Shown here: positions 1-64,000 of the stretch, in pieces
How the letters are laid out: every line of letters starts with the position of its first letter
Numbering within the stretch: position 1 is the stretch's first letter
Source: an uncultured Gemmatimonadota bacterium
Lineage (GTDB): Bacteria; Gemmatimonadota; CAZMKB01; CAZNLH01
DNA: 64,000 nucleotides
Direction of reading: 5' to 3'
Assembly: GCA_964573995.1 (NCBI GenBank)
Contig: CAZNLH010000001.1
Span: 112,810 to 176,809, forward strand
Translations under genes and position numbers: made by a program
The notes under the pieces: generated by a model
What the model was told of the DNA's origin: nothing
The model's input: only the letters and a program-made list of their open reading frames with translations
Database searches by the model: none

Positions 1-1748
1 ACCTCTTGATCGGTGAGGGGGGGGCCCTTGGGGATGTATCGATTCCCGAGAAAAAGGTAATGCCGGGAGACTCGGCCGTATCGACATTGACCTTCGATAC
101 GGTGACGATTCCCGGGGCTGCCGAGCCAGGGCGGTACCCGTTGACCTTGTTCCTGGATGGAACAACGGGGCATGGGGGGGTATTCCAGCAGGTATTGAGT
201 CTATCCGACAGCGTAACACTGGAGGCACCTCCAGAAATAAGTTACCTGCCCAATACACTTTCTAACAGGAATGTCAGTTCGGGCTATCCTCACTTCTTCA
301 CTCTGCGCCTGGCGAACGGCGGTGGATCGAGCTTGGATCTCGATCCCAACGGTTCGATCTTCTACTTCTCCGGCAGCGACACCTCATACTCGAGCCAACT
401 CTTTGGCCAGGGCGTATCCACAATAAACCCGGGGACCGACACCACCCTTACCTTTTCGCCTGCCGTGGTCCCCGGGTCCCTGGCTTCAGGCTCGTACCCT
501 GGTTTCGCCGTCCTCAGCGGAAATTTCAACGGCGTAAGTTACCTGGACACCTTGTCCGTGGATTCCATATATGTCGAGAGGCCGGCCACGCTCAGGGTAG
601 ACCTCCTGTCGGCCCCGGAAAAGGTATCACAGGGGGAGACGTTCTCCGTCAGCGCCATGCTCACAAATGAAGGAGAGGCCGGCGTTATCTCCAGCGGATC
701 GGTAACCTTGAGCGCTGAGGGGTTGGGTGTGCAGAATCCTACCTTGTCCTTTGGCCCTGCGCTCCCTGACACCGCGTCCTGGCAGGTCTCGGTGCCATCT
801 GGTATGAGCCCTGGTATTGTGGAGTTGTCGGTAAGCATTAGTGAAGCGCCCTTGGACGAGAATTCCGGATTGTCCGCCTTCCTTGCCCAGGAGACAGACA
901 ACTTTGCCCTCTCCGTCGTCGAGAGAAACCGGCTATCCCTTGAGCGAATGGATATCACGGATATTCCACCGCAGAACGTCTTCAAGGGCCAGAAGGGCGT
1001 CCCGATGCTCTACCTCCTATCCCGCAGCATGGGGGAAAAAGAGGGAGATATACGGCTGGACGATATCGTTATAAGAGTCGAAGAGCGTGGCGGAATTACG
1101 GTCTTAAATCCTGAGAATGTACTTGACAGGATCTATCTCGGTGGATCGGGGGGCGACAGTGTCATTGCTGAGGCTACCAGCCCGGTCCAGGGTGAATACA
1201 CCCTGTCACCGGCAAATGAATACCGAATCGGGAGTGATCCCGACACGCTTCGCTTCTTCGTGGATGTCTCCCCGAAGGCGAATGTGGTTACGTTTCAACT
1301 TATGATAAACGGGGCGGAAGCGGTCGATGCGGTCGACCTTTCCACCGGCCTGCCGGCCAACATTGTCGAGGGGAATTCGGAGGATCCATTGGGCGCACTC
1401 AGGAGTAATTTTACTGTCCTCAACCAGCAGGACTTCGCTGGGTCATTCAAGAATTACCCAAATCCCATGGGAAGCGGCGATGGATCCACGACCTTTGCCT
1501 ACTATCTCCAAGAGGAATCTAATGTTACAATCATGATATATACCCTGACCGGGTCCCTGGTAAAGAAGTTCCATTTCCCCGCAGGTCAGACCGGTGGCCG
1601 CGGTCCGAGTATCAACCAGGTCAGGTGGGACGGCTTGAACGGGAGGGGACGGTACGTGAATAACGGCGTTTATATATGTATCGCGACGGCCAGGACGCGG
1701 AGCGGAAAGACCTATACTACACGCCACAAACTCGCTGTGATGAGGTAG
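1..1748 (+). CDS. Large secreted surface protein carrying a C-terminal T9SS type-A sorting domain (FlgD-Ig-like). The 5' end lies outside the window.
   Basis: The ORF runs from the window edge. The last ~90 aa ('NYPNPMGSGDGSTTFAYYLQEESNVTIMIYTLTGSLVKKF...VRWDGLNGRGRYVNNGVYICIA...KLAVMR') match the Por/T9SS C-terminal sorting-domain pattern. The upstream part has repeated ~130-aa Ser/Thr/Gly-rich beta-type modules. Confidence 0.6.
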   Translation, partial: LLIGEGGALGDVSIPEKKVMPGDSAVSTLTFDTVTIPGAAEPGRYPLTLFLDGTTGHGGVFQQVLSLSDSVTLEAPPEISYLPNTLSNRNVSSGYPHFFTLRLANGGGSSLDLDPNGSIFYFSGSDTSYSSQLFGQGVSTINPGTDTTLTFSPAVVPGSLASGSYPGFAVLSGNFNGVSYLDTLSVDSIYVERPATLRVDLLSAPEKVSQGETFSVSAMLTNEGEAGVISSGSVTLSAEGLGVQNPTLSFGPALPDTASWQVSVPSGMSPGIVELSVSISEAPLDENSGLSAFLAQETDNFALSVVERNRLSLERMDITDIPPQNVFKGQKGVPMLYLLSRSMGEKEGDIRLDDIVIRVEERGGITVLNPENVLDRIYLGGSGGDSVIAEATSPVQGEYTLSPANEYRIGSDPDTLRFFVDVSPKANVVTFQLMINGAEAVDAVDLSTGLPANIVEGNSEDPLGALRSNFTVLNQQDFAGSFKNYPNPMGSGDGSTTFAYYLQEESNVTIMIYTLTGSLVKKFHFPAGQTGGRGPSINQVRWDGLNGRGRYVNNGVYICIATARTRSGKTYTTRHKLAVMR

Positions 1749-1753
1749 CATCA

Positions 1754-3625
1754 ATGTCTTCAGGTACGTACATCAAACGCTTGTTCTTACCTGTGATCCT
1801 CATGTCCCTTTCATGGTGGGGCCTGCTCATCGCAGATCCAGCGGAGGACGGGGGCACCGAGGGACTATTCTCCTACGGGGCCGGTTCCCGCGCCATTGGG
1901 CTCGGGGGGGCCGGCACGGCCGAACCGGCTGATTACACTGCAATCTACTGGAATCCCGCCTATCTCGATTTCGTACCCAGGATGACGGCGGGTTTCTTCC
2001 ATACATCCTTTGTCGAAGGTACACCGTATGACTTTGCCTCATTTACCTTCCCGACGCTGCGCATGGGGACGTTCAGTGGAGGACTCTTCCGTATCTCTAC
2101 CGGGGGGATTACGAGATACGACGAGTATGGCGTGCCGGGAGGGTCTTTCTCCTTCTCTCAGGAGGAATTCCTGCTCGGATACGGTAAGAAGGTCATCAAG
2201 GGGGGGAGCGCCGGTGTCCTCCTGAAGGTCGATCACCAGGCCATGCTCACCAATAACGCAACCGGGGTCGGATTCGATGCGGCCTTCTCCTATAACCTCG
2301 GGGTGGATTCTCCCTACCTCTCTTCAATCCGGACAGGTATCGTCTTCAGGAATTTGATCTCTCCGTCGTTGAAACTGGTGTCTCGATCAAATACCCTTCC
2401 AAAGTCCATAGTCGTCGGACTTGGAACAACGATTAATCTGACACACTCCCATCGGATTACGCCACTCTTCGACCTTGAAAAAATGAGTTATCATTTCTGG
2501 CAGATGAAACTTGGAATTGAATACAACTACCTTAACTATATATCTTTCAGGGGAGGTTTCAATCAGTTGGCAAGGTCATTCGGCTTCGGTTTGAGCCTGA
2601 AGAACGGGGTGGGCTTCGATTATGCCTTGAGAGATGCGGACCTCCTTACCCAACACCTCTTTTCAGTAAAGTACTCCTTCGGTCTTTCGAGAGATGAAAA
2701 AGTTGCGCAAGAGAAGCGAATGGAAGAAGAGCGGGTTGCGCGTGAGGTGAAGGAGAACTTTCAGGCGAGAAAGAGAGAAGAGATCAAGAAACACACTCAG
2801 AAAGCGCAGGACTATCTCGCGGGAAAAGATTATTTCTCCGCGCTAAGTGAATGGCAACAGGTACTGGCGTGGGATGAAAACAATGAACTGGCCAGGACGA
2901 CAATCGAGAAGATTTCCACTATACTAGATGACCTGCAGAAGGAGCGGGACCTTGACGCTGCGACTCGGGTGGCCAGCCGGGAACTATTCGATGTTGGTAT
3001 CAAGTATTATACTGAGAAGCGTTATCCAGAGGCGATATCATCATGGGAGCGGGTACTCGAGATCGACCCGGACCACTCGCTTTCGAAGGAGTATATCGAG
3101 CGGGCCAGGGAAGAAGTGAGGAACCTGGTTCATGCCCAGACCGACAGGGCAAATCGGCTGATACAGGCGGGCGACTACACCGCGGCATTAAATGATTATC
3201 ATGTAGCCCTTAGATATGACCCGCAAAACCTGGCGGTGTTAAAGGGAATCAAGAGGGCACAAGACCTCATACGCTCCAATGAGTCTTTCCGTGAAGGCCT
3301 GACCTACTATCTTAACAATGATTATGAAGGAGCGGAAAAGGCACTCAGACGCGCGCTGGAACTCAACCCTAACAACTTGATGGTGAAGGATTACCTCTCT
3401 GAGATCGATGCACGGAGGCAGGGGAAAACCGGTGAACTTCGTCCGGAACTTGAGAAGGATTACCTGAAGGGTGTCGATCTGTATCTCCAGGGGAAGTATT
3501 CGGAAGCCATCAAGATATGGGAAGGCGTATTGAGGGAAGACCCCTACAACCAACGGGTGACGAGGAACATAGAGGCGGCCAACGAGCGCCTGATGACCAT
3601 TAAAGAGATCGGATCGAAAAAATGA
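1754..3625 (+). CDS. Outer-membrane FadL/PorV-like beta-barrel fused to a C-terminal multi-TPR domain.
   Basis: ATG at 1754 follows a GGAGG-like RBS. The protein starts with a signal peptide ('MSSGTYIKRLFLPVILMSLSWWGLLIA'). Its N-terminal hatch motif 'GSRAIGLGGAGTAEPADYTAIYWNPAYL' resembles the FadL/PorV family 'GRA.SG.GA...D....RNPAL' motif. A coiled-coil linker follows, then ~8 TPR-like repeats ('YFSALSEWQQVLAWDENNELA', 'YPEAISSWERVLEIDPDH', and others). Confidence 0.55.
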   Translation: MSSGTYIKRLFLPVILMSLSWWGLLIADPAEDGGTEGLFSYGAGSRAIGLGGAGTAEPADYTAIYWNPAYLDFVPRMTAGFFHTSFVEGTPYDFASFTFPTLRMGTFSGGLFRISTGGITRYDEYGVPGGSFSFSQEEFLLGYGKKVIKGGSAGVLLKVDHQAMLTNNATGVGFDAAFSYNLGVDSPYLSSIRTGIVFRNLISPSLKLVSRSNTLPKSIVVGLGTTINLTHSHRITPLFDLEKMSYHFWQMKLGIEYNYLNYISFRGGFNQLARSFGFGLSLKNGVGFDYALRDADLLTQHLFSVKYSFGLSRDEKVAQEKRMEEERVAREVKENFQARKREEIKKHTQKAQDYLAGKDYFSALSEWQQVLAWDENNELARTTIEKISTILDDLQKERDLDAATRVASRELFDVGIKYYTEKRYPEAISSWERVLEIDPDHSLSKEYIERAREEVRNLVHAQTDRANRLIQAGDYTAALNDYHVALRYDPQNLAVLKGIKRAQDLIRSNESFREGLTYYLNNDYEGAEKALRRALELNPNNLMVKDYLSEIDARRQGKTGELRPELEKDYLKGVDLYLQGKYSEAIKIWEGVLREDPYNQRVTRNIEAANERLMTIKEIGSKK

Positions 3626-3643
3626 TTCCCGGAAGGGCATAAC

Positions 3644-6600
3644 GTGGCACTTGTCAAATCAAATCGCCGAAAACTGAGAATACCAGCAGATGAATCATAC
3701 CTCGCCGAGGTTCGGGATTTCATAACGGAGATCGCCCGTTCAATAGGCTTCGAGACGAAGGATGTCAGCAGCATCAAACTGGCGGTCGACGAAGGGTGTA
3801 CCAATATCATCCGTCATGCCTACAGGGACATCCCCAACGGCGTAATCGAAATCCTTGCCGTCATCAAGCAGCGTGCCCTCTCGATCGTCCTCATCGATCA
3901 TGGAAAGAGTTTCGATTTCAAGAAGGCAAGCGATCCAAACCTCCAGACCTATATGAAGATAGGTAAAAAGGGCGGCCTCGGAATATTCCTTATGAAGAAG
4001 TTGATGGATGAGGTTGAATACCATGTTACCAATCGGGGCAATGAGTTATGGCTCACAAAGCGAAAGTCCATGGAGAGAGAGTACTTCCTCGGATTCCTGC
4101 CCAAAAGGTTGTCCCTGAAGACCAAGGTTACCTCCCTGGTATCGTTTATCTTCAGTGCGGCGGTACTTGGAGGGGTCGGTTACCTGTACAGGGCCCAGGA
4201 GTCAGAGGTAGAGTCCAGGATATTTTCTCAGGGTATTGAAATCGTCCGCAACCTGTCGCTCAATTCCTGGGTCGATCTCAGCCAGGACAATGACCTCAAC
4301 CTCGCCTCTCAGGTCAAGAACGTAGCCCAGGAGAGCCCTCTGGTTTCAGAGGCGTTTATCACGGATATGAATAATAAGATCTGGGCCCATTCGGACATAC
4401 GAAAGACCTTTTCTACGTACCTGCCGCCGCGTCACATCGAATTGATCGGGAACCCCGATCACCAGACGGCCATCTTCTCTTATACTCTGCCAAAGGGAAA
4501 GCGGCTCGTGCAGATATCCACGCCGATTCGCGTAGAGGGCCCTGATGGACAAGACAAGCAGATGGTCATAGGTAAGGCGAATATAGTCATCCCGCGCGAC
4601 GCCATCGACAACCTCGTTTCGGAGGCTCAGAGAAGGCTCAAGATAATCGCCATTCTCCTCATTGCATTCGGCAACATGGGTATCTTCGCGCTTTCCTATC
4701 TATTGATGAAACCCTTTCAGCGACTTGCATCATGGGTCAGGGGCATGGGGGAGGGGAGCATGGAGGAAGCGCTCGTTCTCGACACGAACGATGAGATGGG
4801 AGAGATCGCCGAGGCCTTTAACGACATGGCATACAAGTTCAGGAAGGCGCAGGGGAGCCTTGTTGAAAAGGAGCGCCTCCAGCAAGAGGTCCTCGTGGCG
4901 CAGGAGATCCAGCACATGCTGCTTCCGCGCTCCTTTCCCAGCGTAGAGGGCTTCGATATCGCATCCTTCTACCGGGCGGCCAAGGAGGTTGGAGGTGACT
5001 ACTTCGACTTCGTTTGGGTCGACCCCGATACCCTCGGACTCGTCGTAGCCGATGTCTCGGGAAAGGGTGTCCCGGGCTCTCTTGTAATGACCATGATTCG
5101 TACTACATTGCGCCTGGAGGCAAGAGGGAACAAGTCGGCCTCCGATGTCCTGTCGAATGTCAATCGGTTTGTATCCGACGACATCAAGAAGGGGATGTTC
5201 GTGACGATGTTCTATATCATTCTCGACTCGAGGAGAAGGAAGATAGACTTTGCCAGTGCAGGACACAATCCACTCATTCTCTATCGTAACAAGACGAAAA
5301 AATCCTATTATCTCAACCCGGAAGGGTTCCCTGTCGGCATCTCTATGCAGAACAAGAGGTTGTTCGATGAATCGATTCACTCCGACTTCCTGCACTTGTC
5401 ACAGGGGGACCTCCTGATTGCTTATACAGACGGGCTGACGGAGGCAATGAACTCGGAGCGAGAACAGTTCGGCGAAGAGCGTTTCCTGGAATCCATACGA
5501 AGGTATGCCGGTCTGCCTGTGAATGAATTCGTAGAGAATATCAGGAAAGATGTCCAGGAATTCACGCAGGGTTTTCCACAGAATGACGACATTACCCTTG
5601 TCGCGATCCAGGAAAAACTGCAGGCTGATTCTCACCTTATGCAGATCAGGACCAGGCTGATAAATCTCGTGGAAAAGGATGGGGTGAGCGTAAAAGAGGC
5701 CTGCCGCAGGATGCGCGTATCACCCTCCACCTATTACCGGTACAAGAAGAGGTGGGAGGAAGAAGGTCTTGAGGGCCTCAGGAACCGGGTTGAGCGTGAC
5801 CACATTGCAGAGCGCCACATCAGTATTGAAGATAGAGCCAAGATCATGGATATCATGCAGAAGCATCCGGAATACGGTGCGAAGAGGATATGCCAGGAAT
5901 TGAATATAGAAGCATACGGGTTCACGAAGATTCCAGAGACCAGGATTTACGAGGAACTGAAGAAATTGAACCTCAACACGGAGGAACTGAGAAGACGTCA
6001 CGTTGAGAAGGGACATTCGAGTACAAAGAGATTGAAACCTCCCGGGACTCCGCTCCTCACAATTGAGGGGAAGGTGATCGATACCGGTGAACTCGACGGG
6101 GTTTACAAATCGCATGTATCCGGAGAGGGGGAGAAGAAGAGCATGAAAGGCCTGCCGCCCATGATGGACTGGGACATGGAACAACCAAAGGATGTCATCG
6201 CCACCAATCTCCCGAAGGATTCGGGAAGTCCGGGCGTGGACGGGCGGAAGGATCGTTGGAAGAAGAATGGAATCAAGAGAATTCCCCCGAAGAGCCCGCT
6301 CTGGCCTTCCGTGGAACAAAGGGTCAAGGCAGGTAAACTCGGAATTACAAGCCAAGGTCAGAGCGCTTCGGTGAGTGTAAGCCTTCCATCTCATCCCATT
6401 CACCCCGCGGTACGATCGCTTCCACTGATCATTCATCACCATAGAGAACTCGGCGATTTCATCAGAAAAGAGGTTGACCGTACGGTGAGCCTGCGCAAGA
6501 AGATCTTGCTCCTCGACTGCTCGAGTTTAGACCAGGATTGCCGTATCCTGTGGAAGGAAGTAGTCGACATTGTGGAGGATTTCAGGAACAGGGGAGGAGA

Positions 6601-6727
6601 CATCTTCCTGTGGAATCTTACGGGCCGGCATTTGGATAATTACAACGCTAATGGAATAGACAAGAAGGTCGTTCATATCACCTCGATTCAGGACTTGAGG
6701 GATCGACTGAGGTTTCTCAGGTTATAA
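3644..6727 (+). CDS. Single-polypeptide partner-switching regulator. Domain order: RsbW/SpoIIAB-like HATPase kinase, TM, extracytoplasmic sensor, TM, HAMP, PP2C (SpoIIE/RsbU) phosphatase, transposase-like HTH pair, C-terminal STAS-like domain.
   Basis: GTG start with RBS 'ggaaggg'. The N-terminus ('LAVDEGCTNIIRHAY...GGLGIFLMKKLMDEVEY') is RsbW-like. Two TM segments flank a ~170-aa sensor region. HAMP: 'ASWVRGMGEGSMEE...EMGEIAEAFNDMAYKF'. PP2C: 'GGDYFDF...VADVSGKGVPGSL...AGHNPLILY...DGLTEAMN...NDDITLVAIQ'. HTH: 'VSVKEACRRMRVSPSTYYRYKKRWEEEGLEGL' followed by 'RAKIMDIMQKHPEYGAKRICQELN'. The C-terminus ('KILLLDCSSLDQ...RNRGGDIFLWNLT') aligns with the STAS protein at 9869 ('LIIDLEDVDYISSAG...RKKGGDIKLARMT'). 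Confidence 0.75.
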   Translation: MALVKSNRRKLRIPADESYLAEVRDFITEIARSIGFETKDVSSIKLAVDEGCTNIIRHAYRDIPNGVIEILAVIKQRALSIVLIDHGKSFDFKKASDPNLQTYMKIGKKGGLGIFLMKKLMDEVEYHVTNRGNELWLTKRKSMEREYFLGFLPKRLSLKTKVTSLVSFIFSAAVLGGVGYLYRAQESEVESRIFSQGIEIVRNLSLNSWVDLSQDNDLNLASQVKNVAQESPLVSEAFITDMNNKIWAHSDIRKTFSTYLPPRHIELIGNPDHQTAIFSYTLPKGKRLVQISTPIRVEGPDGQDKQMVIGKANIVIPRDAIDNLVSEAQRRLKIIAILLIAFGNMGIFALSYLLMKPFQRLASWVRGMGEGSMEEALVLDTNDEMGEIAEAFNDMAYKFRKAQGSLVEKERLQQEVLVAQEIQHMLLPRSFPSVEGFDIASFYRAAKEVGGDYFDFVWVDPDTLGLVVADVSGKGVPGSLVMTMIRTTLRLEARGNKSASDVLSNVNRFVSDDIKKGMFVTMFYIILDSRRRKIDFASAGHNPLILYRNKTKKSYYLNPEGFPVGISMQNKRLFDESIHSDFLHLSQGDLLIAYTDGLTEAMNSEREQFGEERFLESIRRYAGLPVNEFVENIRKDVQEFTQGFPQNDDITLVAIQEKLQADSHLMQIRTRLINLVEKDGVSVKEACRRMRVSPSTYYRYKKRWEEEGLEGLRNRVERDHIAERHISIEDRAKIMDIMQKHPEYGAKRICQELNIEAYGFTKIPETRIYEELKKLNLNTEELRRRHVEKGHSSTKRLKPPGTPLLTIEGKVIDTGELDGVYKSHVSGEGEKKSMKGLPPMMDWDMEQPKDVIATNLPKDSGSPGVDGRKDRWKKNGIKRIPPKSPLWPSVEQRVKAGKLGITSQGQSASVSVSLPSHPIHPAVRSLPLIIHHHRELGDFIRKEVDRTVSLRKKILLLDCSSLDQDCRILWKEVVDIVEDFRNRGGDIFLWNLTGRHLDNYNANGIDKKVVHITSIQDLRDRLRFLRL

Positions 6728-6802
6728 TCGTGCCTTGACAGGAGACGGCATGCAACAGCATATTTACGCCCGTTGGAGTATTATGACGAATCTGAGGGTC
6801 TA

Positions 6803-7405
6803 ATGAAGAGCGGAAATATCGAGGGCATTATAAGGACCTCTCTTGAGGAAGCTATCCGTGTCAAGAGAGAGATGATCAACGTAATGTCCCCGGCTATCAT
6901 GGAGGCCGTTGAGATGCTGGCTGCCTGCATCGGGGAGAATCACAGGGTTTACTTGATGGGCAATGGAGGAAGTGCCTCGCAGGCGCAGCATATGGCCGCG
7001 GAGTTGATAGGTCGATTCGAACTGGAGAGTTCGCCCCTGCCAGCTGTTGCCCTTACTGCAGATTCATCCGTGTTGACCGCCTTGGGCAATGACTATGGAT
7101 ATCAGGATATATTTGCCCGTCAGGTCGATGCACTTGTCTCGAGCGGTGACGTGGTGGTTTGCTTCAGCACGAGCGGGGCCTCTGAGAATGTGATTCGCGG
7201 CGCGGAGAGGGCAAAGGCCAAGGGCGCACGCGTGATCGGCTTCCTCGGCACGGGAGAAAGCCCCCTTTCCAAGGTCGTCGACCTTGGTCTTCACGTCCCC
7301 TCTGCACGTGCAGGCCGGGTTCAGGAGGGGCACATCACGCTCGTCCACGTCATCTGCGAGGCACTCGAAAGACTACCATTGAAGACGAGGAAGAATGGTG
7401 CTTAA
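6803..7405 (+). CDS. gmhA: D-sedoheptulose-7-phosphate isomerase (phosphoheptose isomerase, SIS domain).
   Basis: 'VYLMGNGGSASQAQHMAAELIGRF...VCFSTSGASENVI' matches the GmhA SIS motifs. ATG at 6803 follows RBS 'gaggg' and aligns with the E. coli GmhA N-terminus. Confidence 0.85.
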   Translation: MKSGNIEGIIRTSLEEAIRVKREMINVMSPAIMEAVEMLAACIGENHRVYLMGNGGSASQAQHMAAELIGRFELESSPLPAVALTADSSVLTALGNDYGYQDIFARQVDALVSSGDVVVCFSTSGASENVIRGAERAKAKGARVIGFLGTGESPLSKVVDLGLHVPSARAGRVQEGHITLVHVICEALERLPLKTRKNGA

Positions 7406-8267
7406 ACTTCTTGAATCGATGCGGCCGAAGCAGTGGGTCAAGAACGGCTTCGTCTTCACCGCTCTTATCTTTTCAAAGAATGTCTTTGAGCCTGTCCTCT
7501 TTTTCCGTGTCACCGTCGCCTTCGTAGTATTCTGCCTGATCTCAGGCGTAGTTTACATCATCAACGATGTCTTTGATCTCGAGCGCGATAGGCTTCATCC
7601 ATCAAAAAGGGATCGCCCTATCGCCTCCGGAGACCTGAGCGTCCCCGTTGCCGTCACATTCGCGCTGAGTCTCCTCCTGATCATTTTGGCAAGCGTTTTT
7701 TTTATCTCGGTGAGGCTCTGCTTGATTCTCCTTGCATATTTCATATTGAACCTGGCCTATTCAATGAAACTCAAGGAGATAGTCCTGCTCGATGTCTTCT
7801 CGATTGCAGCGGGGTTCGTCATCCGAGTATTCTCGGGTGCCCTGGTCATTCAGGTGTCGATATCATCCTGGCTTATTGTATGTACCATTCTTCTCTCGCT
7901 CTTCCTCGCCTTTTCAAAGAGAAGGCACGAAATAGTGATTCTCGAGGGCTATGCCGTTGACCATCGGAAAATATTGTCAGAGTACAGTACGACTTTCCTT
8001 GATCAGATGATCTCGGTTGTAACTGCGTCAACGGTCATATCGTATGCACTCTACACTATGTCTGAAGAGACGGTAGCGAAATTCCACACTCAGAAGTTGA
8101 TATACACGGTTCCCTTCGTACTATACGGGATCTTTCGTTACTTGTACCTGATTCACCAGAAGAGCGGGGGGGGTGATCCGACGGCGCATCTCTTAACCGA
8201 TGTGCCGTTGATTGTCAACATTATGCTGTGGATAACCATTTCGGCGGCAATCATTTACAGGCCTTAA
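7395..8267 (+). CDS. UbiA-family prenyltransferase resembling decaprenyl-phosphate phosphoribosyltransferase (DPPR synthase-like).
   Basis: Polytopic membrane protein. The 'MRPKQWVKNGFVF' start region and the Asp-rich 'NDVFDLERDRLHPSKRDRPIASG' motif are typical of the UbiA superfamily DPPR-synthase subgroup. RBS 'gaggaag'; overlaps the gmhA stop. Confidence 0.6.
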   Translation: MVLKLLESMRPKQWVKNGFVFTALIFSKNVFEPVLFFRVTVAFVVFCLISGVVYIINDVFDLERDRLHPSKRDRPIASGDLSVPVAVTFALSLLLIILASVFFISVRLCLILLAYFILNLAYSMKLKEIVLLDVFSIAAGFVIRVFSGALVIQVSISSWLIVCTILLSLFLAFSKRRHEIVILEGYAVDHRKILSEYSTTFLDQMISVVTASTVISYALYTMSEETVAKFHTQKLIYTVPFVLYGIFRYLYLIHQKSGGGDPTAHLLTDVPLIVNIMLWITISAAIIYRP

Positions 8268-8563
8268 ACAAAACAAGGGATCCCAAACGCATTGAACCTG
8301 GTCAGCCCTGAGATCGCTGGTCCTCGATTGTGGAAATCCCCGTTATTCAGGTGACCCGGAAAGACCTCTATAGATATTCTTCCGGAAAGGGCGCGGGTCC
8401 TGTAGCCGATTACCCCGCCCGTGCTCGTTAAGACTACATGGGCGGCAAGGGCCCCATCGGTGCCGCCCGAGCGAAAAGGCAAGGGACTCCCAGGGCAGGA
8501 CATTAGCAAAGGAAGGCCTTAGGTAAGGCCAGCAGAGACATAAGAGAAAGGAAGCAAGACCTG

Positions 8564-9655
8564 ATGGGTAAGACTAAATCAAAGGTCGCCGTCTTGTGGA
8601 CACGCCCCGAGACGGTCGTCGAGGATTACAGCCGCCTTCTGCACCTGATTTCTTATCAAGAATATCTTCCGCGGGATAGAGAGATCGCACTCAAGGTCAA
8701 CATATCATGGGCCAAATTCTATCCCGGCTGCTCTACTACACCGTGGCAATTGGACGGTGTGATACGTACCCTCATAGACGACGGCTATGCAAAGGAGTCG
8801 TTGTATGCCTGCCACAACCGGACGGTGGTTGTGAGCGCCAAGAGGGGCGAGGTCAAGAACAAGCAGAAGAAAGTGATCGTTGATAAATACGGCCTCAGGA
8901 ACATCCATCTCTATGAGGGTGAGGAGTGGGTCAGGTACAACCCGAAGGGAGAGATACTCGTCCTCAATGATGTGTTCAAAGATGGCATCTATATCCCGAA
9001 GCGGCTGATCGGGAGTTCAATAATTCACCTGCCCACCATGAAGACCCACGTCTTTACCACGATAACAGGTGCCATGAAGAACGCCTTTGGCGGACTTCTC
9101 CACGAGAAGCGCCACTGGACCCATTCGGTGATACATGAGACGCTCGTTGATCTCCTTACTATCCAGAAGGAGATTCACCCGGGGATACTGGCGGTCATGG
9201 ACGGTACGTTCTCAGGAGATGGTCCGGGCCCGCGTGCGATGCACGTCCACGAAACAGATTGCATACTTGCCAGCACCGATCAGGTTGGAATAGATGCCGT
9301 TGCCGCCAAGATGATGGGTTTCGACCCCATGTCGATAAGGTTTATCAGGATGGCCCATGAAAAGGGCCTGGGATGCGGCGACCCGAGGGATATCGAGATC
9401 GTCGGGGACGATATCTCCAACGTCAATTTTTACTTCCAGGGCAATAAGAACACATTGGCCAGCAGGGGTCAGAAACTGATCTACCATGGTGCGCTCAAAC
9501 CACTTGAAAAGGTCCTCCTGCGATCCGCAATAACGCCGTGGTCCTACCTTGCTTCCTGGCTCTACCACGATGTTTACTGGTATCCCCTCGTCGGGAGGAG
9601 ACGTGTAAGACAGGCCCTCAAGACCAAATGGGGGAAACTCTTCTCTTCCTATTGA
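8564..9655 (+). CDS. DUF362 domain-containing protein.
   Basis: Family resemblance over 'KVNISWAKFYPGCSTTPW...IIHLPTMKTHVFTTITGAMKNAFGGLL...AVMDGTFSGDGPGP...DAVAAKMMGFDP' to DUF362 proteins. Confidence 0.6.
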   Translation: MGKTKSKVAVLWTRPETVVEDYSRLLHLISYQEYLPRDREIALKVNISWAKFYPGCSTTPWQLDGVIRTLIDDGYAKESLYACHNRTVVVSAKRGEVKNKQKKVIVDKYGLRNIHLYEGEEWVRYNPKGEILVLNDVFKDGIYIPKRLIGSSIIHLPTMKTHVFTTITGAMKNAFGGLLHEKRHWTHSVIHETLVDLLTIQKEIHPGILAVMDGTFSGDGPGPRAMHVHETDCILASTDQVGIDAVAAKMMGFDPMSIRFIRMAHEKGLGCGDPRDIEIVGDDISNVNFYFQGNKNTLASRGQKLIYHGALKPLEKVLLRSAITPWSYLASWLYHDVYWYPLVGRRRVRQALKTKWGKLFSSY

Positions 9656-9798
9656 TCTGCAATATTGATCAACCGGATCCTTATCCCCACCTTTTCTCCA
9701 TCGTGGCATATATATTGCTAAACTTTGTATTAGTGTCTCCATGCCATGATTGATTGAAGACACGCTCGAGTGAATGGATGGACGTGGCTTATTTCGCC

Positions 9799-9827
9799 TT
9801 GACATCCGCAGTTGATTCGTGTACAAT
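9799..9827 (+). promoter_or_regulatory. Near-consensus sigma70 promoter (TTGACA-17 nt-TACAAT) upstream of the STAS-HTH gene.
   Basis: Sequence 'cTTGACAtccgcagttgattcgtgTACAATtta' with -35 at 9799-9804, -10 at 9822-9827 and an exact 17-nt spacer. It sits ~40 nt upstream of ATG 9869. Confidence 0.5.
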
Positions 9828-9868
9828 TTACGGCGTAGTTGGTAATGCATATCCATGGAGGAACCGAT

Positions 9869-10528
9869 ATGGAAGGCATTCAGGTCTCGATAGACAAATT
9901 GGGCCTGGCGTCCGATACTTTCTTGATTAAGGTCGGTGGATACGTCGATACGACGACATCTCAGGAACTTGATCGAGCCCTGGAAGATCTCCTGAAAAAA
10001 GACATCATCAGGTTGATAATCGACCTCGAGGATGTCGATTACATCAGCAGCGCCGGCTGGGGGATTTTCATATCAGAAATAAAGACGATTCGCAAAAAGG
10101 GAGGAGACATAAAACTTGCCAGGATGACCCCGGATGTCTTCGAGGTCTTCGAACTCTTGGAGTTCCATCGCATACTCAAGTGCTACGATTCGGTCGATGA
10201 GGCAATCAAGGACTTCGAACTTGAATCGGGTGGGAGAGACCGTGTAGAGGCCAAAGAAGAAGACGACGTGGAAAGCGTCCCCGTGGAAGATCATGATAGT
10301 TCTTCCGAGGTGCAACTTGCTGGGGACGTCAGAACCCTCTCCCTGGAAGAAAAGATCAAGCGAATTGTCAGGAAGAATCCGGAATTTGGTACCGCTGATA
10401 TCCGGCGGCAACTTATGTCGGAACAATATGGACCCCTTCGCGTGGGGTCTTTTCAAATCTACCGCCTCTTGAGGAAACTCGACCTCAACTCGATGAAGAA
10501 GCGGGTGATTTTTTCCAGGTCTAAGTAG
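9869..10528 (+). CDS. Anti-sigma-factor antagonist (STAS/SpoIIAA-like) with an acidic linker and a C-terminal transposase-like HTH domain.
   Basis: ATG at 9869 follows 'ggagga'. STAS motifs 'IIDLEDVDYISSAGWGIF...KKGGDIKLARMTPDVFEVFELLEF'. Acidic stretch 'EAKEEDDVESVPVEDHDSSSE'. The C-terminal 'IKRIVRKNPEFGTADIRRQLMSEQYGPLRVGSFQIYRLLRKLDL' resembles the HTH_32/IS630-IS481 N-terminal HTH. Confidence 0.7.
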   Translation: MEGIQVSIDKLGLASDTFLIKVGGYVDTTTSQELDRALEDLLKKDIIRLIIDLEDVDYISSAGWGIFISEIKTIRKKGGDIKLARMTPDVFEVFELLEFHRILKCYDSVDEAIKDFELESGGRDRVEAKEEDDVESVPVEDHDSSSEVQLAGDVRTLSLEEKIKRIVRKNPEFGTADIRRQLMSEQYGPLRVGSFQIYRLLRKLDLNSMKKRVIFSRSK

Positions 10529-10551
10529 GGATAGACCTCGGGATATCCCTA
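10526..10551. terminator. Shared hairpin between two convergent genes, a possible bidirectional terminator.
   Basis: 'TAGGGATAgacctcgggaTATCCCTA' forms an 8-bp perfect inverted repeat that spans both stop codons (STAS gene on +, NhaC-like gene on -). No U-tract is present, so this is speculative. Confidence 0.3.
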
Positions 10552-12474
10552 CGCGGGCCTCTCCCCGTTTTCGTTTGTCTCTACCCTCCCGCCGAAGATC
10601 CACAGGAATGCCGCCAACACTATGCATCCTATGAGCAACGACCAGTAAGGACTAAGTCCGTAACCGCTCGGCAGATCTCCCACCAGGAGCCCCACTATCG
10701 CAACCAGGACGGCGTAAGGAAGTTGAGTCCTTACATGGTCTACATGGTCCGCCGAGGATGCCATGGAGGACATGATGGTCGTATCGGAGATCGGCGAACA
10801 GTGATCTCCAAAGATTGACCCTGCCAGGACCCCCGAGAGCGTACTGACCATGTTCATCTGGACCTCGGCCGCGGGAAAGGAGGCAGACAGGCAAAGGTTG
10901 TGGGAGAGGGGGGCCACGATGGGAATCACGATGGCCATCGTCGCCCAGGAAGTGCCGGTTGAAAAACTTATCAGGGCCGAGATAATGAACGTGAGGGCCG
11001 GCAGGAGCCTCGGCGAGAAGATCCCCCGCGAGATGAATACGACGTAATTGGCCGTGCTCAGTTTATCACACACGTTTCCAATCGACCACGCGAGGACCAG
11101 CACAATCATTGCAAGGAGCATGGAGCGAATTCCACTAACCCATGCATCGAACATCCGCGATATCGACATGATGCGCTGAGTGTAGGTGAGCCCCATCGCG
11201 GATAGTACGCCGAAGGTAGAAGCCCACAAGAGCACATTGAAGGTGTTGGCCTGCGTTATCACCTCTCTCAGTGGTAGGCTGGCGGGATCCCGCCCCATGG
11301 AAAGCAGGACGTGCCTGCCATCGATCCAGAGACCGAAGATGGTCCCGAGGATAACAACGAGAATGGGAACAACGGCATTGATCCACCTGAGCGGCAATCC
11401 CTCTTGTGATGGAGGCCCGTCCGTTTCGAAGTTTGATAGCGGAACCGCTCCGTCGCGCAGCAACTTTCCGGACACTCTGCTACGTCTCTCCGCCTTGAGC
11501 ATCGGGCCGAAATCTCTGCCGGTAATTGCCACGAGCAAGACAAAGAATATGGAAAGGAGGGGATAGAAGCGGTGAGGAATCGTCTGGAGAAATAAGAGGT
11601 AAGGGTCGATGCCGGTCTTGAGGGGCTCAATGGCGTCACTGATAAGTCCCACCTCGAATCCGATCCATGTCGAGATGATGGCCACGCTCGATACCGGCGC
11701 CGCCGTCGCATCTACGATGTACGAGAGTTTCTCTCGAGAGATCTTCAGCCTGTCTGTTATGGGTCTCATCGTATTCCCAACGATGAGGGTGTTTGCATAG
11801 TCATCGAAAAAGATGAAGACCCCCATGGCCCAGGTGGCCACCTGTCCCCTCAAGACACTTGTAGATATCGTCTTTAACTTCTCTATGATACCGGCCGTCC
11901 CGCCGTTTCTCGTGATCAGGCCGATCATCCCGCCGAGCATGAGACTGAAGAGGATAATCTCGACGTGAGACCGCTCTGTCAATACACCAACGACGATGGT
12001 GTCGAGTGAGCGGAGGAAGCCGGTGAGGGGGTTGAGGCCGTAAAGAAAAGATGCCCCGAGCCAGATACCGAGAAAGAGCGAAAAGACAACCTCTCGAAAG
12101 GCAATTGCCAGTACTATTGCGATAATCGGCGGCAGGAGAGAGATCCATCCAGGCAGGACATCCCGTTCGACTTGAACCTCTTCCTCTCCTACTTGAAGGG
12201 AAAAGAAGGCCCCACCTTGCCAGGAGAGATGAAGGTCTTTTAGAGTAACCCCGCCGCCGGATGTAATGATTCCCTTGTAGTCCATCCCCGTGGAAGGGCC
12301 GCCCGCCCCTGTTGTGAGTGGGCGAGGGCCCACGTGCAGGGAATATGGCACTGAATCCGTTGGGGTACTTCCTGCAGGGATGATCTTTACATCGAAGGGT
12401 ACCTTGGAGAGTATAACGTGCGGCAACTTCAGGGGTGGGCCCTCGGCTGCCGCAAGCACGGCAGGAAGGAGCAA
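10549..12474 (-). CDS. NhaC-family Na+/H+ antiporter-like transporter with an extra ~110-aa N-terminal soluble domain.
   Basis: About 12 predicted TM helices in an NhaC-like arrangement ('GGMIGLITRNGGTAGIIEKL', 'FGDHCSPISDTTIMSSMAS'). TTG start at 12474, with no ATG between the upstream in-frame stop and that TTG. Confidence 0.5.
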   Translation of the reverse strand: MLLPAVLAAAEGPPLKLPHVILSKVPFDVKIIPAGSTPTDSVPYSLHVGPRPLTTGAGGPSTGMDYKGIITSGGGVTLKDLHLSWQGGAFFSLQVGEEEVQVERDVLPGWISLLPPIIAIVLAIAFREVVFSLFLGIWLGASFLYGLNPLTGFLRSLDTIVVGVLTERSHVEIILFSLMLGGMIGLITRNGGTAGIIEKLKTISTSVLRGQVATWAMGVFIFFDDYANTLIVGNTMRPITDRLKISREKLSYIVDATAAPVSSVAIISTWIGFEVGLISDAIEPLKTGIDPYLLFLQTIPHRFYPLLSIFFVLLVAITGRDFGPMLKAERRSRVSGKLLRDGAVPLSNFETDGPPSQEGLPLRWINAVVPILVVILGTIFGLWIDGRHVLLSMGRDPASLPLREVITQANTFNVLLWASTFGVLSAMGLTYTQRIMSISRMFDAWVSGIRSMLLAMIVLVLAWSIGNVCDKLSTANYVVFISRGIFSPRLLPALTFIISALISFSTGTSWATMAIVIPIVAPLSHNLCLSASFPAAEVQMNMVSTLSGVLAGSIFGDHCSPISDTTIMSSMASSADHVDHVRTQLPYAVLVAIVGLLVGDLPSGYGLSPYWSLLIGCIVLAAFLWIFGGRVETNENGERPA

Positions 12475-12530
12475 GAGGAGGAGTATTGCCCTGGTCGAGA
12501 TCCCTTTATGTATCCGATGGGTCAGAGGTC

Positions 12531-15197
12531 TTACTCTCCTTTGTTAGACAGCAAGGCGGCGTGGGCGGCGGCCAGCCGGGCGACAGGGACACGGTACGGG
12601 GAACAACTTACGTAGTCCAGTCCAACGTCATGGCAGAATGCCACCGAACTCGGCTCGCCGCCATGTTCGCCGCATATCCCTATCTTCAGGTTCTCCTTCG
12701 TCTGTCTCCCCTTGACGACCCCGATGCGAACCAGTTCACCCACGCCATCACGGTCGAGTACCTGGAACGGGTCGGCCTGCAATACCCCGTGTTCGACATA
12801 GGAAGGAAGGAATCGACCTGAATCATCCCTCGATAACCCGAAGGTGGTCTGCGTCAGGTCGTTGGTACCGAAGGAAAAAAAGTCGGCGACTGTTGCTATT
12901 CGATCGGCCGTCAGGCAGGCCCGGGGGACCTCTATCATCGTGCCCACCAGGTAGGAGAGAGCCATTCCGGAATTCTCAATTATCTCCTTGGCCGTTCGGT
13001 CTATGATCGCCCGTTGATTCCGCAGTTCTTCGACATCGCTTACGAGTGGGATCATAATCTCCGGTAGGACTTCAAACCCATCCCTCTTGACGTTCACCGC
13101 CGCTTCGATGATCGCCCTTGCCTGCATCTCTGTAATCTCCGGGTAGAGAATCCCAAGACGGCATCCCCGGTGTCCCAGCATCGGGTTGGCCTCCCGTAAA
13201 GAGTCCACAATCAAATGTACTCTATCGAGATCGATTCCAGATCGTCCGGCGAAGTCCTCCATCTCCTCTTCGGAAACTGGAAGAAACTCGTGAAGCGGAG
13301 GATCGAGCAACCGGATCGTTACCGGGTATCCGTCCATCGCCCGAAAGATCCCCTCAAAATCACCTCTCTGCATCGGGAGCAATTCGGCCAAGGCCTCCCG
13401 GCGCCTCTCGGTGTCTTCAGCCAGGATCATCTTCCTCATGGAGAAGATGCGGTCTCCCTGGAAGAACATGTGCTCCGTCCTGCAAAGGCCTATCCCCTCG
13501 GCACCGAACTCTCTACCCTTGCGGGCATCATGCGGGGTGTCGGCATTTGTCCTGACCCCCAATTTGCGGAGTTCATCGGCCCATGACATGAGGGACTTGA
13601 AATCATCGGACAGTTCAGGCTCGATCAGAGGTGCACTGCCGAGTATGACCTCGCCCGTGGAGCCGTTAATGGTGATAATGTCTCCCCTCTTGACTGTGAC
13701 TTCTCCCACCCGGAACTCGCCCTTCAGGTAATCCACCGCGATATTTTCACATCCAGCGACGCACGGTTTCCCCATTCCCCTTGCCACAACCGCCGCATGA
13801 GATGTCATGCCGCCACGCGAGGTCAGGATGCCCTTCGCCGTGGCCATACCGTGGATGTCTTCGGGTGATGTCTCCGCACGGGTAAGTATGACGTCCTCCT
13901 GCTTCCCGAGTTCCGAGGCCTCATCGGCACTAAAGACCACCATTCCGACAGCCGCGCCTGGAGAAGCAGGAAGGCCCTTGGCGAAGACGGTAACGGGGGC
14001 CTTCGGGTCGATAGTGGGGTGGAGCAATTGGTCGAGGGAAGCTGCTGGACAGATTCTATCTACTGCGGTCCTGCGATCGATGAGTCCCTCGGCCACCATG
14101 TCCACGGCTATCTTTACGGCAGCGGCCGTACTTCGTTTGCCGGTCCGTGTCTGGAGCATCCAAAGTTTGCCCTTCTCTATGGTGAACTCGATGTCCTGCA
14201 TGTCGTGGTAGTGTGCCTCGAGTTTTTTGTAGATCTCGGTCAGTTCCCTGTAAATTTCAGGCATCTCATCTTCGAGGCACGAGTCGTCGGTTCCTGACAT
14301 GTTGCTCCGATTCAGCGGCTTAGGCGTCCGGATTCCGGCGACGACGTCCTCCCCCTGGGCATTATCCAGGTACTCACCGAAGAATTGCCGGTCCCCGGTC
14401 GAGGGGTCTCGAGTAAACGCAACACCGGTGGCACTCCTGTCGCCCGTGTTCCCGAAGACCATCACCTGCACATTCGCCGCTGTCCCCAGGTCATCAGGAA
14501 TCCCATGTATCTTCCGGTAATCGATCGCCCTCCTGTTGTTCCACGACTGAAAGACGGCGGTTATCGCTCCCCATAATTGTTCCCATGGGTCGGACGGGAA
14601 CTCCTGCCCCGTGGTTGTGCGAATGGTCTCCTTGTATGAGTCCACGAGCGATTTGAAGGCGGATAGACTGAGTTGATGGTCATAGCGTACACCCTCGCGC
14701 CTTCGTATTTCGGATAGGGACGACTCGAACAGGCTGTGATCTACTCCCAGCACCACATCCCCATACATCTGTATGAAGCGGCGGTAACTGTCCCAACCGA
14801 ACGTCTCGTCTGCACCATGGCGACAAAGGCCATCCATAGTCTCTTCATTCAGCCCGATGTTCAGGACCGTGTCCATCATGCCAGGCATGGAAATGGCGGC
14901 CCCCGAACGTACGGATAGCAAGAGTGGATTGTCAACGGATCCAAACTTACGTCCCATGATGGTCTCGAGACGATTCAGATTGATGCGGACCTCGTTCTCC
15001 AGTCCCTCGGGGTAGGACCCGTCGTGCATTGAATAATGGTTACACACCTCAGTGGTTATCGTAAAGCCCGGTGGCACCGGTATATCAAGCCTAGACATCT
15101 CAGCCAGGTTTGCCCCCTTTCCACCCAGCAGCCTCTTCTGGTGCCTGTCCCCTTCGGCCTCTCCGGCCCCAAAGAAATAAACCCATTTTTTCGACAT
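12531..15197 (-). CDS. ppdK: Pyruvate, phosphate dikinase.
   Basis: 'MSKKWVYFFGAGEAEGDRHQKRLLGGKGANLAEM' matches the PPDK N-terminus. The catalytic His region 'GGMTSHAAVVARGMGKPCV' and the PEP-utilizing C-terminal domain are present. RBS 'gggggga' precedes ATG 15197; the track ORF extends to 15221. Confidence 0.93.
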   Translation of the reverse strand: MSKKWVYFFGAGEAEGDRHQKRLLGGKGANLAEMSRLDIPVPPGFTITTEVCNHYSMHDGSYPEGLENEVRINLNRLETIMGRKFGSVDNPLLLSVRSGAAISMPGMMDTVLNIGLNEETMDGLCRHGADETFGWDSYRRFIQMYGDVVLGVDHSLFESSLSEIRRREGVRYDHQLSLSAFKSLVDSYKETIRTTTGQEFPSDPWEQLWGAITAVFQSWNNRRAIDYRKIHGIPDDLGTAANVQVMVFGNTGDRSATGVAFTRDPSTGDRQFFGEYLDNAQGEDVVAGIRTPKPLNRSNMSGTDDSCLEDEMPEIYRELTEIYKKLEAHYHDMQDIEFTIEKGKLWMLQTRTGKRSTAAAVKIAVDMVAEGLIDRRTAVDRICPAASLDQLLHPTIDPKAPVTVFAKGLPASPGAAVGMVVFSADEASELGKQEDVILTRAETSPEDIHGMATAKGILTSRGGMTSHAAVVARGMGKPCVAGCENIAVDYLKGEFRVGEVTVKRGDIITINGSTGEVILGSAPLIEPELSDDFKSLMSWADELRKLGVRTNADTPHDARKGREFGAEGIGLCRTEHMFFQGDRIFSMRKMILAEDTERRREALAELLPMQRGDFEGIFRAMDGYPVTIRLLDPPLHEFLPVSEEEMEDFAGRSGIDLDRVHLIVDSLREANPMLGHRGCRLGILYPEITEMQARAIIEAAVNVKRDGFEVLPEIMIPLVSDVEELRNQRAIIDRTAKEIIENSGMALSYLVGTMIEVPRACLTADRIATVADFFSFGTNDLTQTTFGLSRDDSGRFLPSYVEHGVLQADPFQVLDRDGVGELVRIGVVKGRQTKENLKIGICGEHGGEPSSVAFCHDVGLDYVSCSPYRVPVARLAAAHAALLSNKGE

Positions 15198-15233
15198 TGA
15201 TCCCCCCGTTACTACCTTCATTGATTGCCCTGC

Positions 15234-16667
15234 TCACGGAGTGAGCACGTGTTTCTTTTCAAGTATGAACTTGTCCGTTTCTTCCACTTCGACCGAGTAA
15301 TCGCCCGAAAAACAGGCGTGGCAGAACGAATCTCCTGAAAGGGGGGCCGACTTCAACATCCCTTCCAGCGATAGGTACCCGAGCGAGTCTACACCAAGAA
15401 AGGCAGATATCTCCTCGACGGAATGGTTTGAAGCAACAAGTTCCTCACGGCTCGGGGTATCGATTCCATAGTAACACGGAAATTGAAAAGGTGGAGAGCC
15501 CACCCTGAAATGGACCTCCCTGGCGCCGCACTGCCTGAGAAGCCTAACAAGTACACGGCTTGTTGTTCCACGGATTATGGAATCATCGACGACTACTACC
15601 CTCTTGTCCCTAAGGACCTCCCTTACCGGGTTATATTTTATTTTCACACCCAGGTCCCTTACCTTCTGCGTTGGACGGATAAAGGTCCTCCCGACATAAT
15701 GGTTCCTGATGAGCCCTATTTCCAGTGGGAGACCGGCGGCCTCGGCGAACCCGAGCGCGGTAATGTTGCTCGAGTCCGGGACAGATATGACGCAATCTCC
15801 ATCAACCGGATGTTCCCTGGCGAGTTGGCGGCCGAACTCACGGCGTGCTATGCCCGCACATGCCCCGAAGACCCTGGAATCCGGCCTTGAAAAATATACA
15901 TATTCAAAGATGCACATCCTTGGAGATACCTTTTCAAATGGTTTGATGGAATCGATCCCTTGCTCGGAGAAGTGTACTATCTCACCTGGTTCAATGTCCC
16001 GCAGGAAATGGGCACCGACGATATCGAACCCGCACGACTCGGAGGCCACCACGTATCCCCCGTCGAGGCCGGCAATGGAGAGAGGGCGGAATCCCCTTGT
16101 GTCCCTAACGGCATACAGTTCGCCGTTGACGAGTATAAGCAGGGAATAGGCCCCCTTTACGGTGTTCAATGCCTCGACAATACTGTCTTTAATCTTTTTC
16201 TTCGTTGATGATGCGATCAAGTGGACGATGACCTCCGTATCCATTGATGATTGGAAGATCGACCCCTTTCCCTCCAATTGTCTCCGAACCCTGGTGGAAT
16301 TGACGAGGTTCCCGTTGTGAGAAATGGACATCTGGCCGATGCGGAAATTGACCATGAGAGGTTGTGCGTTGGAGATGTGGGTGGATCCGGTGGTGGAGTA
16401 CCGCGTGTGTCCGATCGTTATATCACCGGGGAGTTTCTCCAACACGGAATCGTCTATAGTATCGGAGACCAGGCCCATTCCCCTGAAGAGGTGCTGCCTC
16501 TTGCCGTCCCACGATGCAATTCCAGCACTCTCTTGACCGCGATGCTGAAGTGAATAAAGACCAAAGTATGTCAATTCGGCGGCCTTGGGAATGTTCCAGA
16601 TTGCGAAGAGGGCACAATGTCCACGTAATGACGGCTCAATGAGGTTTGCCGACCTTTCTTCGCTCAT
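15234..16667 (-). CDS. purF: Amidophosphoribosyltransferase (glutamine PRPP amidotransferase).
   Basis: 'CALFAIWNIPKAAELTYFGLYSLQHRGQESAGIA' is the class-II Ntn-amidotransferase active-site Cys after a short propeptide. A PRTase domain and C-terminal Cys residues suggest an Fe-S type enzyme. Confidence 0.92.
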   Translation of the reverse strand: MSEERSANLIEPSLRGHCALFAIWNIPKAAELTYFGLYSLQHRGQESAGIASWDGKRQHLFRGMGLVSDTIDDSVLEKLPGDITIGHTRYSTTGSTHISNAQPLMVNFRIGQMSISHNGNLVNSTRVRRQLEGKGSIFQSSMDTEVIVHLIASSTKKKIKDSIVEALNTVKGAYSLLILVNGELYAVRDTRGFRPLSIAGLDGGYVVASESCGFDIVGAHFLRDIEPGEIVHFSEQGIDSIKPFEKVSPRMCIFEYVYFSRPDSRVFGACAGIARREFGRQLAREHPVDGDCVISVPDSSNITALGFAEAAGLPLEIGLIRNHYVGRTFIRPTQKVRDLGVKIKYNPVREVLRDKRVVVVDDSIIRGTTSRVLVRLLRQCGAREVHFRVGSPPFQFPCYYGIDTPSREELVASNHSVEEISAFLGVDSLGYLSLEGMLKSAPLSGDSFCHACFSGDYSVEVEETDKFILEKKHVLTP

Positions 16668-16695
16668 TGTACTATCTCCCTAATTATCCTATAGG

Positions 16696-17439
16696 TTAAG
16701 CCCTATCCTTCTCGGCTGATTTTTCCCATAGCCCGCCGAGGATCGAACGGCCGAGGCCAAACAGAATGTAGAGGAAGCAGAGAGGGAAGAAAATATACCG
16801 TGGTATAGTGAAGACACCTACCCAGAATGCCAACAATAACAGGACCGCAGTCATCCCCTTTACACCACCTCGTCTCAGGGACGGAAAACTGGGGTACTGC
16901 ACATTACTTATCATCAGGATCGAGATCAGAACGATGAAGACCGACAGAAACCTTTCGTGACCGGCACCGGTGAAATAGCGAGCGTAGAGGGGAGTCAGGG
17001 AGAAGGGGATGAAAGAGACGAGGAAGATGCCTGCCACCGGGATCGGCAGCCCGGTGAAGAACTTCTTCGCCGGCCCCGGACTTTCAACGTTGTAACGCGC
17101 TAACCGAAGCGCACCGGCAAAGAGGAATCCGAAGACGAGCAACCACGACCACTCGCCCCTGGAGCGTAAAAAATAGGTAAACATTATAACCGACGGGGCC
17201 ACACCAAAGGTCACGAGATCGGCGAGGGAGTCGAGTTCCATTCCAAAGCGGCTGTAACTCTTGGAAAACTTGGCGACCTTCCCGTCTATGAAATCGAGGA
17301 TTCCTCCAACTATGACGAACCAACTGGCGTTTACCAACTCGAGACGGAACGCAGAAATGATCGCATAGAATCCGAAGAATAGATTGCCGGAGGTAAAAGC
17401 ACCCGGGAGCGCCATCCTGCCTTTTTGTCTAATGCTCAT
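16696..17439 (-). CDS. pssA: CDP-diacylglycerol--serine O-phosphatidyltransferase (CDP-alcohol phosphatidyltransferase family).
   Basis: 'DFIDGKVAKFS...GMELDSLADLVTFGVAP' is the CDP-OH phosphotransferase motif. ATG at 17439 overlaps the psd stop in an ATGA junction. Confidence 0.85.
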   Translation of the reverse strand: MSIRQKGRMALPGAFTSGNLFFGFYAIISAFRLELVNASWFVIVGGILDFIDGKVAKFSKSYSRFGMELDSLADLVTFGVAPSVIMFTYFLRSRGEWSWLLVFGFLFAGALRLARYNVESPGPAKKFFTGLPIPVAGIFLVSFIPFSLTPLYARYFTGAGHERFLSVFIVLISILMISNVQYPSFPSLRRGGVKGMTAVLLLLAFWVGVFTIPRYIFFPLCFLYILFGLGRSILGGLWEKSAEKDRA

Positions 17440-18089
17440 GAGAATACTCCAATGATGGTCTTCCCTGCAACCGTCTTTTCCCCGCAAGAAATCTTCACCT
17501 TGCACTCCATGGGGATAAAAAGGTCGAGGCGTGAGCCGAAGAGTACCATGCCGAGACGCTCGCCACGTTTCACGTGATCTCCCTCTTTCGGGTAGGTGAT
17601 GATCCTCCGGGCAAGTATCCCGGCGACCTGTCTCAGGATTACCGTCTTATCTTCGTGCTCAATGACCAGACTGCACTGTTCGTTTCGCCTGCTTGCCTCA
17701 TCTCTATAGGCGGGCAGGAACTTTCCCGCCCGGTATTCCCTTCGTATGACCTCTCCGGAAACAGGGATCCGGTTGATATGTACGTTCCATATAGACATGA
17801 AAATGGAGATCAGGATGCAACGCCCGCCTGGAAGGCTATCTTCAACCTCTTCGGAGACCCTGATGATCTTTCCATCCGCCGGCGCCAGGATGAGACCTTC
17901 TTCACCAGGAGGACTGCGTTCCGGGTCGCGGAAGAAGGTGATGAACATGGCCAACAGGAGAATGGGGGATGAGACGACCGGGTATCTCAACCACTTCGGC
18001 CAGTTAGTGGTAAATATGGTCGTCAAGATCAGCAGTATAAGAGAAAGAAAGAGAAATGGAAAGCCGTGTCGGGAGATACCTATATGCAT
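17436..18089 (-). CDS. psd: Phosphatidylserine decarboxylase proenzyme (short, Asd-type).
   Basis: 'GERLGMVLFGSRLDLFIP' is the GS(T) self-cleavage motif region. N-terminal TM helices are present. Confidence 0.85.
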   Translation of the reverse strand: MHIGISRHGFPFLFLSLILLILTTIFTTNWPKWLRYPVVSSPILLLAMFITFFRDPERSPPGEEGLILAPADGKIIRVSEEVEDSLPGGRCILISIFMSIWNVHINRIPVSGEVIRREYRAGKFLPAYRDEASRRNEQCSLVIEHEDKTVILRQVAGILARRIITYPKEGDHVKRGERLGMVLFGSRLDLFIPMECKVKISCGEKTVAGKTIIGVFS

Positions 18090-18805
18090 GGCCCCTCTTT
18101 ATCCCTGCAGATCCTTCGGAAGACCTCCTGGTAGGTCTCCTCGACGTCACCGAGATCGAACCGGAACCTGTCCTTGTCGAGTTTCCTGCCGGATTCCTTG
18201 TCCCAGAAACGGCACGTGTCGGGGCTGATCTCGTCGCCGAGGAGGATCCGGTCACGCCACCGCCCGAATTCGAGCTTGATATCGACCAATTCGATGCCGA
18301 TACCGCTCAATTCTGAACGGAGGATGGTATTGGCCCGCCTTGCGAGTTCAAGGATGGCCCGTTCTTCATCTCTTCTGGCGAGATGTAGGGCCGTCACATG
18401 GTCGGAATTGATGAATGGGTCTCCGAGGAGGTCGTCCTTGTAATACTCTTCAACGATCGGGCTCTTGAGTTCCGTTCCCTCTTCCAGGCCGATCCTGCGG
18501 ACGAGGCTGCCCGCGCAGATGTTGCGAACGACCACCTCGATGGGAAAGATATTCAGTCTTTTCACGAGCATCGAATCGTCGCTCAGGCACCGGACGAAAT
18601 GCGTTGGGATCCCCTTCTCCTCGAGGACCCTGAAAAGATAGGATGAAATCCGGTTGTTTACAATCCCTTTGCCGGCGATCCTGCCCTTTTTCTTACCGTT
18701 GAACGCCGTTGCATCTTCCTTGAACTCCTGTATGACGTAGGACTCGTCTTCTGTTGCAAACATCTTCTTTGCCTTACCCTCGTACAGCAATTCCGCCCTC
18801 TTCAT
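18080..18805 (-). CDS. purC: Phosphoribosylaminoimidazole-succinocarboxamide synthase (SAICAR synthetase).
   Basis: 'LLYEGKAKKMFATEDESYVIQEFKEDATAFNGKKKG' is the canonical PurC N-terminus. Confidence 0.92.
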   Translation of the reverse strand: MKRAELLYEGKAKKMFATEDESYVIQEFKEDATAFNGKKKGRIAGKGIVNNRISSYLFRVLEEKGIPTHFVRCLSDDSMLVKRLNIFPIEVVVRNICAGSLVRRIGLEEGTELKSPIVEEYYKDDLLGDPFINSDHVTALHLARRDEERAILELARRANTILRSELSGIGIELVDIKLEFGRWRDRILLGDEISPDTCRFWDKESGRKLDKDRFRFDLGDVEETYQEVFRRICRDKEGPCI

Positions 18806-20121
18806 GGTGTTCGACCGCCTTTCCCGCTTTGCAGGCCCAGTCTCTCAAAGATTCGGTCTACGTTCCGCAGATGGTACCCGACGTCGAACGAGCCGGCGAT
18901 CTCGTCCTCAGATAGGTGGCGCCTGAGTTTCTTGCTTGCAAGGGCCCTTTCCCTGAAGGTCCGGCCCGATCTCTCCTCGCTCAAGGCGATCGACTGGATG
19001 ATGGAATACGCCTCCTCGCGTGTCAGCCCCTTTTGTACCAACTTCAATAACAGGCCCTGGGAAAAGATCATCCCGCCAGTCATGTGCAGGTTTTTGTCCA
19101 TCCTCTCCCGGTGAACTATGAGACCTTCAAGGACCTGCTGGAAGATGGTCAACATGTAATAGACGAGGATGGTGCTGTCGGGGATGATCACACGCTCCAC
19201 GGAAGAATGTGTAATATCTCGTTCGTGCCAGAGGTTGATGTTCTCCATGGCTGCGAAGGAATTGGCCCTGAGAACCCTGGATAGCCCCGCGACCCGCTCG
19301 CAGAGGATCGGGTTCCTCTTGTGAGGCATTGCTGATGAACCCTTCTGCCCGCTCCGGAAGGGCTCCTCGAGTTCCCCTATCTCCGTTCTGTGGAGGTTGC
19401 GGATCTCCGTTGCGAATTTTTCAAGCCCCGAGCCGATCATGGCGATCGCACAGAGGTAGAATGCGTGGCGGTCGCGCGAGATGATCTGAGAGGAAATAGA
19501 TGCGGGTCTTAGGCCGAGCCGATTCATGACGTAGGATTCTACCCCGGGATCGAGGTGGGCGAAGGTCCCGACCGCTCCCGATAATTTCCCACAAGAGATC
19601 TCTTCAACGGCCAATCTGAAATGATCCTTTAAGCGCTTCATCTCATCATACCATGAAGCGAACTTCAGGCCGAGCGTAATGGGCTCGGCATGAACCCCGT
19701 GGGTCCGTCCTATCATGGGGGTCCGTTTCTCCTGCATCGCCATTCGTGCCAGGCGGCCGATTACAAGGTCTATCCGTTCCAGGATGATCCCCCCTGCCTC
19801 CTTCATCTGCAGGGCAAGGGTGGTATCGAGGAGGTCGGAGGAAGTAAGGCCAAGATGGATATAACGGGAAGGCCTGCCTACATTCTCGGCGATATTGGTC
19901 AGGAAGGCGATGACATCATGATGTGTCTCTTTCTCTATTTCTCGCACACGGGATACGTCGAAGGTGGCCTTCTCCTTGATCGCCTTCAGGTCGTCCTGCG
20001 GAACAACTCCTTCTTTGGAAAGGGCCTCGCAGACGTACAACTCTATCCTCAACCATATCGAGAACTTGGTCGTATCTTCCCAGATTTCTTTCAGCGGAGA
20101 AAGGGAATATCTTTCTATCAT
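18802..20121 (-). CDS. purB: Adenylosuccinate lyase.
   Basis: 'MIERYSLSPLKEIWEDTTKFSIWLRIE' and the fumarate-lyase signature 'GSSAMPHKRNP'. Confidence 0.93.
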   Translation of the reverse strand: MIERYSLSPLKEIWEDTTKFSIWLRIELYVCEALSKEGVVPQDDLKAIKEKATFDVSRVREIEKETHHDVIAFLTNIAENVGRPSRYIHLGLTSSDLLDTTLALQMKEAGGIILERIDLVIGRLARMAMQEKRTPMIGRTHGVHAEPITLGLKFASWYDEMKRLKDHFRLAVEEISCGKLSGAVGTFAHLDPGVESYVMNRLGLRPASISSQIISRDRHAFYLCAIAMIGSGLEKFATEIRNLHRTEIGELEEPFRSGQKGSSAMPHKRNPILCERVAGLSRVLRANSFAAMENINLWHERDITHSSVERVIIPDSTILVYYMLTIFQQVLEGLIVHRERMDKNLHMTGGMIFSQGLLLKLVQKGLTREEAYSIIQSIALSEERSGRTFRERALASKKLRRHLSEDEIAGSFDVGYHLRNVDRIFERLGLQSGKGGRTP

Positions 20122-20127
20122 ACGCCC

Positions 20128-21687
20128 TCAGCCGATTAAAAGCGATCGATAGATCAGGCGGTTGTTCCTTTCGAGGACCATCGAATTTCGGCGCCGGGAA
20201 AGGTTTTTGAGCACGCTCTTGGCCTCTTCTGCAGATCGGATATCGGTGTTGTTGACCTTGAGAATCACGTCGAACGGTTTCAACCCATTGTCTTCCGAGA
20301 GTAAGGGGTTGGTGACTTCAAGGATCAGGGCTCCACGTTGGCTCTGCAGGCCGAGTTGACTGCGAATGGGATCGTCTATGTCGGCGAGTATCAGGCCGAG
20401 GTCCACCTTTATCTTCTTGGCCGTGTCGGTAGGGCGTGGGACTGTCTCGAATTTCACATCCGAATAGTGGCCTTCTCTATATACTTCAAGGTCGATATCG
20501 GTGTTTGTCTCGATATCGAGCAGGAGTCCTTCCCAATCCTGGGACGAACGTATAGATCTACCATTGATGCGGGTAATGACGTCTCCTCGCTGGATTCCCG
20601 CCTTGCCGGCGGGGCTCCCGTCATCTACATCGACGACAATGACGCCCTGCATGTTTTCATCTCCAAGTTCGAGCCCCTTCCGAAGCGATGGATTGAGGTC
20701 CTGGGGATGAATGCCGATCCAGGGCCTCAGTACCCTCTGGTATCGCAATATCTCCCTGTACACACGCTTGGCCCGGTCTATGGGTATGGCGAAACCGATG
20801 CCGAGAGACCCCCCGCTCTTTGTGAATATAAAGGTATTGACACCTACGACCTCGCCCTCTGAATTTACCAGTGGGCCGCCGCTGTTACCGGGATTGATCG
20901 AGGCGTCCGTCTGGATCATGTCGGCATACAGAGTGGATTCTCCCTTCGATAACTTGATGTCCCTGTTCAGGGCACTGACAACACCGACGGTTACGGTCGG
21001 CTGGGTATCATCGAGGAGATATCCGAACGGGTTCCCGATGGCGATGACCCATTCACCGATCAGGAGGTTGAGGGAAGTTCCGACCTTGGAGACGGGGAGA
21101 TCGTCAGCCTCGATCTTCAATATAGCGAGGTCGGACAACTTATCGGATCCCAGTATGGATGCCTGGTATTCGCGTCCATCTACCAGGATGACGGTGATCT
21201 TTTCAGCGTCCCTGACAACGTGCTCGTTTGTGAATATATGTCCGTCACCAGATATGATGAACCCAGATCCGAGGCTCTGAACCTGTTGCTTGTAACCCTG
21301 AGGAAAGAAGAAATCTTTCCAGAAATCGTTGAAGAACGGATTCCCGCTCTGTACGATTCTGGTCTGAAGGACGTTTATGCTCACCACTGCCGGCCCTTCC
21401 TCCTCGGCCGCCCTTACGATAGCATTCTCACGCGACGAACCAATGGAATGGTCCTGCAACCCCCGGGATTGATGCCTGCTGTTCCCAGCAGTAGGTGACT
21501 CACCTACAAGGGCCGTATCCAGTGCCGTGGTTGCTGCATTTGACGGAAGTACCGGCTTATCCGGAATACTCCTTGCTCCTTCATCCACGAAGAAGTACCA
21601 GGTGATGGCACCGCCGATGAAAAGGCTGATGAGGGATAAGAGGAAGAGGGAAGTCGGGCTTTCAACTCCGCCCGTGTGATGTTTCAA
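20128..21687 (-). CDS. htrA: HtrA/DegP-family periplasmic serine endoprotease with two PDZ domains.
   Basis: Catalytic triad context 'HIFTNEHVV', 'DLAILKI', 'GNSGGPLVNSEGEVVGVNTFI', followed by two PDZ-like regions. N-terminal TM/signal anchor. Confidence 0.9.
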   Translation of the reverse strand: MKHHTGGVESPTSLFLLSLISLFIGGAITWYFFVDEGARSIPDKPVLPSNAATTALDTALVGESPTAGNSRHQSRGLQDHSIGSSRENAIVRAAEEEGPAVVSINVLQTRIVQSGNPFFNDFWKDFFFPQGYKQQVQSLGSGFIISGDGHIFTNEHVVRDAEKITVILVDGREYQASILGSDKLSDLAILKIEADDLPVSKVGTSLNLLIGEWVIAIGNPFGYLLDDTQPTVTVGVVSALNRDIKLSKGESTLYADMIQTDASINPGNSGGPLVNSEGEVVGVNTFIFTKSGGSLGIGFAIPIDRAKRVYREILRYQRVLRPWIGIHPQDLNPSLRKGLELGDENMQGVIVVDVDDGSPAGKAGIQRGDVITRINGRSIRSSQDWEGLLLDIETNTDIDLEVYREGHYSDVKFETVPRPTDTAKKIKVDLGLILADIDDPIRSQLGLQSQRGALILEVTNPLLSEDNGLKPFDVILKVNNTDIRSAEEAKSVLKNLSRRRNSMVLERNNRLIYRSLLIG

Positions 21688-22340
21688 GGGGTCGCACCTC
21701 CCTCTGAGCGCTTCCAGTCATCAAGAAAGCGCTCGATACCTACATCGGTCAAGGGGTGATGAAGCAGTTTTGTCAGGACATGGTACGGAATGGTGGCAAC
21801 GTCTGCGCCCGTGATGGCCGCCTCTATTACGTGGAGCGGATTTCGAATACTTGCCACGATGACCTTCGTAGAAAAATCGTAGTTTGCAAAGATCGAGCAG
21901 GTCTCTCTCACAACCTCCATCCCATCGTGGCCTGCATCATCAAGGCGACCGATGAACGGGCTCACGAAAGTGGCGCCCGCCTTTGCCGCCAACATCGCCT
22001 GGAGGGAAGAAAAGACAAGGGTCACGTTAGTATTTATTCCCTCCTGACTCAGCATCCGCACGGCCTTCATCCCTTCCTCTCCAACCGGTATCTTCACGGT
22101 GATATTTTCGGCGATCCGTGAGAGAGCGCGCGCCTGGTCGACCATTTCCCCGCACTTCAGGCCGACGACCTCCGCGCTGACGGGCCCATCGACCTCCCTG
22201 CATATTTCGGATAATATCTCCCATGGGTCTCCATCTTCCCTGGCCAGGAGCGTTGGGTTGGTTGTAACGCCATCGACCAGGCCAAGGGAGTTGGCCTCCC
22301 GTATCTCCTTTATGTTTGCCGTATCGATAAAGAAAAGCAT
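21684..22340 (-). CDS. tal: Transaldolase (short form) / fructose-6-phosphate aldolase family.
   Basis: 'MLFFIDTANIKEIREANSLGLVDGVTTNPTLL...KIPVGEEGMKAVRMLSQEGINTNVTLVFS' contains the Schiff-base Lys context. Confidence 0.9.
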   Translation of the reverse strand: MLFFIDTANIKEIREANSLGLVDGVTTNPTLLAREDGDPWEILSEICREVDGPVSAEVVGLKCGEMVDQARALSRIAENITVKIPVGEEGMKAVRMLSQEGINTNVTLVFSSLQAMLAAKAGATFVSPFIGRLDDAGHDGMEVVRETCSIFANYDFSTKVIVASIRNPLHVIEAAITGADVATIPYHVLTKLLHHPLTDVGIERFLDDWKRSEGGATP

Positions 22341-22389
22341 GATCCTCCCTTTCAGGGTTCACGATAGTTACTAATCGGGAATGGTCGCT

Positions 22390-23091
22390 TTATTCCACCC
22401 ATTTCAGGTCGTAATTGCCCAGGCTCAGGAATGGATGGGTGGATTTAAGCACGAGGGTCGTTACGCCATCCTTGAAGACCTTTACATTTTCCTTCTTTTT
22501 TGAGATACTGACCGCTCCCGAGTTGAATTTTCTCCGATAATCATTTGACAGGTCATTGCCCACGAATACATCAATCCGGTATTCTCCTGCTGGCAGAGAG
22601 ACTTCGTACCTGCCGAATTGAAAATTGTTCTTGAGTATCGTCCACCCCTCGCTTCTAACCTCTTCATCTGTCTTGTCATCTACCTTTTCGTATGCCACCT
22701 TTTCATTTGCCTTTATTCGAAACACGATACTGTTTGCCTCGGTAGCAATCGCCCGATCACCCCCCCTCCTGAAACGAATAGTCGTCGTCAGGGTGGGGCC
22801 GGTCACGATTACCATCAATTTTCCAGTCCCGAACGATTCTCCAATAACGGATAAAGTGCCGTTTTCGTTATCGGCACCGAATTCGATCGTTAGAATTTTT
22901 TCCTTGCTTACCGCCAATTCATTGATAAAGGAGGTCTTGAAGAAGAGGGTATCACCGCTCATTCGAAGCATCCTGCCGCTGAAGATAGTCCCGTCCCTGA
23001 GCGTCACTCGATCCTGTGAGGCCGCGGAGGTCGCTGTGACGATTATTATAAAAAGGGAGAAGATGACCCGGTAAATTGCATGATTTCTCAT
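22390..23091 (-). CDS. Hypothetical secreted protein (signal peptide).
   Basis: N-terminal 'MRNHAIYRVIFSLFIIIVTATSAASQ'. No recognisable family. Confidence 0.4.
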   Translation of the reverse strand: MRNHAIYRVIFSLFIIIVTATSAASQDRVTLRDGTIFSGRMLRMSGDTLFFKTSFINELAVSKEKILTIEFGADNENGTLSVIGESFGTGKLMVIVTGPTLTTTIRFRRGGDRAIATEANSIVFRIKANEKVAYEKVDDKTDEEVRSEGWTILKNNFQFGRYEVSLPAGEYRIDVFVGNDLSNDYRRKFNSGAVSISKKKENVKVFKDGVTTLVLKSTHPFLSLGNYDLKWVE

Positions 23092-23095
23092 AATA

Positions 23096-23842
23096 TCAAT
23101 ACCTTACGTGGTGCAGACATAGACCCTGTGGAGGCGCGAGCCATGGATGGGGCCAAGCATCCGCGCCTCGTGAAAGTATTTCCTCGAGTAATGAAATATC
23201 GTATTTCATGGAACCTATATCAATGAGTAATGCCAGGATCCGTCGAATCATATGCGGTAGAAACCTATTGGCTGTGACCTGGAAGGAGTAGCCGCAAGGG
23301 GATCGTTCCCAGGCGATTTGTTGGACCTCGCAGATCGTATTGTCTCCCAACTCACTCTCCTTGGCAAATGCCCGGAAATCTCTCTTCCCGAGGAAGAGAG
23401 AAGATGCCTTTTCAATGGACAGCATGTCCAGGGAGACCCCAGGATACCAGGTAAAACGGTTAGTTAGCGGGGATTCCAGCATGTCCCACATACCCAGCCT
23501 GTAGTAATAAGTCCTGCACACCGCGGAGAAACGCGCGTTAAACCCCGATGAAACTTCCCTCACTTCCCTTATAAATATATCTCTTGGGAGGCGTTGATTC
23601 AAGGCAAGCCTAAGATTCTGCAACGGCAGGGTCCTGCTGGTAGTGAAGTTGACCACCTGCCCGTCGGCGTGGACGCCTCGGTCAGTTCTCCCTGCGGCGG
23701 TAAGGCGAATATCTTCGTTCAACAGCCCGGATAATTTCTCCTGAAGGGTTCCCTGTATCGTTCGCAGGGCAGGCTGTACTTGCCATCCGTGAAAATCCGT
23801 GCCGTCATAGGCGACAACGGCCTTGATGTTTCTTCCTATCAA
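23096..23842 (-). CDS. truA: tRNA pseudouridine(38-40) synthase.
   Basis: 'IKAVVAYDGTDFHGWQVQP...AAGRTDRGVHADGQVVNF' with the catalytic Asp context. Confidence 0.9.
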   Translation of the reverse strand: MIGRNIKAVVAYDGTDFHGWQVQPALRTIQGTLQEKLSGLLNEDIRLTAAGRTDRGVHADGQVVNFTTSRTLPLQNLRLALNQRLPRDIFIREVREVSSGFNARFSAVCRTYYYRLGMWDMLESPLTNRFTWYPGVSLDMLSIEKASSLFLGKRDFRAFAKESELGDNTICEVQQIAWERSPCGYSFQVTANRFLPHMIRRILALLIDIGSMKYDISLLEEILSRGADAWPHPWLAPPQGLCLHHVRY

Positions 23843-24877
23843 CCCGAACCTGCGGATGAGATTTCAATCTGTTTCAATATTCGATTCGCATCCCGCGGTT
23901 CACCGTACCGGGGCACGGGACACAGGATAAGCGCGTGGGCTATGTGGAACCTTGAATCAGGTTTATTATAGCAAAGTGTAACGAAAGTGTCAAATGAAGG
24001 GGGGGGCACACACCTTGAATTGGTATCTCTATCTCCGTATTGTCCTTCGCTGGTTCATCAGAAATCGGACCTGCCTGTTCAATTCTTCCTCGCGCATGAT
24101 TTCCCTTGCGGCCTCTATCTTTGCATCGATCTTGTCCTGCCATTCACTGCCTCGAGTTCGAGGCTCGGGTGTGCCCTTTTCATGGATGTCTCCACGAGGC
24201 TGTCCTGTGCCATTGCTCCCAGCCGGCAGCCTGATGTCTCTTTCAAGTGGGGCTTGGTAGCCGGGAAGGAGGTACTTGAGCAAGGCAGATAAACGCCGGT
24301 GTTCATTCATGTCCGCGTTCCAGTCGGAATGTCCGTCTCAAGTCCTTCATAATTATCTTGCTTGGGTTAATGGCGATTAGGATCCTTGTGACTTGAGTGG
24401 AGTTTGCAATCTTCATACCATAGACAGGCCGTTGGTCCTCTGTGCATGAAATCAACCGAATGTCGATGATGGGAAGGGCCGGCCCGGGTGAATGAGGCAG
24501 GACGGGCTCTGTGTTGCTCCATGTCACAATACCTCGTGCCTTGTGCTCTTCGTGGCCGCTGGGCTTATTGATGCTTGGATGGAAGGTTCATTGGAAACTT
24601 TTTCATGGGGCGTGAAAAAAGGAAAGACTTGCCGCTGATCCCGGGGGATGTTATGTTACGTTCAGGAATGTCCCGGCGGATTCCAAGCCCGCCAACCGGC
24701 GACGAAGTGGCTTTGATTGCCAGGAGATCGAGGAAGAAGAGGTACGAAACCTGCCGTCGGGGCCGTTCAATATTGTTTCTGAGTATGCTGTCTCACCGTT
24801 CTTAGTGAACTACCCTTTATGTCGAACCGAGCGACTGCCTATCGAGCACTTGCACGAATGGAAGGAGTTGATCGAAC

Positions 24878-25879
24878 ATGGGGAAAAATATCGACATAGA
24901 ATTCGGGGGACGTAAGGTCCACCTCCCAGGCATCAATCCTTTTACCGCGGGATTGAAGGTGCTTCTGTTAATAATCTTCTCCCTGTGGATCATCTCGGGA
25001 ATATACATCGTCGGTCCTGATGAAATAGGGGTTATCCGGAGGTTCGGGAAGGCCGTAAGAAACTCTCCGCCCGGCATACACTATCACCTTCCTTCTCCCA
25101 TAGAGATGGTAGACGAACCCAAGGTTACCGAGGTAAAACGGTTGGAAGTGGGTTTCAGGACCCTCGACCCCGGCCCGCCTGCGAAATACCGGAAGGTCCT
25201 CCAGGAGGCGCAGATGCTGACGGGGGACGAGAACATCGTGAACGTAGAGATCATCGTACAGTACAAGGTCAAGGAGCCAAGGGACTACCTGTTCAATATC
25301 CGCAGCCTGAAGAGCATACTCCGTCATGCAACCGAGGCGGCCCTTCGACAGGTTGTGGGCAACCACCCGATAGATGAGGTGTTGACGACCGGGAAGTTCC
25401 AGATCCAGGAAGAGACAAAGGCATTGCTGCAATCGATCGTAGACCGGTATGAATCGGGCCTGATGATCCTCGCCGTTCAACTCCAGGATGTACATCCGCC
25501 AGAGGAGGTCGTGCAGGCCTTCAAAGACGTGGCCAGCGCCAAGGAGGACAAGGACAAGTTGATTAATCAGGCCAAGGGGTACCGGAACGATGTGATCCCC
25601 AAGGCCAAGGGTGAGGCGGAGAAGATGATAAGGGAAGCGGAAGGGTACCATGAAAAGCGTATCAAGACGGCGGAAGGGGATGCTGAACGGTTTATTGAGG
25701 TATGGAAAGAATACCGAAAGGCCAAGGAGGTGACACGCCAGCGGCTCTACCTTGAGACCATGGAGCGGATAATGCCCGAGGTTCAGAAGATCATAGTAAC
25801 ACCTGGATCCAACACCGCGCTGCTCAACCTGATGGACATCATGGGTGCCGTTCATGGAAAAGAGGAGGTGAACAAATGA
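24878..25879 (+). CDS. hflK: Protease modulator HflK (SPFH/band-7).
   Basis: A TM anchor followed by an SPFH domain ('IVNVEIIVQYKVKEPRDYLFNI') and a C-terminal coiled coil. Paired with hflC immediately downstream. Confidence 0.88.
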   Translation: MGKNIDIEFGGRKVHLPGINPFTAGLKVLLLIIFSLWIISGIYIVGPDEIGVIRRFGKAVRNSPPGIHYHLPSPIEMVDEPKVTEVKRLEVGFRTLDPGPPAKYRKVLQEAQMLTGDENIVNVEIIVQYKVKEPRDYLFNIRSLKSILRHATEAALRQVVGNHPIDEVLTTGKFQIQEETKALLQSIVDRYESGLMILAVQLQDVHPPEEVVQAFKDVASAKEDKDKLINQAKGYRNDVIPKAKGEAEKMIREAEGYHEKRIKTAEGDAERFIEVWKEYRKAKEVTRQRLYLETMERIMPEVQKIIVTPGSNTALLNLMDIMGAVHGKEEVNK

Positions 25880-26742
25880 AGAGAGACAGCCTGCTACTGA
25901 TATTGATTCTTTTCTTCATCATCGCCTTTTCCATGGTTACCTTCACCGTGGACGAGAAAGAGACCGTGGTGATCACCCAAATGGGTAAGCCGGTCCGGAC
26001 GGTTAAGGACCCCGGGCTTTACTTCAAGTTGCCCTATCCGGTCCAGACCGTTCACGTGTTCGATGACAGGATCCTCGAATACGATTCGACTCCAACGGAG
26101 ATAATCACAAAGGACAAGAAGAACCTTGTGATTGACAACTACGCCAGCTGGAAGATCATCGATCCACTCAAGTTCATGCAGACGGTCGCTACAGAGGCTG
26201 GTGCGCAATCGAGGCTCGATGATATAATTTACTCTGAACTCAGGGTCGAACTTGGTTCACGAGACCTCCTCGATGCCGTGGCGAATTCACGAGCCAAGAT
26301 CATGACTGTCGTCACCACGAAATGCCATCAAAAGGCCCTCGAATACGGCATCGATATCGTGGATGTCAGGGTCAAGAGAGCTGACCTGCCTGCTGAAAAC
26401 GAAAAGTACGTCTTCGAGCGGATGAAGGCCGAAAGGCAGCGGATCGCCAGCCGGTACAGATCCGAGGGGTACGGGGAATCGACAAAGATCAAGGCCGAGA
26501 CCGACAGGGACAAGACGAAGATCCTGGCTGATGCCTACCAAAAGGCACAGGATATACGTGGGGAGGGGGACGCCAAGGCCTTGAAGATATACGCGGATGC
26601 CTATCAGCGAGATCCGGCCTTTTATGATTTCACGAGGAGTCTCGAGGCCTACGAGAAGGGCCTGATGGATAAAACGGTGGTTATCCTGTCTACCAAGAGC
26701 GAACTTTTTAAGTATCTCGAGGGGGCTGTATCGTCGAAATGA
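25876..26742 (+). CDS. hflC: Protease modulator HflC (SPFH/band-7).
   Basis: 'VVITQMGKPVRTVKDPGLYFKLPYPVQTVHVFDDRILEYD'. Start overlaps the hflK stop. Confidence 0.88.
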   Translation: MKRDSLLLILILFFIIAFSMVTFTVDEKETVVITQMGKPVRTVKDPGLYFKLPYPVQTVHVFDDRILEYDSTPTEIITKDKKNLVIDNYASWKIIDPLKFMQTVATEAGAQSRLDDIIYSELRVELGSRDLLDAVANSRAKIMTVVTTKCHQKALEYGIDIVDVRVKRADLPAENEKYVFERMKAERQRIASRYRSEGYGESTKIKAETDRDKTKILADAYQKAQDIRGEGDAKALKIYADAYQRDPAFYDFTRSLEAYEKGLMDKTVVILSTKSELFKYLEGAVSSK

Positions 26743-27548
26743 AGGCAAGCAAGAGGAACATCCTCTTCGCAACGATGCCTTACCAGGAGGTCCAAAGGAA
26801 CCTCAATTTCCTTGAGAGTAACCGGCTGGGCGTCGAGATCGCGACGCATGACACCAACTGGCTTCTCAACATATTCAAGGAATCTATCGCCAGGCGCCTG
26901 GGCGAGGATATAAGGAGCAGGGGGATAATCATACTGTCCAGCGGCCCCATCTTTGACATGAACCCAGGAAGCCTCGATCACGTTGTCAGGCGACATACGG
27001 AGGATTGCTTTGTGCGGGCGCTCGACCTGGCCAGGTCCCTGGACGCCCCTTCCCTCGTCCTGCCGAGCGGCTTCAATCCCCTGCTGCCCGATGAAAGCGT
27101 GGAGGGATGGAAGGAACTTTCCATTGAGACCTGGATAAGGGTGGGGGAGGCCGCGCGAAAGAGGGGGATACGCGTCCTGATCAAGAATATTTTTGATCAC
27201 TCGCCCGATATCATCATGCAACTGATGGAGGCACTGGATGGACTCCCATTCGGGATCTGCCTGGATGTGGGGCACGTCAATGTGTACTCTTCCATGCCGA
27301 CAGGGAAGTGGCTTCGTGCTTTCGGGCCCCAACTACATGAAATCCACCTCCATGACAACCTGGGGACCTCCGATGACCATTTGACCATGGGGGGCGGAAT
27401 TATAGATTTCAAGTCCGTTTTCCGGGATCTGACTCGAAAGTATCGCAGTATACCGTTGACGTTGGACATGGAGATGACAGAGATAACCAAGAGCCTCGAT
27501 TATATCGACAGGCTCGATCTCCTGGGCATGCAACTCAACCTGCTATAA
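26739..27548 (+). CDS. Sugar phosphate isomerase/epimerase (xylose-isomerase-like TIM barrel).
   Basis: 'GICLDVGHVNVY...HEIHLHDN' are the metal-binding His/Asp motifs of the AP_endonuc_2 fold. Confidence 0.6.
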   Translation: MKASKRNILFATMPYQEVQRNLNFLESNRLGVEIATHDTNWLLNIFKESIARRLGEDIRSRGIIILSSGPIFDMNPGSLDHVVRRHTEDCFVRALDLARSLDAPSLVLPSGFNPLLPDESVEGWKELSIETWIRVGEAARKRGIRVLIKNIFDHSPDIIMQLMEALDGLPFGICLDVGHVNVYSSMPTGKWLRAFGPQLHEIHLHDNLGTSDDHLTMGGGIIDFKSVFRDLTRKYRSIPLTLDMEMTEITKSLDYIDRLDLLGMQLNLL

Positions 27549-27673
27549 AGACATGCTCGGCGGAGATTGACAGCGCGATTCGGCGTCATTATTCTTAGAT
27601 ACCGGCAAGTTGTACCCAGCAATTCTGGAAGGCACTCGACTGAGGGGGGGATGATATCCTGGACCGGATTACC

Positions 27674-28015
27674 TTGAAGGGAATGAAGTTCTTTTCTCAT
27701 GCGGGGCTTTATCCCTTCGAGAGGGAGGTGGGCCAGCCGATCGAGGTCGACGTTACCTGTTTTCTGGATTTGAAAGAAGCGGGAGAGACCGACAGGCTCG
27801 ATAAGACGATAGATTACTCGATGATCTATGACCGGGTCGAGTCGATCGTTGCAAAGGGAAATCACAACCTGATCGAGGCGCTGGCCACGGATATCGCGTC
27901 ATCCATCCTTGATTGCAGCACCCTGAGAGGGGTGAGGGTCAGGTGCCGAAAACCGAAGGTCAGACTCCCCGGAATGCTCGATTTCGTCGAGGTGACGATT
28001 GAAAGGAACAAGTGA
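27674..28015 (+). CDS. folB: Dihydroneopterin aldolase.
   Basis: 'LKGMKFFSHAGLYPFEREVGQPIEVDV...YSMIYDRVESIV' matches FolB. TTG start per the ORF track. Confidence 0.85.
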   Translation: MKGMKFFSHAGLYPFEREVGQPIEVDVTCFLDLKEAGETDRLDKTIDYSMIYDRVESIVAKGNHNLIEALATDIASSILDCSTLRGVRVRCRKPKVRLPGMLDFVEVTIERNK

Positions 28016-28523
28016 AAGATGGGCGGTTGCATTTATCGGGCTGGGCTCAAATCTCGGCGAAAGGCAGAGTTACCTCAGTGAGGCGATAAGACGCCTCAAG
28101 CAGGTACCCGGAACGAACATTATAGGTCTCTCTCGCGTGTTGAACACCCAACCGGTAGATAACACGGACCAGCCGGAGTTCCTGAATCAGGTCGTCGCAG
28201 TTGAGTCTGCCCTGTCTCCACACGAAATGCTGGCCGCACTCCAGGCGATAGAGGATCAACTGGGGCGAGTTAGGACGACATGGAAGGGCCCGAGGACTAT
28301 CGACATGGATATACTCCTCTTCGACGACCTCGTCATCTCCGTTTCAAACCTCACAATCCCTCACCCCAGACTCCTGAGACGCCCCTTTTTTATGCGCCAG
28401 ATACTCGAAATCGACCCATTGATCGTGGAGCCCGTAAGTTGCCGGCCCTTGGAGGCCTTATTGACCAACGGAGGAATTGAAACCCCCCTTAGCGGAGAGA
28501 TCGATAATGAAAAGAGAGGATGA
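27999..28523 (+). CDS. folK: 2-amino-4-hydroxy-6-hydroxymethyldihydropteridine pyrophosphokinase.
   Basis: 'AVAFIGLGSNLGERQSYLSEAIRRL...WKGPRTIDMDILLFDD' matches HPPK. TTG start overlaps the folB stop. Confidence 0.88.
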   Translation: MKGTSERWAVAFIGLGSNLGERQSYLSEAIRRLKQVPGTNIIGLSRVLNTQPVDNTDQPEFLNQVVAVESALSPHEMLAALQAIEDQLGRVRTTWKGPRTIDMDILLFDDLVISVSNLTIPHPRLLRRPFFMRQILEIDPLIVEPVSCRPLEALLTNGGIETPLSGEIDNEKRG

Positions 28524-29331
28524 CGACAAGAGCATGAGACCCCGTTCTCTCGTAGATTACAGGAGGATGAAGGAGAGAGGGGAAAAGATCGCCGTGTTGA
28601 CAGCCTATGACTTCTTGATGGCAAGGATCCTGGAATCGAGCGGCATAGACATGGTCCTCGTGGGAGATTCAGTGGGAATGGTATTCTCCGGCCATTCCAA
28701 TACCCTCCCGGTCACTGTGGATGAGATGATTTACCACGCTCGAGCGGTCGGAAGAGGGATAAAGGACACGCCGATAATAGTAGATATGCCATTCATGAGT
28801 TTCCAGGTCTCATCCACCGAGGCCGTCCGGAATTGCGGGCACGTACTCAAGGAGACCCGTGCCATGGCCGTGAAAATCGAGGGTGGAGAGGAGATTATGC
28901 CGACGGTCTCGGCCCTGATCCGTGCATCGATCCCCGTCATGGGCCATATCGGGTTGACGCCTCAGTCGATACATCGTTTCGGCGGCTATGGGTTGCAGGG
29001 AAGGGATCCCGAGCAGAAGGAGAAACTCATGCGGGATGCCGCCCGTTTGCAGGAGGCCGGCTGTTTTTCCATCGTCCTCGAGATGATACCCTCGGAATTG
29101 GCCGGAAAGATAACAGCGAACCTCGATATTCCAACGATCGGCATCGGCGCGGGGCCCTCCTGCGACGGCCAAGTGCTTGTGCTGCCCGATATGCTCGGCC
29201 TGAACGAAGGTTTCGAGCCGAAGTTCCTGAAGAAGTACGCATCGCTCGGTCAGGAGACGAGACATGCAGTCCGCGCCTTTATAGAGGAAGTAAAATCCGG
29301 GATGTATCCCTCGGACAAAGAGAGTTATTGA
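28507..29331 (+). CDS. panB: 3-methyl-2-oxobutanoate hydroxymethyltransferase.
   Basis: 'KIAVLTAYDFLMARILESSGIDMVLVGDSVGMVFSGHSNTLPVTVDEMIYH' matches PanB. Start chosen by N-terminal alignment; the track ORF begins at 28477. Confidence 0.9.
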   Translation: MKREDDDKSMRPRSLVDYRRMKERGEKIAVLTAYDFLMARILESSGIDMVLVGDSVGMVFSGHSNTLPVTVDEMIYHARAVGRGIKDTPIIVDMPFMSFQVSSTEAVRNCGHVLKETRAMAVKIEGGEEIMPTVSALIRASIPVMGHIGLTPQSIHRFGGYGLQGRDPEQKEKLMRDAARLQEAGCFSIVLEMIPSELAGKITANLDIPTIGIGAGPSCDGQVLVLPDMLGLNEGFEPKFLKKYASLGQETRHAVRAFIEEVKSGMYPSDKESY

Positions 29332-29343
29332 GGAGACAGCAGG

Positions 29344-30216
29344 GTGAAGGCCACGGCCGATATCACAACGCTAAGGAAATTGATAGGGGAATATCGTGGG
29401 ATGGGACGTACCATAGGCTTTGTACCGACCATGGGATGTCTCCATGAAGGCCACCTGAGCCTGGTCGATATAGCCGGGGAAAGTTGCGACGTGGTGGTGA
29501 TGAGTATCTTCGTGAACCCAACGCAGTTTGGGCCGGGAGAGGATCTGGAACGGTATCCTCGTGACCTGGATTCAGACCTTCTCATGGCGGAAGAGAGGGG
29601 AGTGGGACTGGTATTCCATCCGGAGGTCTCTACCATGTACCCAGGTGGTGACACACTTGCTTACATCGATATGCCGGGTCTGACCGGGGTATTGTGCGGT
29701 GCCAGCCGTCCTGGTCACTTCCGTGGCGTTATGACCGTCGTGGCGAAGTTGCTGAACATAGTTAAGCCGGATTTGGCAGTGTTCGGCCAGAAGGACATCC
29801 AGCAACTGGTAGTGATAAAAAGGATGGTACGCGACCTCAATTTTCCGGTGAAGATCGTCTCGGGCCCGATTGTCCGGGAGAGGGACGGATTGGCCATGAG
29901 TTCGCGTAATAAATACCTGGACGGGGATGAGCGCGTGGAGGCCCTCAGGTTGTACCGGTCTCTCCTGAAGGCGAAGGAATTAATACTCGATGGCGAGAGG
30001 ATCAGCAACAATATCTTGACTCCAATGACCGGAATACTCTCGGGCAAGGGGGTGAGATTGGACTATGCTGCCATCGTGCGGTACGATGATCTCGAGCCGA
30101 TGGACATTATAGGAGGGAGGGCCATCATAGCCGTGGCGGCATACGTGGGATCCACTCGACTTATAGACAATCTCATCGTGGAGATATCAGATGACGGGCC
30201 GTCATTCTCCATCTGA
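29344..30216 (+). CDS. panC: Pantoate--beta-alanine ligase.
   Basis: 'TIGFVPTMGCLHEGHLSLV' is the HIGH-type motif. GTG start follows RBS 'aggaga'. Confidence 0.9.
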   Translation: MKATADITTLRKLIGEYRGMGRTIGFVPTMGCLHEGHLSLVDIAGESCDVVVMSIFVNPTQFGPGEDLERYPRDLDSDLLMAEERGVGLVFHPEVSTMYPGGDTLAYIDMPGLTGVLCGASRPGHFRGVMTVVAKLLNIVKPDLAVFGQKDIQQLVVIKRMVRDLNFPVKIVSGPIVRERDGLAMSSRNKYLDGDERVEALRLYRSLLKAKELILDGERISNNILTPMTGILSGKGVRLDYAAIVRYDDLEPMDIIGGRAIIAVAAYVGSTRLIDNLIVEISDDGPSFSI

Positions 30217-31261
30217 AAGAGATGCACTCGCAGTGGTCATCCTGGCGGCGGGCGACTCTACCAGGATGAAGTCATCGGTCACAAAGGTGCTGCATCCCCT
30301 TGCCGGAAGGCCGATGATAGAACATATCCTCGCGGCAGTCGATCCCCTCCATCCCGTTTTGACCGTCATCGTGGCTGGCAGGAACAGGCAAAGCATTCGT
30401 GATGCCCTCCACAGCCCCGGGATCCACCTGGTGAGACAGGAGGAACCGCTTGGCACCGCCCATGCCCTGCTAACTGCAAGGGGAGAACTGGACGGATTCA
30501 ACGGCGACATTGTTGTCCTCTGTGGTGATACACCCCTCATCCGGCCCGACACCCTCCACCGCCTCCTCCAGTTCCACCGCGGAGGACGGGGCGATGCCAC
30601 CCTACTTACCTGTCGATTCAGCGATCCCGGTGGTTACGGCCGCATAATTCGTGGTGGGGATGGCGCAATACGGCGGATAGTCGAGGAAGTAGATACATCC
30701 CCCGAGGAGAAGGCTATCAGGGAGGTGAACACCGGCGTCTATTGTTTCAGGGCTCCCGTTATATTCAAATACTTGGAAGGTATCTGCGGCAGGGACAAAA
30801 GGCCTGGAGAGGAATACTTCCTGACAGATATCGTTGATGAATACAACCGGGCCGATCTCAGGGTCGGCGGGCTCTTGATCGATGAGGAAATGGAGGTCCT
30901 CGGGATCAACACCCTTGTCCAGTTGGCCTCCGCCGACAGGATCTTGAGGGAACGGATAAGAGACCACTGGATGACGGAGGGAGTAACGTTGATGGATCCC
31001 CCTTCCACTTTTATCGATGCGAGGGTCGTGATAGGGGCGGATACAAGGATATACCCCTTCGTTGTCATAGAGGGAGATAGCGTGATCGGCGAGAATACGG
31101 TCATAGGCCCTTTCAGCCGTATCATCAATAGCAGGTTGGAGCCGGCAACTCGATTGATGGGATGGAACTTCGTTGAGAATGCCTCCATCCCCGAGGGCCA
31201 GGTCCTGCCGCCGTTTTCATCATATCCCCGGGGCGGATCGGATAATCCGTCTTCACCATAG
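30191..31261 (+). CDS. GlmU-like sugar-1-phosphate nucleotidyltransferase with a truncated left-handed beta-helix tail.
   Basis: 'VVILAAGDSTRMKSSVTKVLHPLAGRPMIEH' is a GlmU N-terminal nucleotidyltransferase motif. The C-terminal 'VIGADTRIYPFVVIEGDSVIGENTVIG' hexapeptide repeats cover only ~100 aa, against ~200 aa in a full-length GlmU. Confidence 0.65.
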   Translation: MTGRHSPSERDALAVVILAAGDSTRMKSSVTKVLHPLAGRPMIEHILAAVDPLHPVLTVIVAGRNRQSIRDALHSPGIHLVRQEEPLGTAHALLTARGELDGFNGDIVVLCGDTPLIRPDTLHRLLQFHRGGRGDATLLTCRFSDPGGYGRIIRGGDGAIRRIVEEVDTSPEEKAIREVNTGVYCFRAPVIFKYLEGICGRDKRPGEEYFLTDIVDEYNRADLRVGGLLIDEEMEVLGINTLVQLASADRILRERIRDHWMTEGVTLMDPPSTFIDARVVIGADTRIYPFVVIEGDSVIGENTVIGPFSRIINSRLEPATRLMGWNFVENASIPEGQVLPPFSSYPRGGSDNPSSP

Positions 31262-31299
31262 ATGTCCATGCTGCAAGTCGCGTCGTTCTTTTCCTGCAA

Positions 31300-31820
31300 T
31301 GGCGAAAAAGCGATCGAAGAGGAAGAGTAAGAGACAAGGCCCGGGCCGGCGTCTCGTCACGCTCCTGTCCCTCGTCACGTTCATTGCTGTCCTCGTCCTG
31401 GCCATATCCACCGCACTGCGTTGGATTGTTCCACCACGGTCGAGGCACCTGTTCGGGAGGGACGTGATCAGGGTAGAGGTCCTGAACGGTTGCGGTGAAT
31501 ACGGGGTGGCAGAGAGGGTTACAGATTGGTTGAGAGAGGAGGGCTTCGATATCGTGTATTTCGGCAACGCTGACTCTTTCCGGTACGACGAGACCATCCT
31601 GTTTGACCGGTCGGGGAGGCCCGAGTTTGCCAGAGAGGTTGCGGATGTCCTGGGGTGCCATAATATCGAGAAGCGTTATGATGGATTGCTCCTTCTGGAC
31701 GTGACCGTTATCGTTGGAAAGGATTGGCGGAAGATGCGACTGGGACCAGATGAGGAGGGCGGTTGGAAGGAGTCGGCCAAGCGGTTGAGGGAGATGATGG
31801 AAGAATGGTTCAGTCCTTAG
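31300..31820 (+). CDS. LytR C-terminal (LytR_C) domain membrane-anchored protein.
   Basis: Basic N-terminus, TM helix, then 'IRVEVLNGCGEYGVAERVTDWLREEGFDIVYFGNADSF...TIL' typical of the LytR_C domain. Confidence 0.6.
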
Positions 31821-32473
31821 ATTGTTCCCTCTGTGTCATACTCGATTCGAAACACATCGGGGGGCGCGATATTGGTGAACTGACGAGGGGCCTGTGTGTA
31901 AACGGCGCCTCCATGATTCAGTACCGCGCAAAGGGGGAAGGGGACTCCTACCATTGGCGTTTCCTTCCCCCTGTCATAGCCTCGGCCCGCCAATGTCAAG
32001 TCCCCGTCATAATCAACGACGACCTCGACCTGGCCATCTTGTATGGAGCGGATGGGGTTCACCTGGGACAACGGGACATGCCGGTCGCCGAGGCCAGGAA
32101 GCGAGGAGGGGGGATCATAGTGGGAGCAACGGTTCACGATGTGGAGGAGGCAGGGAAGGCCATAAAGGATGGTGCGGACTATATAAGCCTCGGCTCGATT
32201 TACAAGACCAGTACCAAGGAGGACATTCACCTGGTAGGGCTCGATGTACTCGCCTCGGTATGCCGATACTCGACAATCCCCACCATCGCCATAGGCGGGA
32301 TTGATGGTGGGAGGATCGACGAAGTCCTCGGAAGGGGGGCCGATGGAATTGCCGTCGTTTCCGCGGTCCTTGACGGGCCGGATCCCGCTCAGGCGGTCAG
32401 GCGGTTGAGAGGGATGATAGATGGATACAGGTGCTCGCCGCCTCGAATCTCCACGCCCATCGATGGAGGGTAG
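31805..32473 (+). CDS. thiE: Thiamine-phosphate synthase.
   Basis: 'IQYRAKGEGDS...VIINDDLDLAILYGADGVHLGQRDMPVAEARK...GGIIVGATVHDVEEAGKAIKDGADYISLGSIY' matches ThiE. Confidence 0.88.
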   Translation: MVQSLDCSLCVILDSKHIGGRDIGELTRGLCVNGASMIQYRAKGEGDSYHWRFLPPVIASARQCQVPVIINDDLDLAILYGADGVHLGQRDMPVAEARKRGGGIIVGATVHDVEEAGKAIKDGADYISLGSIYKTSTKEDIHLVGLDVLASVCRYSTIPTIAIGGIDGGRIDEVLGRGADGIAVVSAVLDGPDPAQAVRRLRGMIDGYRCSPPRISTPIDGG

Positions 32474-32611
32474 TGAAGTCGGAGGGTGAATAATTGATGT
32501 TAAACTCTTCACGGTAGTACAAGGTCGGAATTATGTGAAGGTGTACATGATTCATCGGTCCAATATTTCTTTTATTAGATTACCCTGCTCATGGGGCTGC
32601 AATTCTTTTTC

Positions 32612-32640
32612 TTGACAATTCTTTCGCGGTGTGCTATCCT
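32612..32640 (+). promoter_or_regulatory. Candidate sigma70 promoter (TTGACA-17 nt-TATCCT) for the PAS-kinase operon.
   Basis: 'cTTGACAattctttcgcggtgtgcTATCCT' lies ~95 nt upstream of ATG 32735. RBS 'agggagg' sits just before the start codon. Confidence 0.3.
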
Positions 32641-32734
32641 GTTTTCAACCATGATTTCAACAGTAATCCAATCATGTTTCCGCAAGGCGAGAAGCCGCTT
32701 CTTAACATATCTTATGAAATAGGGAGGACCTGGG

Positions 32735-33979
32735 ATGCTTGGAGCAGCAAAAGGAGAAGGCGAGGTCGCGGATCCCGGTCAATGCGTTAGTAACAACGGG
32801 ACGGCAGGCAGGTGGGGAGGACGAAAGGGCGAAGTATCGCTGCTGGAGGAGGTCTTCCGTGATGTCAAGGAGGGGATCGGGGTCGTCGACGAGAATGAAA
32901 AGATAGTATTGTGTAATCCGGCCTACGCCAGGATCTTTGACGAGGAGCCGGAGAGGCTGCTGGGAGAGAGATTGTCCGATTTCCTGGATGAAGACTCTTT
33001 CAATAAGGTTATTGAGCAGACAAGAGCGAGAAGAAGTGGACGCGCAGGGACCTATGAACTCTCGATCGTCACCAGGAGGGGTAATCGGAAGGAGATTCGG
33101 ATCTCTGCACTGCCGCGCTTCGACGCGTATGGATCTTACAGGGGCGCCCTTGGTACCATCCTCGACATCACCGAGCGCAGGCAGGCCGAACGACGATTGA
33201 GGAGGTACTCCGAGCGACTTGAGGAGATGGTCGACGAAAGGACCAGGGAACTGAGAGAGGCCCAGGAAGACCTCATTCGTAAGGAGAGACTGGCCACCCT
33301 CGGTCAACTGGCCGGTGGAGTGGGCCATGAATTGAGAAATTCCCTGGGGGCGGTAAAGAACTCGGCGTATTTTCTAAAGATGGCCCTCGAGGGGTCGGAC
33401 CCCGACATAATGAAGGCCATAGATATCCTGGATCGCGAGGTAACTGCGTCAGATAGGATCATCAGCAGTCTCCTCGACTTTGCCAGGTTGAGGGCTCCCA
33501 CCTTTAAGGAAGTGAACGTCAACGACCTGCTCGTGGAGGAGATGGATCGCCTCTCCATATCCAAAGATATCAAGGTCGTGACCAGGCTGAAGAGGTCAAT
33601 GCCCGCCGTCCAGGCAGACCCCGATCAACTCGGCCAGGTCTTCGGGAACATCATAGTCAATGCCGTCCAGGCAATGCCCTCGGGCGGCAGGCTGGGCGTA
33701 TCGACCGGGGTATGTGGTTCAGGGTGGATATCCGTGTCCATATCCGACACCGGTGTGGGAATCGCCGAGGAGGACCTGGGCAAACTCTTCATCCCTCTCT
33801 TCACGACGAAGGTCAACGGTATCGGCCTTGGCCTCGCCATCACGCACAGGCTTGTTGAAAGACACGGGGGGAAGATAGAGGTCAAGAGCGAGGTTGGTAA
33901 GGGGAGCACGTTCACGGTCCGCTTGCCGCAACATGGAAGGGTAGAAGATAGGCAGCCGGAAGGTGATCACTCGGGGTGA
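32735..33979 (+). CDS. PAS-domain sensor histidine kinase (HisKA + HATPase_c).
   Basis: PAS: 'IVLCNPAYARIFDEEPERLLGERL'. H-box: 'GGVGHELRNSLGAV'. ATPase G-boxes: 'DTGVGIAEED...NGIGLGLAI'. Confidence 0.85.
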   Translation: MLGAAKGEGEVADPGQCVSNNGTAGRWGGRKGEVSLLEEVFRDVKEGIGVVDENEKIVLCNPAYARIFDEEPERLLGERLSDFLDEDSFNKVIEQTRARRSGRAGTYELSIVTRRGNRKEIRISALPRFDAYGSYRGALGTILDITERRQAERRLRRYSERLEEMVDERTRELREAQEDLIRKERLATLGQLAGGVGHELRNSLGAVKNSAYFLKMALEGSDPDIMKAIDILDREVTASDRIISSLLDFARLRAPTFKEVNVNDLLVEEMDRLSISKDIKVVTRLKRSMPAVQADPDQLGQVFGNIIVNAVQAMPSGGRLGVSTGVCGSGWISVSISDTGVGIAEEDLGKLFIPLFTTKVNGIGLGLAITHRLVERHGGKIEVKSEVGKGSTFTVRLPQHGRVEDRQPEGDHSG

Positions 33980-34021
33980 TTTCCTGAAGGGATTGGCCGA
34001 CAGGAGAAGAAGGTCAACGGA

Positions 34022-37000
34022 ATGGAGGAAAACAATAGAATCCTGATCGTCGACGACAGCGAGGGGATCGCCAACAGCCTGACTCTCATCCTTCGCAGGA
34101 AGGGATACGACACCGATAAGGCCTCCACGGGCCGAGAGGCCCTTAAAAAGGCCGGGGCGAGGTTCTTCAACGTGATCCTCCTCGACATCAAACTCCCCGA
34201 TGTCAATGGCGTGCAACTGATCAATCAACTCAAGGCGATACACCCAGACACGGCCGTGATCGTTATCACCGCATACGCCTCCTTGGATTCGGCGGTCAGC
34301 GCGCTGAACGATGGGGCCATGCTCTACCTTATGAAGCCCCTTAACATGGATCTCGTCCTGTCCAAGGTCGAGGAGGCAATCGAGGAACAGTGCCGTATAT
34401 GGGAAGGAAGGAGATCCATAGAGGCACTGGGGGAGAGTGAGGAGAAGTTCAGGATGATGGCCGAGGCTGGGAGCGATGTGATCTACCAGATGGACAGGGA
34501 GGGGAGGATCACATACTGCTCGCCGGCGGTTAAAAAACTCACGGGTTACTCACAGGAAGAGGTCATAGGGACATCACTCGACAGGTACTGTGCCCCGGGA
34601 GACCTTGATAGAATTACAAGGGCCTTCCGAAACATCCTGTCAGGAAAGAGGACCGAACTGCTCGAACTGAACGCGCTCCACAGGGATGGATCGCTCCTGC
34701 CGGTTGAGATCAGCACTGTTCCCCTTTTCAGAAATGGTGACATCGTGGGTGCCCAGGGAATCGTTCGGGACGTCACGGAGCGCAAGAAGGCGGAGGATGC
34801 CCTGCGCAGGAGGGACAAGATCCTCGAGGCGGTTAGTAACGCCGCACAGATATACATGACGGCGGATTCGTGGGAGGAGGCCACATCGGACATCCTGCAA
34901 CGAATTGGGAACGCTGCGGGAGTTTGTCGCGTTTATATCTTCGAGAATCAGCGCTCCCCGGAAGGAGACATCCTGACCAGCCAGCGCTATGAATGGGTAG
35001 AGGCGGGCGTCTCCCCCCAGATAGACAACCCTGAACTCCAGGGCTTTCCGTATAGGGCCGGAGGGTTTTCACGGTGGGCGGAGACACTGGCAAGAGGCGA
35101 GGCCATCTGGGGCCATGTCAAAGACTTCCCGGATAGTGAGCGCGAGGTCCTGGAACAACAGGATATCAAGTCGATAGTCGTTGCACCTATCTTCACTGGG
35201 AAGGCCTGGTGGGGGCTGATTGGGTTCGATGCATGCCGTTCGGAGCGTGAGTGGTCAGATGCGGAGATCGACACCCTGAAGGCCGCCGCAGGCACGCTGG
35301 GCGCGGCTATTCGCCGCGACCAGACTGCGAGGCAACTGAATGAACAAAAGATGCTTCTGGAATCGTTGTTCAACAATATCCAGGAGGGAATAGGGTTCGT
35401 GGACACGGAGGAAAATATCGTTTTCTGTAACCCAGCATACGCAAGGATCTTCGAGGCGGACACATCGGAATTGGTGGGGAAGAACCTGCGGTCTTTCCTG
35501 GACGACGATGCCTTCTCACTGATCCTCCGGCAGACGGAGAATAGAAGGGCCGGAAGGGTGACGACCTACGAGTGCCCGATTCGTACCTCCAGGGGTCACC
35601 GGAAGGTGATTCGCGTAACGGGTTCTCCGCGGTTCAGCGAGACTGGTGAATACCTCGGCACCTTCGGCGCCGTCCTCGACGTAACGGAGGAGAAGAGGCT
35701 CAGGGAAGAACTCGAGCGATCCGAGGCCCGGTCCCGCCACATCCTGACGTCGAGCCCGGTGGTCCTTTACAGTTGCACGGCCTCGACCGAGGGGGAGGAT
35801 GCGCATGGATACGTTACCACCTTCATCAGTGCAAATATCCGGGATATCTTCGGGTACTCACAGGAGGAATGCCTGGAAGACCCGGAATGGTGGCTCAGAA
35901 TCATCCATCCCGGGGACGCAGCGAGGGTCCTCAAGGAGATGGCACAACTCTTCAAGGAGGATTACCTCTCCCACGCCTACAGGATCAGGAACAAGGGCGG
36001 GGAATACCGCTGGATAGCGGACGAGATCAACCTCATACGCGAAGCCGATGGCAGGCCGGTCGAGTTCATCGGCTCCTGGATGGACATCACCGAACAAATG
36101 CGGATGGAATCCGCACTGGCGGAAAGCGAGGAGAAGTACAGGAACCTGGTCGACAACGCCCTCGTGGGAATCTTCCAGACAAACCTCAAGGGCGAGATCC
36201 TCTTCGCCAACGAGGCCCTGTCACGGATGGCGAAGTTCCGCTCCCCGGCGGAGATGATGGAGCAGGGCGCATTGCCGCGGTACAAGGATCCGAAGGCCAG
36301 GGAAGAGATGATAAAGATCCTGCTCAGACAAGGGAAGATCGACGGATTTTCCACGGAGATGCTCACGAAGACAGGTGAGACCCGGTACGCCCTGACGAGC
36401 GCCGTCCTCTCCGATGGAAAGATCTCGGGGGTGGTGATCGACATTACCTCTCTCCGGAACATGGAAAGGGAACTGCGGCGTTCCCAAGAGGAATTTCGCG
36501 ATCTTGCCCGGCACCTTCAGTCCGTGCGCGAGGAGGAACGCACTGATATCGCCCGTGAGATACACGACGGCCTCGGACAATCACTGACCGCATTGAAGAT
36601 GGACCTGTCATGGCTGGCGAAGAGGATACCGGGAGATCAACGCTCACTCCTCAACAAGATACGATCGATGTCGGACTTGATCGATGGGAATATCCGGTCG
36701 GTCAAGAGGCTATCCTCTGAATTGAGGCCGGGGCTGCTGGATGAGATCGGCCTCAATGCCGCTATTGAATGGTATCTGGAGAGTTTCGAGGATCGGACCG
36801 GGATACGGTGCCAGGTTAAATACGACTCGAACAGGGGCGACCTGCATCTCGACAGGAACCGTGCGACCGCCCTTTTCCGGGTCTTACAGGAGGCGATGAC
36901 CAACGTAGTCCGCCACGCCGATGCCACGAGGGTCATGATCAGCGCCAGGATCGAAGACGACAGGTTCATCTTATCGATAAGGGATAACGGGAACGGCATT

Positions 37001-37222
37001 ACGGAGGCGGACCTCTCGAACCCTCGTTCATACGGTCTAATCGGGATGCGGGAACGAGTCCAACCGTGGGGAGGAGAACTCGATATCCGCGGGAATGAAG
37101 GCAAGGGCACCACGGTCGTTGTAAGTATACCCCTCGGAGGAGAGGAGGATCCAAATGATAAGAGTGCTGATAGCGGACGACCACACGATCGTTCGAAAGG
37201 GGATCGTACAGATTCTCAATGA
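34022..37222 (+). CDS. Hybrid multi-sensor kinase: N-terminal receiver, then PAS, GAF, PAS, PAS, PAS, then HisKA_3 (NarL-type) and HATPase.
   Basis: Receiver: 'ILIVDDSEG...VILLDIKLPDVNG'. Repeated PAS modules, including 'IVFCNPAYARIFEAD'. GAF-like region. HisKA_3 H-box 'REIHDGLGQSLTALKMDL'. HATPase: 'RDNGNGIT...GLIGMRERVQPWGGEL'. Confidence 0.85.
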   Translation: MEENNRILIVDDSEGIANSLTLILRRKGYDTDKASTGREALKKAGARFFNVILLDIKLPDVNGVQLINQLKAIHPDTAVIVITAYASLDSAVSALNDGAMLYLMKPLNMDLVLSKVEEAIEEQCRIWEGRRSIEALGESEEKFRMMAEAGSDVIYQMDREGRITYCSPAVKKLTGYSQEEVIGTSLDRYCAPGDLDRITRAFRNILSGKRTELLELNALHRDGSLLPVEISTVPLFRNGDIVGAQGIVRDVTERKKAEDALRRRDKILEAVSNAAQIYMTADSWEEATSDILQRIGNAAGVCRVYIFENQRSPEGDILTSQRYEWVEAGVSPQIDNPELQGFPYRAGGFSRWAETLARGEAIWGHVKDFPDSEREVLEQQDIKSIVVAPIFTGKAWWGLIGFDACRSEREWSDAEIDTLKAAAGTLGAAIRRDQTARQLNEQKMLLESLFNNIQEGIGFVDTEENIVFCNPAYARIFEADTSELVGKNLRSFLDDDAFSLILRQTENRRAGRVTTYECPIRTSRGHRKVIRVTGSPRFSETGEYLGTFGAVLDVTEEKRLREELERSEARSRHILTSSPVVLYSCTASTEGEDAHGYVTTFISANIRDIFGYSQEECLEDPEWWLRIIHPGDAARVLKEMAQLFKEDYLSHAYRIRNKGGEYRWIADEINLIREADGRPVEFIGSWMDITEQMRMESALAESEEKYRNLVDNALVGIFQTNLKGEILFANEALSRMAKFRSPAEMMEQGALPRYKDPKAREEMIKILLRQGKIDGFSTEMLTKTGETRYALTSAVLSDGKISGVVIDITSLRNMERELRRSQEEFRDLARHLQSVREEERTDIAREIHDGLGQSLTALKMDLSWLAKRIPGDQRSLLNKIRSMSDLIDGNIRSVKRLSSELRPGLLDEIGLNAAIEWYLESFEDRTGIRCQVKYDSNRGDLHLDRNRATALFRVLQEAMTNVVRHADATRVMISARIEDDRFILSIRDNGNGITEADLSNPRSYGLIGMRERVQPWGGELDIRGNEGKGTTVVVSIPLGGEEDPNDKSADSGRPHDRSKGDRTDSQ

Positions 37223-37787
37223 CACGGATGACATGGCCCCGGTTGATGAGGCGGAGAACGGCCGGGAAGTCCTACGAAAGACATCCGAGGGTAGTTTCGA
37301 CGTTGTCCTGCTCGATATATCAATGCCCGGCATGAACGGCCTGGATGTCTTGAAGCAATTGAAGATCTCGAGCCCCGGTATCAACGTGCTGATCCTGAGC
37401 ATGTATCCGGAGGAGCAATACGCCATCCGCCTCCTCAAGGCAGGCGCCGCCGGCTATGTATCTAAGGACAGGGCCCCGGAAGAATTGATAAAGGCGATAC
37501 GCAAGGTCTCGAAGGGCAGGAAATACGTCAGCCCATCACTTGCAGAGCGCCTGGCCTGGAACCTGGCAACAGATTCCGACAGGCCGCTCTATGAAATCCT
37601 CTCCGATCGAGAATTCCAGATAATCTGCGAAATCGCCTCCGGCAAGACCGTTGGCGAGATCGCGGAAAAACTCTCGTTGAGCCCCAAGACGGTAAGTACC
37701 TATCGAACCCGTGTCCTGAGAAAGACAGGCATGAAGAACAATGCGGAATTGATGCGTTATGCGATATTGAACAACCTCGTGGAATAA
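37155..37787 (+). CDS. LuxR/NarL-family response regulator (receiver plus HTH).
   Basis: 'MIRVLIADDHTIVRKGI...VVLLDISMPGMNG' and the C-terminal LuxR HTH 'TVGEIAEKLSLSPKTVSTYRTRVLRK'. RBS 'ggagaggagg'. The 5' end overlaps the kinase tail by 68 nt. Confidence 0.9.
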   Translation: MIRVLIADDHTIVRKGIVQILNDTDDMAPVDEAENGREVLRKTSEGSFDVVLLDISMPGMNGLDVLKQLKISSPGINVLILSMYPEEQYAIRLLKAGAAGYVSKDRAPEELIKAIRKVSKGRKYVSPSLAERLAWNLATDSDRPLYEILSDREFQIICEIASGKTVGEIAEKLSLSPKTVSTYRTRVLRKTGMKNNAELMRYAILNNLVE

Positions 37788-38576
37788 TCTGATACCCTCC
37801 TCCCCGCCATCCTGCTCCTACTCGGACTACCATACGGCTATTACTGTAGGACAAATATGGACAATAAATTGAGCATCAGGCGCGCATACTTTCGCCTGCC
37901 TGTATTGTATAATGTATATCTAAAATCTCCATCACGCCTGGAAGTTCGCACGTAATCCGATATCAAGGCACGTTGCGTCCGGGTGCTCGATGTCCGGATT
38001 CCGGCGTGCCGGCCGATCGGGAAACGGTATCTTCTCTTGTTGCGTTATCTCGGGAACCAAGAGGTCCAAGGTGTTTGGTCGATCATGGGGCTTATGGCTC
38101 GATTAAATCCATATGATTAGACTTCCGATGAAGGCATCGAGGACCTCTTCTTCCTGAGAGTTCCACTCCCGACACGAAAATTATTTTTTCGAATAACTAT
38201 CCTCATTCAATCCTTATTAAAACTCAATTTCCTGAAATCCAATCTTATCCTCGTGAAGACAGTGCGCACTTTAAGAAACGACGGCACCATCACTCACAAT
38301 AAAAACCCCCACCTGCATATCCGTATGGCGGCCGCCTTGTCGTCAGAAAGGCACGACTTGGAGGGATCCAGCGAAGATGCCGCGTCATCAGGATAGGGGG
38401 TCAGCGGTGAACTTCAAGGGCCCCGATGCAGCCCGTCCTTCCGATGGACTTTAGGGTTGGGGGTCCAATGATTGTAAGGTTGGTTACAGAAACTCGACAG
38501 TGCCCAGATATAATAAGAAAACGATATCAGTCCTTTGTAGAGGCGTCTGAATGTCTTCAGGTCAAGGAGGGTTAGA

Positions 38577-39908
38577 ATGGCAAAGTCGTTGAGATATTAC
38601 CGATTCGCGCACCTTAGCATGTGGATGGTGTTCTTTTTTATCGGTACGCTTCTCGCGTCTGAACCGCCTGATACCATTTGGACGAGATATTATGGCGGGC
38701 AGGAGTTTGGCCAAGAGGACAATGGTTGGTCAATTCAACGGACCAGGGACGGCGGATACGCCGCCTTTGGAAAGACGGAGTCGTTAGGCGCTGGGTTGTC
38801 CGATTTCTGGCTCATCCGGACGGACGGCTACGGGGATACATTGTGGACCCGGACGTATGGGGGGACGGGTTGGGACGACGGATACTCGGCCCGGCAGACC
38901 ACCGACGGCGGCTATATCCTTGCTGGACGGACGACCTCTTTTGGGGCGGGATGGGGCGATGTGTATCTCGTAAAAACGGACGATGTCGGGGATATCGTGT
39001 GGACGAGGACCTTCGGCGGTTCAAGCGACGACTTCGCCTTCTCTGTAAGACAGACCGAAGATGAGGGATACATCCTGGTGGGGGGATCCTCGAACGATGT
39101 CTACCTGGTCAAGACCGATGCGGAGGGAAATGCTATCTGGGAGAAGAGATATGGGGGGGTCCTCTACGATGCAGGCTATTCTGTCGAGCAGGTTCCCGAT
39201 GGAGGCTATATCGTGGGAGGGGAGACCTACCTGGGTTACGGCACCGGGGGCGAGGAATTCTACCTGATCAGGACGGACGCGAACGGAGACACCCTATGGA
39301 CGAGGCACTACGGCGGGCCGGCCGACGACTGGGGACGCTGCGCGAGCTGGACTTCCGACGGAGGTTATGTCTTCGTCGGGAACACGACCTCGTTCGGTTC
39401 GGGTTGGGGTGATATCGGCCTGGTCAAGACGGACGCCTTCGGTGAGCCCCTCTGGATGAGGGTGTATGGAGGTGATACGATCGAGCAAGACAATGGATAT
39501 TGTGTGCGCCAGACGTCGGATGGAGGTTATATCATCGCGGGAAATACATGGTCCAGGGGGTCGGGGGAGGCCGATGTCTACCTGATCCGGGCGAACGACA
39601 GCGGAGATACCCTGTGGACCGAGACCATAGGCGGTGGATTCTGGGATGGGGCGTGGTCGGTGGAGAGGACCCCCGAGGGTGGATATATCGTTGTAGGAAC
39701 TACTGGCTCGTACGGCGATCCATGGGGCGACTTCTACCTCATCAGGATCAGGAGTGATTCTCCGATAGGGAGGTCTCCTTCGAACGGCAGGAGATTTTAC
39801 CATGCAGTCAGTGGGAGTCACCTCAAAGCGTGCCACCGGCGGTATGGAGTCGGGGCGTTGATGGAAACCTTCCTCAGAGAGTCGATTGGCTTTGTCCCTG
39901 CCAGATGA
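38577..39908 (+). CDS. Secreted protein built from seven tandem SBBP-like beta-propeller repeats.
   Basis: Signal peptide present. Seven ~47-aa repeats of the form 'DTLWTRTYGG..DDGYSV.QT.DGGYI.AG.T.SFG.G.GD.YL.KTD..G'. RBS 'aaggaggg'. Confidence 0.7.
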   Translation: MAKSLRYYRFAHLSMWMVFFFIGTLLASEPPDTIWTRYYGGQEFGQEDNGWSIQRTRDGGYAAFGKTESLGAGLSDFWLIRTDGYGDTLWTRTYGGTGWDDGYSARQTTDGGYILAGRTTSFGAGWGDVYLVKTDDVGDIVWTRTFGGSSDDFAFSVRQTEDEGYILVGGSSNDVYLVKTDAEGNAIWEKRYGGVLYDAGYSVEQVPDGGYIVGGETYLGYGTGGEEFYLIRTDANGDTLWTRHYGGPADDWGRCASWTSDGGYVFVGNTTSFGSGWGDIGLVKTDAFGEPLWMRVYGGDTIEQDNGYCVRQTSDGGYIIAGNTWSRGSGEADVYLIRANDSGDTLWTETIGGGFWDGAWSVERTPEGGYIVVGTTGSYGDPWGDFYLIRIRSDSPIGRSPSNGRRFYHAVSGSHLKACHRRYGVGALMETFLRESIGFVPAR

Positions 39909-39958
39909 CTTCACCTCATTGACGAGGGGGCTTAAAAACCTCCTGCGGCCGACCCGGC

Positions 39959-40477
39959 CTACATCAAGGTCAAACTGTATGCGGGTCTGGATCTTACACT
40001 CTTTCTCCAATCGATATCGCCGAAGGTTCGAGGAAATTCGATCAGTTTTTTCAAGTGCTTGTCGATTTCCGCCAGGGCAAATTTCTTCATTTCCTCGGAG
40101 GACCCGAATTGTTTCACGAGGAACTTAAATACGATGTTGAATTCCGAGTTCTCCATCTCGTAGGACAGGCCGTAGGCATCGTTGAGCGTCTTGATGGGGG
40201 GCATCCGTTTTACGGCGGAAATATGGAGGATCCCTTCTATTTTTTTTAGGAAAAGTGGGTCTGCGGGGGCGAGAAGTCGCTCCGGATGGAGGGAGCCTCG
40301 AATGCTTTCCAGTGTTCGAGCGTGATATTGTTCGTCCTTTTCCATTCCCTTCCAGAATTCTGCAACATCGGGCCGATGTGAAAAGAGTTCGGAAAATCTA
40401 TGATAGAGGGCGCACTGGTACCTTTCGATTTGTATCGCGAGTTCGAACACGGCTGCATTGGTGTCCTTATTATCCAC
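39959..40477 (-). CDS. Ferritin-like / rubrerythrin-family four-helix-bundle protein.
   Basis: 'ELAIQIERYQCALYHRFSELF...EKDEQYHARTLESI' has the E..H diiron-type motifs. Confidence 0.45.
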   Translation of the reverse strand: MDNKDTNAAVFELAIQIERYQCALYHRFSELFSHRPDVAEFWKGMEKDEQYHARTLESIRGSLHPERLLAPADPLFLKKIEGILHISAVKRMPPIKTLNDAYGLSYEMENSEFNIVFKFLVKQFGSSEEMKKFALAEIDKHLKKLIEFPRTFGDIDWRKSVRSRPAYSLTLM

Positions 40478-40914
40478 AGCGATCCCCTTTCTCCTGCCGC
40501 GTGAGATTCCTCGTTGCCTTCAACTCCAGATAGAAAATAACGAGGAAGTCGAAAGGCTCCATTCGAGTGACGGTCGAGACAAATAATAGCAACTTTCATG
40601 CCTTCCGAAGTCTGCATCTCCCTGGTATCGCTCATTGCCGAGACGCCTGTAAAAAAAACGAACCGGAAAACCTAAACCACGAAAACCATGGATTCCTCCA
40701 ATGGACCAACCCTGGAGACAATACAATAACCGCTATCTTGTACCAGAACAAAAGACCTACACTCAACCAACAGAATAGGACATTTCTACTTTGGTAAAAA
40801 TAGAACATTTCTAAATTGGCTTGACATCCAAGCACGTTGACCTTGATTTTAATCCAACATCACGTATATTAAAAGATTCTCAAAAATTCAATCACCGAAG
40901 GCAATCTTACACCC

Positions 40915-41625
40915 TTGACTCCGATAAGGGACAATTTTAACCGCGTACGCGAGCGCATAGACCTCGCTCTCAGGAGGAGCGGCAGGGAAGGGGAGGAGGT
41001 CCTGGTTGTCGCCGTTACAAAAAATGTTGGCATAGAGGACATCGAGGAGGCAGTTGCCGCGGGGCTCCGTACTTTCGGTGAAAACCGGGTTCAGGAGGCA
41101 GGGCCCAAGGTCCGGCACTTCGAAGGGAGAGGGCTTGACTGGCACATGATAGGGCACCTGCAGCGGAACAAGGTAAAGACCGCACTCCCCCTCTTCTCGA
41201 TGATCCATTCGCTGGATTCCATGGCACTGGCGAGGGAAATATCAAAACGAGCTGAGGGAGGGGGAAGGGAAGTGGACCTCCTGCTGCAGGTCAACACGTC
41301 GGGTGAAGAGACGAAATATGGTATCGCGCCCTCGAAAATGGAAGATATCCTCGGACAGGTAGAGGAACTACCCAATATCAAGATAAGGGGCCTGATGACC
41401 ATTGGACCCTTCACCGATGAGGAGGGACCAGTTCGGGAGTCGTTCAGGGCACTTTACCGCCTCTTTGTCAAGGCACGGGAGATGCGACTGGGAAACACGG
41501 ACATGCGCTTCCTCTCCATGGGAATGTCGGGAGACTACGAGATCGCCGTAGAGGAAGGATCCAACATGGTACGCCTCGGAACCGCCCTGTTCGGTCCGAG
41601 GGAGAAGGGGGGAGGGCCAAAGTGA
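40915..41625 (+). CDS. yggS: YggS-family pyridoxal-phosphate homeostasis protein.
   Basis: 'LVVAVTKNVGIEDIEEAVAAGLRTFGENRVQE...WHMIGHLQRNK' matches YggS. TTG start, no in-frame ATG. Confidence 0.85.
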   Translation: MTPIRDNFNRVRERIDLALRRSGREGEEVLVVAVTKNVGIEDIEEAVAAGLRTFGENRVQEAGPKVRHFEGRGLDWHMIGHLQRNKVKTALPLFSMIHSLDSMALAREISKRAEGGGREVDLLLQVNTSGEETKYGIAPSKMEDILGQVEELPNIKIRGLMTIGPFTDEEGPVRESFRALYRLFVKAREMRLGNTDMRFLSMGMSGDYEIAVEEGSNMVRLGTALFGPREKGGGPK

Positions 41626-42287
41626 AGATCACACCGCTCGATCTGCGAAACCAGGAATTCAGCCGTACATTTCGGGGATATGACACAGAAGAAGTAAAGG
41701 TCTTCCTGGAACTGGTGTCGGATGAGATGGAATACCTGATCAGGGAAAACAACGGCCTGACGGACAGGTTGAGGGGCCTCGATGAAAAGATCAATGATTA
41801 CCGCAACATGGAAAAGACCTTGAATGCAACGCTGATGGCCGCCCAGGAGAACGCCGAAAGTTACTTCGAAAACGCAAAGAAGGAGGCAGATCTGATCCTG
41901 GAGAATGCAAGGGTGGAGTCCAAACGCATCATGGAAGAGGCTCGATGTGAAGTCGTCACCCTCAAGGAAGAGATATCCCGGTTGCAGAAAGCGCGACGGC
42001 ACCTGATAAAAAACTTCAAGGCATTTCTCACGGATCAACTTGAACTCTTGGCAGGTCAGGAAGATATGCCTCCTGATAGTTTGATGGGAGATGAGGCCGA
42101 GGGGCCAGTTGAATCAGACGACGCGTTGCCCGCGCCTGGCAACGAGGGCACGTTCCGTCCGACTTTTTCCTTCGACGATGATAGTCCCGATGAGGAAGAG
42201 GGTGAGGATGAGCATGAGAGTGAGAGGCGGGGAGATGAAGATAGGGAGAAGGAGGACGCAGCAACCGGAGAACAACAACGAGGATGA
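41622..42287 (+). CDS. DivIVA-domain protein with an acidic C-terminal tail.
   Basis: 'MKITPLDLRNQEFSRTFRGYDTEEVKVFLELV' is a DivIVA N-terminal motif. Coiled coil follows. GTG start overlaps the yggS stop (GTGA). Confidence 0.85.
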   Translation: MKITPLDLRNQEFSRTFRGYDTEEVKVFLELVSDEMEYLIRENNGLTDRLRGLDEKINDYRNMEKTLNATLMAAQENAESYFENAKKEADLILENARVESKRIMEEARCEVVTLKEEISRLQKARRHLIKNFKAFLTDQLELLAGQEDMPPDSLMGDEAEGPVESDDALPAPGNEGTFRPTFSFDDDSPDEEEGEDEHESERRGDEDREKEDAATGEQQRG

Positions 42288-42291
42288 GGGC

Positions 42292-43110
42292 ATGGAACTA
42301 CGCCGACAGGTAGACGAAGCCGTGGACTTCCTCAGGGGGGAGACGGATATCTCGCCGAGGGTGGGGCTAATCCTGGGGACCGGCCTCGGGGGATTGGCGG
42401 AGGAGATCGACGTCAGCAAGGGCGTTCCTTACGGTAAGATTCCGCATTTCCCGGCCTCGACGGTGGAGACTCACGCGGGAGAACTCCTCTTTGGAACGCT
42501 CTGTAAGCGGTCGGTAGTGGCCATGAGGGGCCGCTTTCATTATTATGAGGGTCACAGCATGGCGGAGATCACGCTCCCGGTAAGGGTAATGAAGTTCCTC
42601 GGAATAAAGACCCTTCTGATTTCCAACGCTGCTGGCGGGATGAACCCGTTCTTGAGGCACGGAGACCTGATGGTCATCGATGATCACATCAACCTCATCG
42701 GTACCAATCCCCTTATCGGCGTAGACGATGAACGACTCGGCCCTCGTTTCCCGGACATGAGCGAACCCTATAGTTCCGACCTGATAAAACTGGCTGAAGG
42801 TATCGCCCTGGAAGAACAGATTCCACTAAAGAAGGGGACCTACGTAGCGGTCTCTGGACCCAACCTCGAGACGAAGGCGGAGTACCGGTTCCTTAGAGGG
42901 ATCGGAGCCGACGCCGTCGGTATGTCAACGGTCCCCGAGGTCATTGTGGCCGCCCAATCGGGCCTCAAAGTCTTTGCTGTATCCGTGATAACGGACCGGT
43001 GCCTACCAGATGCCTTGGAGCCGGTCAATATCAAGGCCATTATCAAGACCGCCCGCAAGGCCGAACCCAACCTGACAAGGTTGATGAAGAGGATAGTAGA
43101 GCGCCTTTAG
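42292..43110 (+). CDS. punA: Purine nucleoside phosphorylase (PNP/MTAP family I).
   Basis: 'GLILGTGLGGLAEEI...FGTLCKRSVVAMRGRFHYYEGHSMAEITLPVRVMKFLG...LISNAAGG'. Confidence 0.88.
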   Translation: MELRRQVDEAVDFLRGETDISPRVGLILGTGLGGLAEEIDVSKGVPYGKIPHFPASTVETHAGELLFGTLCKRSVVAMRGRFHYYEGHSMAEITLPVRVMKFLGIKTLLISNAAGGMNPFLRHGDLMVIDDHINLIGTNPLIGVDDERLGPRFPDMSEPYSSDLIKLAEGIALEEQIPLKKGTYVAVSGPNLETKAEYRFLRGIGADAVGMSTVPEVIVAAQSGLKVFAVSVITDRCLPDALEPVNIKAIIKTARKAEPNLTRLMKRIVERL

Positions 43111-43166
43111 GAGGTTCATTACCGAAAGATGCCATTTCATAGTAGAAATACGAATATACGGTCAAG

Positions 43167-45977
43167 ATGAATTACGGAAAGACATTGAATCTACCCAAGA
43201 CAAGGTTCCCCATGAAGGCGAGACTCGTGGAGAACGAGCCCTCTATACTGAAGAGATGGGGAGAGATGGACGCCTATGGCAGACTTCGCGAGAGACGCCA
43301 TGGGAGCGAAAAATTCATCCTTCATGACGGCCCGCCTTATTCCAACGGGCATATCCACCTGGGACATGCCCTCAATAAGGTCGCCAAAGACCTCATCGTC
43401 CGTTCCCGTTCCATGATGGGATATGACGCCCCCTACCTCCCCGGATGGGACAATCACGGGATGCCTATCGAGATGAACATCCTCAAGGAACTCAACACGG
43501 ACAGGAGGGAGATAGATCCACTGGTCCTCCGAAAAAAGTGTCGTGCATATGCAGGGCGTTTTGTCGCCATCCAGCGCGAGGAGTTTGTAAGGTTGGGGAT
43601 ATGGGGAGAGTGGGACCACCCGTACCTGACGATGGATCCCGCCTACGAGAAGATCGTCCTGAGGACATTCGGGGAAATGGTGGATAAGGGCTATATCTAC
43701 CGCGGGAAAAGGCCCATACATTGGTGCGCCCGGTGCGAGACCGCCCTGGCGGAATCGGAGATCGAATACATGGAGAAGGAATCGACCTCCATCCTGGTAC
43801 GCTTCCCGTTGCTCATGGACCCGGAGGGGGTGTTCCCCCGCGGCGTGCGCTCTTTCGTGCTTATCTGGACTACAACCCCGTGGACCATTCCCGCGAACAT
43901 GGCTGTAGTCGTGCACCCGAAGATCGATTATGCCGTGATAGAGACGGATCAAGGGGCCTACCTGCTCGCAGAGCGCCTCGCTCCGGTCGTCATGGAATCA
44001 ATGGGAATCGAGGAATACAAGGTCCTGAACCGGTTGAGAGGAGAGGAACTCAAGGGGCTGGTCTTCTCTCATCCACTATTCGACCGCGAGTCGCCACTGT
44101 ACATGGCCGATCACGTCAACCTGGAAGAGGGAACGGGGGTGGTCCATACCGCTCCCGGGCACGGGATGGAAGATTTCCTGGTAGGGAAGAAGGAGGGGTT
44201 GAAGATACTTTGTCCCGTAAACGAGAGGGGGATCTTCACTTCGGATGGGGGGAAGTACGAGGGGAAGGGGGTCGATGAGGTAAACATCGAGGTCCTTGAC
44301 GACCTGAAAGAGGCGGGCGCCTTGCTGCGTCGTGAGACGATCCGCCATTCCTATCCACACTGCTGGAGGTGCAAGAGCGCCCTCCTGTTTCGCGCAACCA
44401 CTCAATGGTTTTTTTCCATTGATCACGGGGGATTGCGGGAGATGGCGATGGATGCTATCGATCATGTGAAATGGGCACCAGAGTCGAGTAAGAACAGGAT
44501 CCAGGGAATGATACGCAACCGCCCCGACTGGTGTCTCTCCAGGCAGAGGGAGTGGGGGGTCGGAATCCCGATCCTCATCTGCAACGATTGTAATGAGCCC
44601 TTGCTAAAAAAGGAAGTGGTGGACCTCGTAGCGGAGAAGGTAGGCGAAATGGGATCGGATTGCTGGTTCACGCTGGATGCGGAGGATTTTCTGCCTGGTG
44701 ATCTCCGCTGCCCCGCGTGCGGGGGGTGCGACTTCCGGAAGGAGACCGATATACTCGACGTCTGGTTCGAATCGGGAAGTTCCCACCTGGCGGTCCTCGA
44801 GGGAAATGAGCGCCTTCAATGGCCGGCCGACATCTACCTTGAAGGCACCGATCAGCACCGTGGCTGGTTCAACACCTCGCTGATCATCTCCATGGTAGCC
44901 AAGGGGGCCCCGCCATACCGCCGGGTCCTGACGAACGGGTGGACACTCGACGCCGAGGGCAAGGCCATGCACAAACTCGAAGGCAACGTGGTCTCTCCGC
45001 TGGAGATTATCGAGAAACGCGGTGCCGACATACTGAGACTATGGGTATGTTCCAACGATTTCAAGAGCGATATCAGGTTCTCGGACAGCGCCCTGGACCA
45101 GGTAACCGAGATCTACCGGAAGATAAGGAATACCTGCCGATTCCTCCTGGGGAACCTCTACGATTACGATCCAGATGTGAACAGGGTAGCCTATGGTGAT
45201 CTGCTTGAGATCGATCAGTACGCCCTCCACCTCCTGGAGGCCTTCAAGGGGAAGGTATGCCTTGCCTACGAGAACATGGAATTCCACTCGGCTTACCACA
45301 CTATCAACGAGTTCTGCACGAATATATCCTCCTTTTACTTCGATGTTCTTAAAGACCGGTTATACACGTTCTCTGCAGATTCACCTGGACGTCGATCGGC
45401 TCAAACGGTCCTGCACGAGATCATTCAGACACTGGTGAGGGTCACGGCCCCGATACTTCCATTCACGAGCGAGGAGGTCTGGGGCTACCTTTGCGCCGAC
45501 GACGGGGAATCGATCCATTTCCAATTGTTCAAGGACCCTGATGAAGCGCACTTGAGGCCGGATCTCGAAGAGAAATGGAAGACACTGTTGATCCTCCGCG
45601 GAGAGGTACAGAAGGGCCTGGAAGCCGCGAGGAAGAACGGGGACATAGGTTCATCCCTGGAAGCGGCCGTGGAATTGATCGCCTCGCGGGAAGACCTCCA
45701 GGCATTGATCGAAGATTACCAGAGAGATCTACCTTCCCTGTTCATCGTCTCCCAGGTCCACGTAAGGGAAGGGGAAGGGGGAGAAGAAGGAGGGGAGTGG
45801 TCGGTTTCTTCCGAACTTCCCCTTCGGGTCCTGATCCGAAGGGCGGACGGGGTGAAGTGTGTCCGCTGCTGGAACTATTCGGTAGATGTGGGAAATTCAT
45901 CCGAGCACCCGGATTTGTGCGGCCGGTGTGTTGGAATGCTTGCACAGGAGATGAGATATGACAAAGAAAAAAGGTGA
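43167..45977 (+). CDS. ileS: Isoleucine--tRNA ligase.
   Basis: 'PYSNGHIHLGHALNKV' (HIGH), 'KMSKS'-region context, editing domain, and a C-terminal Zn finger 'CVRCWNY...CGRC'. Confidence 0.95.
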   Translation: MNYGKTLNLPKTRFPMKARLVENEPSILKRWGEMDAYGRLRERRHGSEKFILHDGPPYSNGHIHLGHALNKVAKDLIVRSRSMMGYDAPYLPGWDNHGMPIEMNILKELNTDRREIDPLVLRKKCRAYAGRFVAIQREEFVRLGIWGEWDHPYLTMDPAYEKIVLRTFGEMVDKGYIYRGKRPIHWCARCETALAESEIEYMEKESTSILVRFPLLMDPEGVFPRGVRSFVLIWTTTPWTIPANMAVVVHPKIDYAVIETDQGAYLLAERLAPVVMESMGIEEYKVLNRLRGEELKGLVFSHPLFDRESPLYMADHVNLEEGTGVVHTAPGHGMEDFLVGKKEGLKILCPVNERGIFTSDGGKYEGKGVDEVNIEVLDDLKEAGALLRRETIRHSYPHCWRCKSALLFRATTQWFFSIDHGGLREMAMDAIDHVKWAPESSKNRIQGMIRNRPDWCLSRQREWGVGIPILICNDCNEPLLKKEVVDLVAEKVGEMGSDCWFTLDAEDFLPGDLRCPACGGCDFRKETDILDVWFESGSSHLAVLEGNERLQWPADIYLEGTDQHRGWFNTSLIISMVAKGAPPYRRVLTNGWTLDAEGKAMHKLEGNVVSPLEIIEKRGADILRLWVCSNDFKSDIRFSDSALDQVTEIYRKIRNTCRFLLGNLYDYDPDVNRVAYGDLLEIDQYALHLLEAFKGKVCLAYENMEFHSAYHTINEFCTNISSFYFDVLKDRLYTFSADSPGRRSAQTVLHEIIQTLVRVTAPILPFTSEEVWGYLCADDGESIHFQLFKDPDEAHLRPDLEEKWKTLLILRGEVQKGLEAARKNGDIGSSLEAAVELIASREDLQALIEDYQRDLPSLFIVSQVHVREGEGGEEGGEWSVSSELPLRVLIRRADGVKCVRCWNYSVDVGNSSEHPDLCGRCVGMLAQEMRYDKEKR

Positions 45978-46392
45978 CGACGGCAAGAAAGAAAGAAGGA
46001 AAAAGGGTGCATCCTGGTCGGAAGAGGACCTGAAGTTCTTTGAGAAGCGGCTCATGGAAGAGAGGGAAAAAGCGGTCATGGGATTGGGGCAATACGGCAG
46101 GAACCTGTCGAACACTCAAAGAGATTCCTCGGGCGATCTGTCTTCCTATGCCTTCCACATGGCCGACCTCGGGACCGATGCAATGGAGAGAGAGAAGGCA
46201 TTTCTTTTTGCCTCGCAGGAAGGAAGGCTCCTGTACCATATTGACGAGGCCTTGAGGCGCCTGTACAAGGGAGACCGTTACGGTCTCTGCGAGTATTGCA
46301 ACAATAAAATCGATCGTCGGCGCCTTACCATAATTCCCCATGCGCGGCTATGCATCGCCTGCAAGGAAAAGGAGGAAAAATCCAATCGGTGA
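45958..46392 (+). CDS. DksA/TraR-family C4-type zinc-finger protein.
   Basis: 'CEYCNNKIDRRRLTIIPHARLCIACKEKEE' is the TraR/DksA C4 zinc finger. A coiled-coil N-region precedes it. The start overlaps the ileS 3' end by 20 nt. Confidence 0.8.
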   Translation: MTKKKGDDGKKERRKKGASWSEEDLKFFEKRLMEEREKAVMGLGQYGRNLSNTQRDSSGDLSSYAFHMADLGTDAMEREKAFLFASQEGRLLYHIDEALRRLYKGDRYGLCEYCNNKIDRRRLTIIPHARLCIACKEKEEKSNR

Positions 46393-46396
46393 TCAT

Positions 46397-46918
46397 TTGA
46401 GCGTCTTCGGTGACCATCACCGGCAAAGAGATTTTCAAGTGTTCATTCTGGTGTCCACGATATCGGCCTTCTTTGACCAGGTAAGCAAGGGCTTGGCGGT
46501 CATCTTCCTCCCAGGCTCCGGGTCGGTACACGTATTGAGAGAATACTTCCAGTTCACCCTGATTCGTAACCGCGGAGCGGCATTCGGTATCTCCCTGGGC
46601 CCGAATTCCGATCTCCTCCTCCTCTTTATCTCCATCGCCGCGATACTTCTTATCGTCTACTATTATTTTAGGACGGCGCCAGACAAGATGTGGCAGCATC
46701 TCTCTTTCGGAATGATAACGGGCGGTGCGATAGGCAATCTAATCGACAGGATCGCCAAGGGAGAAGTGGTGGACTTCATCGATTGCGGGATTGGCGGATT
46801 GAGATGGCCCATATTCAACGTCGCGGACATCGCCGTGACCGCTGGGGCCCTTCTCTTCCTGTTTTACTCCCTTGGACACGCCGAACAGGGCCGTTCCAAC
46901 CTGCCTTCACCCGATTGA
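46397..46918 (+). CDS. lspA: Lipoprotein signal peptidase (signal peptidase II).
   Basis: 'LIRNRGAAFGISLG' and 'FNVADIAVTAGALLFL' are LspA catalytic-region motifs. Start is uncertain: TTG at 46397 is 5 nt after the dksA-like stop, and the track ORF begins at 46340. Confidence 0.85.
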   Translation: MSVFGDHHRQRDFQVFILVSTISAFFDQVSKGLAVIFLPGSGSVHVLREYFQFTLIRNRGAAFGISLGPNSDLLLLFISIAAILLIVYYYFRTAPDKMWQHLSFGMITGGAIGNLIDRIAKGEVVDFIDCGIGGLRWPIFNVADIAVTAGALLFLFYSLGHAEQGRSNLPSPD

Positions 46919-46946
46919 TACGCCTCTTCTGACAGGGGCCCTTCTC

Positions 46947-47933
46947 GTGGTCAATCAATCACGCAAAGAAACGATCATTGTCCCTTCAGGAGAATCAAGA
47001 AGGATAGATGTATACCTCGCCGAGCGATTATCGGTCTCTCGTTCGAGGATCCAGAAGGCGATAAGGGCCTACCACGTAACAGTAAACAGCAATGAGACGA
47101 GGTCGAATTACACTCTAAGCCCCGGCGACGTCATCGAGTTCGACATCCCGCAGCCGCCTCCCATATCACAATCGGTGATAGCGCAGGAAATCCCTTTATC
47201 GATCCGTTACGAGGATGAATATCTCCTGGTCGTAGACAAGCCGTCCGGAATGGTTGTACATCCTGCGCCAGGTACACCCGATGGTACGCTCGTCAATGCA
47301 CTCTTATTCCGTTTTAGGGACCTTCCATTTCGTCCCGATGACCCAAGGCCGGGTATTGTCCATCGCTTGGACAAGGATACATCCGGGCTCATCCTGGTGG
47401 CGAAGACAGAAGACGTCAAGGAAAAATTATCAGTCGCGATCATTGAGCGCAGGGTCAGGCGGACTTACCATGCCATTGTATTCGGACACCTCAAGCAACG
47501 TGAAGCGCTCATCGATATCCCCATCGGCAGGCATCCAACCGATAGGAGGAGGATGTCTACACTGAGCACACATCCGCGCAGCGCCCGGACCAGGTACCGC
47601 CTCCTGGAGAGTTTTGACGTGTGCGAACTACTGGAGGTCAACCTCTTGACCGGAAGGACCCACCAGATACGGGTCCATTTTTCGTCGATAGGGCACCCGC
47701 TGGTAGGCGACAGCCTCTATAGGGGGGGGAGAGGTTGCGAGCGCGGGTTTTCCGGGGAACAACGGGAAAAGGCACGACTTCTCCTCTCCATGATGGGGCG
47801 GCAGGCCCTACACGCCTGCCGACTTCAGTTCCGGCACCCAATCAGCGGGGAACCCGTAACCGTTGAATCAGATCCACCGCCCGATTTTCAGGACTTGTTG
47901 AATTACCTGCGGGAGAGCGCGCGCGAGGCATGA
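46947..47933 (+). CDS. rluD: RluA-family 23S rRNA pseudouridine synthase (RluD-like, S4 domain plus catalytic domain).
   Basis: S4: 'RIDVYLAERLSVSRSRIQKAI'. Catalytic: 'HRLDKDTSGLILVAKT'. GTG start chosen at 46947; the track ORF extends to 46872. Confidence 0.85.
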   Translation: MVNQSRKETIIVPSGESRRIDVYLAERLSVSRSRIQKAIRAYHVTVNSNETRSNYTLSPGDVIEFDIPQPPPISQSVIAQEIPLSIRYEDEYLLVVDKPSGMVVHPAPGTPDGTLVNALLFRFRDLPFRPDDPRPGIVHRLDKDTSGLILVAKTEDVKEKLSVAIIERRVRRTYHAIVFGHLKQREALIDIPIGRHPTDRRRMSTLSTHPRSARTRYRLLESFDVCELLEVNLLTGRTHQIRVHFSSIGHPLVGDSLYRGGRGCERGFSGEQREKARLLLSMMGRQALHACRLQFRHPISGEPVTVESDPPPDFQDLLNYLRESAREA

Positions 47934-48161
47934 GTGTCATCCTTCTCTTGATCCTGGGATAGTGGAATCAGGAAGAGCAACGAGTAGACCTTAATGTAGT
48001 GTGTTATGATTGAGTTATATCGATATGGTATATATTAAGTTTAATGATTCATGGTGAATTAATAAGTTAACATAATATATCTTATACGACATTATGATTT
48101 GACATTTGGAAGTGTCTCTCGCCCGAGGAAAAACCTAACGTGGAGTCTGGCGACGAGGCAC

Positions 48162-50327
48162 TCAATGTGCCATTCCATCTGTTTTTCGGTTTATTTCGAA
48201 GAGGCTGGCTGCTGGATAAGAAGCAAGGATTTCCTTTCCGTCGCAGAACCGGACGTAAAACGAGAAATCCTTGCCTTCGAGGCCTTGCGTGTTGCCCAAC
48301 GATTCACTGTCGAGACAAACTTCAAGTACCTTTCCAAGGTATGATCTCCCTATTTGCCTTCCTGAGTGAGTAATATCAGAGGGGCCCTCATTCAGTGAGA
48401 TCTTTAGAGCGCACTTGTATGGTACAACAAGGCATAATACAACATAATACGAAGCCTTGAGTTGTTCTCTGTATCTAAAGTCGATTCTTATATTGATATC
48501 CCCTCGCCCGCCGCCCCAGTATATGGAATCTATACCAGGCTGGTTCATTGCCCGTTGGCAGTCCAGACAGGTGTAATAGCGTATTGCCGGAAGCCATTCA
48601 AAGTAGGAGGAGACTTCTCCGTCGAGTATGACATTGAAATCCTGATAACTATCGGCACAGTAACGAGTTATCTTGCTCTCTGGTGAAATGGCATCGAATA
48701 ATCGCACAGGAGGTTCATCACCGAGCAGTTCATAGACACGGATTAGATGGAGCCTGAACAGCAGGTCGAATTCAGCGTCCATCTCGCTGCTGAAGTCATC
48801 TCCATACCACCAGAACCAATCGCTCCCCTCTGCTATGTATATCTCTTTCCATGCCCTTTCAAGGATTCCCGGGTCCATGTCGACATCTCTACACCTGCCG
48901 ACAAGATAATCCCTCGTCTCACCAAGGAGTTCCCAGGCCCTGTTGCTTTCTTCGCCACCGATCCATATGCGAAAGTCTCCATAGATCCAGGAGCCTGGCG
49001 ACAGGTCGGCGAGAGAGGGTAATTCAACCCCATTGTCAGCAAGAAGATCGAGGTACCTCGAGGGCGTCGTAGGTGAAAGATATTGATTGTCCTCCAGCAT
49101 GTCATATATGCGATGGAGGAATACCCGGCCATCTTCATCGTAGTTTTCCCACGGGTTCTCTCCATCAACGACGATGGTGATAACGGGATAAGGTATGCCG
49201 GCGGTACATGTGCTTTCAAGCACATTCATGAGATAAGACTTGAGGTGATCTATGGAATCTTCAATATCCATATTGCAATAAGAAAAAGCAATCTTGTCGG
49301 ATATGAAGTGGTCTCTGAAGAACAATGAGAGAAATCCGTCGTCACTGCATAGCCGGTATGGATGGTAGACCTCCAACGGTGGCTGTGACTCGCGTGCCGG
49401 CCCCTTCACCTCGGGATCACCAAGAGATCGGACCAGGACAGTTTCGTCGCCGGCCGCCCAGCGGATTCCGGATTGGAGAAAGAATGGAATGAGTTGCCGG
49501 CACAGGCCTCCCTCGGAGGGCCACATCCCGCGCGGCTCCTCTCCAAACACCTCGGCATGGTAGGCGACGGCGCTTGAAATCTGGCGTCGAACATCGTCCG
49601 GGGAGCGGAAGGGACGGTAGGGTGGCAAGGCATCCGGGCTCGCTTCCGCAGCCATGTCGGTGTCAAAGAGGAGGGGGAGTATGGGGTGATGGAAGGGGGA
49701 TGCCGAGAGTTCGATCCTTCCCTCCCCCGCCAGATCCCTGTAAAGGGGGATGATCTTGGATAGTATATCCCTTGTCCTGGCCTGAACGAGATCCATGTCT
49801 TTTAGGGAATAACCCCTCCCCTTCTCTTTCAATGCGCGCAGGCCGTGATCCTCCGAGAAGTATACCGGGTCGAACCAGGCAAGGTTGTAAAGGATTTGAA
49901 GGTCCAAGAGGTCCTGATCTCGGAGTTGTGTTCCCCCCTCTCCATTGCCTGTCCCGTAACGATGTAGGAGTTCCTTCAATCGTGGAAAGCGATAGGCCAA
50001 ACGGGGGCTAAGAATGGATAGAAGTCGTGGAAGGGACCTGCGAATATCTTCCGGAAGGCACCGGGGGTCGGTCATGGACAGATCAAAGACCCTGTCCGTG
50101 GCCCCTTCCTCCACGTACATCCGGATCTGCTGCAGCAGGCATGGCGAAAAGTTAAAGGTGACCATGACACCGGGATGCTCGGAAAGGATCGACGCCATGT
50201 CGAGATAATCCTTCGTCCCGTGCAGTCTGACCCACGGCATCCAGAGACACGGAGAATCCCCGATGCCGTAATAGGGCTGGTGCATGTGCCAGATGAGTAC
50301 GACGTTTAATTTCTCCTCTTCAACCAC
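48162..50327 (-). CDS. Glycoside hydrolase family 57 alpha-glucan-active enzyme.
   Basis: 'NVVLIWHMHQPYYG' N-terminal GH57 signature. Large C-terminal extension. Confidence 0.8.
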   Translation of the reverse strand: MVEEEKLNVVLIWHMHQPYYGIGDSPCLWMPWVRLHGTKDYLDMASILSEHPGVMVTFNFSPCLLQQIRMYVEEGATDRVFDLSMTDPRCLPEDIRRSLPRLLSILSPRLAYRFPRLKELLHRYGTGNGEGGTQLRDQDLLDLQILYNLAWFDPVYFSEDHGLRALKEKGRGYSLKDMDLVQARTRDILSKIIPLYRDLAGEGRIELSASPFHHPILPLLFDTDMAAEASPDALPPYRPFRSPDDVRRQISSAVAYHAEVFGEEPRGMWPSEGGLCRQLIPFFLQSGIRWAAGDETVLVRSLGDPEVKGPARESQPPLEVYHPYRLCSDDGFLSLFFRDHFISDKIAFSYCNMDIEDSIDHLKSYLMNVLESTCTAGIPYPVITIVVDGENPWENYDEDGRVFLHRIYDMLEDNQYLSPTTPSRYLDLLADNGVELPSLADLSPGSWIYGDFRIWIGGEESNRAWELLGETRDYLVGRCRDVDMDPGILERAWKEIYIAEGSDWFWWYGDDFSSEMDAEFDLLFRLHLIRVYELLGDEPPVRLFDAISPESKITRYCADSYQDFNVILDGEVSSYFEWLPAIRYYTCLDCQRAMNQPGIDSIYWGGGRGDINIRIDFRYREQLKASYYVVLCLVVPYKCALKISLNEGPSDITHSGRQIGRSYLGKVLEVCLDSESLGNTQGLEGKDFSFYVRFCDGKEILASYPAASLFEINRKTDGMAH

Positions 50328-51039
50328 CGCTGCTGTTATTCCCTGTCATTTTTAAACCATCGGCAGATGATGCCTGGATCTCGGCCTTTAACAAGGCCGC
50401 CTCTCCAGCTTCCTGCGCATCCGGGTAGTTGTCGAGGATGAACCGGCATTCTTCCAACGCCTTCTGCGTGTCATCCGCCATGGAATACGCCCTCGCCGCA
50501 TCGAGCCTCGCCTTTACACGCTGGTAATCAAAACGGGCGCTTTCGGATGCTCTGATGTAAGCAGCAGCGGCCTCGACGAATGAATTCTGATCCTCCAGGA
50601 TACATCCAAGGAGTTCATGCGCCTGATAACTCATAGGGGAACGAGTATCATATTCAGCGTCAAATTCTTTCAAGGCGTCTTCGGCCTCTTTGTATTTCTT
50701 CTCTTGGTAATAGGCCTCCGCAAGCATGTACATGGCCTCATCCCCTATCTTTGTCCCTGTGAAGTCCTTTCTGACCTTTTCAAGGTCAGAGATTGCAAGC
50801 GGATAGTTCTGTGAATCATAATCCACCTGGCCGCTCCACAAGAGGCGAGCGGCGCGCATCTCCTTGTGTGAACGATAATCCAGGTAATACAGCACCGCTC
50901 CGACAACGACGGCGACCGCGATCAGGTAGATGACTGTTTTTCTCAGGTTCTCTTGGAAAAAACGGGCCAGTTCAAACGTCGTGCTTACAAACTTGTCCTG
51001 CTTCAGTTGCTTTTTAGAAAGTCTCCTTTTGCTGCCCAT
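50320..51039 (-). CDS. Membrane-anchored TPR-repeat protein (YfgM-like).
   Basis: Basic N-terminus, one TM helix, then TPR-like repeats ('MYMLAEAYYQEKKYKEAEDALKEF'). Confidence 0.5.
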   Translation of the reverse strand: MGSKRRLSKKQLKQDKFVSTTFELARFFQENLRKTVIYLIAVAVVVGAVLYYLDYRSHKEMRAARLLWSGQVDYDSQNYPLAISDLEKVRKDFTGTKIGDEAMYMLAEAYYQEKKYKEAEDALKEFDAEYDTRSPMSYQAHELLGCILEDQNSFVEAAAAYIRASESARFDYQRVKARLDAARAYSMADDTQKALEECRFILDNYPDAQEAGEAALLKAEIQASSADGLKMTGNNSSGG

Positions 51040-51101
51040 GGCTCTCAATGCCTCCGTTGAACTTGGGAATTATCTTTCCAAGCCTGATAAAAAGACAGCA
51101 C

Positions 51102-51178
51102 TGGTACCCCTGGCGTGACTCGAACACGCGACACGCGGTTTAGGAAACCGCTGCTCTATCCTACTGAGCTACAGGGGC
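51102..51178 (-). tRNA. tRNA-Arg (anticodon CCU) with encoded CCA.
   Basis: Reverse complement reads GCCCCTG-TA-GCTC-AGTAGGATA-GAGC-A-GCGGT-TTCCTAA-ACCGC-GTGTC-GCGTG-TTCGAGT-CACGC-CAGGGGT-A-CCA. This gives a cloverleaf with a 7-bp acceptor stem, a T-loop TTCGAGT, and anticodon loop TT-CCT-AA. Confidence 0.85.
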
Positions 51179-51848
51179 ACCTGCATAACTTACAAAGGGT
51201 TATCGGCGTTACCTGTACTTTGTTCTGATATGCGATGCTTCAATGCGATTGACAATTATTCGTTTGCTGCTCCTTCGCATCGTTCATTCTAATTATTACC
51301 GCCAACCTTGTCAAGATCGTGCTTCCTGTCCTCATCCCGCCCGGCACTCATCGATGGAGGTCTTGGATTACCGTGTAAGCCTTTTAGAGCATCCGCGAGG
51401 GTAGCGCCGATGGGCGTGTTCGGCGACAGGACCAGCGCGTTTCACAGGGTAACATCCGCGAAATAACTTCCGGGGAATCGCACTGGGTGAGCCGGTATCC
51501 TGGAGATACCCCACCTGCGCCTGGTTAGGATGAATCGGAAGGGCTCATCCCTCATGAAGTCAATGTCCATGGCCTACCCCTTGATGACATGAACGCGGAT
51601 AAGCGAGTCATCTCGGCTGTCACATCCTGAACAGAAGTATCCTTCTCAATGGGATCGATATAAAAAAAGTATTGTGCAACCACCAAAAAGGTAATGGACA
51701 ACGGGCGTTGATCTAACGGGGATTATAAGGCCCTTTCAAGTTCCTGCTAAGGGAAAGGAGAAGAAAGTGGGGCGCAAAGCCGCACTTGGTATGCATATTG
51801 CTTAATAAAAGGTGTGAATATACCACTGTCATGCTTGCTGGAGGTCTT

Positions 51849-52994
51849 TCCGTGGCCAATATAACCTGCAATGAAGTTGGCAAGAGGGCTCCTTCCCTCC
51901 TGATCGGCTGTCTGTTTCTCTCGCACCTCTTCCTCCTGCCGCAACCTGGATGGTCGGGGGAATATCATTCCTATCGAAATGGTACGCTGTATTGTGATGA
52001 ATGCCACCTGTCCTTAGTCTCCCCTAAAGACCTTCCGAGTACGGTACCTTCCGCCGCAGGTAAGCCTGCAGGATGGGCGGGCAACCCTTACCTCCTGAGA
52101 TATGATGGCAATGAAGTCTGCCTGTCATGCCATGACGATAACCCCGGGGCGGTGGACGTGGTTGGATTCAACAGGGGGGAGAAGCCGGGGATCGTGAGGG
52201 AGGCGGGTGCGCTCAACATGGTTTCCGGCGGTTATCCATACAGTGAAGAAAACGGCCACACTCTTGGCCTGGAAACTCCTGCTCCGGGAAGCGATCCCCA
52301 ATGGATACCTTCCGGCGGCCTGAAGTGCATCGATTGCCATGATCCACACGGGGAGAACCCAAACGGGAATTCCTATCGAAACCTGGTCGCTACCCCAGGC
52401 AACACCCCCTACCCCGGTATACTGGTGACGTATTCCTCGGGGACGAATGACCCAGGCAGCGATGTCTTTGTCCGCTGCATGGGAGGCTATGACGTGTCTG
52501 ATGTGGACTTCAATGAGCCATCCCCCGGCACTTCGGCAATGGCGGCGTTCTGTGGCGGATGCCACACCGATTTCCACGGCTCCAAGGGCGGACCGGAAGT
52601 AGGCGGAGCATCGGGAGTTGGCTGGATCCGACACCCCTCGAGTGATGCGGACATCGGCCACCTGGGCGGGCGCCATTCGCGCCGCGAGGTTTTTGCGGGG
52701 GAGTGGTCGAGAAAAGAAGACTTCGTCAAGGTCATGACAGGCACGGGGAACTGGAGGCCGCAAAGCGCCTCCGAGGTTGTCGATCACACGCCGACCTGCC
52801 TTACCTGCCACAAGGCACACGGCAACCGAAACCCGTTTGGGTTGATATTCATGGGCAACAATGGGCCTGTTAATGAAGAGGGTACGCCGGGCGGCAGTTA
52901 CACCGACCTGTGCCGCCAGTGCCATGTCCAGTCGCTTCGGAGAGATCACAATAGGCAAGCCGGGCGCTTCGCGGGCCGTCGGCCCGGATCTTGA
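51849..52994 (+). CDS. OmcS-family hexaheme c-type cytochrome (candidate nanowire subunit), paralog 1.
   Basis: Six CxxCH sites in OmcS-like order and context: 'YHSY..CDECH', 'CLSCHDD', 'CIDCHDPHGE', 'FCGGCHTDFHG...WIRHPSS', 'CLTCHKAHGN', 'DLCRQCHVQ'. Recalled G. sulfurreducens OmcS has 'FHSGGVAECEGCH', 'CLNCHQ', 'CSSCHDPHGK', 'WCANCHTDIHN...LRHPAG', 'CLSCHRAHASG', 'CNKCHAKD'. GTG 51849 follows GGAGG, and a signal peptide is present. Confidence 0.7.
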   Translation, partial: SVANITCNEVGKRAPSLLIGCLFLSHLFLLPQPGWSGEYHSYRNGTLYCDECHLSLVSPKDLPSTVPSAAGKPAGWAGNPYLLRYDGNEVCLSCHDDNPGAVDVVGFNRGEKPGIVREAGALNMVSGGYPYSEENGHTLGLETPAPGSDPQWIPSGGLKCIDCHDPHGENPNGNSYRNLVATPGNTPYPGILVTYSSGTNDPGSDVFVRCMGGYDVSDVDFNEPSPGTSAMAAFCGGCHTDFHGSKGGPEVGGASGVGWIRHPSSDADIGHLGGRHSRREVFAGEWSRKEDFVKVMTGTGNWRPQSASEVVDHTPTCLTCHKAHGNRNPFGLIFMGNNGPVNEEGTPGGSYTDLCRQCHVQSLRRDHNRQAGRFAGRRPGS

Positions 52995-53018
52995 CTCCGG
53001 ACTCCCATTATGTGAATG

Positions 53019-54152
53019 CTACTGATCGACTCTCGCAAGATAGTGGCACTGGTCGCATCCCACGTAATTCACGGTACCCTCGACGGGGAATGTCATGGAA
53101 AACGCCTGATCCGAGCCGTGGGCCTTGTGACAGGAGAGGCAGAAGACCCCGTTGGTAGATGCGTCCACCACGAGCCCCCCACCGTATTCCGACGCGCCGT
53201 CCACAACAAACGGCACCCTCTCTGTTCCGATGAATCCGGACCCGCTGCCGAGTTCCCAGTGGGCGGGGTTTGTCGACCCCCTGTCTTCCCCCTGGTCGAT
53301 GTGGTTCGGTGAGTTTCGTTCGCTGTCATAGGTGGGATGCCTTGAGTGAATACCGTTTCCATCCGGGTCTATGTAAGATTCTCCTGAAAAGATGTGATGA
53401 CAGTCCAGACAGATATTGGATGCCTCGCGCAACTCCTCTGTGTTCAAGGTGCCGTAAGAGACGTGTTCGCTCTCGTACTTATCGAGCCCCGAGGCCGACG
53501 GGTCCACGAGAAGACCAATCGGGGGTGTTCCATCGGGATCTGACGCCCACTGCAGGTTCCTTGGATTACCATTGCCGTGTGGATTATGGCAGTCAATGCA
53601 TGTCACCTTCTGATCCGCAGGGTCACCCCAGTGGCATCGCATGCATAGTTCCCAGCCGCTCGGAAGGTCCCTTCCAAGGTCATGTCCATTGATGTTCTGC
53701 ACCTCAGGTTCCCCGAAGAATCCAGCCGACCGCTCGGTCAGACCGTTCACGTCGTTTCCTACTACATCGGGTACGCCCGACATGTTATCGTGGCATAACA
53801 GGCAGAGGTCGAGAGGATCTGGTGCAAGCAAAAGTTCCGGGTTTGGGGTGCCTTCCCATGGAAAGCCCGAAATGGCCCCTTCTCCTGAGTAGCCACCCTC
53901 ATGGTTGTGTTGCATGCTTGCATGCATTACGTGACAGTCCGTACAAACCAGGGTCTCACCGAAATGATACGGAGTGTATCCGCCCACCTGTGGCTCATCT
54001 TCGGTCCCCCGTCCCCCCGTCTGCTTATGGATCTGGTAACCTAACAACTCTTCCCGACCCATCTGGCCTGCATTCAACTGGGCCACAGACAATTGGAAGA
54101 TAAGGGCCGAAATTACAGAGAGACAGACAATTACATCCTTGCCCGCAGACAT
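53019..54152 (-). CDS. OmcS-family multiheme c-type cytochrome, paralog 2 (7 CxxCH).
   Basis: 'CTDCHVMHASMQ', 'CLLCHDN', 'CMRCHWGDP', 'CIDCHNPHGNGNP', 'CLDCHHIFSG...IHSRHPT', 'CLSCHKAHGSD', 'CDQCHY'. Signal peptide 'MSAGKDVIVCLSVISALIFQLSVAQ'. RBS 'aaaggagga'. Confidence 0.65.
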   Translation of the reverse strand: MSAGKDVIVCLSVISALIFQLSVAQLNAGQMGREELLGYQIHKQTGGRGTEDEPQVGGYTPYHFGETLVCTDCHVMHASMQHNHEGGYSGEGAISGFPWEGTPNPELLLAPDPLDLCLLCHDNMSGVPDVVGNDVNGLTERSAGFFGEPEVQNINGHDLGRDLPSGWELCMRCHWGDPADQKVTCIDCHNPHGNGNPRNLQWASDPDGTPPIGLLVDPSASGLDKYESEHVSYGTLNTEELREASNICLDCHHIFSGESYIDPDGNGIHSRHPTYDSERNSPNHIDQGEDRGSTNPAHWELGSGSGFIGTERVPFVVDGASEYGGGLVVDASTNGVFCLSCHKAHGSDQAFSMTFPVEGTVNYVGCDQCHYLARVDQ

Positions 54153-54296
54153 GTTTCCTCCTTTCATTACGTCAGCGCGAGGCGTCTTCTAAGTTGAATC
54201 GCTGCTATCTCCTCAACGAGGGGCGATGCGAGGGGTAAGGAGGGGGAGAATCGGGGAGTACTCGAAGTCGGCCTGGGGTCTGGACCTTACCGCGGT

Positions 54297-57200
54297 CTAC
54301 TTGAAGTCGGCGCCTACACGATGACACTGGATGCAGAGATCCCTCCGCTGGTCATGGGTAAGCATCTTCGAGTAGTCACTGGAATGGGGATCGTGACATG
54401 AAGCACATGTCATCCTTTCTCCGGTGCGGGGATCGATCGCCTCACCACCTACGGGGTGTATGTGTTTCATGTCCACCGCATCCTTGTGGCACCCGTAACA
54501 CAAATCGTTCACATTGACCGGAAGGAGGTACCGAGCCTTGGAATCATGCGGGTCATGGCACTTGGTGCATCCTTCCTCTAAGGGCGCGTGGAGGTTTTTC
54601 CCGCCAAGGATTCGTGCCCTGTCGTGGCAGGTAAAACAGGTCTCATCGCCCTCCCTCGAGAGGAGGTACTTGCCGAATCCCATGTGAGGATTGTGGCAAT
54701 TTGTACATCCGCCACCCCGCGACAAGGCCTTGTGGAGGTGAGGCTGGTCCAGTTTCTTGCGAAAATCTTTATGACAGCCGAGACACAGTTCCTGGCCCTT
54801 CAACCTTGTGCCAAAGTTCAACTTGGAGGTATGACAAGTCAGGCATCCCCCCCTAAAGGGCTCATGGACTACTGGGTATAGGAGTTTTTTCCCGCCCTTT
54901 GGGACGGAATGCGGGTCGTGGCAGCGGGTACAGTCTCCCTTCCCCACGGGGAATCCGGAATGTGCCGCCTCGAACGCAGGCTCCCCGGCATCATGACAAC
55001 TCAGGCAGAGGGTTGCCCCCTTCTTTTTCAAGAGGTATTCGTTGCTCGATGTGTGGGAATCGTGACAATCCCCGCAATCGCCATCCTTATATGGTGGGTG
55101 AAGGGCCTCCGTTTTGTAACCCTTCCCGAGTCTCTCATGACAACCGAAACACAGGGAAGGCGTGCCTTCCTTGAGTAGATTCTTCACCGCTCCGGAGTGC
55201 GGGACATGGCAACTGAGGCATTCGCCCTTTGCAACGGGGGCGTGGCTGAGCGAGGTTCTCGTTATACCCCTCATCCCCTCGTGGCACCGGTAGCACAATT
55301 TTTCCCCAGGAGCACGGAGTAATTTCTCGTTGCTCGATGCATGGGGGCTGTGGCAGGCCACACAATTCCCTTTGGTGACCGGGTCGTGAACCACCTCGGC
55401 ACCGGTAAAATCGTCGTCATGACACTGTAGGCAGAGTGCACTCCCCTCTTCGACCAGGCGCGCGGGCTCCCCCTTGCGCTTGGGTTCCACATGGCATGCG
55501 TCACACAACTTATCCTCAAAGGGAGGATGAAGATTCTTTCCCAACAACTTTGGCGATGCCGAGTTGTGAGGATCGTGGCAGTCTATGCAATTCGTCCCTT
55601 CAACCGAGTATCCGAGGTGCGCATTCCTGATGTTTTCGCTGTCCACCTGGTGGCAACTCTGGCACAACTTCTTCGGTTCCGCTACGAGGTTTACGGAGAA
55701 ATCCGAGGCATGAGGGTCGTGGCAGGTCAGGCACCCCTTTTCTGTAGTCAGAGGCTGGTGAACATTCCCGGTAAGATAGTCATCCCTGTCATGGCACTTA
55801 AGGCACAAGTCCGTTCCCTTCGCCTTGAGCAGACCAGGCCCCTCGCCACCGTGTGGATCGTGGCACCCGCTGCAATTTCCCTCTACCACAGGTGTGTGGA
55901 CAGAGGGCTTCGTCATGAGTTCTTCGATCTCAGAGTGGCAGGATATGCAGAGTTCACCCTGATCCTTGACCAGGAGCCCCTTGTTGCCCGCCGCATGGGG
56001 ATTGTGGCAATCGGTACAGGCTCCTTCGACGGCGGCGGGATGAGCACCATCGCCTGAAATCTTCTCCCCTATATCTTTATGGCACTGCGTACAGAGATCA
56101 TTTCCCCCTATCTTCAACATGGAATTACCGGTCGAGGCGTGGGGTGAATGGCAGGCCGAGCACTCACCCAATTCGAATGGGCTGTGCTGATTTACCTCCT
56201 TGAGCCTGTCCACCACGTCACCATGACACTTCAGGCATATTTCCTTTTGAGGCCCAACCAGCAGGGACGGCAACTTGGAACTGTGCGGCCTGTGACAGGA
56301 CAGGCATCCCGGGTCAAGGACCGGCGGATGAGTCCCCTCCCCCTTATCGATCGCCTCGTAGATATCCTTGTGACAGGAACGACACAGATCCGGCTTCGGG
56401 GACCTCAGCAGCGGACTCGTCCCGGAACCGTGAGGGTCGTGGCAACCTGTGCAATTACCCTCCTTTAGAGGGGGGTGAACCGATTTGTCATGAAGATCCT
56501 CTTCCCTTTCGGGGTGACAAGTAAGGCACAACTCGCCCTCGTCCTCCTTCAATAGCGCCTTTCTCTTGGACACATGAGGATCGTGACAGTCGGTGCACTC
56601 TCCATCGGATGCAGGCGGGTGGATCGATTCAGACCTGAGGGACGCCTCGATCTTGGAGTGACAGGTAAGGCAGATATCCTTCACGTCCTGCCTTAGATGG
56701 ACACCCCCCTCCCCGACCGGCTCCTCGTGGCAAGCGGTGCAGTCTCCCTCGAGCAGGGGTTCATGTGCGCTCTCGTTCAGTAATGCGGGCCTTGAAGATG
56801 CGTGGGGGTTGTGACAACTGTCGCATGACAGTTCCTTTATATCGAATCCCTTGTGTCCCTTGGATTGTGCAATATCCTCTTTACCATGGCACTTTCTGCA
56901 GAGCGTCTTCTCATCAGAGACCAGGAGGCCCCCGTACGATGAAGCATGGCTCTGATGGCAAGCCCCGCAGTCCTTATCGGCGAAGGGCTGATGCAGATGG
57001 GGTTTCTCGAGTTCCCTGGCGATGTCCTCGTGGCATGAAGTGCAGATGCCCTTTCCGCCGATCGATTTCAGGAGGGATGCATTGTCTGAGGCGTGAGGAT
57101 CGTGGCAGGCGATACAATTGCCTTCCTCGACAGGTGAGTGGACGACCTTCTTGCCGGCCTCTTTTTTGATATCCTCGTGACAGTTCAGACAGAGATCGGG

Positions 57201-57422
57201 CCCCGTCCTCTTCAAGGCGAGTTTCTGCTTAAAGCCGTGTCGGGCATGGCAGGCGTCACACTTTCCCCTTTTGACGGGGTCATGAATGATCTCCTTAGAC
57301 TGGAAGGCCTTCCGTGCCTGTTTGTGGCAATCATAGCAAGTCTTACGTTGAGCAATGAGGGGCAGGACCAGTAGGTTCTCCACGGTAAAGAACAGGAAGA
57401 GCGCCCGCCTCGTGCTGCCCAT
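54297..57422 (-). CDS. Giant periplasmic multiheme cytochrome c (~42 CxxCH), a polymer of cytochrome-c7/c3-like triheme repeats.
   Basis: Signal peptide present. Regularly spaced CxxCH motifs (~42 counted by eye) in repeating 'C..CH.PH.S......L....G..LC..CH' units across the whole length. The ATG overlaps the upstream gene's stop (TAATG). Confidence 0.85.
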   Translation of the reverse strand: MGSTRRALFLFFTVENLLVLPLIAQRKTCYDCHKQARKAFQSKEIIHDPVKRGKCDACHARHGFKQKLALKRTGPDLCLNCHEDIKKEAGKKVVHSPVEEGNCIACHDPHASDNASLLKSIGGKGICTSCHEDIARELEKPHLHQPFADKDCGACHQSHASSYGGLLVSDEKTLCRKCHGKEDIAQSKGHKGFDIKELSCDSCHNPHASSRPALLNESAHEPLLEGDCTACHEEPVGEGGVHLRQDVKDICLTCHSKIEASLRSESIHPPASDGECTDCHDPHVSKRKALLKEDEGELCLTCHPEREEDLHDKSVHPPLKEGNCTGCHDPHGSGTSPLLRSPKPDLCRSCHKDIYEAIDKGEGTHPPVLDPGCLSCHRPHSSKLPSLLVGPQKEICLKCHGDVVDRLKEVNQHSPFELGECSACHSPHASTGNSMLKIGGNDLCTQCHKDIGEKISGDGAHPAAVEGACTDCHNPHAAGNKGLLVKDQGELCISCHSEIEELMTKPSVHTPVVEGNCSGCHDPHGGEGPGLLKAKGTDLCLKCHDRDDYLTGNVHQPLTTEKGCLTCHDPHASDFSVNLVAEPKKLCQSCHQVDSENIRNAHLGYSVEGTNCIDCHDPHNSASPKLLGKNLHPPFEDKLCDACHVEPKRKGEPARLVEEGSALCLQCHDDDFTGAEVVHDPVTKGNCVACHSPHASSNEKLLRAPGEKLCYRCHEGMRGITRTSLSHAPVAKGECLSCHVPHSGAVKNLLKEGTPSLCFGCHERLGKGYKTEALHPPYKDGDCGDCHDSHTSSNEYLLKKKGATLCLSCHDAGEPAFEAAHSGFPVGKGDCTRCHDPHSVPKGGKKLLYPVVHEPFRGGCLTCHTSKLNFGTRLKGQELCLGCHKDFRKKLDQPHLHKALSRGGGCTNCHNPHMGFGKYLLSREGDETCFTCHDRARILGGKNLHAPLEEGCTKCHDPHDSKARYLLPVNVNDLCYGCHKDAVDMKHIHPVGGEAIDPRTGERMTCASCHDPHSSDYSKMLTHDQRRDLCIQCHRVGADFK

Positions 57423-57916
57423 TATTTCGACCCTCCCTTGTTCCTGATCACCGTCTCCTTTCCACCCCCCCGGTTTCCATCAGGTTTCTCTTCTCCAGCC
57501 CCCTGAGCCGTTCCGGTAGGCGAGACCTTGTAATCCTTTAGTTCGAAGGAGAGGAGTGATCTCCTGAAAAAATGGGGGGCACCCTTTCCACGGAAGGCCC
57601 ACGTTTCATCCACCTTCTTGTCCTTGTCGTATACAATCACCCGAACAGCGGGGTTGTTTAACTGGTCGGATCGAGAAATGACCTCTCCCGTCTTCAGGTT
57701 TACGGCAAAGTCTGGGATGAATTCCACCGCCTCGGCGGAATAATCCGTGTCAGAGAGGTAGAATCTCTCTCCCAGTCTCACGGTGTGTTCCTCGCGAAAG
57801 TCCTTGTATACCCTGTGGGTAGCGACCAGTGTAACGTTGTCGATCTTTATTGTCCCGGCTATTGCCCGGGATATGACAACTGTAGAAATCAAGATGAGAA
57901 AGACCGTGTACTTCAT
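57422..57916 (-). CDS. Hypothetical periplasmic protein (signal peptide) inside the cytochrome operon.
   Basis: 'MKYTVFLILISTVVISRAIAG'. ATGA overlap with the upstream gene and TAATG overlap with the downstream cytochrome. Confidence 0.45.
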   Translation of the reverse strand: MKYTVFLILISTVVISRAIAGTIKIDNVTLVATHRVYKDFREEHTVRLGERFYLSDTDYSAEAVEFIPDFAVNLKTGEVISRSDQLNNPAVRVIVYDKDKKVDETWAFRGKGAPHFFRRSLLSFELKDYKVSPTGTAQGAGEEKPDGNRGGGKETVIRNKGGSK

Positions 57917-58551
57917 CGCATCTCCTCCATTCTATGAAGGGATTCCCTCCTCAGGGATTTAACGACCTCGCGAGCCATGACCTCGGTCAGCCTGTCGAGG
58001 GATGTTATCCTCCCGATCCCGAAGACCTTTTCTGTGTCGTTGCCGTTCCTGGAGTAGGATGAGGCCCAGAGGATCTTTCCGCTGCCGGCGTCGACCATCT
58101 TGACGAGCAATGATATGAAGGGGACTTCGGTGACGTTGTAGCCCTGCACCTGCCTGATCCCGTATTCAAGGACAGTCCCCTCGATGAGTGCGGACACATT
58201 CAGATCGGATGCGATCTTCCGGGTCTGCTCACTCGAGAGTTCCGAGATGAAACGAATCCTTTCAGAGGTGAGGACACCCTCTACTTCCCCGGGATCGACC
58301 ACCGAAAACTTACCTGTTTTCAACAACTCTACCGTAAAGATATCGTGAACGTGCCTGGCGGCGCCCTCCGCATCCGTCAGGTTATCGAACGGAAGTACGG
58401 CGACACGAATCTCACCATGGAGTTTGAATTCATTGCTCGTGTATACCCTTGGACTGGGCGCGCACCCGGCGACTAAAGCGGTTGCGAGGAAAACAGACAA
58501 CTTCCTAAATTTCCTGTCCTTGAGATTCATGGCGCATAATACGTGGATCAC
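57913..58551 (-). CDS. Lipoprotein with a CsgG/LpoB/DUF799-like N-terminal fold, paralog A.
   Basis: Lipobox 'LVAGC'. Motif 'EIRVAVLPFDNLTDAEGAARHVHDIFTVELLKTGKFSVVDP'. Confidence 0.45.
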   Translation of the reverse strand: MIHVLCAMNLKDRKFRKLSVFLATALVAGCAPSPRVYTSNEFKLHGEIRVAVLPFDNLTDAEGAARHVHDIFTVELLKTGKFSVVDPGEVEGVLTSERIRFISELSSEQTRKIASDLNVSALIEGTVLEYGIRQVQGYNVTEVPFISLLVKMVDAGSGKILWASSYSRNGNDTEKVFGIGRITSLDRLTEVMAREVVKSLRRESLHRMEEMR

Positions 58552-58578
58552 ACCCGGAACGAGGGTGATACCCTCTCC

Positions 58579-59226
58579 TCAATATCCTATCCGGTCGACT
58601 ATGTCTTTACACACCTTCTGGGTCATCTCTCCAAGGGTATACGTCTCCCCGAGGCTGATAATTGGGAGGTGGGGTCCTCCCTTCCTCGTGTGGCTGATCA
58701 TCCACACGACCTTTCCTGTCTCGACATCGATCAATTCAACGTCGACGGTAACGAGCGGGTACGATGTCTGTCCTATCCTCACCATCTCGTAATCTCGAAC
58801 CGTTCCCGTTATGATTCCCTGGACTTCGGCTTCGCTCCCCAGTTTCTTGATATTGTCGAGTTTCCACTCTCCTCCTGAATCTATTCCGCCGCTCAATATC
58901 CCCCTCGCCTTTTCGCGGAACTGCCCCGGCTCCACGACATCGAAACTCTTCTTGACCAGGAGTTCTGTAATCAGCGCATTGGCGACCTTCTCACCGGCCA
59001 GTCGGTCGTTGGTTAGGTTCTTAAAGGGCAAGACACCGATGGTCTCATAGTACGAGATATCGACGTCCTGGTGTATAAAGGTCCTCGGCCCACCGCAACC
59101 CATCAAACAGGCCGGGAGCAGGCAGGTCAACGATATCGTTATACGGCGCCTTAAGGTGGATACGATAATCTCTCTGGCGGCCGGCGGACCTTTCTCGCCT
59201 CTTCTCTGGTGTTCATCGGAATTCAT
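58579..59226 (-). CDS. Lipoprotein with a CsgG/LpoB/DUF799-like N-terminal fold, paralog B.
   Basis: Lipobox-like 'CLMGC'. Motif 'GVLPFKNLTNDRLAGEKVANALITELLVKKSFDVVEP', paralogous to the gene downstream. Confidence 0.45.
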   Translation of the reverse strand: MNSDEHQRRGEKGPPAAREIIVSTLRRRITISLTCLLPACLMGCGGPRTFIHQDVDISYYETIGVLPFKNLTNDRLAGEKVANALITELLVKKSFDVVEPGQFREKARGILSGGIDSGGEWKLDNIKKLGSEAEVQGIITGTVRDYEMVRIGQTSYPLVTVDVELIDVETGKVVWMISHTRKGGPHLPIISLGETYTLGEMTQKVCKDIVDRIGY

Positions 59227-59230
59227 AGCG

Positions 59231-60874
59231 CTAAAACCACTTCACAAGATTGATCCCCAGGTTGCTTATCCTTCTGTTTCCGGAGATCATCTGGGTATCA
59301 AGGCTCAAACGAAGGTTCGCGCGTTCCCTGAGCTTCAGGTTCATCTGGAAGAGGAGCCCCTCCTGGGCCCCGGAAAAGGACGTCGGCTGTGTTAAGGCCT
59401 CCCCATTGGCCCTGGACCGGGAATTTCTCCGGTTGTATATCAGGGAGAGACCCGAGCCGCCCGAAAAGAGGTAGTTCAGTGTCCCCGTAACGAGGTAATC
59501 ATGACGCCCGAAGACCCTGCGGTCGTCTTCCCTCGCTACGGTCCAGAGGGTCGTCAGGCGTGGAGCCGGCTGATAATTGAGGCTCATCTGCAAAGTCGAT
59601 GATTGGGTGTCTAACCAGGGGACCTTTTCTCCGTATGATAGTGTCCGGAGGCCGAAATCGAGCATCAGCCTTCCGGTTGGGACGGTGCGAAGATCGAGCG
59701 TCCGCCGTACCTGGAATCGTCCTGTTGTAACGCCGGGGTTTTCCGATTGTGTGATATTGTAATCGGAATTCAGGCTTATGCCGCGATAGACCTGCGCAAC
59801 CACGCTGAACAGATACCCATGTGAAGGAAAACTGCCCTCCTTGCTCCTGATGATGTATGTCCTTGTGAACGCCGCCCTCCCTTCGATCCTTTCACGAATT
59901 CTACCGTGAAGGCGTGCCTCGGCACGGAGGAAATCGGACGTCGATTCCCCTCCTTCCTGCATTATCCGGCGATAATCCCTGGAACCAGATATCGAGAGAT
60001 AATCGGTCGGCATGAACCTCATACCAGAGACTACCTCGGACAGGGAGGAGTTCTCGCTGCCCTGCCCCTCTCTCCTTATGTAATTGCCGAGGAACGAGGT
60101 GTAGCCTGACAGGCGGGCCAGCGGCTTGATCGAAGCCCGGGCACTCATGTTATTGACCATAGACTTGCCGATGAATTCCGGCCCTCCCCGATCGTCCGTG
60201 TATAGATAATCATAGTCCACCGTGAGGCTTGCCCGCCGGGGAAAGGGGATACGGGCACCAAGCCCCCCGCTTATATCCCGTATCCTGCGATTACCACTAT
60301 TGTCGACCCTGTCGACCATCTTCCTCTCCCTTAGAAGTGATCGATAATTCATGAACTTGTATTCGTATGTCATGTTGACCAGCCTGTCCACCTTGAGCAT
60401 ATCGACCCTGCCAGCGCCTGTCCCTCCACCCACCCTCTCGTTCCGGTCATATGTAACGCTGGTCACCGGTGCCTTGGGAGGCGACACGACAAGGTTAAAC
60501 CGCCTGCCCCTTCCGTGCAGTGCCGCCGGGCCGGAAGCGCTGTTGAGCCTATAGCGCGGGGAGAGATCGCCGGTGAATGTGTAATACTTCCCTGTCATGT
60601 TGGTGCGCCACCGCTGGCGGATGGCCCCTCCGGGCTGCGTACCTGCCGAATACCGCTGGAGAAAATAACTCAGGGTCAAGAGGTTTTTTGTGAAAAGGGC
60701 ATCCGCCACGGAAATATCCAGTTCCTGGTCAAAGTTTTGACTCCTCGTGTCCTCGAATCTGGTGCTCAGGTAGTCGAGGTTGAGCCGACCCCTGAAGTTC
60801 GCCTGAGAGAACAGCCCGGCGGGCTCCATGGAGAACGCCAGTAAGGCCGCAGAGGCAGACAACAGCCTCCACAT
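59231..60874 (-). CDS. Outer-membrane beta-barrel protein, a candidate porin or secretin partner of the cytochromes.
   Basis: Signal peptide 'MWRLLSASAALLAFS'. Alternating amphipathic beta-strand pattern throughout. C-terminal '...LGINLVKWF' has the OMP terminal aromatic. The track ORF extends to 60985. Confidence 0.55.
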   Translation of the reverse strand: MWRLLSASAALLAFSMEPAGLFSQANFRGRLNLDYLSTRFEDTRSQNFDQELDISVADALFTKNLLTLSYFLQRYSAGTQPGGAIRQRWRTNMTGKYYTFTGDLSPRYRLNSASGPAALHGRGRRFNLVVSPPKAPVTSVTYDRNERVGGGTGAGRVDMLKVDRLVNMTYEYKFMNYRSLLRERKMVDRVDNSGNRRIRDISGGLGARIPFPRRASLTVDYDYLYTDDRGGPEFIGKSMVNNMSARASIKPLARLSGYTSFLGNYIRREGQGSENSSLSEVVSGMRFMPTDYLSISGSRDYRRIMQEGGESTSDFLRAEARLHGRIRERIEGRAAFTRTYIIRSKEGSFPSHGYLFSVVAQVYRGISLNSDYNITQSENPGVTTGRFQVRRTLDLRTVPTGRLMLDFGLRTLSYGEKVPWLDTQSSTLQMSLNYQPAPRLTTLWTVAREDDRRVFGRHDYLVTGTLNYLFSGGSGLSLIYNRRNSRSRANGEALTQPTSFSGAQEGLLFQMNLKLRERANLRLSLDTQMISGNRRISNLGINLVKWF

Positions 60875-60881
60875 TGAGATT

Positions 60882-63032
60882 CTACCATCTCTCCTGCTCA
60901 CTTTCCCTCGTCTTGACGGCCTCTCTCTCTCCCTCAGACGGGTGATGCACGTTAAGGCTGTTTGAGGACGAATAATCACGTCCATGGCAGTCGTAACATG
61001 AAGCCTCTCTCCCTGAGTAATGTTCCTGTACCTCGCTCGGGATGGTATTCATGATGATTCCTTCTACTGAACGCGAGCCCGGTACTCCGTCTGCAGGGAT
61101 GTGACAACCGAAGCAGAAACGGCGTGTCTGCTGCGGATCGTTCAGGGTATCAGTCAACCCGCTCCAACCGTCTCGCTGATCACTGATCAGGAAGCCGTTT
61201 GGCTGAACGCCGTCATGTCCCAATGACCCGTGCGGGTTGTGACAATCGTAACATGGAAGTTTGTCACCCTTCTGGACGTAATTCGGCCAGGACAGTGCTA
61301 TGTCGTCGGACATCTTGATCTGGTGCCCTGCCCGATCGTCATTATTGATCCTCGAGTCATAATAATCTGATATCCTCCGGTTTTCTTCATCCATGCCGAC
61401 CGGCCCGTCGGGGCCATGGCACCGGAAACATAGTTCGTAATGCTCCGGAGGACCCACTTCTCCCGACCCGCTTATCTCCAAGTAAGGATACAGTAGCAGG
61501 TCGAAGGGGTTATCCGTAACGTGCGGGTCGTGACAATTGATGCAGAGCCCATTTCCGGCCTGGTCGCGAAGCGGCATGTCGCGGTCGTTCCTGTGGGGGG
61601 AAAAGTACCTCCCATCACCGAAAGTCCTCTGGTCGGTATATGCAACCATTCCGGGCCACCTCTTGCGGTTCTTGACACCTGTAATTCTTTCTCCACCGCT
61701 ATTGTACTCGAAGTATCCGGGGGAGGAGGACCCTTCCGGCAGCCGGTCTGTCTCCTGAGCCGGGTATCCCGTGGGGATGTCTCCGTGGCAACCGCCCCTG
61801 CCGGATGGATCGAAACAGAGATTGTTGGTGTTCTCACAGAACAGCCCGTAAGGAAATGGACCGCCGGTGGGATTTCCGTCTACGCTGGCGTGCATATAAT
61901 GGCACTGGGAACACTCTCCCACGGTGGGTGGGTCGGTGACCACCCTTTCCACTCCGCTCAGTGCGTCGCCATGTTGACTATCGAGGAATATCCTGCCGTA
62001 GTGGCATTGCGTGCACGTCTCTGACATCCTCTGCCCGTCTTCGTGGGGTAAAGTCTCGCTATCGTCATAGATCAGGAGGTACTTGTGCGAGGATCCATGT
62101 GCCTTGTGGCATGAACCGCAAAACGCTTCATTGTCGCTGTCGGCCGACGAGCCCGGGACCTCGGTTGGCGAAACAACCGCAACACGCGATACAAGCCCTG
62201 AAAACCAGCCATCGCCTCCAAGGTGACCGTTGCGATAGCCATCCGACATCGTCACGTCTCGTGTTGGGTGACGTAACCACTCGTTCCCAGGTCCAGTATC
62301 ACCGCTGGGGCTTCCGCCCATTTCGTGACCTCCCCCAGGGCCGTGAAACTCTCCATGACATCCCCCGCACCACCTGGATAAGCCGACCTCGTTTCCTCCG
62401 GACATCAACCGCCTGTAACGGATGTTCTCTACCGAGTAGCGGATAGATGGTGGGGTCGTCTCTATCTCCTGCACCGAGGAAGATCCGTCGTAGACCTGGC
62501 CCCGTGTTACCGTGACGAGGGCCTGGCCCTGCCCGCCAGGGTTCTCCACTAAATTACGGTAATACTGATTTCCATGAGGATCATGGCAGGATGTACACGT
62601 CAGTGTGGACGACCATGCTCCACCGGTATATCCGGGTGGACTCTCGCCCGACCCGAGGGAGTGTCGGTTTTCCTCGACTATCTGGCCGCCGCTCGTAAAA
62701 CTTCCAGCGGCCGATTCGTATCCGACAGGGTCCTCTACGTTGGGGGCGTTAGGGTTGCTGCCGTCATGACAATTGAGGCACAACTGATTCGTCGTCTGAT
62801 CGATGATCAATCTCTCAAAGGGCCCGCCGGGTTCCGATCCGGGTGGGATTTCCCCGTTTTGCGAGTAGTGCATTGTATGACAATCCGAGCAGAGGAGGCC
62901 ATCGTGTCCCAACTCGCTATCGGCCGACAGGCCTTTGCATCCCAAGGCTACATACCAAAGGAGCATAGTGAAGGACCAGGCGAATACCCAGTTGTATGTG
63001 AAATAAGGGTGAAAGGATGATCCGTGAATCAT
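60882..63032 (-). CDS. Doubled OmcS-family cytochrome: two tandem hexaheme OmcS-like modules (12 CxxCH), possibly a lipoprotein.
   Basis: Module 1: 'CSDCHTMHYS', 'QLCLNCHDGSNP', 'CTSCHDPHGNQ', 'WCGGCHGEFHG...WLRHPTRD', 'CGSCHKAHGSS', 'CTQCHYG'. Module 2: 'CSQCHYMHAS', 'CINCHDPHVTDNP', 'CFRCHGPDG', 'CYDCHNPHGS', 'CFGCHIP', 'CYDCHGRDYS'. The N-terminal hydrophobic segment ends in '...VALGC'. Confidence 0.7.
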   Translation of the reverse strand: MIHGSSFHPYFTYNWVFAWSFTMLLWYVALGCKGLSADSELGHDGLLCSDCHTMHYSQNGEIPPGSEPGGPFERLIIDQTTNQLCLNCHDGSNPNAPNVEDPVGYESAAGSFTSGGQIVEENRHSLGSGESPPGYTGGAWSSTLTCTSCHDPHGNQYYRNLVENPGGQGQALVTVTRGQVYDGSSSVQEIETTPPSIRYSVENIRYRRLMSGGNEVGLSRWCGGCHGEFHGPGGGHEMGGSPSGDTGPGNEWLRHPTRDVTMSDGYRNGHLGGDGWFSGLVSRVAVVSPTEVPGSSADSDNEAFCGSCHKAHGSSHKYLLIYDDSETLPHEDGQRMSETCTQCHYGRIFLDSQHGDALSGVERVVTDPPTVGECSQCHYMHASVDGNPTGGPFPYGLFCENTNNLCFDPSGRGGCHGDIPTGYPAQETDRLPEGSSSPGYFEYNSGGERITGVKNRKRWPGMVAYTDQRTFGDGRYFSPHRNDRDMPLRDQAGNGLCINCHDPHVTDNPFDLLLYPYLEISGSGEVGPPEHYELCFRCHGPDGPVGMDEENRRISDYYDSRINNDDRAGHQIKMSDDIALSWPNYVQKGDKLPCYDCHNPHGSLGHDGVQPNGFLISDQRDGWSGLTDTLNDPQQTRRFCFGCHIPADGVPGSRSVEGIIMNTIPSEVQEHYSGREASCYDCHGRDYSSSNSLNVHHPSEGEREAVKTRESEQERW

Positions 63033-63036
63033 TTAA

Positions 63037-64000
63037 TCATTGCTTATTGTTAGGTCTATCCGTTACCGGCACCTTGAAGGCCTGAAACCGCGCAATTCCC
63101 TTTTCCAGGATAAACAACCTCCCTCTTGATCCGAACGCGATATCGAGTGGGAAAAAGAGTTTCCCTGGCTCGGTCCCCATTTCACCATACTCTTTCACGA
63201 AGGTTCCATCCTCCGAGTATACCTTTACAGCATGCTGGAAAGTGTCCACGATCCACAACTTGCCCCTTGGTCCAACCGCTCCTGCTATGGGGAACGAGAA
63301 TTTACCCGCGCTTGAACCGTGAAGACCAAAGTGATTGACGAGGCGCCCATCCCGGCCTATTACATGAACGGCATATCCCCTCGAAGAGATCAGGATCGTT
63401 TCTCCTCCACGCGCTCCCTGCACTACATCTTGGAGTGCCACCCCCTCATTCTCCTCCTTGGGGAAGGTGTAAAACAGGCCGGTATTTCTACTGTCCATAT
63501 CCAGCCGCATAACGTCCCTCCCGAAACGACCCGCGACGAGGAGCCTGCCCCCCGAGTCAAAGCCCATACCGCCGGGGGAAAATCGTCCCCTTGACGATGA
63601 CTTCAGGTCTATGGGCTCCATGCCCACTTGGTCCCTGCCCACAGACCATATCCTGGGCATGTCCTGCTCCCCGATGACGAGTGTGCCGTTCCCGGCGACG
63701 GCCAATTTAAAGGGAATCCTCAGCGTCCTGTCCAGGCGCAACTTGTGCAGGTACCGGCCTTCCTGATCGTAGACGATTACCTGGCGCCTACCCCTGTCAG
63801 AGATGTAGACCTCGTTGCGAATGGTGTCGACTGCAATAGCGCCGGGCTTCAAGAGCGGCTCATCATGTTCCGCTTCTTCTACCGAGAATAAGAAATCCCA
63901 CCCCGACCCGCCCCCGGTTCCTCCTCCAGCCGTAACGCCACTACCCGCCAGGATGAACAACAGTAGAATCAGCACGAGCCTTACGGCCTCTCTTTTCCTC
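63037..64000 (-). CDS. NHL-repeat beta-propeller protein. The 5' end probably lies beyond the window.
   Basis: Repeated NHL-like blades: 'AIAVDTIRNEVYISDRGRRQVIVYD', 'GMGFDSGGRLLVAGRFGRDVMRLD', 'LDIAFGSRGRLFILEKGIARFQAF'. The ORF is open to the window edge upstream of GTG 63975. Confidence 0.6.
   Translation of the reverse strand, partial: RKREAVRLVLILLLFILAGSGVTAGGGTGGGSGWDFLFSVEEAEHDEPLLKPGAIAVDTIRNEVYISDRGRRQVIVYDQEGRYLHKLRLDRTLRIPFKLAVAGNGTLVIGEQDMPRIWSVGRDQVGMEPIDLKSSSRGRFSPGGMGFDSGGRLLVAGRFGRDVMRLDMDSRNTGLFYTFPKEENEGVALQDVVQGARGGETILISSRGYAVHVIGRDGRLVNHFGLHGSSAGKFSFPIAGAVGPRGKLWIVDTFQHAVKVYSEDGTFVKEYGEMGTEPGKLFFPLDIAFGSRGRLFILEKGIARFQAFKVPVTDRPNNKQ

Follow-up and report, generated by a model that had tools for sequence, protein, structure and literature searches.

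A predicted membrane-bound serine kinase/phosphatase sensor with a degenerate STAS-fold tail and a separate STAS-HTH protein as its probable substrate

Most work on partner-switching modules has dealt with sets of three or four distinct proteins whose final target is a sigma factor. In the stretch of DNA analysed here (64,000 nucleotides, called the window below), a single ORF was predicted to carry a kinase, a phosphatase and a STAS domain together with sensing and DNA-binding parts, and the original prediction took it for a self-contained device in which an extracellular cue sets the phosphorylation of the protein's own STAS domain. As described below, that interpretation as a whole is partly supported. 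The features of the sensor gene and its protein are as follows.

3644..6727, plus strand: sensor gene, 1027 aa, GTG start, stop included; identical to protein P0001
3680..4060, plus strand: RsbW-like serine kinase domain (HATPase_c_2), aa 13-139 (Pfam, NCBIfam, conserved motifs)
4127..4189, plus strand: first transmembrane segment (TM1), about aa 162-182 (hydropathy)
4190..4633, plus strand: periplasmic single Cache/PDC sensor domain, aa 183-330 (weak sCache Pfam, AF2, Foldseek)
4634..4702, plus strand: second transmembrane segment (TM2), about aa 331-353 (hydropathy)
4691..4831, plus strand: HAMP domain, aa 350-396 (Pfam)
5024..5611, plus strand: PP2C/SpoIIE serine phosphatase domain, aa 461-656 (Pfam, conserved metal-binding residues)
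5642..6043, plus strand: transposase-type HTH pair (HTH_23/28 + HTH_32), aa 667-800 (Pfam, NCBIfam)
6026..6079, plus strand: conserved motif KRLKPPGTPLLTIEGKVI, aa 795-812 (ortholog comparison)
6080..6400, plus strand: low-complexity linker with the clade-specific PPxSPLWP motif at 6272-6310 (ortholog comparison)
6401..6724, plus strand: degenerate STAS-fold domain, aa 920-1027, with Arg967 (6542-6544) as the acceptor equivalent (AF2, fold search, hhalign)

The multi-domain ORF is confirmed: it is single, its GTG start lies 19 nt past the stop of the upstream gene, and every domain named beforehand is found in it in the same order. It is noted that the HTH region has the N-termini of IS481, IS3 and IS630 transposases as its top named matches and that truncated or split sensors occur at two MAG loci (L066, L067), as might be expected if the ORF were a chimera made by misassembly, by a gene-fusing frameshift or by a decayed IS element supplying the HTH. 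The probability of such an artefact is, however, negligible. The search for orthologs with the same fusion order gave 14 full-length orthologs from independent assemblies (50-73% identity), each keeping the whole as one continuous ORF, and the core architecture is seen again at 77 further loci; moreover, the DDE domain is absent from the sensor, the GC content is steady at ~0.50-0.54 along the ORF, and the junction regions are conserved.

The catalytic motifs of both predicted enzymes are intact, in agreement with the two enzymatic domains that had been claimed. At the N-terminus, PF13581 (HATPase_c_2) matches aa 13-139 with 109 bits against a cut-off of 27.4 (E 2e-31), and the Bergerat-fold motifs, i.e., the N-box (E50/N54), G1 (D85xG87) and G2 (G110-G113), are at least 99% conserved in 120 homologs. 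For aa 7-140, NCBIfam ranks RsbW, the anti-sigma B factor, and SpoIIAB at the top, with the equivalog cut-offs of both missed by far (NF003144, 89.6 vs 145; TIGR01925, 54.8 vs 135). The phosphatase domain is matched by PF07228 (SpoIIE/PP2C) at aa 461-656 with 170.6 bits (E 5e-50), and the metal-binding residues D452, D455, D470, D596, D648 and D649 are invariant in the same 120 homologs.

Between the two enzymes lies the input part. Two transmembrane segments do surround an extracytoplasmic sensor, but the hydrophobic segments enclose about 148 aa and not the ~170 aa that had been given. The Pfam sCache matches to this domain are weak, while AF2 models the region with pLDDT 93.9 and the Foldseek matches are the extracellular Cache/PDC domains of WalK, CitA and KinD. 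The HAMP domain was recovered by Pfam at its expected place, and no Response_reg match is present in the sensor, the input consisting of Cache and HAMP.

The helix-turn-helix pair also holds, with the matches of HTH_23/28/29/32 at aa 667-769 all exceeding the Pfam gathering score. The pair occurs throughout the sensor family variants and is too divergent for Pfam in several Calditrichaceae members; against PDB sequences the region gives weak matches only, to a small tandem-HTH protein (E 0.013) and to TnsB (E 0.14). Around the end of the pair, all the sensors inspected of the TPR, helical, short and degenerate-STAS types have the motif KRLKPPGTPLLTIEGKVI, which is missing from the sensors of a sister clade that carry three STAS domains.

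The C-terminal tail is where the fold and the proposed function part. With Pfam, including STAS and STAS_2, no match at E<=0.1 was obtained on aa 801-1027, nor did NCBIfam match the C-terminal 227 aa, so that sequence models alone would have led to a wrong rejection of the STAS call. The profile of the tail finds natural STAS proteins among PDB sequences only marginally (E 0.076-0.64), outranked by de novo designs, and this comparison was replaced by a fold search and hhalign. The C-terminal 108 aa (920-1027), modelled by AF2 on 14 orthologs with pLDDT 93.2, take up a STAS fold, and hhalign relates the tail to the family of the downstream STAS protein with 92.8% probability (E 3.8e-7), pairing exactly the two segments quoted in the original prediction, RNRGGDIFLWNLT with RKKGGDIKLARMT. 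Against 1.84 billion representative proteins the tail profile has only 3 strong matches, and beyond its own clade the matches listed and scanned are STAS proteins. The predicted structure and the profile alignment thus support a STAS-fold C-terminus homologous to the downstream STAS, the part of the domain assignment that failed being its detection by Pfam.

By contrast, the proposed use of this domain as a substrate in cis is not borne out. The acceptor serine of the downstream protein aligns to Arg967 in the hhalign alignment; this column holds R or G in the window's subclade and I or V in the other, and no conserved phospho-acceptor Ser/Thr is found at the N-terminus of helix 2 of the tail. 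The serines that had been pointed to, S960/S961 of 'DCSSLD', lie in a non-conserved loop. In addition, the tail is confined to a small clade, and a canonical STAS-HTH protein neighbours the sensor almost everywhere. A non-canonical phosphosite in the C-terminal STAS or in the linker may exist. Most likely, the tail, not being phosphorylatable at the canonical site, acts as a pseudo-substrate, dock or scaffold. Since it lacks the acceptor serine, the sensor most likely acts on the separate regulator 3 kb downstream, which belongs to the following neighbourhood.

1..1748, plus strand: 3' end of the gene that opens the cassette and runs off the window, for a giant surface protein whose C-terminal domain is of FlgD_ig/T9SS type (Pfam)
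1676..3625, plus strand: upstream cassette gene, a PorV/PorQ-family outer-membrane barrel fused to TPR repeats (Pfam; syntenic in relatives)
6773..9655, plus strand: three genes between sensor and partner, in the window's clade only (Pfam, synteny)
9704..9719, plus strand: sigma54-type -24/-12 element TGGCAT-N5-TTGCT upstream of the partner (motif search)
9799..9827, plus strand: sigma70-like TTGACA-N17-TACAAT upstream of the partner (motif search)
9869..10528, plus strand: partner gene, STAS with C-terminal HTH, 219 aa, predicted substrate and output (Pfam, synteny)

The stand-alone STAS protein that had been placed 3 kb downstream is indeed there, with a Pfam STAS match of E 8e-20; its start is taken at ATG 9869 (219 aa), the mechanical ORF beginning at TTG 9839 (229 aa). 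Its acceptor S71 (numbering of the 229-aa ORF; 10049-10051) aligns with Ser58 of SpoIIAA and lies within VDYISSAGWGIFISEIK, invariant in orthologs whose sensors share only ~50% identity, and its C-terminal HTH is homologous to the second HTH of the sensor (39% identical). Genomes of more than 507 species carry the partner family. Of 85 loci (Calditrichota, KSB1 and relatives), 77 have the sensor family upstream of a STAS-HTH partner, with the distance within 400 bp in 71, and seven of the eight exceptions are contig-edge cases; at the short-variant locus L005 no adjacent STAS gene is present. Based on this synteny and on the conservation of the acceptor motif, the partner is most likely the substrate.

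In the window's clade the partner lies 3.1 kb from the sensor, behind three unrelated genes that encode a GmhA-like SIS isomerase, a UbiA-family decaprenyl-phosphate phosphoribosyltransferase-like protein and a DUF362 protein. The conserved elements upstream of the partner look like promoters, with TGGCAT-N5-TTGCT having one match in 64 kb against 0.05 expected and being conserved in L001, L007 and L003. Because of the gap, the three genes and these promoter-like elements of its own, the co-regulation of sensor and partner looks looser here than in relatives. Operator-like inverted repeats were also sought upstream of the partner, giving only short, unconvincing pairs. On the other side of the sensor, gene order links the cassette to a predicted type IX secretion system (T9SS) adhesin and a PorV-TPR protein, the giant surface protein having from 2270 to more than 4500 aa in relatives. 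With the profiles of this analysis, no further kinase, phosphatase or STAS genes were found in the window.

We therefore arrive, with a probability of about 0.55, at a membrane-bound bifunctional serine kinase/phosphatase sensor that would act on the separate STAS-HTH protein (9869-10528) as its predicted substrate. A cue would be received by the periplasmic Cache/PDC domain and passed on via TM2 and HAMP, and the signal would shift the balance between the PP2C phosphatase on the C-terminal side and the RsbW-like kinase at the N-terminus. It would be the STAS-HTH protein, and not the sensor's own tail, that is phosphorylated or dephosphorylated, at S71. As the output, the STAS-HTH protein would, by analogy with CapS and SypA, change with its phosphorylation in oligomeric state, in how the kinase domain captures it or in how it binds DNA, and would regulate the adjacent surface cassette of giant T9SS-type adhesin and PorV-TPR protein, with the STAS-fold tail of the sensor serving as pseudo-substrate, dock or scaffold.

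Other readings of the same cassette have to be weighed against this one. One of them, which we regard as possible but tentative, is a partner switch that works without a sigma factor and is coupled to the cell surface, where the Cache domain would sense how the machinery of giant T9SS adhesin and PorV-TPR stands and the anti-sigma-like kinase domain would capture either the STAS-HTH protein or, in competition, the sensor's own pseudo-STAS tail or HTH pair. Within this reading, phosphorylation may determine if the STAS-HTH protein stays at the membrane or is set free to reach DNA, and the fused STAS modules, be they three canonical ones, a single degenerate one or a TPR replacement, may be evolutionary versions of an in-built competitor by which the switch is tuned. 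It would also be conceivable that the RsbW-like domain is an anti-sigma factor that holds at the membrane an alternative sigma factor encoded elsewhere, which the unphosphorylated STAS-HTH protein then displaces. This is the canonical logic of the family (PMC10120452, PMC11619594), and RsbW and SpoIIAB are the top matches of aa 7-140; but the scores fall far under the equivalog cut-offs (89.6 vs 145), the genes called in the conserved sensor neighbourhoods examined include no sigma factor, a fused kinase-phosphatase of the SypE type works without sigma sequestration (PMC10120452), and the HTH of the partner suggests that the partner itself is the effector, all of which makes this logic unlikely here.

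If the sensor's own predicted HTH pair bound DNA as the output, the protein would be a membrane-tethered transcription factor following the ToxR/CadC logic, with the STAS-HTH protein as a co-factor or competitor via its homologous HTH and its availability set by phosphorylation. The above-threshold Pfam matches, the retention of the pair in every sensor variant and the likeness between the two proteins' HTHs would fit this. We nevertheless consider it rather doubtful, since the pair sits internally and is followed by long disordered linkers and bulky tails, since it escapes Pfam in several Calditrichaceae members, and since the HTH of CapK is dispensable, its deletion giving no phenotype (PMC13373217). 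There is left the one-component signal-to-DNA device proposed originally, where kinase and PP2C would set the phosphorylation of their own STAS domain and thereby gate the HTH pair in cis. All the parts are in one chain, a sister clade does fuse three canonical acceptor-bearing STAS domains in cis, and Rv1364c is a precedent for such fusions (PMC12143880). For the window sensor it is nonetheless very unlikely, with Arg967 at the acceptor position, R/G/I/V in the orthologs and unconserved DCSSLD serines; furthermore, most family members have no STAS tail, yet the canonical STAS-HTH partner is nearly always present.

The preferred reading of a bifunctional sensor with a separate substrate can be compared with known systems, of which SypE/SypA, Rv1364c and CapK/CapS are the closest analogues. 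Fused circuits are not unprecedented, as had been implied: Rv1364c of Mycobacterium tuberculosis fuses sensor, phosphatase, anti-sigma kinase and STAS (anti-anti-sigma) in one chain (PMC12143880), and SypE of Vibrio fischeri fuses an N-terminal RsbW-like kinase, an input domain and a C-terminal PP2C, setting the phosphorylation of the STAS protein SypA, the downstream output (PMC10120452, PMC3610818). As in SypE/SypA, an RsbW-like kinase and a PP2C flank a signal-input module in one polypeptide of the window system, a separate STAS protein is the predicted substrate and downstream output, and a cell-surface trait is, by our proposal, controlled. The input of SypE is, however, a cytoplasmic receiver (REC) domain, whereas that of the window sensor is TM, Cache, TM and HAMP; SypE has neither HTH pair nor STAS tail and SypA has no HTH, while the window proteins have them. 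Rv1364c differs in its order (PAS, PP2C, kinase, STAS) and is cytoplasmic without HTH, whereas the window sensor is membrane-bound with an HTH pair and its STAS lacks the acceptor serine.

In the CapKS system the repressor CapS (STAS-wHTH) is freed from DNA once CapK, an HTH-STAS-GHKL kinase, has phosphorylated its STAS serine (PMC13373217), which gives an analogy for the window partner, where STAS likewise precedes HTH. The window sensor shares with CapK the combination of HTH, STAS fold and kinase domain. The likeness is at the domain level only: a search of PDB sequences with the partner gave only classical STAS proteins, and the systems are set apart here by their descriptions. CapK, a soluble protein activated by ssDNA, is devoid of phosphatase, Cache and HAMP, all three of which the window sensor has; the HTHs are wHTH in CapKS and of transposase type here; and CapKS adjoins immune operons, whereas the window locus is in a T9SS-adhesin cassette and gave no defence-system matches in a PADLOC scan. 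An immune regulator of the CapKS type was rejected on that last ground. A more distant case is SiaA/SiaB/SiaC of Pseudomonas aeruginosa, where the action of a kinase on a small partner controlling aggregation and biofilm is countered by a membrane-anchored HAMP-PP2C phosphatase (PMC7647112). There, kinase and phosphatase are separate proteins, in contrast to their fusion in the window sensor, and the NCBIfam SiaA match to the sensor is 73 against a cut-off of 700. No HTH is known from the Sia proteins. In the literature we found no description of the architecture of the sensor family or of partner switching in Caldithrix.

The family thus seen in Calditrichota, KSB1 and related uncultured lineages (more than 500 species) joins predicted kinase, phosphatase, extracytoplasmic Cache and HTH pair in one membrane protein and pairs it with a STAS-HTH protein that could itself be a transcription factor, and its adjacency to the giant T9SS-type adhesin and PorV-TPR genes points to an unstudied coupling of surface or secretion status to gene expression. 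For annotation, it is noted that a Pfam-negative tail may still have a STAS fold and that the fold alone does not mean phosphorylatability.

The C-terminus of the sensor is modular, being TPR, helical, absent, a degenerate STAS (window's clade only) or three canonical STAS domains (sister clade), with most relatives carrying TPR or other tails in place of STAS. The sister-clade sensors (P0130, P0138, P0125, P0144) have three Pfam-positive STAS domains, typically each with the acceptor motif SS[GAT]GW, against the one degenerate STAS of the window sensor, with which they share 44% identity over aa 10-789, the HATPase, Cache, HAMP, PP2C and HTH core, and the upstream adhesin and PorV-TPR genes; downstream they have a ParA-like ATPase, a TPR protein and two plain STAS genes, without the STAS-HTH partner. 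Judging from these motifs, the concept of a phosphorylatable STAS fused in cis is realised in this sister clade: the Rv1364c-like combination of kinase, phosphatase and acceptor-bearing STAS in one predicted chain is found in P0130 and P0138, while the window sensor is without the acceptor. The tail of the latter may be a degenerate remnant of the fused STAS domains still canonical there, and the series of variants (three live STAS, one dead STAS, TPR, none) offers a natural comparison of what fused substrates or pseudo-substrates do to the tuning of a kinase/phosphatase switch. In a neighbour-joining tree of the core region, which is midpoint-rooted, without bootstrap and distorted by one long branch, the degenerate-STAS clade falls between the three-STAS clade and the TPR, short and helical variants, which is suggestive. 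It is also noted that among the relatives are P0011, a protein labelled Glassbacteria, and L007, a MAG labelled Gemmatimonadota.

The sensor, a 1027-aa membrane protein, is encoded by a real, continuous reading frame with even base composition along its length; its GTG start lies 19 nt past the point where the preceding gene stops. It had been proposed in the original prediction that this single protein carries a complete partner-switching circuit, and the proposed N-terminal RsbW-type HATPase, HAMP domain, PP2C domain and helix-turn-helix (HTH) pair are all placed by the Pfam scan, as listed together with the neighbouring features.

Features of the sensor and its neighbourhood (coordinates counted from the window start; aa, residues of the sensor)
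1-1748: 3' end of the giant surface-protein gene, running off the left end, with a FlgD_ig/T9SS-sorting-type C-terminal domain
1676-3625: PorV/PorQ-family outer-membrane barrel (NCBIfam score 103 bits, cut-off 90) with C-terminal TPR repeats
3644..6727, + strand: sensor
aa 13-139: HATPase_c_2 (Pfam, E 2e-31)
aa 350-396: HAMP (Pfam)
aa 461-656: SpoIIE/PP2C (Pfam, E 5e-50)
aa 667-769: transposase-type HTH pair (Pfam HTH_23/28/29/32, every model above its gathering score)
6773-9655: three inserted genes, for a GmhA-like SIS (sedoheptulose-7-phosphate) isomerase, a UbiA-family decaprenyl-phosphate phosphoribosyltransferase-like protein and a DUF362 protein
9704-9719: sigma54-type element TGGCAT-N5-TTGCT, upstream of the partner gene (sole match in 64 kb, 0.05 expected)
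9799-9827: near-consensus sigma70-like TTGACA-N17-TACAAT, following the sigma54-type element
9869..10528, + strand: partner, a STAS-HTH protein (mechanical ORF from TTG 9839)

Two hydrophobic segments of the sensor, at about aa 162-182 and about aa 331-353, enclose a stretch of about 148 aa that is modelled by AF2 with a pLDDT of 93.9, and the model matches the Cache/PDC domains on the extracellular side of WalK, CitA and KinD. For the N-terminus, RsbW and SpoIIAB are the first and second among the NCBIfam matches, and since both score far under the equivalog cut-offs, the kinase domain is, on these scores, RsbW-like and not an RsbW ortholog. Across 120 homologs the N-box, G1 and G2 kinase motifs and the metal-binding aspartates of the PP2C domain are essentially invariant, so that both enzymatic domains look active.

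The last 227 aa of the sensor give no Pfam match even at E 0.1, and a profile of the 14 orthologous tails (aa 920-1027 in the sensor) gives only marginal matches, to anti-sigma-factor antagonists, among PDB sequences. The AF2 model of the tail, made on the ortholog alignment, has a pLDDT of 93.2 and the beta-alpha pattern typical of STAS, and the top Foldseek matches are nearly all STAS proteins (SpoIIAA, RsfB, RsbS, TM1081, SLC26 STAS) with TM scores of 0.65-0.75. Moreover, hhalign aligns the tail with the downstream stand-alone STAS family over 99 columns with a probability of 92.8% and E 3.8e-7, pairing exactly the segments that had been quoted in the original prediction. The description of the C-terminus as STAS-like is therefore right for fold and remote homology.

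The phospho-acceptor position was located by alignment. The second serine of VDYISSAGWG in the partner (S71 in the 229-aa mechanical ORF, S61 when numbered on 219 aa) aligns with the first serine of DSSG in B. subtilis SpoIIAA, which is Ser58, the phosphorylation site. In the sensor, the position of S71 is aligned by hhalign with Arg967 (DCSSLDQDC-R-ILW), and a BLAST HSP against a relative's canonical STAS places the same residue in the acceptor column. Among the 14 orthologs, members of the window's subclade have R or G in this column, and those of the other subclade have I or V. The serines of "DCSSLD", S960 and S961, which had been put forward as the acceptor, are not conserved and belong to the loop that follows strand 3. 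The idea that the tail is a canonical substrate in cis therefore fails here.

The likely substrate is encoded further downstream. The conserved neighbourhood has the order giant surface protein, ~640-aa protein, sensor, and STAS protein of ~215-245 aa, where the giant protein has a FlgD_ig/T9SS-type C-terminus and, in the relatives, 2270 to more than 4500 aa. The ~640-aa protein is, in the window, the PorV-TPR fusion, and its gene keeps synteny with that of the sensor in all relatives examined. Counterparts of the giant protein in relatives carry PKD, Big_1 or invasin repeats. The partner is extremely conserved, VDYISSAGWGIFISEIK being invariant even where the sensors share about 50% identity, and it always has a C-terminal HTH homologous to the second HTH of the sensor (39% identity over 56 aa, with reciprocal HMM matches). 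When the partner alignment was scanned against one genome per species, the family was found in more than 507 species, for the most part from Calditrichota, from candidate division KSB1 or among unclassified MAGs. Of 85 loci, 77 have the sensor upstream of the partner, 71 of them within 400 bp, and seven of the eight exceptions to this order are contig edges. Because all orthologs begin at MEGIQVS, corresponding to ATG 9869 with GGAGGA ahead of it, the true partner product probably has 219 aa. The three genes between sensor and partner are inserted in the clade of the window only; two of their products, the GmhA-like and UbiA-family proteins, match envelope-glycan enzyme families. The sigma54-type element is conserved in orthologous loci and, with the sigma70-like element, makes it seem that the partner gene has its own, possibly dual, promoter in this clade.

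Two known systems offer a guide to how these parts may work together. SypE, consisting of a kinase, an input domain and a PP2C domain, determines the phosphorylation state of its output, the STAS protein SypA (PMC10120452), and CapK (HTH-STAS-GHKL) phosphorylates CapS (STAS-wHTH) on its STAS serine, upon which the CapS dimer breaks and leaves the DNA (PMC13373217). By analogy with SypE/SypA and CapK/CapS, we infer as the best-supported reading that the Cache/HAMP input would toggle the kinase/phosphatase balance of the sensor on the separate STAS-HTH protein, that this partner, probably a DNA-binding regulator, would be the effector, and that the Arg967 tail would serve as a non-phosphorylatable dock, pseudo-substrate or scaffold at the variable adaptor position of the family. 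What the data show directly is the domain layout, the intact motifs, the lost acceptor and the synteny. The adhesin and PorV-TPR genes in the cassette point to a regulated trait related to the cell surface or secretion, and the PorV-TPR protein may be a partner of the Cache domain in the periplasm.

Other readings were also considered. Action of the kinase and phosphatase on the sensor's own tail is disfavoured, both because the acceptor is missing and because the STAS-like tail occurs only in the clade of the window. A classical anti-sigma role of the kinase domain is a less likely reading. The genes called in the conserved neighbourhoods examined include none for a sigma factor, and a scan of the window with our own profiles detected no additional genes for a kinase, a phosphatase or a STAS protein. 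The HTH pair of the sensor itself, a putative DNA binder, may possibly be the output in a ToxR-like role. Conservation of the sensor across independent assemblies excludes an assembly or IS artefact.

Each single principle has a precedent: SypE for the kinase-phosphatase fusion, Rv1364c for the all-in-one fusion (PMC12143880) and CapS for the layout of the partner with its STAS-HTH output. The sensor is therefore a variant and not a new principle. It stands apart in its Cache/HAMP input at the membrane, its pair of transposase-type HTHs, its modular tail carrying a dead STAS and its setting beside a T9SS-type adhesin. No curated NCBIfam family model covers the sensor, its homologs are named at source only "SpoIIE family protein phosphatase" or "RsbU/anti-sigma regulatory factor", and we found no description of the family in the literature.

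Searched against 1.84 billion representative proteins, the tail profile gives only three strong matches, all from the window's own clade, and the next-best matches are proteins with three tandem STAS domains. Several of these belong to the same sensor family (HATPase_c_2, sCache, HAMP, SpoIIE, HTH), with 44% identity to the sensor over aa 10-789. The STAS domains of this sister clade are Pfam-positive and typically have the partner-like acceptor motif V-x-Y-(I/V)-S-S-(G/A/T)-G-W, and its loci retain the adhesin and PorV-TPR genes. Downstream of the sensors, two plain STAS genes stand in place of the STAS-HTH gene, as in two cassettes (coordinates of the loci themselves):

L087:8001-15582 and L088:8001-15102: sensor with three canonical STAS domains, ParA/MinD-like ATPase, TPR protein and two stand-alone plain STAS genes

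The all-in-one circuit of the original prediction thus exists within the family, in this sister clade, but in the window it is not present in functional form. In P0152, one member of the sister clade, the third STAS is degenerate, with the Trp kept and the serines lost as in the window's tail. In a rough NJ tree built on the core region, the window's clade lies between the three-STAS clade and all TPR, short and helical variants. This placement is suggestive only, and it is compatible with an origin of the tail by decay of fused STAS domains. Note also that the sister-clade sensors at L087 and L088 end with a conserved basic tail (…GW..YG..L(R/K)…).

The homology search with the sensor gave one identical protein and, at 50-73% identity, 14 full-length orthologs that share its tail. 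Among the matches listed, more than 100 proteins are similar through the HTH (~78% of the query) and then diverge, into long acidic linkers with TPR repeats, into a helical domain in Calditrichaceae, or into hardly any tail (~860 aa). The motif K-x-PGTPL(L/V)T(I/L)DG-x-VI follows the HTH (aa 795-812, window 6026-6079) in the TPR, helical, short and degenerate-STAS variants and is absent from the three-STAS sensors; its similarity to the beta-strand that opens the first STAS of that clade (GITLLNIEGHL; BLAST E 0.64) is weak. A linker motif with an invariant Ser-Pro, (K/R)(I/L)PPxSPLWP (aa 877-889, window 6272-6310), is seen in the degenerate-STAS-tail clade and not in the other tails inspected, and may correspond to the xEW(E/D)SL segment before the second STAS of the three-STAS clade (BLAST E 0.09). 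In two MAGs the sensor ORFs (L066:6146-8455 and L067:6708-9965) are truncated or split inside the HTH region, which probably reflects frameshifts or errors of assembly and not a natural split into two genes. At another locus (L005:10001-14426), a short sensor variant of 863 aa retains the upstream TPR gene and has no adjacent STAS gene, in place of which a 616-aa protein overlaps the stop codon of the sensor.

Follow-up and report, generated by a model that had tools for sequence, protein, structure and literature searches.

The question raised by this locus is whether its multiheme cytochromes and their envelope neighbours make up an OmcS-type filament system, or a porin-cytochrome conduit in which no filament is formed. 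The earlier note on this DNA proposed the former. We believe that it is essentially right concerning the OmcS-like cluster, and that the locus is probably a divergent osc-type cluster for extracellular multiheme-cytochrome assembly, the subunits of which would polymerise outside the cell. By "the window" we mean the whole 64,000-nucleotide stretch analysed; the genes concerned are the following.

51852 to 52994, forward strand: P1, a hexaheme OmcS-like cytochrome (380 aa), divergently oriented at the cluster end.
53019 to 54152, reverse strand: P2, a heptaheme OmcS-like paralogue (377 aa), the last gene of the operon.
54297 to 57422, reverse strand: MHC, a 42-heme periplasmic multiheme cytochrome (1041 aa) with c7/paired-CXXCH repeats.
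57422 to 57916, reverse strand: a small secreted protein (164 aa), translationally coupled on either side.
57913 to 58500, reverse strand: lipoB, a lipoprotein (195 aa) with the lipobox LVAGC and a CsgG/TolB_N/LpoB-like fold.
58579 to 59226, reverse strand: lipoA, a PelC/LpoB-like lipoprotein (215 aa) with the lipobox LMGC.
59231 to 60874, reverse strand: an outer-membrane beta-barrel (547 aa) of about 28 strands, without a plug.
60882 to 63032, reverse strand: P3, a 12-heme fusion (716 aa) of an OmcS-like module (residues 44-345) and the P3C module (residues 350-716).
63037 to 64000, reverse strand: a gene for a beta-propeller of NHL repeats (324 aa in the contig gene call), its start just past the window end.

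The three open reading frames proposed as OmcS-like (P1, P2 and P3) were all confirmed; the start of P1, previously placed at 51849, is one codon early and is called at the GTG at 51852 (= P0001). The genes from 64000 down to 54297 had been described as a single coupled operon. The tight packing stands, but true overlaps occur at two junctions only (ATGA between lipoB and the small gene, TAATG between the latter and MHC); the other gaps are of 4-8 nt, with about 78 nt from lipoA to the called start of lipoB and 144 nt between the 42-heme gene and P2, which has the RBS AGGAGG. The NHL frame, directly upstream of P3, is open to the window end. The window edge cuts the cluster, and the further part of about 5 kb contains two more NHL genes and P0, a fourth, canonical OmcS-like subunit gene. 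P0, although outside the window, is the best candidate for the main subunit.

There are 6 CxxCH motifs in P1, 7 in P2 and 12 in P3. They follow the OmcS order: CH(T/V)MH, CL(N/S/L)CH, CxxCH(D/N)PHG, CGGCH(T/G)(D/E)FH and then W(I/L)RHP, C(L/G)(S/T)CHKAHG, and a C-terminal CxxCH. This six-site order is kept in P0, P1 and residues 44-345 of P3, and P2 has it with an extra CMRCH. The statement that these proteins track OmcS "almost motif for motif" is correct for the order but too strong otherwise: the identity of the family to OmcS is only about 23-25%, P1 has CDECHLSL, and P2, in addition to CMRCH, has CLDCHH and then SRHP at the fourth position, as against CGGCHTDFH and then WxRHP.

A single-sequence phmmer search of P1, P2 and P3 against the PDB gave no match to OmcS (for P2, weak OmcE-type matches only, 7tfs_A and 9yuq_N, E > 0.2, the latter taken as an OmcE homologue from a preprint), so an alignment-based profile is needed. 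For the A1 family profile, OmcS (6EF8) is the sole significant PDB match (E 1.4e-6, collinear over hemes 1-5), a value to be read considering that CxxCH motifs inflate profile comparisons among multiheme cytochromes. Residues 62-356 of P2 match this profile at E 3e-24, and residues 44-345 of P3 at E 3e-46. Pairwise BLASTP against OmcS gives 1e-7 for P1 and 3e-7 for P3, the N-half of which is collinear with OmcS over hemes 1-5; P2 against P3 gives 5e-15. OmcS is also the only fold match of the OmcS-like cytochrome (AF2 model and Foldseek), with a moderate pLDDT of 70.5 and a TM-score of only 0.37. Two of the checks suggested beforehand, the profile search and the comparison with the OmcS protomer, point to OmcS. 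The family is no nearer to OscC-type than to OmcS-type sequences. Pfam and NCBIfam give only generic heme-motif families for the cytochromes (Paired_CXXCH, Cytochrome_C7, c3), and homologues are annotated at the source as "cytochrome c3 family" or "cytochrome c553". Profile and fold together support a distant homology with OmcS for P1, P2 and the N-half of P3, beyond the CxxCH likeness: the resemblance goes beyond chance since OmcS is the sole profile match and the only fold match, and since five neighbour families occur in the same order as at true omcS loci.

The conserved histidines of the family other than those of CxxCH all map to OmcS histidines (H2, H16, H110, H147, H247, H257 and H335). 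In OmcS, His16 is reported to pair with heme 5 of the neighbouring subunit. Its equivalent is H41 in P0, H77 in P2 and H55 in P3; it is present in 106 of the 112 family members and in all OmcS-type N-termini (117/117). Interfacial histidines between cytochrome subunits are described in the literature. P1 has L55 at this position, where CDECHLSL lacks the last His of CHxMH, and the five orthologues nearest to P1 likewise have no equivalent. The loss of the His that joins OmcS subunits is limited to P1 and these orthologues.

The reading of P3 as a simple doubled OmcS had to be abandoned. P3C, a compact module with six hemes, represents a conserved family of its own and is 54% identical to a stand-alone Latescibacterota gene of 399 aa (1e-131); nearly all of the 120 P3C homologues likewise stand alone, with lengths of about 370-400 aa. 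A simple tandem duplication of OmcS was rejected on this ground, the C-half being only remotely related to OmcS, and also on the ground that the A1 profile yields only non-collinear fragments in residues 373-716. The comparison of P3C with the OmcS-like family gives 97.8% in hhalign (E 7.6e-13), the P3C profile finds nothing significant in the PDB, and the first heme of P3C also has CxxCHxxH. The fusion is kept in relatives, including two close ones. On sequence grounds, P3 is an OmcS-like module fused to a compact, remotely OmcS-related cytochrome.

The companion genes were compared with 78 true OmcS loci, a set without the G. sulfurreducens locus itself, where the best OmcS orthologue found is 67% identical. 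The Osc letters were assigned by gene order and three anchors (oscC, oscI and oscJ), the Geobacter locus (GSU2501 and an eight-gene block) being taken from the literature. By tblastn, homologues were found at the expected positions for lipoA in 57 of these loci, for lipoB in 56, for the NHL protein in 47 and for MHC in 37. The NHL protein (Pfam NHL 7e-6) has its homologue immediately upstream of omcS in all of its 47 loci, in agreement with the earlier note's statement on the Geobacter locus. MHC has exactly 42 CxxCH, as had been estimated, and matches Paired_CXXCH_1 at 9.6e-233 over 22 stretches. It corresponds by homology to the giant cytochrome that true omcS loci have at the OscI/OscJ position (tblastn up to 1e-151, about 9 kb downstream of omcS), and in Acidobacteriota (L086) a pair of 25-heme and 16-heme proteins equals this single protein.

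As for the lipoproteins, lipoA (Pfam LpoB 1.3e-5; tblastn 1e-24) is the homologue of the OscF-position lipoprotein of about 194 aa, and in the PDB it matches PelC best (5t0z at 1.4e-3, followed by 5t11 and 9h80_C). lipoB (Pfam CsgG 3.8e-7; best tblastn 1e-22) matches positions 212-377 of the OscG-position HMM (E 9e-32), the C-terminal domain of a 373-aa lipoprotein. The barrel is modelled by AF2 at pLDDT 90.6 with 28 long strands. Its family aligns with the 750-aa OscE-position family at 98.8% in hhalign (E 5.5e-17), a link by profile-profile comparison only, the OscE-position HMM being not significant against the barrel sequence; the 547-aa barrel may be regarded as a compact, distant homologue of the OscE-position protein. 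The barrel, the two lipoproteins with their lipoboxes and the NHL protein are all as described before, and the suggestion that the cluster has its own outer-membrane machinery agrees with its outer-membrane genes being homologues of omcS-companion genes.

The 164-aa protein has no Pfam or NCBIfam match and no counterpart in the OmcS loci; an orthologue occupies the corresponding place in Latescibacterota (L083; 161 aa, 3e-21). A split OscG, consisting of lipoB and this protein, was considered and rejected: of the two, only lipoB matches the OscG-position HMM, and it does so in the C-terminal, not the N-terminal, half. No operon gene has a Rotamase domain, and the 164-aa protein occupies the position of the OscH-type PPIase, which is present in the Geomonas (L025) and Acidobacteriota (L086) loci. 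An OscD-type propeller (about 466 aa, Lactonase/YNCE-like) was not found in the cluster, which has NHL-type propellers of about 320-335 aa only; these, one in the window and two beyond it, correspond to the gene upstream of omcS rather than to the OscD position. The order matches that in Geomonas (NHL, OmcS, OmcS-like, propeller, 750 aa, LpoB-like, lipoprotein, PPIase, MHC). In the Acidobacteriota locus a cytochrome of the P1 family is accompanied by a true OscE-type protein (2e-73) and also by a PPIase, a propeller and MHCs, and the same cluster core is kept in Latescibacterota and two close relatives.

The neighbours are homologous to those of true omcS and stand in the same order, and it is for this reason that we favour a divergent osc-type cluster, from which we infer filament formation by its cytochromes. 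All products would leave the cytoplasm through Sec and receive their heme in the periplasm; electrons would cross the periplasm via the 42-heme protein; passage through the outer membrane and anchoring would be provided by the barrel and a lipoprotein ring, by analogy with PelB/PelC and the proposed OscEFG channel. Outside the cell, the OmcS-like subunits, most likely P0, would join head to tail into a polymer, each giving the His of CHxMH (OmcS His16) to heme 5 of its neighbour.

A possible alternative, of clearly lower probability, is a porin-cytochrome conduit like MtrCAB or PCC3 that makes no filament. Here the 42-heme protein would span the periplasm and insert into the 28-strand barrel, while the OmcS-like proteins would be monomeric or oligomeric terminal reductases or oxidases at the surface, with the lipoproteins and the NHL propellers merely stabilising the complex. 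The very long periplasmic MHC is as in PCC3, OMC clusters of the non-filament kind in D. ferrophilus also have NHL propellers, and P3 ties an OmcS-like module to a second cytochrome, as a fixed complex would predict. Furthermore, the four OmcS-like paralogues differ, one being without the inter-subunit His, and wire formation in Geobacter is known for OmcS but for none of its paralogues. However, the inter-subunit His is kept in 95% of the family, the PelC-like lipoprotein points to polymer export, and Pfam and NCBIfam reveal no similarity to the MtrA/DmsE decaheme, the MtrB barrel or the MtrC/OmcA decaheme beyond heme motifs. The barrel, lipoproteins, NHL protein and MHC, moreover, are homologous to and ordered as the genes around true omcS, which are reported to be tied experimentally to nanowire secretion (Shen et al. 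2025).

Convergence upon OmcS by generic periplasmic c3/c7-type cytochromes, e.g., of a respiratory reductase module with unrelated envelope neighbours, would suit the generic family matches, the annotations and the phmmer result, but it is very improbable and already largely refuted by the sole OmcS profile and fold match, by seven histidines outside the heme motifs and by the GH, RHP and KAHG contexts, all in common with OmcS, by the five companion families common to omcS loci, and by the conservation of the cluster across phyla.

If the osc-type reading is adopted, it is tempting to propose a polar, pilus-like filament of differentiated subunits, although we consider this rather improbable. 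P0 would form the shaft. More speculatively, P3 would be the base subunit joining the heme-6 end of the polymer to the compact adaptor P3C, which would plug into the barrel and the 42-heme wire, and P1, lacking His16, would cap the opposite, heme-1 end. If true, this would be the first genetic handle on nanowire anchoring, charging and termination, questions open for Geobacter OmcS.

The host had been called unexpected. The T9SS sorting domain noted in this connection was confirmed as a type A domain, carried by a peptidase encoded at the end of the contig, and the window has a T9SS-like C-terminus on 6-1748; the host carries T9SS cargo. By IleRS, its best named relatives are about 50-53% identical and belong to several phyla. 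The surprise is, however, smaller than presumed: true OmcS orthologues occur in Nitrospirota, Myxococcota, Acidobacteriota, Rokubacteria and one Bacteroidota MAG (with the companion order in Geobacterales, Nitrospirota and Myxococcota), and the osc (omcS-companion) system has been reported to be "widespread and ancient" (Shen et al. 2025, Cell Chem Biol 32:239). Roles are also reported for OscD, OscE-G and OscH, and OscEFG is a proposed channel. The present case mainly extends the catalogue of OmcS-type nanowires and osc genes already known. It reveals a distinct, poorly annotated sister family of OmcS (about 24% identical to it), which occurs together with a slimmed osc-like machinery in the lineage of this window and in candidate phyla of the FCB type (Latescibacterota, Zixibacteria, Krumholzibacteria, Eisenbacteria and Gemmatimonadota). 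The conserved P3 fusion and the P1 clade, specifically without the inter-subunit His, are new; these variants bear on the anchoring, electron feeding and termination of cytochrome filaments and yield testable predictions.

Among known systems, the porin-cytochrome complexes (MtrCAB; PCC3 of Gallionellaceae; DFE_448-465 of Desulfovibrio ferrophilus; the omcE cluster) resemble the window cluster in their large barrel, in a long multiheme cytochrome of the periplasm and in their extracellular cytochromes, and the DFE and omcE clusters also in beta-propeller proteins. Unlike in Mtr and PCC3, the extracellular cytochrome here is of OmcS type, and PelC/CsgG-like lipoproteins are not part of those systems. 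The PelB/PelC and CsgG export machines likewise pair a beta-barrel with small lipoproteins of the PelC/CsgG/LpoB fold; the resemblance, at E 1e-3, is marginal, a heme protein would here be the cargo instead of polysaccharide or curli subunits, and the lipoproteins would form a ring by analogy with PelC. Compared with OmcS (GSU2504; PDB 6EF8/6NEF) and its paralogues OmcT, OscC/GSU2501 and OmcJ, the window protein has some 60 residues fewer, large parts of loops being deleted, and the cluster has four paralogues, including the heptaheme P2, the 12-heme P3 and the His16-less P1. A further close system is the osc cluster (GSU2500-GSU2493; e.g., Geomonas diazotrophica L025), with which the NHL gene, the OmcS-like gene, the large outer-membrane protein, the LpoB/PelC-like lipoprotein, the second lipoprotein and the giant cytochrome are collinear, the homology being established by tblastn for the lipoproteins, NHL and MHC and by hhalign for the barrel. 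The window cluster differs from it in having neither the PPIase (OscH) nor the 466-aa OscD-type propeller, in a barrel of 547 instead of 750 aa, so that an insert of about 200 residues is missing, and in an OscG counterpart cut down to the C-terminal domain; it has in turn the extra 164-aa secreted protein, OscI and OscJ merged in one 42-heme protein, and three NHL genes.

At the level of sequence comparison, the locus is shown to be an osc-type (omcS-companion) cluster built around a divergent family related to OmcS, the hexaheme nanowire cytochrome of Geobacter sulfurreducens (PDB 6EF8). All ORFs of the earlier note are present at their places; the first gene (P1) was retained, while its exact start at 51849 was not, the called GTG lying one codon later, at 51852. 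Sequence past the window end was read from the JGI metagenome contig Ga0256747_1000038 (85,337 bp), which contains the window and the rest of which is designated L002. The cluster includes the following genes.

51852-52994, forward strand: P1, OmcS-like cytochrome, 380 aa, 6 CxxCH, called start GTG
53019-54152, reverse strand: P2, OmcS-like cytochrome, 377 aa, 7 CxxCH
54297-57422, reverse strand: multiheme cytochrome, 1041 aa, exactly 42 CxxCH (approximately 42 hemes had been claimed)
57422-57916, reverse strand: small secreted protein, 164 aa
57913-58500, reverse strand: lipoB, lipoprotein, 195 aa
58579-59226, reverse strand: lipoA, lipoprotein, 215 aa
59231-60874, reverse strand: outer-membrane beta-barrel, 547 aa
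60882-63032, reverse strand: P3, OmcS-like cytochrome, 716 aa, 12 CxxCH
63037 to past 64000, reverse strand: NHL-repeat gene, 324 aa as called, the ORF leaving the window
L002:3631-4659 (approximately 67179-66151 in window numbering if extended): P0, OmcS-like hexaheme cytochrome, 342 aa, NHL genes on both sides

The gene order in the window is thus NHL, P3, barrel, lipoA, lipoB, the 164-aa protein, the 42-heme cytochrome and P2. One tightly coupled operon had been proposed; the spacing is indeed operon-like, but overlaps of the ATGA/TAATG type do not run throughout. Only lipoB and the small gene (ATGA) and the small and 42-heme genes (TAATG) truly overlap; the other neighbours lie 4-8 nt apart, except that approximately 78 nt separate the called start of lipoB from lipoA and that P2, with an AGGAGG of its own, follows a gap of 144 nt.

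Searched against PDB with phmmer as single sequences, P1, P2 and P3 gave no OmcS match, and Pfam and NCBIfam returned only generic heme-motif families for the cytochromes. In pairwise BLASTP against OmcS (a sequence identical to 6ef8_A), P1 aligned over hemes 3-5 (1e-7) and the N-terminal half of P3 over hemes 1-5 (3e-7), at 23-25% identity; P2 aligned in fragments only. P2 is a clear paralogue of P3 (BLASTP 5e-15), and so is P1 (9e-24). A search of a 5.8-billion-protein set yielded 636 P1 homologues, of which the named entries carry the labels “cytochrome c3 family” or “hypothetical” and belong to Latescibacterota, Zixibacteria, Glassbacteria, Eisenbacteria, Planctomycetota and Acidobacteriota. 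The family profile (A1) built from 43 of these homologues bears out the suggested similarity to OmcS beyond the CxxCH spacing: OmcS is its sole significant PDB match (E 1.4e-6; 0.025 for the next best), aligned collinearly from the mature N-terminus (FHSGG vs YHsGa) through heme 5. The same profile matches P0 (E 1.8e-145), P1 (7e-138), residues 44-345 of P3 (3e-46), residues 62-356 of P2 (3e-24) and the true OmcS orthologues (1e-10 to 1e-5).

The coordinates proposed earlier do not enclose the whole cluster, which is cut by the window edge and whose most canonical member lies outside them. The upstream continuation on L002 comprises, in order, an NHL gene, P0, a second NHL gene and the window-cut NHL gene. 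P0, with the N-terminus MKRLSSAFLALVFAVAFTAWLYA followed by GDYHTGSTLNCAECHVMH and a clean signal peptide, scores highest against the family profile (490 bits) and is considered the most canonical member for this reason; it is probably the main subunit.

P3 had been described as a doubled OmcS-like gene, which we do not find: its C-terminal half (residues 350-716) belongs to a separate cytochrome family. This half is 54% identical (1e-131) to a separate 399-aa gene of Latescibacterota, and its best 120 homologues, from Latescibacterota, Krumholzibacteria and Gemmatimonadaceae, are nearly all stand-alone proteins of approximately 370-400 aa with signal peptides. Both modules are in frame in the window lineage, and three relatives (approximately 70% identity) are likewise continuous across the junction; the gene has at least 675 aa in one relative and, in another whose contig is of low coverage, is divided into 173 + 540 aa. 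The JGI gene call for P3 (60882-62321, 479 aa) was rejected, as it starts at an internal Met of the true 716-aa ORF; the 237 residues upstream hold heme sites 1-4 of the OmcS-like module and are clearly coding, considering the A1 match (3e-46). The division into 173 + 540 aa in a relative resembles this shortened call. For the C-terminal module (P3C), the OmcS loci contain no counterpart and PDB no relative. Its last approximately 190 residues align with hemes 1-5 of the OmcS-like family in a profile-profile comparison (97.8%, E 7.6e-13); since CxxCH motifs inflate such scores, this suggests a remote relationship. Of 101 P3C homologues, 89 have CxQCHxxH as their first heme motif.

In OmcS filaments, the interfacial heme is ligated by a histidine of the adjacent subunit; the ligand is reportedly His16, acting on heme 5. 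All conserved family histidines outside CxxCH have OmcS counterparts in the family-profile alignment (H2, H16, H110, H147, H247, H257 and H335), the pairing of H257 (RHP motif) being taken from the BLAST alignment of P1 with OmcS. The equivalent of the inter-subunit histidine (His16), which had been suggested earlier as a check, is present in P0 (H41), P2 (H77) and P3 (H55) and absent in P1 (CDECHLSL). The first heme has CxxCHxxH in 106 of 112 full-length family members, as it does in all OmcS-type N-termini of the fetched loci (117/117). P1 and the five orthologues closest to it make up precisely the six members without it; therefore, P1 represents a conserved sub-clade with a specific loss of this histidine.

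A genome scan with OmcS yielded 78 loci with true orthologues (50-67% identity) from Geobacterales, Nitrospirota, Myxococcota, Rokubacteria, Acidobacteriota and one Bacteroidota MAG, G. sulfurreducens itself not being among them. By tblastn, lipoA matches 57 of these loci (best 1e-24) and lipoB 56 (best 1e-22), both downstream of omcS; the 42-heme protein matches 37 (best 1e-151), approximately 9 kb downstream. The NHL gene, placed upstream of omcS in the earlier note, is recovered in 47 loci, immediately upstream (best 4e-20). Neither the barrel nor the 164-aa protein matched any of the 78. The orthologue of the MAG “Bacteroidota bacterium” (L033, DATDQD010000064.1, an 8-kb contig) is 55% identical to G. 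sulfurreducens OmcS and reflects either a genuine presence of canonical OmcS in the FCB group or misbinning.

The Geomonas diazotrophica locus (L025) contains, in order, an NHL-like gene, OmcS, an OmcS-like paralogue, a 466-aa Lactonase/YNCE-type propeller, a 750-aa protein without a Pfam match, a 194-aa LpoB/GNA1162-like lipoprotein, a 373-aa lipoprotein, a 607-aa PPIase and a multiheme cytochrome. This order matches the published osc cluster. In literature citing Shen et al. 2025, OscC, OscI and OscJ are GSU2501, GSU2495 and GSU2494, OscD is a propeller, OscH has a role in folding, and OscE-G are assigned to secretion. The eight-gene block GSU2500-2493 always accompanies the GSU2501 type.

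The barrel belongs to a small family, represented 44 times in a set of 1.84 billion proteins. The HMM of the 750-aa family in the OscE position gave no match to the barrel; the two families align in a profile-profile comparison (98.8% probability, E 5.5e-17, 506 columns) and differ by an insert present in the 750-aa proteins. Both lipoB and lipoA match the OscG-position protein in its C-terminal domain. The best PDB matches of lipoA are PelC lipoproteins (1.4e-3); in the Pel system, a ring of PelC lies below the PelB barrel. The 164-aa secreted protein (57422-57916), tried as an OscG counterpart, does not match the OscG-position protein. It has no family match and a Latescibacterota equivalent at the same position; it fills the slot of the PPIase OscH and has no counterpart in Geobacter-type osc clusters.

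The complete Latescibacterota genome CP070677.1 carries the same core: an OmcS-like protein of 339 aa, a 399-aa cytochrome, a 545-aa barrel, LpoB-like and CsgG-like lipoproteins, a 161-aa protein and a 1048-aa 42-heme cytochrome. One Acidobacteriota contig bridges both cluster types: beside a P1-family cytochrome it encodes a bona fide OscE-type protein (2e-73), CsgG-like and LpoB-like lipoproteins, a PPIase, an NHL gene, a propeller, and 25-heme and 16-heme cytochromes. Zixibacteria and Planctomycetota examples have partial context only; the full layout is common to the window organism and two close relatives. In one close relative (L087:2846-5929), the giant multiheme gene appears as a 191-aa fragment only, followed by several small unannotated ORFs between P2 and a 163-aa gene, which may be a disruption of or an insertion in the cluster.

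We presume that the products are exported by Sec and loaded with heme in the periplasm, where the 42-heme protein would serve as a wire; the barrel and the PelC/CsgG-like lipoproteins would provide the outer-membrane passage, and the OmcS-like subunits would polymerise via the conserved histidine. The main rival, a fixed porin-cytochrome complex without a filament, agrees with the barrel, the long multiheme cytochrome, the many OmcS-like paralogues and the literature, from which OmcS alone among the Geobacter paralogues is known to polymerise; we consider it possible but less likely. Returning to polymerisation, we may speculate further. In OmcS, heme 5 is reportedly completed by the N-terminal histidine of the adjoining subunit, so that a filament has an unused histidine at one end and an incompletely ligated heme 5 at the other. 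P1, without the histidine, could cap the former end; P3 could fit the latter, because its heme-6 side would be occupied in cis by P3C with its own CHxxH; and P0 could form the shaft.

Beyond the NHL and P0 genes, at L002:3-1988, lies an S8 peptidase that supports the T9SS attributed to the host; its T9SS type A sorting domain (TIGR04183) scores 31.8 bits, the cut-off being 23. Direct evidence that the host is of FCB type comes solely from this peptidase and the window protein at 6-1748, with a PorU/T9SS-cargo-like C-terminus; such cargo domains, together with the taxonomy of the closest cytochrome homologues, point to the FCB group. Close relatives of IleRS (43167-45977; 70-73% identity) occur in metagenome contigs only, and its matches in named taxa reach at most approximately 53% over several phyla; the lineage is therefore thinly represented among named genomes. 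The 1027-aa protein at 3644-6727 has an unusual architecture of HATPase_c_2 (anti-sigma-factor kinase-like), HAMP, SpoIIE phosphatase and transposase-type HTH domains.

In the papers searched, OmcS-type nanowires are tied to Latescibacterota, Krumholzibacteria and Eisenbacteria by FeGenie-style gene calls only. The window genes keep the order of the osc cluster of L025; their operon has neither the PPIase nor an OscD-type propeller. The osc-type system is described as “widespread and ancient” (Shen et al. 2025; PMC11845295). The type of system is known; the variant described here has a distinct subunit family, a slimmed-down machinery, a Rosetta-stone fusion and a His-less paralogue.

What the first reader, a model, noticed from the sequence alone, without database searches (positions are those of the whole stretch)
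54297..57422. ~42-heme c7-repeat polymer cytochrome co-transcribed with the OmcS-like genes
The 1041-aa protein has CxxCH every ~20-25 residues along its whole length, in triheme-type repeat units like Geobacter c7-polymer cytochromes such as the GSU1996 class. It is more than three times as long as those. With a signal peptide and no lipobox, it is probably a periplasmic electron 'wire' or capacitor feeding the outer-membrane components. Its start codon overlaps the stop of the upstream small gene, so it is the last gene of the operon.
Basis: seen in the sequence. Interest (0 to 1): 0.6.

Follow-up and report, generated by a model that had tools for sequence, protein, structure and literature searches.

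The report
Fused 42-heme periplasmic electron wire
The gene is real and encodes a secreted protein carrying exactly 42 hemes; it looks like a stretched version of the Shewanella electron conduit MtrA, formed by fusing two cytochromes (26 + 16 hemes) that other bacteria encode as neighbouring genes beside OmcS-type "nanowire" cytochromes, so it probably wires the inner membrane to the cell surface.

Summary
ORF 54297-57422 (-) encodes 1041 aa with exactly 42 CxxCH motifs. All 84 Cys lie in motifs; about 0.6 motifs would be expected by chance. The same 3126-nt gene occurs in two other metagenome assemblies, and 88 collinear homologue clusters (33-40% identity) also have 42 hemes, so it is not an artefact.

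The repeat is a 48-aa diheme "paired CXXCH" unit repeated 21 times, not a triheme c7 unit. The only clear solved relative is MtrA of the Mtr complex, by both sequence profile and predicted fold. The c7 polymer GSU1996 scores at superfamily background.

Main new result: 42 = 26 + 16. Residues ~3-644 align end-to-end with 26-heme proteins, and residues ~654-1036 with 16-heme proteins. Those two are adjacent genes in OmcS-companion (osc)-type clusters, with matching heme-spacing fingerprints.

The surrounding conserved cluster encodes:
- OmcS-like hexaheme cytochromes
- NHL propellers
- a predicted 28-strand barrel whose best structural match is MtrB
- two lipoproteins
- a translationally coupled stand-alone ResB-domain protein

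The gene is not the last on its strand.

Best reading: it is the periplasmic leg of an extracellular electron-transfer machine, a new variant of a known kind.

The parts
54297..57422 (-). 42-heme c-type cytochrome, 1041 aa. It consists of 21 tandem diheme 'paired CXXCH' units.
   Evidence: ORF. 42 CxxCH, with every Cys in a motif. 48-aa period. Pfam and NCBIfam hits. AF2 mean pLDDT 85.5. Only significant PDB fold match is MtrA 6r2q_A. Identical gene in two other assemblies.
57351..57422 (-). Signal peptide, residues 1-24. Likely cleavage LIA|QRK. No lipobox.
   Evidence: By inspection. The same LPLIAQRKTCYDCH junction is present in the L008 orthologue. Homologues have A-x-A immediately before the first heme motif.
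55491..57350 (-). OscI-like module, residues 25-644, hemes 1-26.
   Evidence: 26-heme proteins from L011, L012 and L014 align end-to-end to residues 3/9/24-644. The spacing fingerprints match: 28 at gap 8 and 28 at gap 25.
55434..55490 (-). Fusion linker, residues 645-663 (VEPKRKGEPARLVEEGSAL), between heme 26 and heme 27.
   Evidence: The linker varies in length and sequence among 42-heme homologues. It lies where the 26-heme proteins end (CH-x-GG-x-K) and where the 16-heme proteins carry their own signal peptide. Conservation is low here, 0.33.
54300..55433 (-). OscJ-like module, residues 664-1041, hemes 27-42.
   Evidence: 16-heme proteins from L011, L012 and L014 align best to residues 654/664-1036. 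The spacing fingerprints match: 29/20/26 and 31/24.
57422..57916 (-). Secreted 164-aa protein, translationally coupled to the cytochrome gene. It is a stand-alone homologue of the periplasmic domain of ResB/CcsB, a System II cytochrome c biogenesis protein.
   Evidence: No Pfam hit of its own. Exhaustive phmmer finds 218 representatives, and the long ones are PF05140 ResB proteins. BLASTP to ResB P0392 residues 272-379 gives 33% identity, E 2e-15. hhalign probability 96.9%. Present next to the 42-heme gene in L001, L002, L005, L007 and L008.
57913..58551 (-). Lipoprotein 2 (lipobox LVAG|C) with a CsgG/LpoB-like fold. The start codon is uncertain; other assemblies' gene calls give 195-205 aa.
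   Evidence: Pfam CsgG E 3.8e-7. Lipobox. Orthologues in all related clusters, including the 26+16 clusters. Only weak PDB hits to GNA1162 and PelC, E 0.2-0.9, not significant.
58579..59226 (-). Lipoprotein 1 (lipobox LMG|C), LpoB/CsgG-like.
   Evidence: Pfam LpoB E 1.3e-5. Lipobox. 38-41% identical orthologues in L002 and L005-L007. Homologues in L011 and L012.
59231..60874 (-). Outer-membrane protein, about 543-547 aa, with a signal peptide and a C-terminal ...VKWF. It is predicted to form a 28-strand beta-barrel.
   Evidence: No Pfam hit. AF2 pLDDT 77 with 28 strands. Top PDB fold match is MtrB 6r2q_B, E 1.5e-8, TMq 0.53. Orthologues in L002 and L005-L008.
60882..63032 (-). 12-heme lipoprotein cytochrome (lipobox ALG|C). 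It is a tandem fusion of two OmcS-like hexaheme modules.
   Evidence: 12 CxxCH and a lipobox. The N-half and the C-half match separate hexaheme proteins in L002, L006 and L007; the fused form is also present in L005 and L008.
63037..63975 (-). NHL beta-propeller protein. Its start lies beyond the window end (324 aa in L013).
   Evidence: Pfam NHL and DUF5128. Orthologues in all related clusters. Two more NHL genes and another OmcS-like gene lie further upstream in L013.
53019..54152 (-). 7-heme OmcS-like cytochrome, 377 aa from the ATG behind the GGAGG. Same strand, immediately downstream of the 42-heme gene.
   Evidence: 7 CxxCH. RBS and start codon. 49% identical to the L006 7-heme protein. 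A member of alignment A5, whose profile hits OmcS 6ef8_A at E 2.6e-12.
51852..52994 (+). 6-heme OmcS-like cytochrome on the convergent strand, 380 aa as called in L013.
   Evidence: 6 CxxCH. 40-48% identical orthologues in L002 and L005-L007. 237 bits to the L012 hexaheme protein. The A5 profile hits OmcS.

Best explanation
What it is (shown). It is a Sec-exported, non-lipidated c-type cytochrome with 42 covalently bound hemes. It has about 24.8 residues per heme and no domain other than the heme chain. The chain is 21 tandem 48-aa 'paired CXXCH' diheme units, each of the form H-x-P...C-x-x-C-H-x-P-H...L-C-x-x-C-H. At least 38 non-motif His are invariant and no Met is conserved, so heme ligation is essentially all bis-His. 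Its nearest solved relative, by sequence profile and by predicted fold, is MtrA, the decaheme wire that sits inside the MtrB barrel.

Origin (shown). It is an in-frame fusion of two cytochromes. In OmcS-companion (osc)-type clusters these are separate adjacent genes: a 26-heme protein (the size and heme count reported for G. sulfurreducens OscI/GSU2495) and a 16-heme protein (in the gene position of OscJ/GSU2494).

How it most likely works (inferred). It is the periplasmic leg of an extracellular electron-transfer machine encoded by the same conserved cluster. Electrons from inner-membrane quinol dehydrogenases enter one end of the heme chain. They hop heme to heme along a rigid wire that would be roughly 35-40 nm long if extended like MtrA. 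They leave at an outer-membrane portal made of the 28-strand MtrB-like barrel and two lipoproteins. From there they pass to the 12-heme lipoprotein and the OmcS-like hexaheme cytochromes outside. The flow could equally run in the reverse direction.

Most likely one end is sheathed by the barrel as MtrA is by MtrB. This would make diffusible periplasmic carriers unnecessary. The translationally coupled ResB-domain protein probably assists maturation or handling of this very long apocytochrome.
For: Identity:
- 42 CxxCH and a 48-aa period.
- Paired_CXXCH_1 752 bits in 22 stretches; DmsE-family model 456 bits, above its cut-off.
- MtrA 6r2q_A is the best PDB sequence hit: E 3e-19 with the single sequence and 5e-32 with the family profile. 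It is also the only significant fold match to a pLDDT-85 model, covering all of MtrA with TMt 0.55.
- All 42 motifs and 38 further His are invariant in 39 sequences.

Fusion:
- The 26-heme proteins of L011, L012 and L014 align end-to-end to residues 3-644. The adjacent 16-heme proteins align to residues 654-1036.
- The irregular spacing fingerprints match in both parts.
- The junction is a variable linker at the position where the split forms have a C-terminus followed by a signal peptide.

Context:
- The same gene set occurs in L002, L005, L006, L007 and L008: OmcS-like hexahemes, NHL proteins, a ~545-aa OMP, two lipoproteins, the small protein and the 42-heme gene.
- The OMP is modelled as a 28-strand barrel whose top PDB match is MtrB, from the same PDB entry as MtrA.
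- The neighbours are OmcS-like.
- In L008 the cluster adjoins NrfD/4Fe-4S/tetraheme, NapC/NirT-like and cytochrome-b-fused multiheme genes, i.e. candidate quinol dehydrogenases.

Length constraint:
- 88 clusters from Zixibacteria, Krumholzibacteria, Latescibacteria, Gemmatimonadaceae, GN15 and other FCB-group bacteria keep exactly 42 hemes.

Literature:
- The osc operon GSU2501-GSU2493 is linked to OmcS nanowire maturation and secretion. GSU2495 is ~70 kDa with 26 hemes and is listed as periplasmic (PMC13194489; PMC12977616).
- MtrA is about 100 A long for 10 hemes, and long MtrA-like proteins have already been proposed to span the periplasm (PMC5566968).
Against: - No coordinates of the AF2 model could be inspected, so the overall shape (straight, bent or folded back) is unknown. 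pTM is only 0.57.
- Insertion into the barrel is an analogy, not a result. The barrel gene is three genes away, and it shows no detectable sequence similarity to MtrB or to the large unannotated proteins of the 26+16 clusters.
- The barrel model rests on 13 sequences. Its fit to MtrB is loose (rmsd 12.8 A).
- In Geobacter the homologous lipoprotein and channel components are proposed to secrete OmcS, not to sheathe a cytochrome (PMC13194489).
- No inner-membrane partner is encoded in this window.
- One related cluster (L006) lacks the ResB-domain gene, and one (L001) has only the small gene plus the 42-heme gene.
- GSU2495 and GSU2494 themselves could not be compared. The OscI/OscJ equation rests on heme count, size, gene order and the PPIase neighbour.
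Confidence: 0.55

Rival explanations
1. Periplasmic 'charger' that is not inserted in the barrel. On this reading the barrel and the two lipoproteins form the secretion and anchoring channel for the OmcS-like subunits, as proposed for OscEFG in Geobacter. The 42-heme protein stays wholly in the periplasm and passes electrons to the base of the extracellular cytochromes.
For: - The lipoproteins are homologous to those of the 26+16 osc-type clusters (64-76 bits).
- OscE/F/G are proposed to act in secretion (PMC13194489).
- The barrel gene directly follows the 12-heme OmcS-like lipoprotein gene, not the 42-heme gene.
- The weak lipoprotein resemblance to ring-forming PelC is only a lead (E 0.4-0.9).
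Against: - The barrel's best structural match is MtrB and the cytochrome's best match is MtrA, the two chains that interlock in one solved complex.
- A 28-strand barrel is wider than is needed for unfolded export.
- The two roles are not mutually exclusive.
Confidence: 0.3
2. Free periplasmic capacitor. On this reading the protein mainly stores up to 42 electrons when acceptors are scarce and is not a fixed conduit.
For: - High heme density with no other domain.
- A capacitor role has been proposed for large multiheme cytochromes (PMC7399161).
Against: - Storage capacity would not demand an exact, collinear 42-heme architecture with conserved spacing fingerprints across several phyla.
- Both termini are somewhat more conserved than the middle, which suggests specific end contacts (weak evidence).
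- The tight synteny with outer-membrane components argues against a free-floating role.
Confidence: 0.1
3. Exported wire. On this reading the chain is threaded through the barrel so that most of it projects from the cell surface as a single-polypeptide nanowire about 30 nm long.
For: - The fold is rod-like and MtrA-like, and the barrel is wide.
- The protein has no lipid anchor.
- The neighbours are extracellular-type OmcS-like cytochromes.
Against: - Some family members, and the 26-heme relatives, carry lipoboxes that would tether the N-terminus to a membrane on the periplasmic side.
- GSU2495 and GSU2494 are listed as periplasmic (PMC13194489).
- The cluster already encodes dedicated surface cytochromes.
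Confidence: 0.07
4. c7-type polymer of the GSU1996 class, made of triheme domains.
For: - Pfam Cytochrome_C7 is above its cut-off (171 bits).
- GSU1996 (3ov0_A) is hit at E 6.6e-10 by the family profile.
Against: - The period is 48 aa, i.e. 2 hemes.
- Paired_CXXCH_1 scores 752 bits.
- NCBIfam cytochrome c7 scores 17 bits against a cut-off of 120.
- MtrA scores 113 bits against 40 for GSU1996.
- No c7 polymer appears among the fold matches.
- No Met ligand is conserved.
Confidence: 0.02
5. Frameshift or misassembly that wrongly joins two genes.
For: Split 26-heme and 16-heme genes do exist in other lineages.
Against: - An identical gene is present in two other assemblies.
- There are 88 fused homologue clusters from many sources.
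- The junction is an in-frame linker with no remnant of a stop codon or signal peptide.
Confidence: 0.01

Closest known systems
MtrA of the MtrCAB porin-cytochrome complex (PDB 6R2Q chain A), and the DmsE/MtoA/PioA family
   Same: - Paired-CXXCH diheme repeats, about 25 residues per heme, bis-His ligation and a type-I signal peptide.
- It is the best and only significant solved relative by sequence and by fold.
- The NCBIfam DmsE-family model scores above its cut-off.
- A large beta-barrel whose best structural match is MtrB is encoded in the same cluster.
   Different: - 42 hemes instead of 10.
- The barrel gene is not adjacent, has no detectable sequence similarity to MtrB, and is predicted to have 28 strands rather than 26.
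- The surface partners are OmcS-like, not MtrC-like.
- The cluster has extra lipoproteins, NHL proteins and a ResB-domain partner.
OscI (GSU2495, 26 hemes) and OscJ (GSU2494) of the Geobacter sulfurreducens omcS-companion (osc) operon
   Same: - Giant paired-CXXCH cytochromes encoded beside OmcS-like hexahemes, an NHL propeller and small lipoproteins.
- 26-heme and 16-heme proteins from three osc-type clusters, all with a PPIase gene upstream, align collinearly to the two parts of the window protein.
- The heme count and size match the literature description of GSU2495 (PMC12977616).
   Different: - Here the two proteins are fused into one 42-heme chain.
- No OscH-type PPIase is present within the cluster or in the related 42-heme clusters. 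A stand-alone ResB-domain protein takes its place next to the cytochrome gene.
- The large channel component is not detectably homologous.
- The host is an unnamed lineage, probably of the FCB group, not Desulfuromonadia.
- The Geobacter sequences themselves were not available for comparison.
PCC3 porin-cytochrome clusters of Proteobacteria (He et al. 2017, PMC5566968)
   Same: - A porin with very heme-rich, repeat-built, low-residue-per-heme periplasmic and extracellular cytochromes.
- The periplasmic one was proposed to be a molecular wire able to bridge the two membranes.
   Different: - The PCC3 periplasmic cytochrome has a median of 21 hemes and a variable count.
- PCC3 includes a conserved 5-TM di-b-heme inner-membrane protein that is absent here.
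- The PCC3 extracellular partner has about 34 hemes, not OmcS-like hexahemes.
- PCC3 is found in a different taxon set.
GSU1996 / GSU0592 c7-type dodecaheme polymers
   Same: Multiheme superfamily, high heme density and an elongated chain of hemes. Superfamily-level profile hit at 40 bits.
   Different: They are built of triheme c7-type domains. By my own knowledge each domain has one His-Met heme. The window protein has a 2-heme period, no conserved Met, and fails the NCBIfam c7 model.

Membership tests
Cytochrome c7 polymers (GSU1996 class) | The repeat unit is a triheme c7-type domain (3 CxxCH per ~70-80 aa). | tested here: not met
   The autocorrelation peak is at 48 aa, with harmonics at 96, 145 and 193, and nothing at ~72. 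Heme spacing alternates 23/25.
Cytochrome c7 polymers (GSU1996 class) | Scores as cytochrome c7 in curated models and is closest to GSU1996 among solved structures. | tested here: not met
   NCBIfam NF043011 scores 17.2 bits against a cut-off of 120. 3ov0_A scores 40 bits against 113 for MtrA. It is absent from the Foldseek matches.
Cytochrome c7 polymers (GSU1996 class) | One His-Met-coordinated heme per domain (feature taken from my own knowledge of the GSU1996 structure). | tested here: not met
   The protein has only 8 Met, and no Met column is invariant or nearly invariant among 39 homologues.
MtrA/DmsE/MtoA/PioA decaheme family | Paired-CXXCH architecture that passes the curated family model. 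| tested here: met
   TIGR03508 scores 456.5 bits against a cut-off of 192.2, as a sum over 10 stretches. Paired_CXXCH_1 appears 22 times.
MtrA/DmsE/MtoA/PioA decaheme family | MtrA-like fold. | tested here: met
   Foldseek gives 6r2q_A at E 2.6e-7 with TM 0.55 normalised to MtrA, over 267 columns of a 265-residue target. It is the only hit with E<=0.001.
MtrA/DmsE/MtoA/PioA decaheme family | Ten hemes in a protein of ~300-350 aa. | tested here: not met
   The window protein has 42 hemes in 1041 aa. I therefore do not file it as a member, only as built like one.
MtrA/DmsE/MtoA/PioA decaheme family | Encoded next to an MtrB-type porin that sheathes it. | tested here: inconclusive
   A predicted 28-strand barrel has MtrB as its top structural match. 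It lies three genes away and has no detectable sequence homology to MtrB. Physical insertion was not tested.
osc (OmcS-companion) cluster, OscI/OscJ-type cytochromes | Encoded in a cluster with OmcS-like hexaheme cytochromes. | tested here: met
   The profile of the neighbouring hexahemes hits OmcS 6ef8_A at E 2.6e-12 over OmcS residues 128-338. The window has three such genes, and a fourth lies upstream in L013.
osc (OmcS-companion) cluster, OscI/OscJ-type cytochromes | Homology to the 26-heme and adjacent 16-heme cytochromes of PPIase-containing osc-type clusters. | tested here: met
   Scores are 394-398 bits to the 26-heme and 212-250 bits to the 16-heme proteins. The alignments are collinear and end-to-end to residues 3-644 and 654-1036, with matching spacing fingerprints, in three clusters.
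osc (OmcS-companion) cluster, OscI/OscJ-type cytochromes | Accessory set: NHL/beta-propeller protein and small lipoproteins of the channel module. | tested here: met
   The NHL protein scores 62-71 bits and the lipoproteins 64-76 bits to the L011 and L012 counterparts.
osc (OmcS-companion) cluster, OscI/OscJ-type cytochromes | An OscH-type prolyl-isomerase chaperone gene directly upstream of the giant cytochrome. | tested here: not met
   There is no Rotamase domain in window 51-64 kb, in the 7.5 kb upstream (L013), or within +/-10 kb of the 42-heme gene in L002 and L005-L008. A ResB-domain gene sits there instead. Rotamase is present in L011, L012 and L014.
osc (OmcS-companion) cluster, OscI/OscJ-type cytochromes | Direct orthology to G. 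sulfurreducens GSU2495 and GSU2494. | not testable with these tools
   The Geobacter sequences were not retrievable.
PCC3 (He et al. 2017) | A conserved ~300-aa inner-membrane protein with 5 TM helices and two WX3HX13H motifs in the cluster. | tested here: not met
   No such gene was found among the cluster ORFs in the window or in L013. The feature is as defined in PMC5566968.

The most novel reading that the evidence does not exclude
The 42-heme chain is a fixed-length molecular ruler. It would be a single polypeptide hard-wiring the inner membrane, across the whole periplasm and through a 28-strand barrel, to OmcS-type extracellular cytochromes. The natural fusion would then show that the 26-heme OscI-like and 16-heme OscJ-like proteins of Geobacter-type clusters dock head-to-tail to form the same 42-heme wire. 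That would supply the missing link between OmcS-type nanowires and the cell interior. A dedicated ResB-domain protein would mature or escort this very long apocytochrome.
Probability: 0.3. Interest if true: 0.75.

Novelty: new variant of a known kind. Interest (0 to 1): 0.6.

Why it matters
How extracellular cytochrome wires of the OmcS type are anchored in the envelope and fed with electrons is still described as speculative (PMC12307469). The current proposal relies on small diffusible triheme carriers (PMC10954620).

This locus bears on that question in four ways:
- In several little-studied phyla (Zixibacteria, Krumholzibacteria, Latescibacteria, Gemmatimonadota and the unnamed host here), OmcS-like genes travel with a strictly 42-heme MtrA-like wire and an MtrB-like barrel.
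- The wire is a fusion of the two giant cytochromes of the Geobacter osc operon. This is a 'Rosetta-stone' argument that those two proteins act as one continuous conduit.
- That gives a concrete, testable model for a diffusion-free electron path across the envelope, and a length constraint that can be checked by cryo-ET.
- It also widens the set of uncultured lineages that can be flagged as candidates for extracellular electron transfer in sediments and aquifers.

Tried and rejected
1. c7-polymer reading: rejected on periodicity, curated models, PDB ranking and the absence of conserved Met.
2. Assembly artefact: rejected.
3. A simple internal duplication of 21 + 21 hemes. Most homologues have a ~20-aa insert exactly between hemes 21 and 22. 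However, the spacing fingerprints of the two halves differ, and the real seam is at 26|16.
4. The search for related loci with the family alignment failed because it had no conserved 7-10-column stretch. With the single protein it returned only two distant loci, so phyletic distribution rests on the names attached to protein hits.
5. The word-indexed protein search returned nothing above 40% identity, although a 58.5% orthologue (L008) and identical copies exist. The exact protein is not in that collection, so family size is underestimated.
6. Literature searches for a described '42-heme' protein or a Zixibacteria/Latescibacteria porin-cytochrome cluster found nothing specific. Shen et al. 2025 could not be read.
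7. Sequence similarity between the window barrel and the large unannotated proteins of the 26+16 clusters: none was found by phmmer or hhalign.
8. A solved relative for the small ResB-like protein: none.
9. Taxonomy from IleRS. The closest named relatives are only ~50-53% identical and come from many phyla, so the result is uninformative.
11. Terminator and promoter scans around the cluster found no more sites than in shuffled sequence.

Full report
**1. The observation**

The minus-strand ORF 54297..57422 is intact and encodes 1041 aa. It contains exactly 42 CxxCH motifs and no variant heme motifs. All 84 cysteines lie in those motifs, and there are 89 histidines. For this composition about 0.6 motifs would be expected by chance (my arithmetic).

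The start ATG overlaps the TAA of the upstream 164-aa ORF (TAATG), with a GGGAGGG run 8 nt upstream. The N-terminus has the layout of a type-I signal peptide. No Cys precedes the first heme motif, so there is no lipobox.

This fails on three counts:
- The same 3126 nt are found, base for base, in two other JGI metagenome assemblies. One of them differs elsewhere in the locus at 0.05%.
- A 58.5%-identical 42-heme orthologue lies in the same gene order in a third sample.
- Among the database homologues, 88 clusters of 986-1100 aa carry exactly 42 motifs with a collinear spacing pattern.

**2. Repeat architecture**

Autocorrelation peaks at 48 residues, with harmonics at 96, 145 and 193, and shows nothing near 72. 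Heme spacing alternates 23 and 25 residues. The unit is therefore a diheme module repeated 21 times: H-x-P-...-C-x-x-C-H-x-P-H-...-L-C-x-x-C-H.

Curated models agree:
- Pfam Paired_CXXCH_1 scores 752 bits in 22 stretches, against 171 bits for Cytochrome_C7.
- The NCBIfam DmsE/MtrA-family decaheme model scores 456 bits (cut-off 192).
- The Geobacter cytochrome c7 model scores 17 bits (cut-off 120).

In an alignment of 39 full-length homologues all 42 motifs and 38 further His are invariant. No Met is conserved. This points to essentially all bis-His ligation and argues against c7-polymer-type His-Met hemes.

**3. Structure**

An AF2 model built on that alignment has mean pLDDT 85.5 and pTM 0.57. 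Against the PDB, the only match with E<=0.001 is chain A of 6R2Q, 'Structure of the Mtr complex'. It is covered over its whole length with TM 0.55 normalised to the target. That chain is MtrA by my knowledge; the sequence file labels it oddly.

By sequence the same chain is the top hit, at E 3e-19 with the single protein and 5e-32 (113 bits) with the family profile. The c7 polymer GSU1996 (3ov0_A) scores 40 bits, the same as MtrF, UndA, NrfB and HmcA. The protein is therefore built like a four-fold-extended MtrA, not like a c7 polymer.

I could not inspect coordinates, so the overall shape and length are not determined. MtrA is about 100 A long for ten hemes (PMC5566968). By proportion, an extended 42-heme chain would be roughly 35-40 nm. 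That is an inference.

**4. Origin: 42 = 26 + 16**

More distant hits fall into discrete heme-count classes, notably 26 hemes in ~670-690 aa. I looked up three of these (L011, L012, L014). In each, the 26-heme gene is immediately followed by a 16-heme gene, overlapping or 20 nt apart.

- The 26-heme proteins align end-to-end with residues 3/9/24-644 of the window protein, i.e. hemes 1-26.
- The 16-heme proteins align best with residues 654/664-1036, i.e. hemes 27-42.
- The irregular spacings that interrupt the 23/25 rhythm coincide in both parts: 28 at gap 8 and 28 at gap 25; then 29/20/26 and 31/24.

At the seam the split proteins end ...C-x-x-C-H-x-G-G-x-K, and the next protein begins with its own signal peptide. 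The fused proteins instead have a 10-20-residue linker of variable sequence, and conservation is low there. The window protein is thus a natural fusion of these two cytochromes. Most 42-heme homologues also carry a ~20-aa insert between hemes 21 and 22 that this protein lacks. That position is not the seam.

**5. Genomic context**

On the same strand, from upstream to downstream, the cluster runs:

| Gene | Coordinates | Features |
|---|---|---|
| NHL propeller | 63975-63037 | start lies beyond the window |
| 12-heme lipoprotein | 63032-60882 | two fused hexaheme modules |
| OMP, ~545 aa | 60874-59231 | ends ...KWF |
| Lipoprotein 1 | 59226-58579 | LpoB/CsgG-like |
| Lipoprotein 2 | 58551-57913 | LpoB/CsgG-like |
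| Small 164-aa protein | 57916-57422 | ResB-domain homologue |
| 42-heme gene | 57422-54297 | this finding |
| 7-heme cytochrome | 54152-53019 | OmcS-like |

A 6-heme cytochrome converges on the other strand (51852-52994). In the longer contig L013, two more NHL genes and another hexaheme gene lie upstream.

The same gene set, with orthologues at 20-54% identity, surrounds the 42-heme gene in a Latescibacterota genome (L002), a Krumholzibacteria contig (L007), L005, L006 and L008. A Zixibacteria genome (L001) keeps only the small-gene/42-heme pair.

The OMP is modelled at pLDDT 77, from 13 sequences, as a 28-strand barrel. Its best PDB match is chain B of the same 6R2Q entry, which is MtrB: E 1.5e-8, TMq 0.53, rmsd 12.8 A.

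The 129-144-nt spacer after the 42-heme gene has no terminator-like hairpin and is less structured than shuffled controls. The 42-heme gene is therefore not the last gene on its strand.

**6. The small partner**

The 164-aa protein has no Pfam or NCBIfam hit. An exhaustive phmmer search finds 218 representatives, and the long ones are bona fide ResB (PF05140) proteins. It aligns to residues 272-379 of a 457-aa ResB at 33% identity, E 2e-15. hhalign gives 96.9% probability against another ResB.

It is therefore a secreted, stand-alone copy of part of the periplasmic domain of the System II cytochrome c biogenesis protein, translationally coupled to the 42-heme gene. A role in maturing or escorting the 42-site apocytochrome is my inference.

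It is absent from the three 26+16 clusters, which instead have a ~545-aa prolyl-isomerase gene directly upstream of the 26-heme gene.

**7. Comparison with what is known**

The literature describes the G. sulfurreducens osc (omcS-companion) operon as follows (PMC13194489; PMC12977616):
- OmcS, OmcT and the OmcS-like OscC (GSU2501) are followed by an eight-gene block, GSU2500-GSU2493.
- That block is linked to nanowire morphology (OscD), secretion (OscE/F/G) and folding (OscH).
- It also contains the periplasmic cytochromes OscI (GSU2495, ~70 kDa, 26 hemes) and OscJ (GSU2494).

The primary paper, Shen et al. 2025, is not held. From memory of its abstract, OscH contains a prolyl isomerase, OscEFG is 'channel-like' and OscD is 'beta-propeller-like'.

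L011 and L014 reproduce this order: hexaheme-like gene, ~690-aa protein, lipoprotein, ~505-aa protein, lipoprotein, PPIase, 26-heme, 16-heme, NHL. The window cluster shares with them the OmcS-like cytochromes (237 bits), the NHL protein (62-71 bits), both lipoproteins (64-76 bits) and the giant cytochromes. It does not share the PPIase, and its barrel shows no detectable similarity to their large unannotated proteins.

I therefore file the locus as an osc-like cluster variant, and the 42-heme protein as a fused OscI+OscJ-type cytochrome with an MtrA-like build. Direct comparison with the Geobacter sequences was not possible.

PCC3 clusters of Proteobacteria (PMC5566968) are conceptually similar: a porin with very heme-rich periplasmic and extracellular cytochromes, proposed to span the envelope. 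They differ in heme counts and partners, and in a conserved inner-membrane protein that is absent here.

**8. Mechanism**

Shown:
- a secreted 42-heme bis-His chain of MtrA-like build;
- its fusion origin;
- conserved synteny with OmcS-like cytochromes, an MtrB-like predicted barrel, lipoproteins and a ResB-domain protein.

Inferred:
- The protein carries electrons between inner-membrane quinol dehydrogenases and the outer-membrane portal and surface cytochromes. None of these dehydrogenases is encoded in the window. In L008 the cluster adjoins NrfD/FeS/tetraheme, NapC/NirT-like and cytochrome-b-fused multiheme genes.
- One end probably sits in the barrel, as MtrA does in MtrB.
- The near-invariant count of 42 across phyla suggests a length constraint.
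- The direction of electron flow cannot be read from sequence.

The main rival keeps the protein wholly periplasmic and assigns the barrel and lipoproteins to secretion of the OmcS-like subunits, as proposed in Geobacter. The two are not exclusive. Capacitor and exported-wire readings are less likely but not excluded.

**9. Host**

IleRS has only unnamed relatives at ~70% identity. Named relatives are ~50-53% identical and come from many phyla. A subtilase with a type-IX-secretion sorting domain lies upstream in L013. The 42-heme family is named mostly from FCB-group phyla. Both point to an FCB-related uncultured lineage, but this is not settled.

**10. Verdict**

It is right on heme count, export, OmcS-like neighbours and the wire idea. 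It is wrong on the c7 triheme architecture and on operon position.

The feature is a new variant of a known kind. I found no description of the 42-heme fused form, its strict conservation, or the ResB-domain partner in the searchable literature. The key paper could not be read, so prior description cannot be excluded.

Noticed in passing
window 57422-57916 (-): The small gene translationally coupled to the 42-heme gene is a secreted, stand-alone homologue of part of the ResB/CcsB periplasmic domain (System II cytochrome c biogenesis). The family has about 218 representatives at 50% identity and no Pfam model. It takes the position that a prolyl-isomerase gene holds in the 26+16-heme clusters.
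   Followed up: yes
window 60882-63032 (-): The 12-heme lipoprotein is itself a fusion of two different OmcS-like hexaheme modules. These are separate genes in L002, L006 and L007, but are fused also in L005 and L008. The JGI gene call for it (479 aa) omits 237 N-terminal residues that carry four CxxCH motifs and the lipobox.
   Followed up: partly
homologues P0001-P0091 (relative to window residues 517-545): Most 42-heme homologues carry a ~20-aa insertion exactly between hemes 21 and 22; the median spacing there is 43 against 23 in the window protein. Its meaning is unknown. It is not the 26|16 fusion seam.
   Followed up: partly
L008:1-1723 and 18075-21662: In the closest other cluster, the neighbours include a multiheme cytochrome fused to a Ni_hydr_CYTB-type cytochrome b, an NrfD + 4Fe-4S + tetraheme set, and a NapC/NirT-like cytochrome. 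These are candidate inner-membrane quinol dehydrogenases that could feed the wire. Nothing comparable lies in the window.
   Followed up: no
L013:3-1988 (about 5.5-7.5 kb beyond the window's 64000 end): A subtilase with a type-IX-secretion C-terminal sorting domain (Por_Secre_tail/CHU_C) lies upstream of the cluster. This hints that the unnamed host belongs to the FCB group.
   Followed up: no
P0080, P0083, P0090, P0056; L011:10001-12016; L014:8262-10283: A minority of 42-heme homologues, and the 26-heme proteins of L011 and L014, have lipoboxes (e.g. LVGSC, LISC, LALSC). In those organisms the N-terminal end (heme 1) of the chain would be membrane-tethered. This could orient the wire if the sorting destination were known.
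   Followed up: no
window 54297-57422 (-) versus the protein database: The word-indexed search returned no hit above 40% identity, although identical and 58.5%-identical genes exist in JGI assemblies. Those gene products also have no precomputed Pfam hits on record. Highly repetitive multiheme proteins seem to be under-served by that index.
   Followed up: partly
window 3644-6727 (+): A 1027-aa ORF combines an RsbW-like HATPase_c_2 domain, HAMP, a SpoIIE/PP2C phosphatase and C-terminal transposase-like HTH_23/28/29/32 domains. This is an unusual combination, and it could be a fusion with an IS remnant.
   Followed up: no
window 51102-51178 (-): tRNA-Arg(CCT) lies just past the convergent OmcS-like gene and marks the low-coordinate end of the cytochrome cluster. 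A sigma-70-like promoter match (11 of 12) sits at 51314-51286.
   Followed up: no
window 57913-58551 (-) and 58579-59226 (-): The two cluster lipoproteins are paralogues of each other (27-30% identity across orthologue pairs). Their only PDB resemblances, GNA1162 and the ring-forming PelC, are statistically insignificant (E 0.2-0.9). A PelC-like ring under the barrel is a lead worth modelling.
   Followed up: partly
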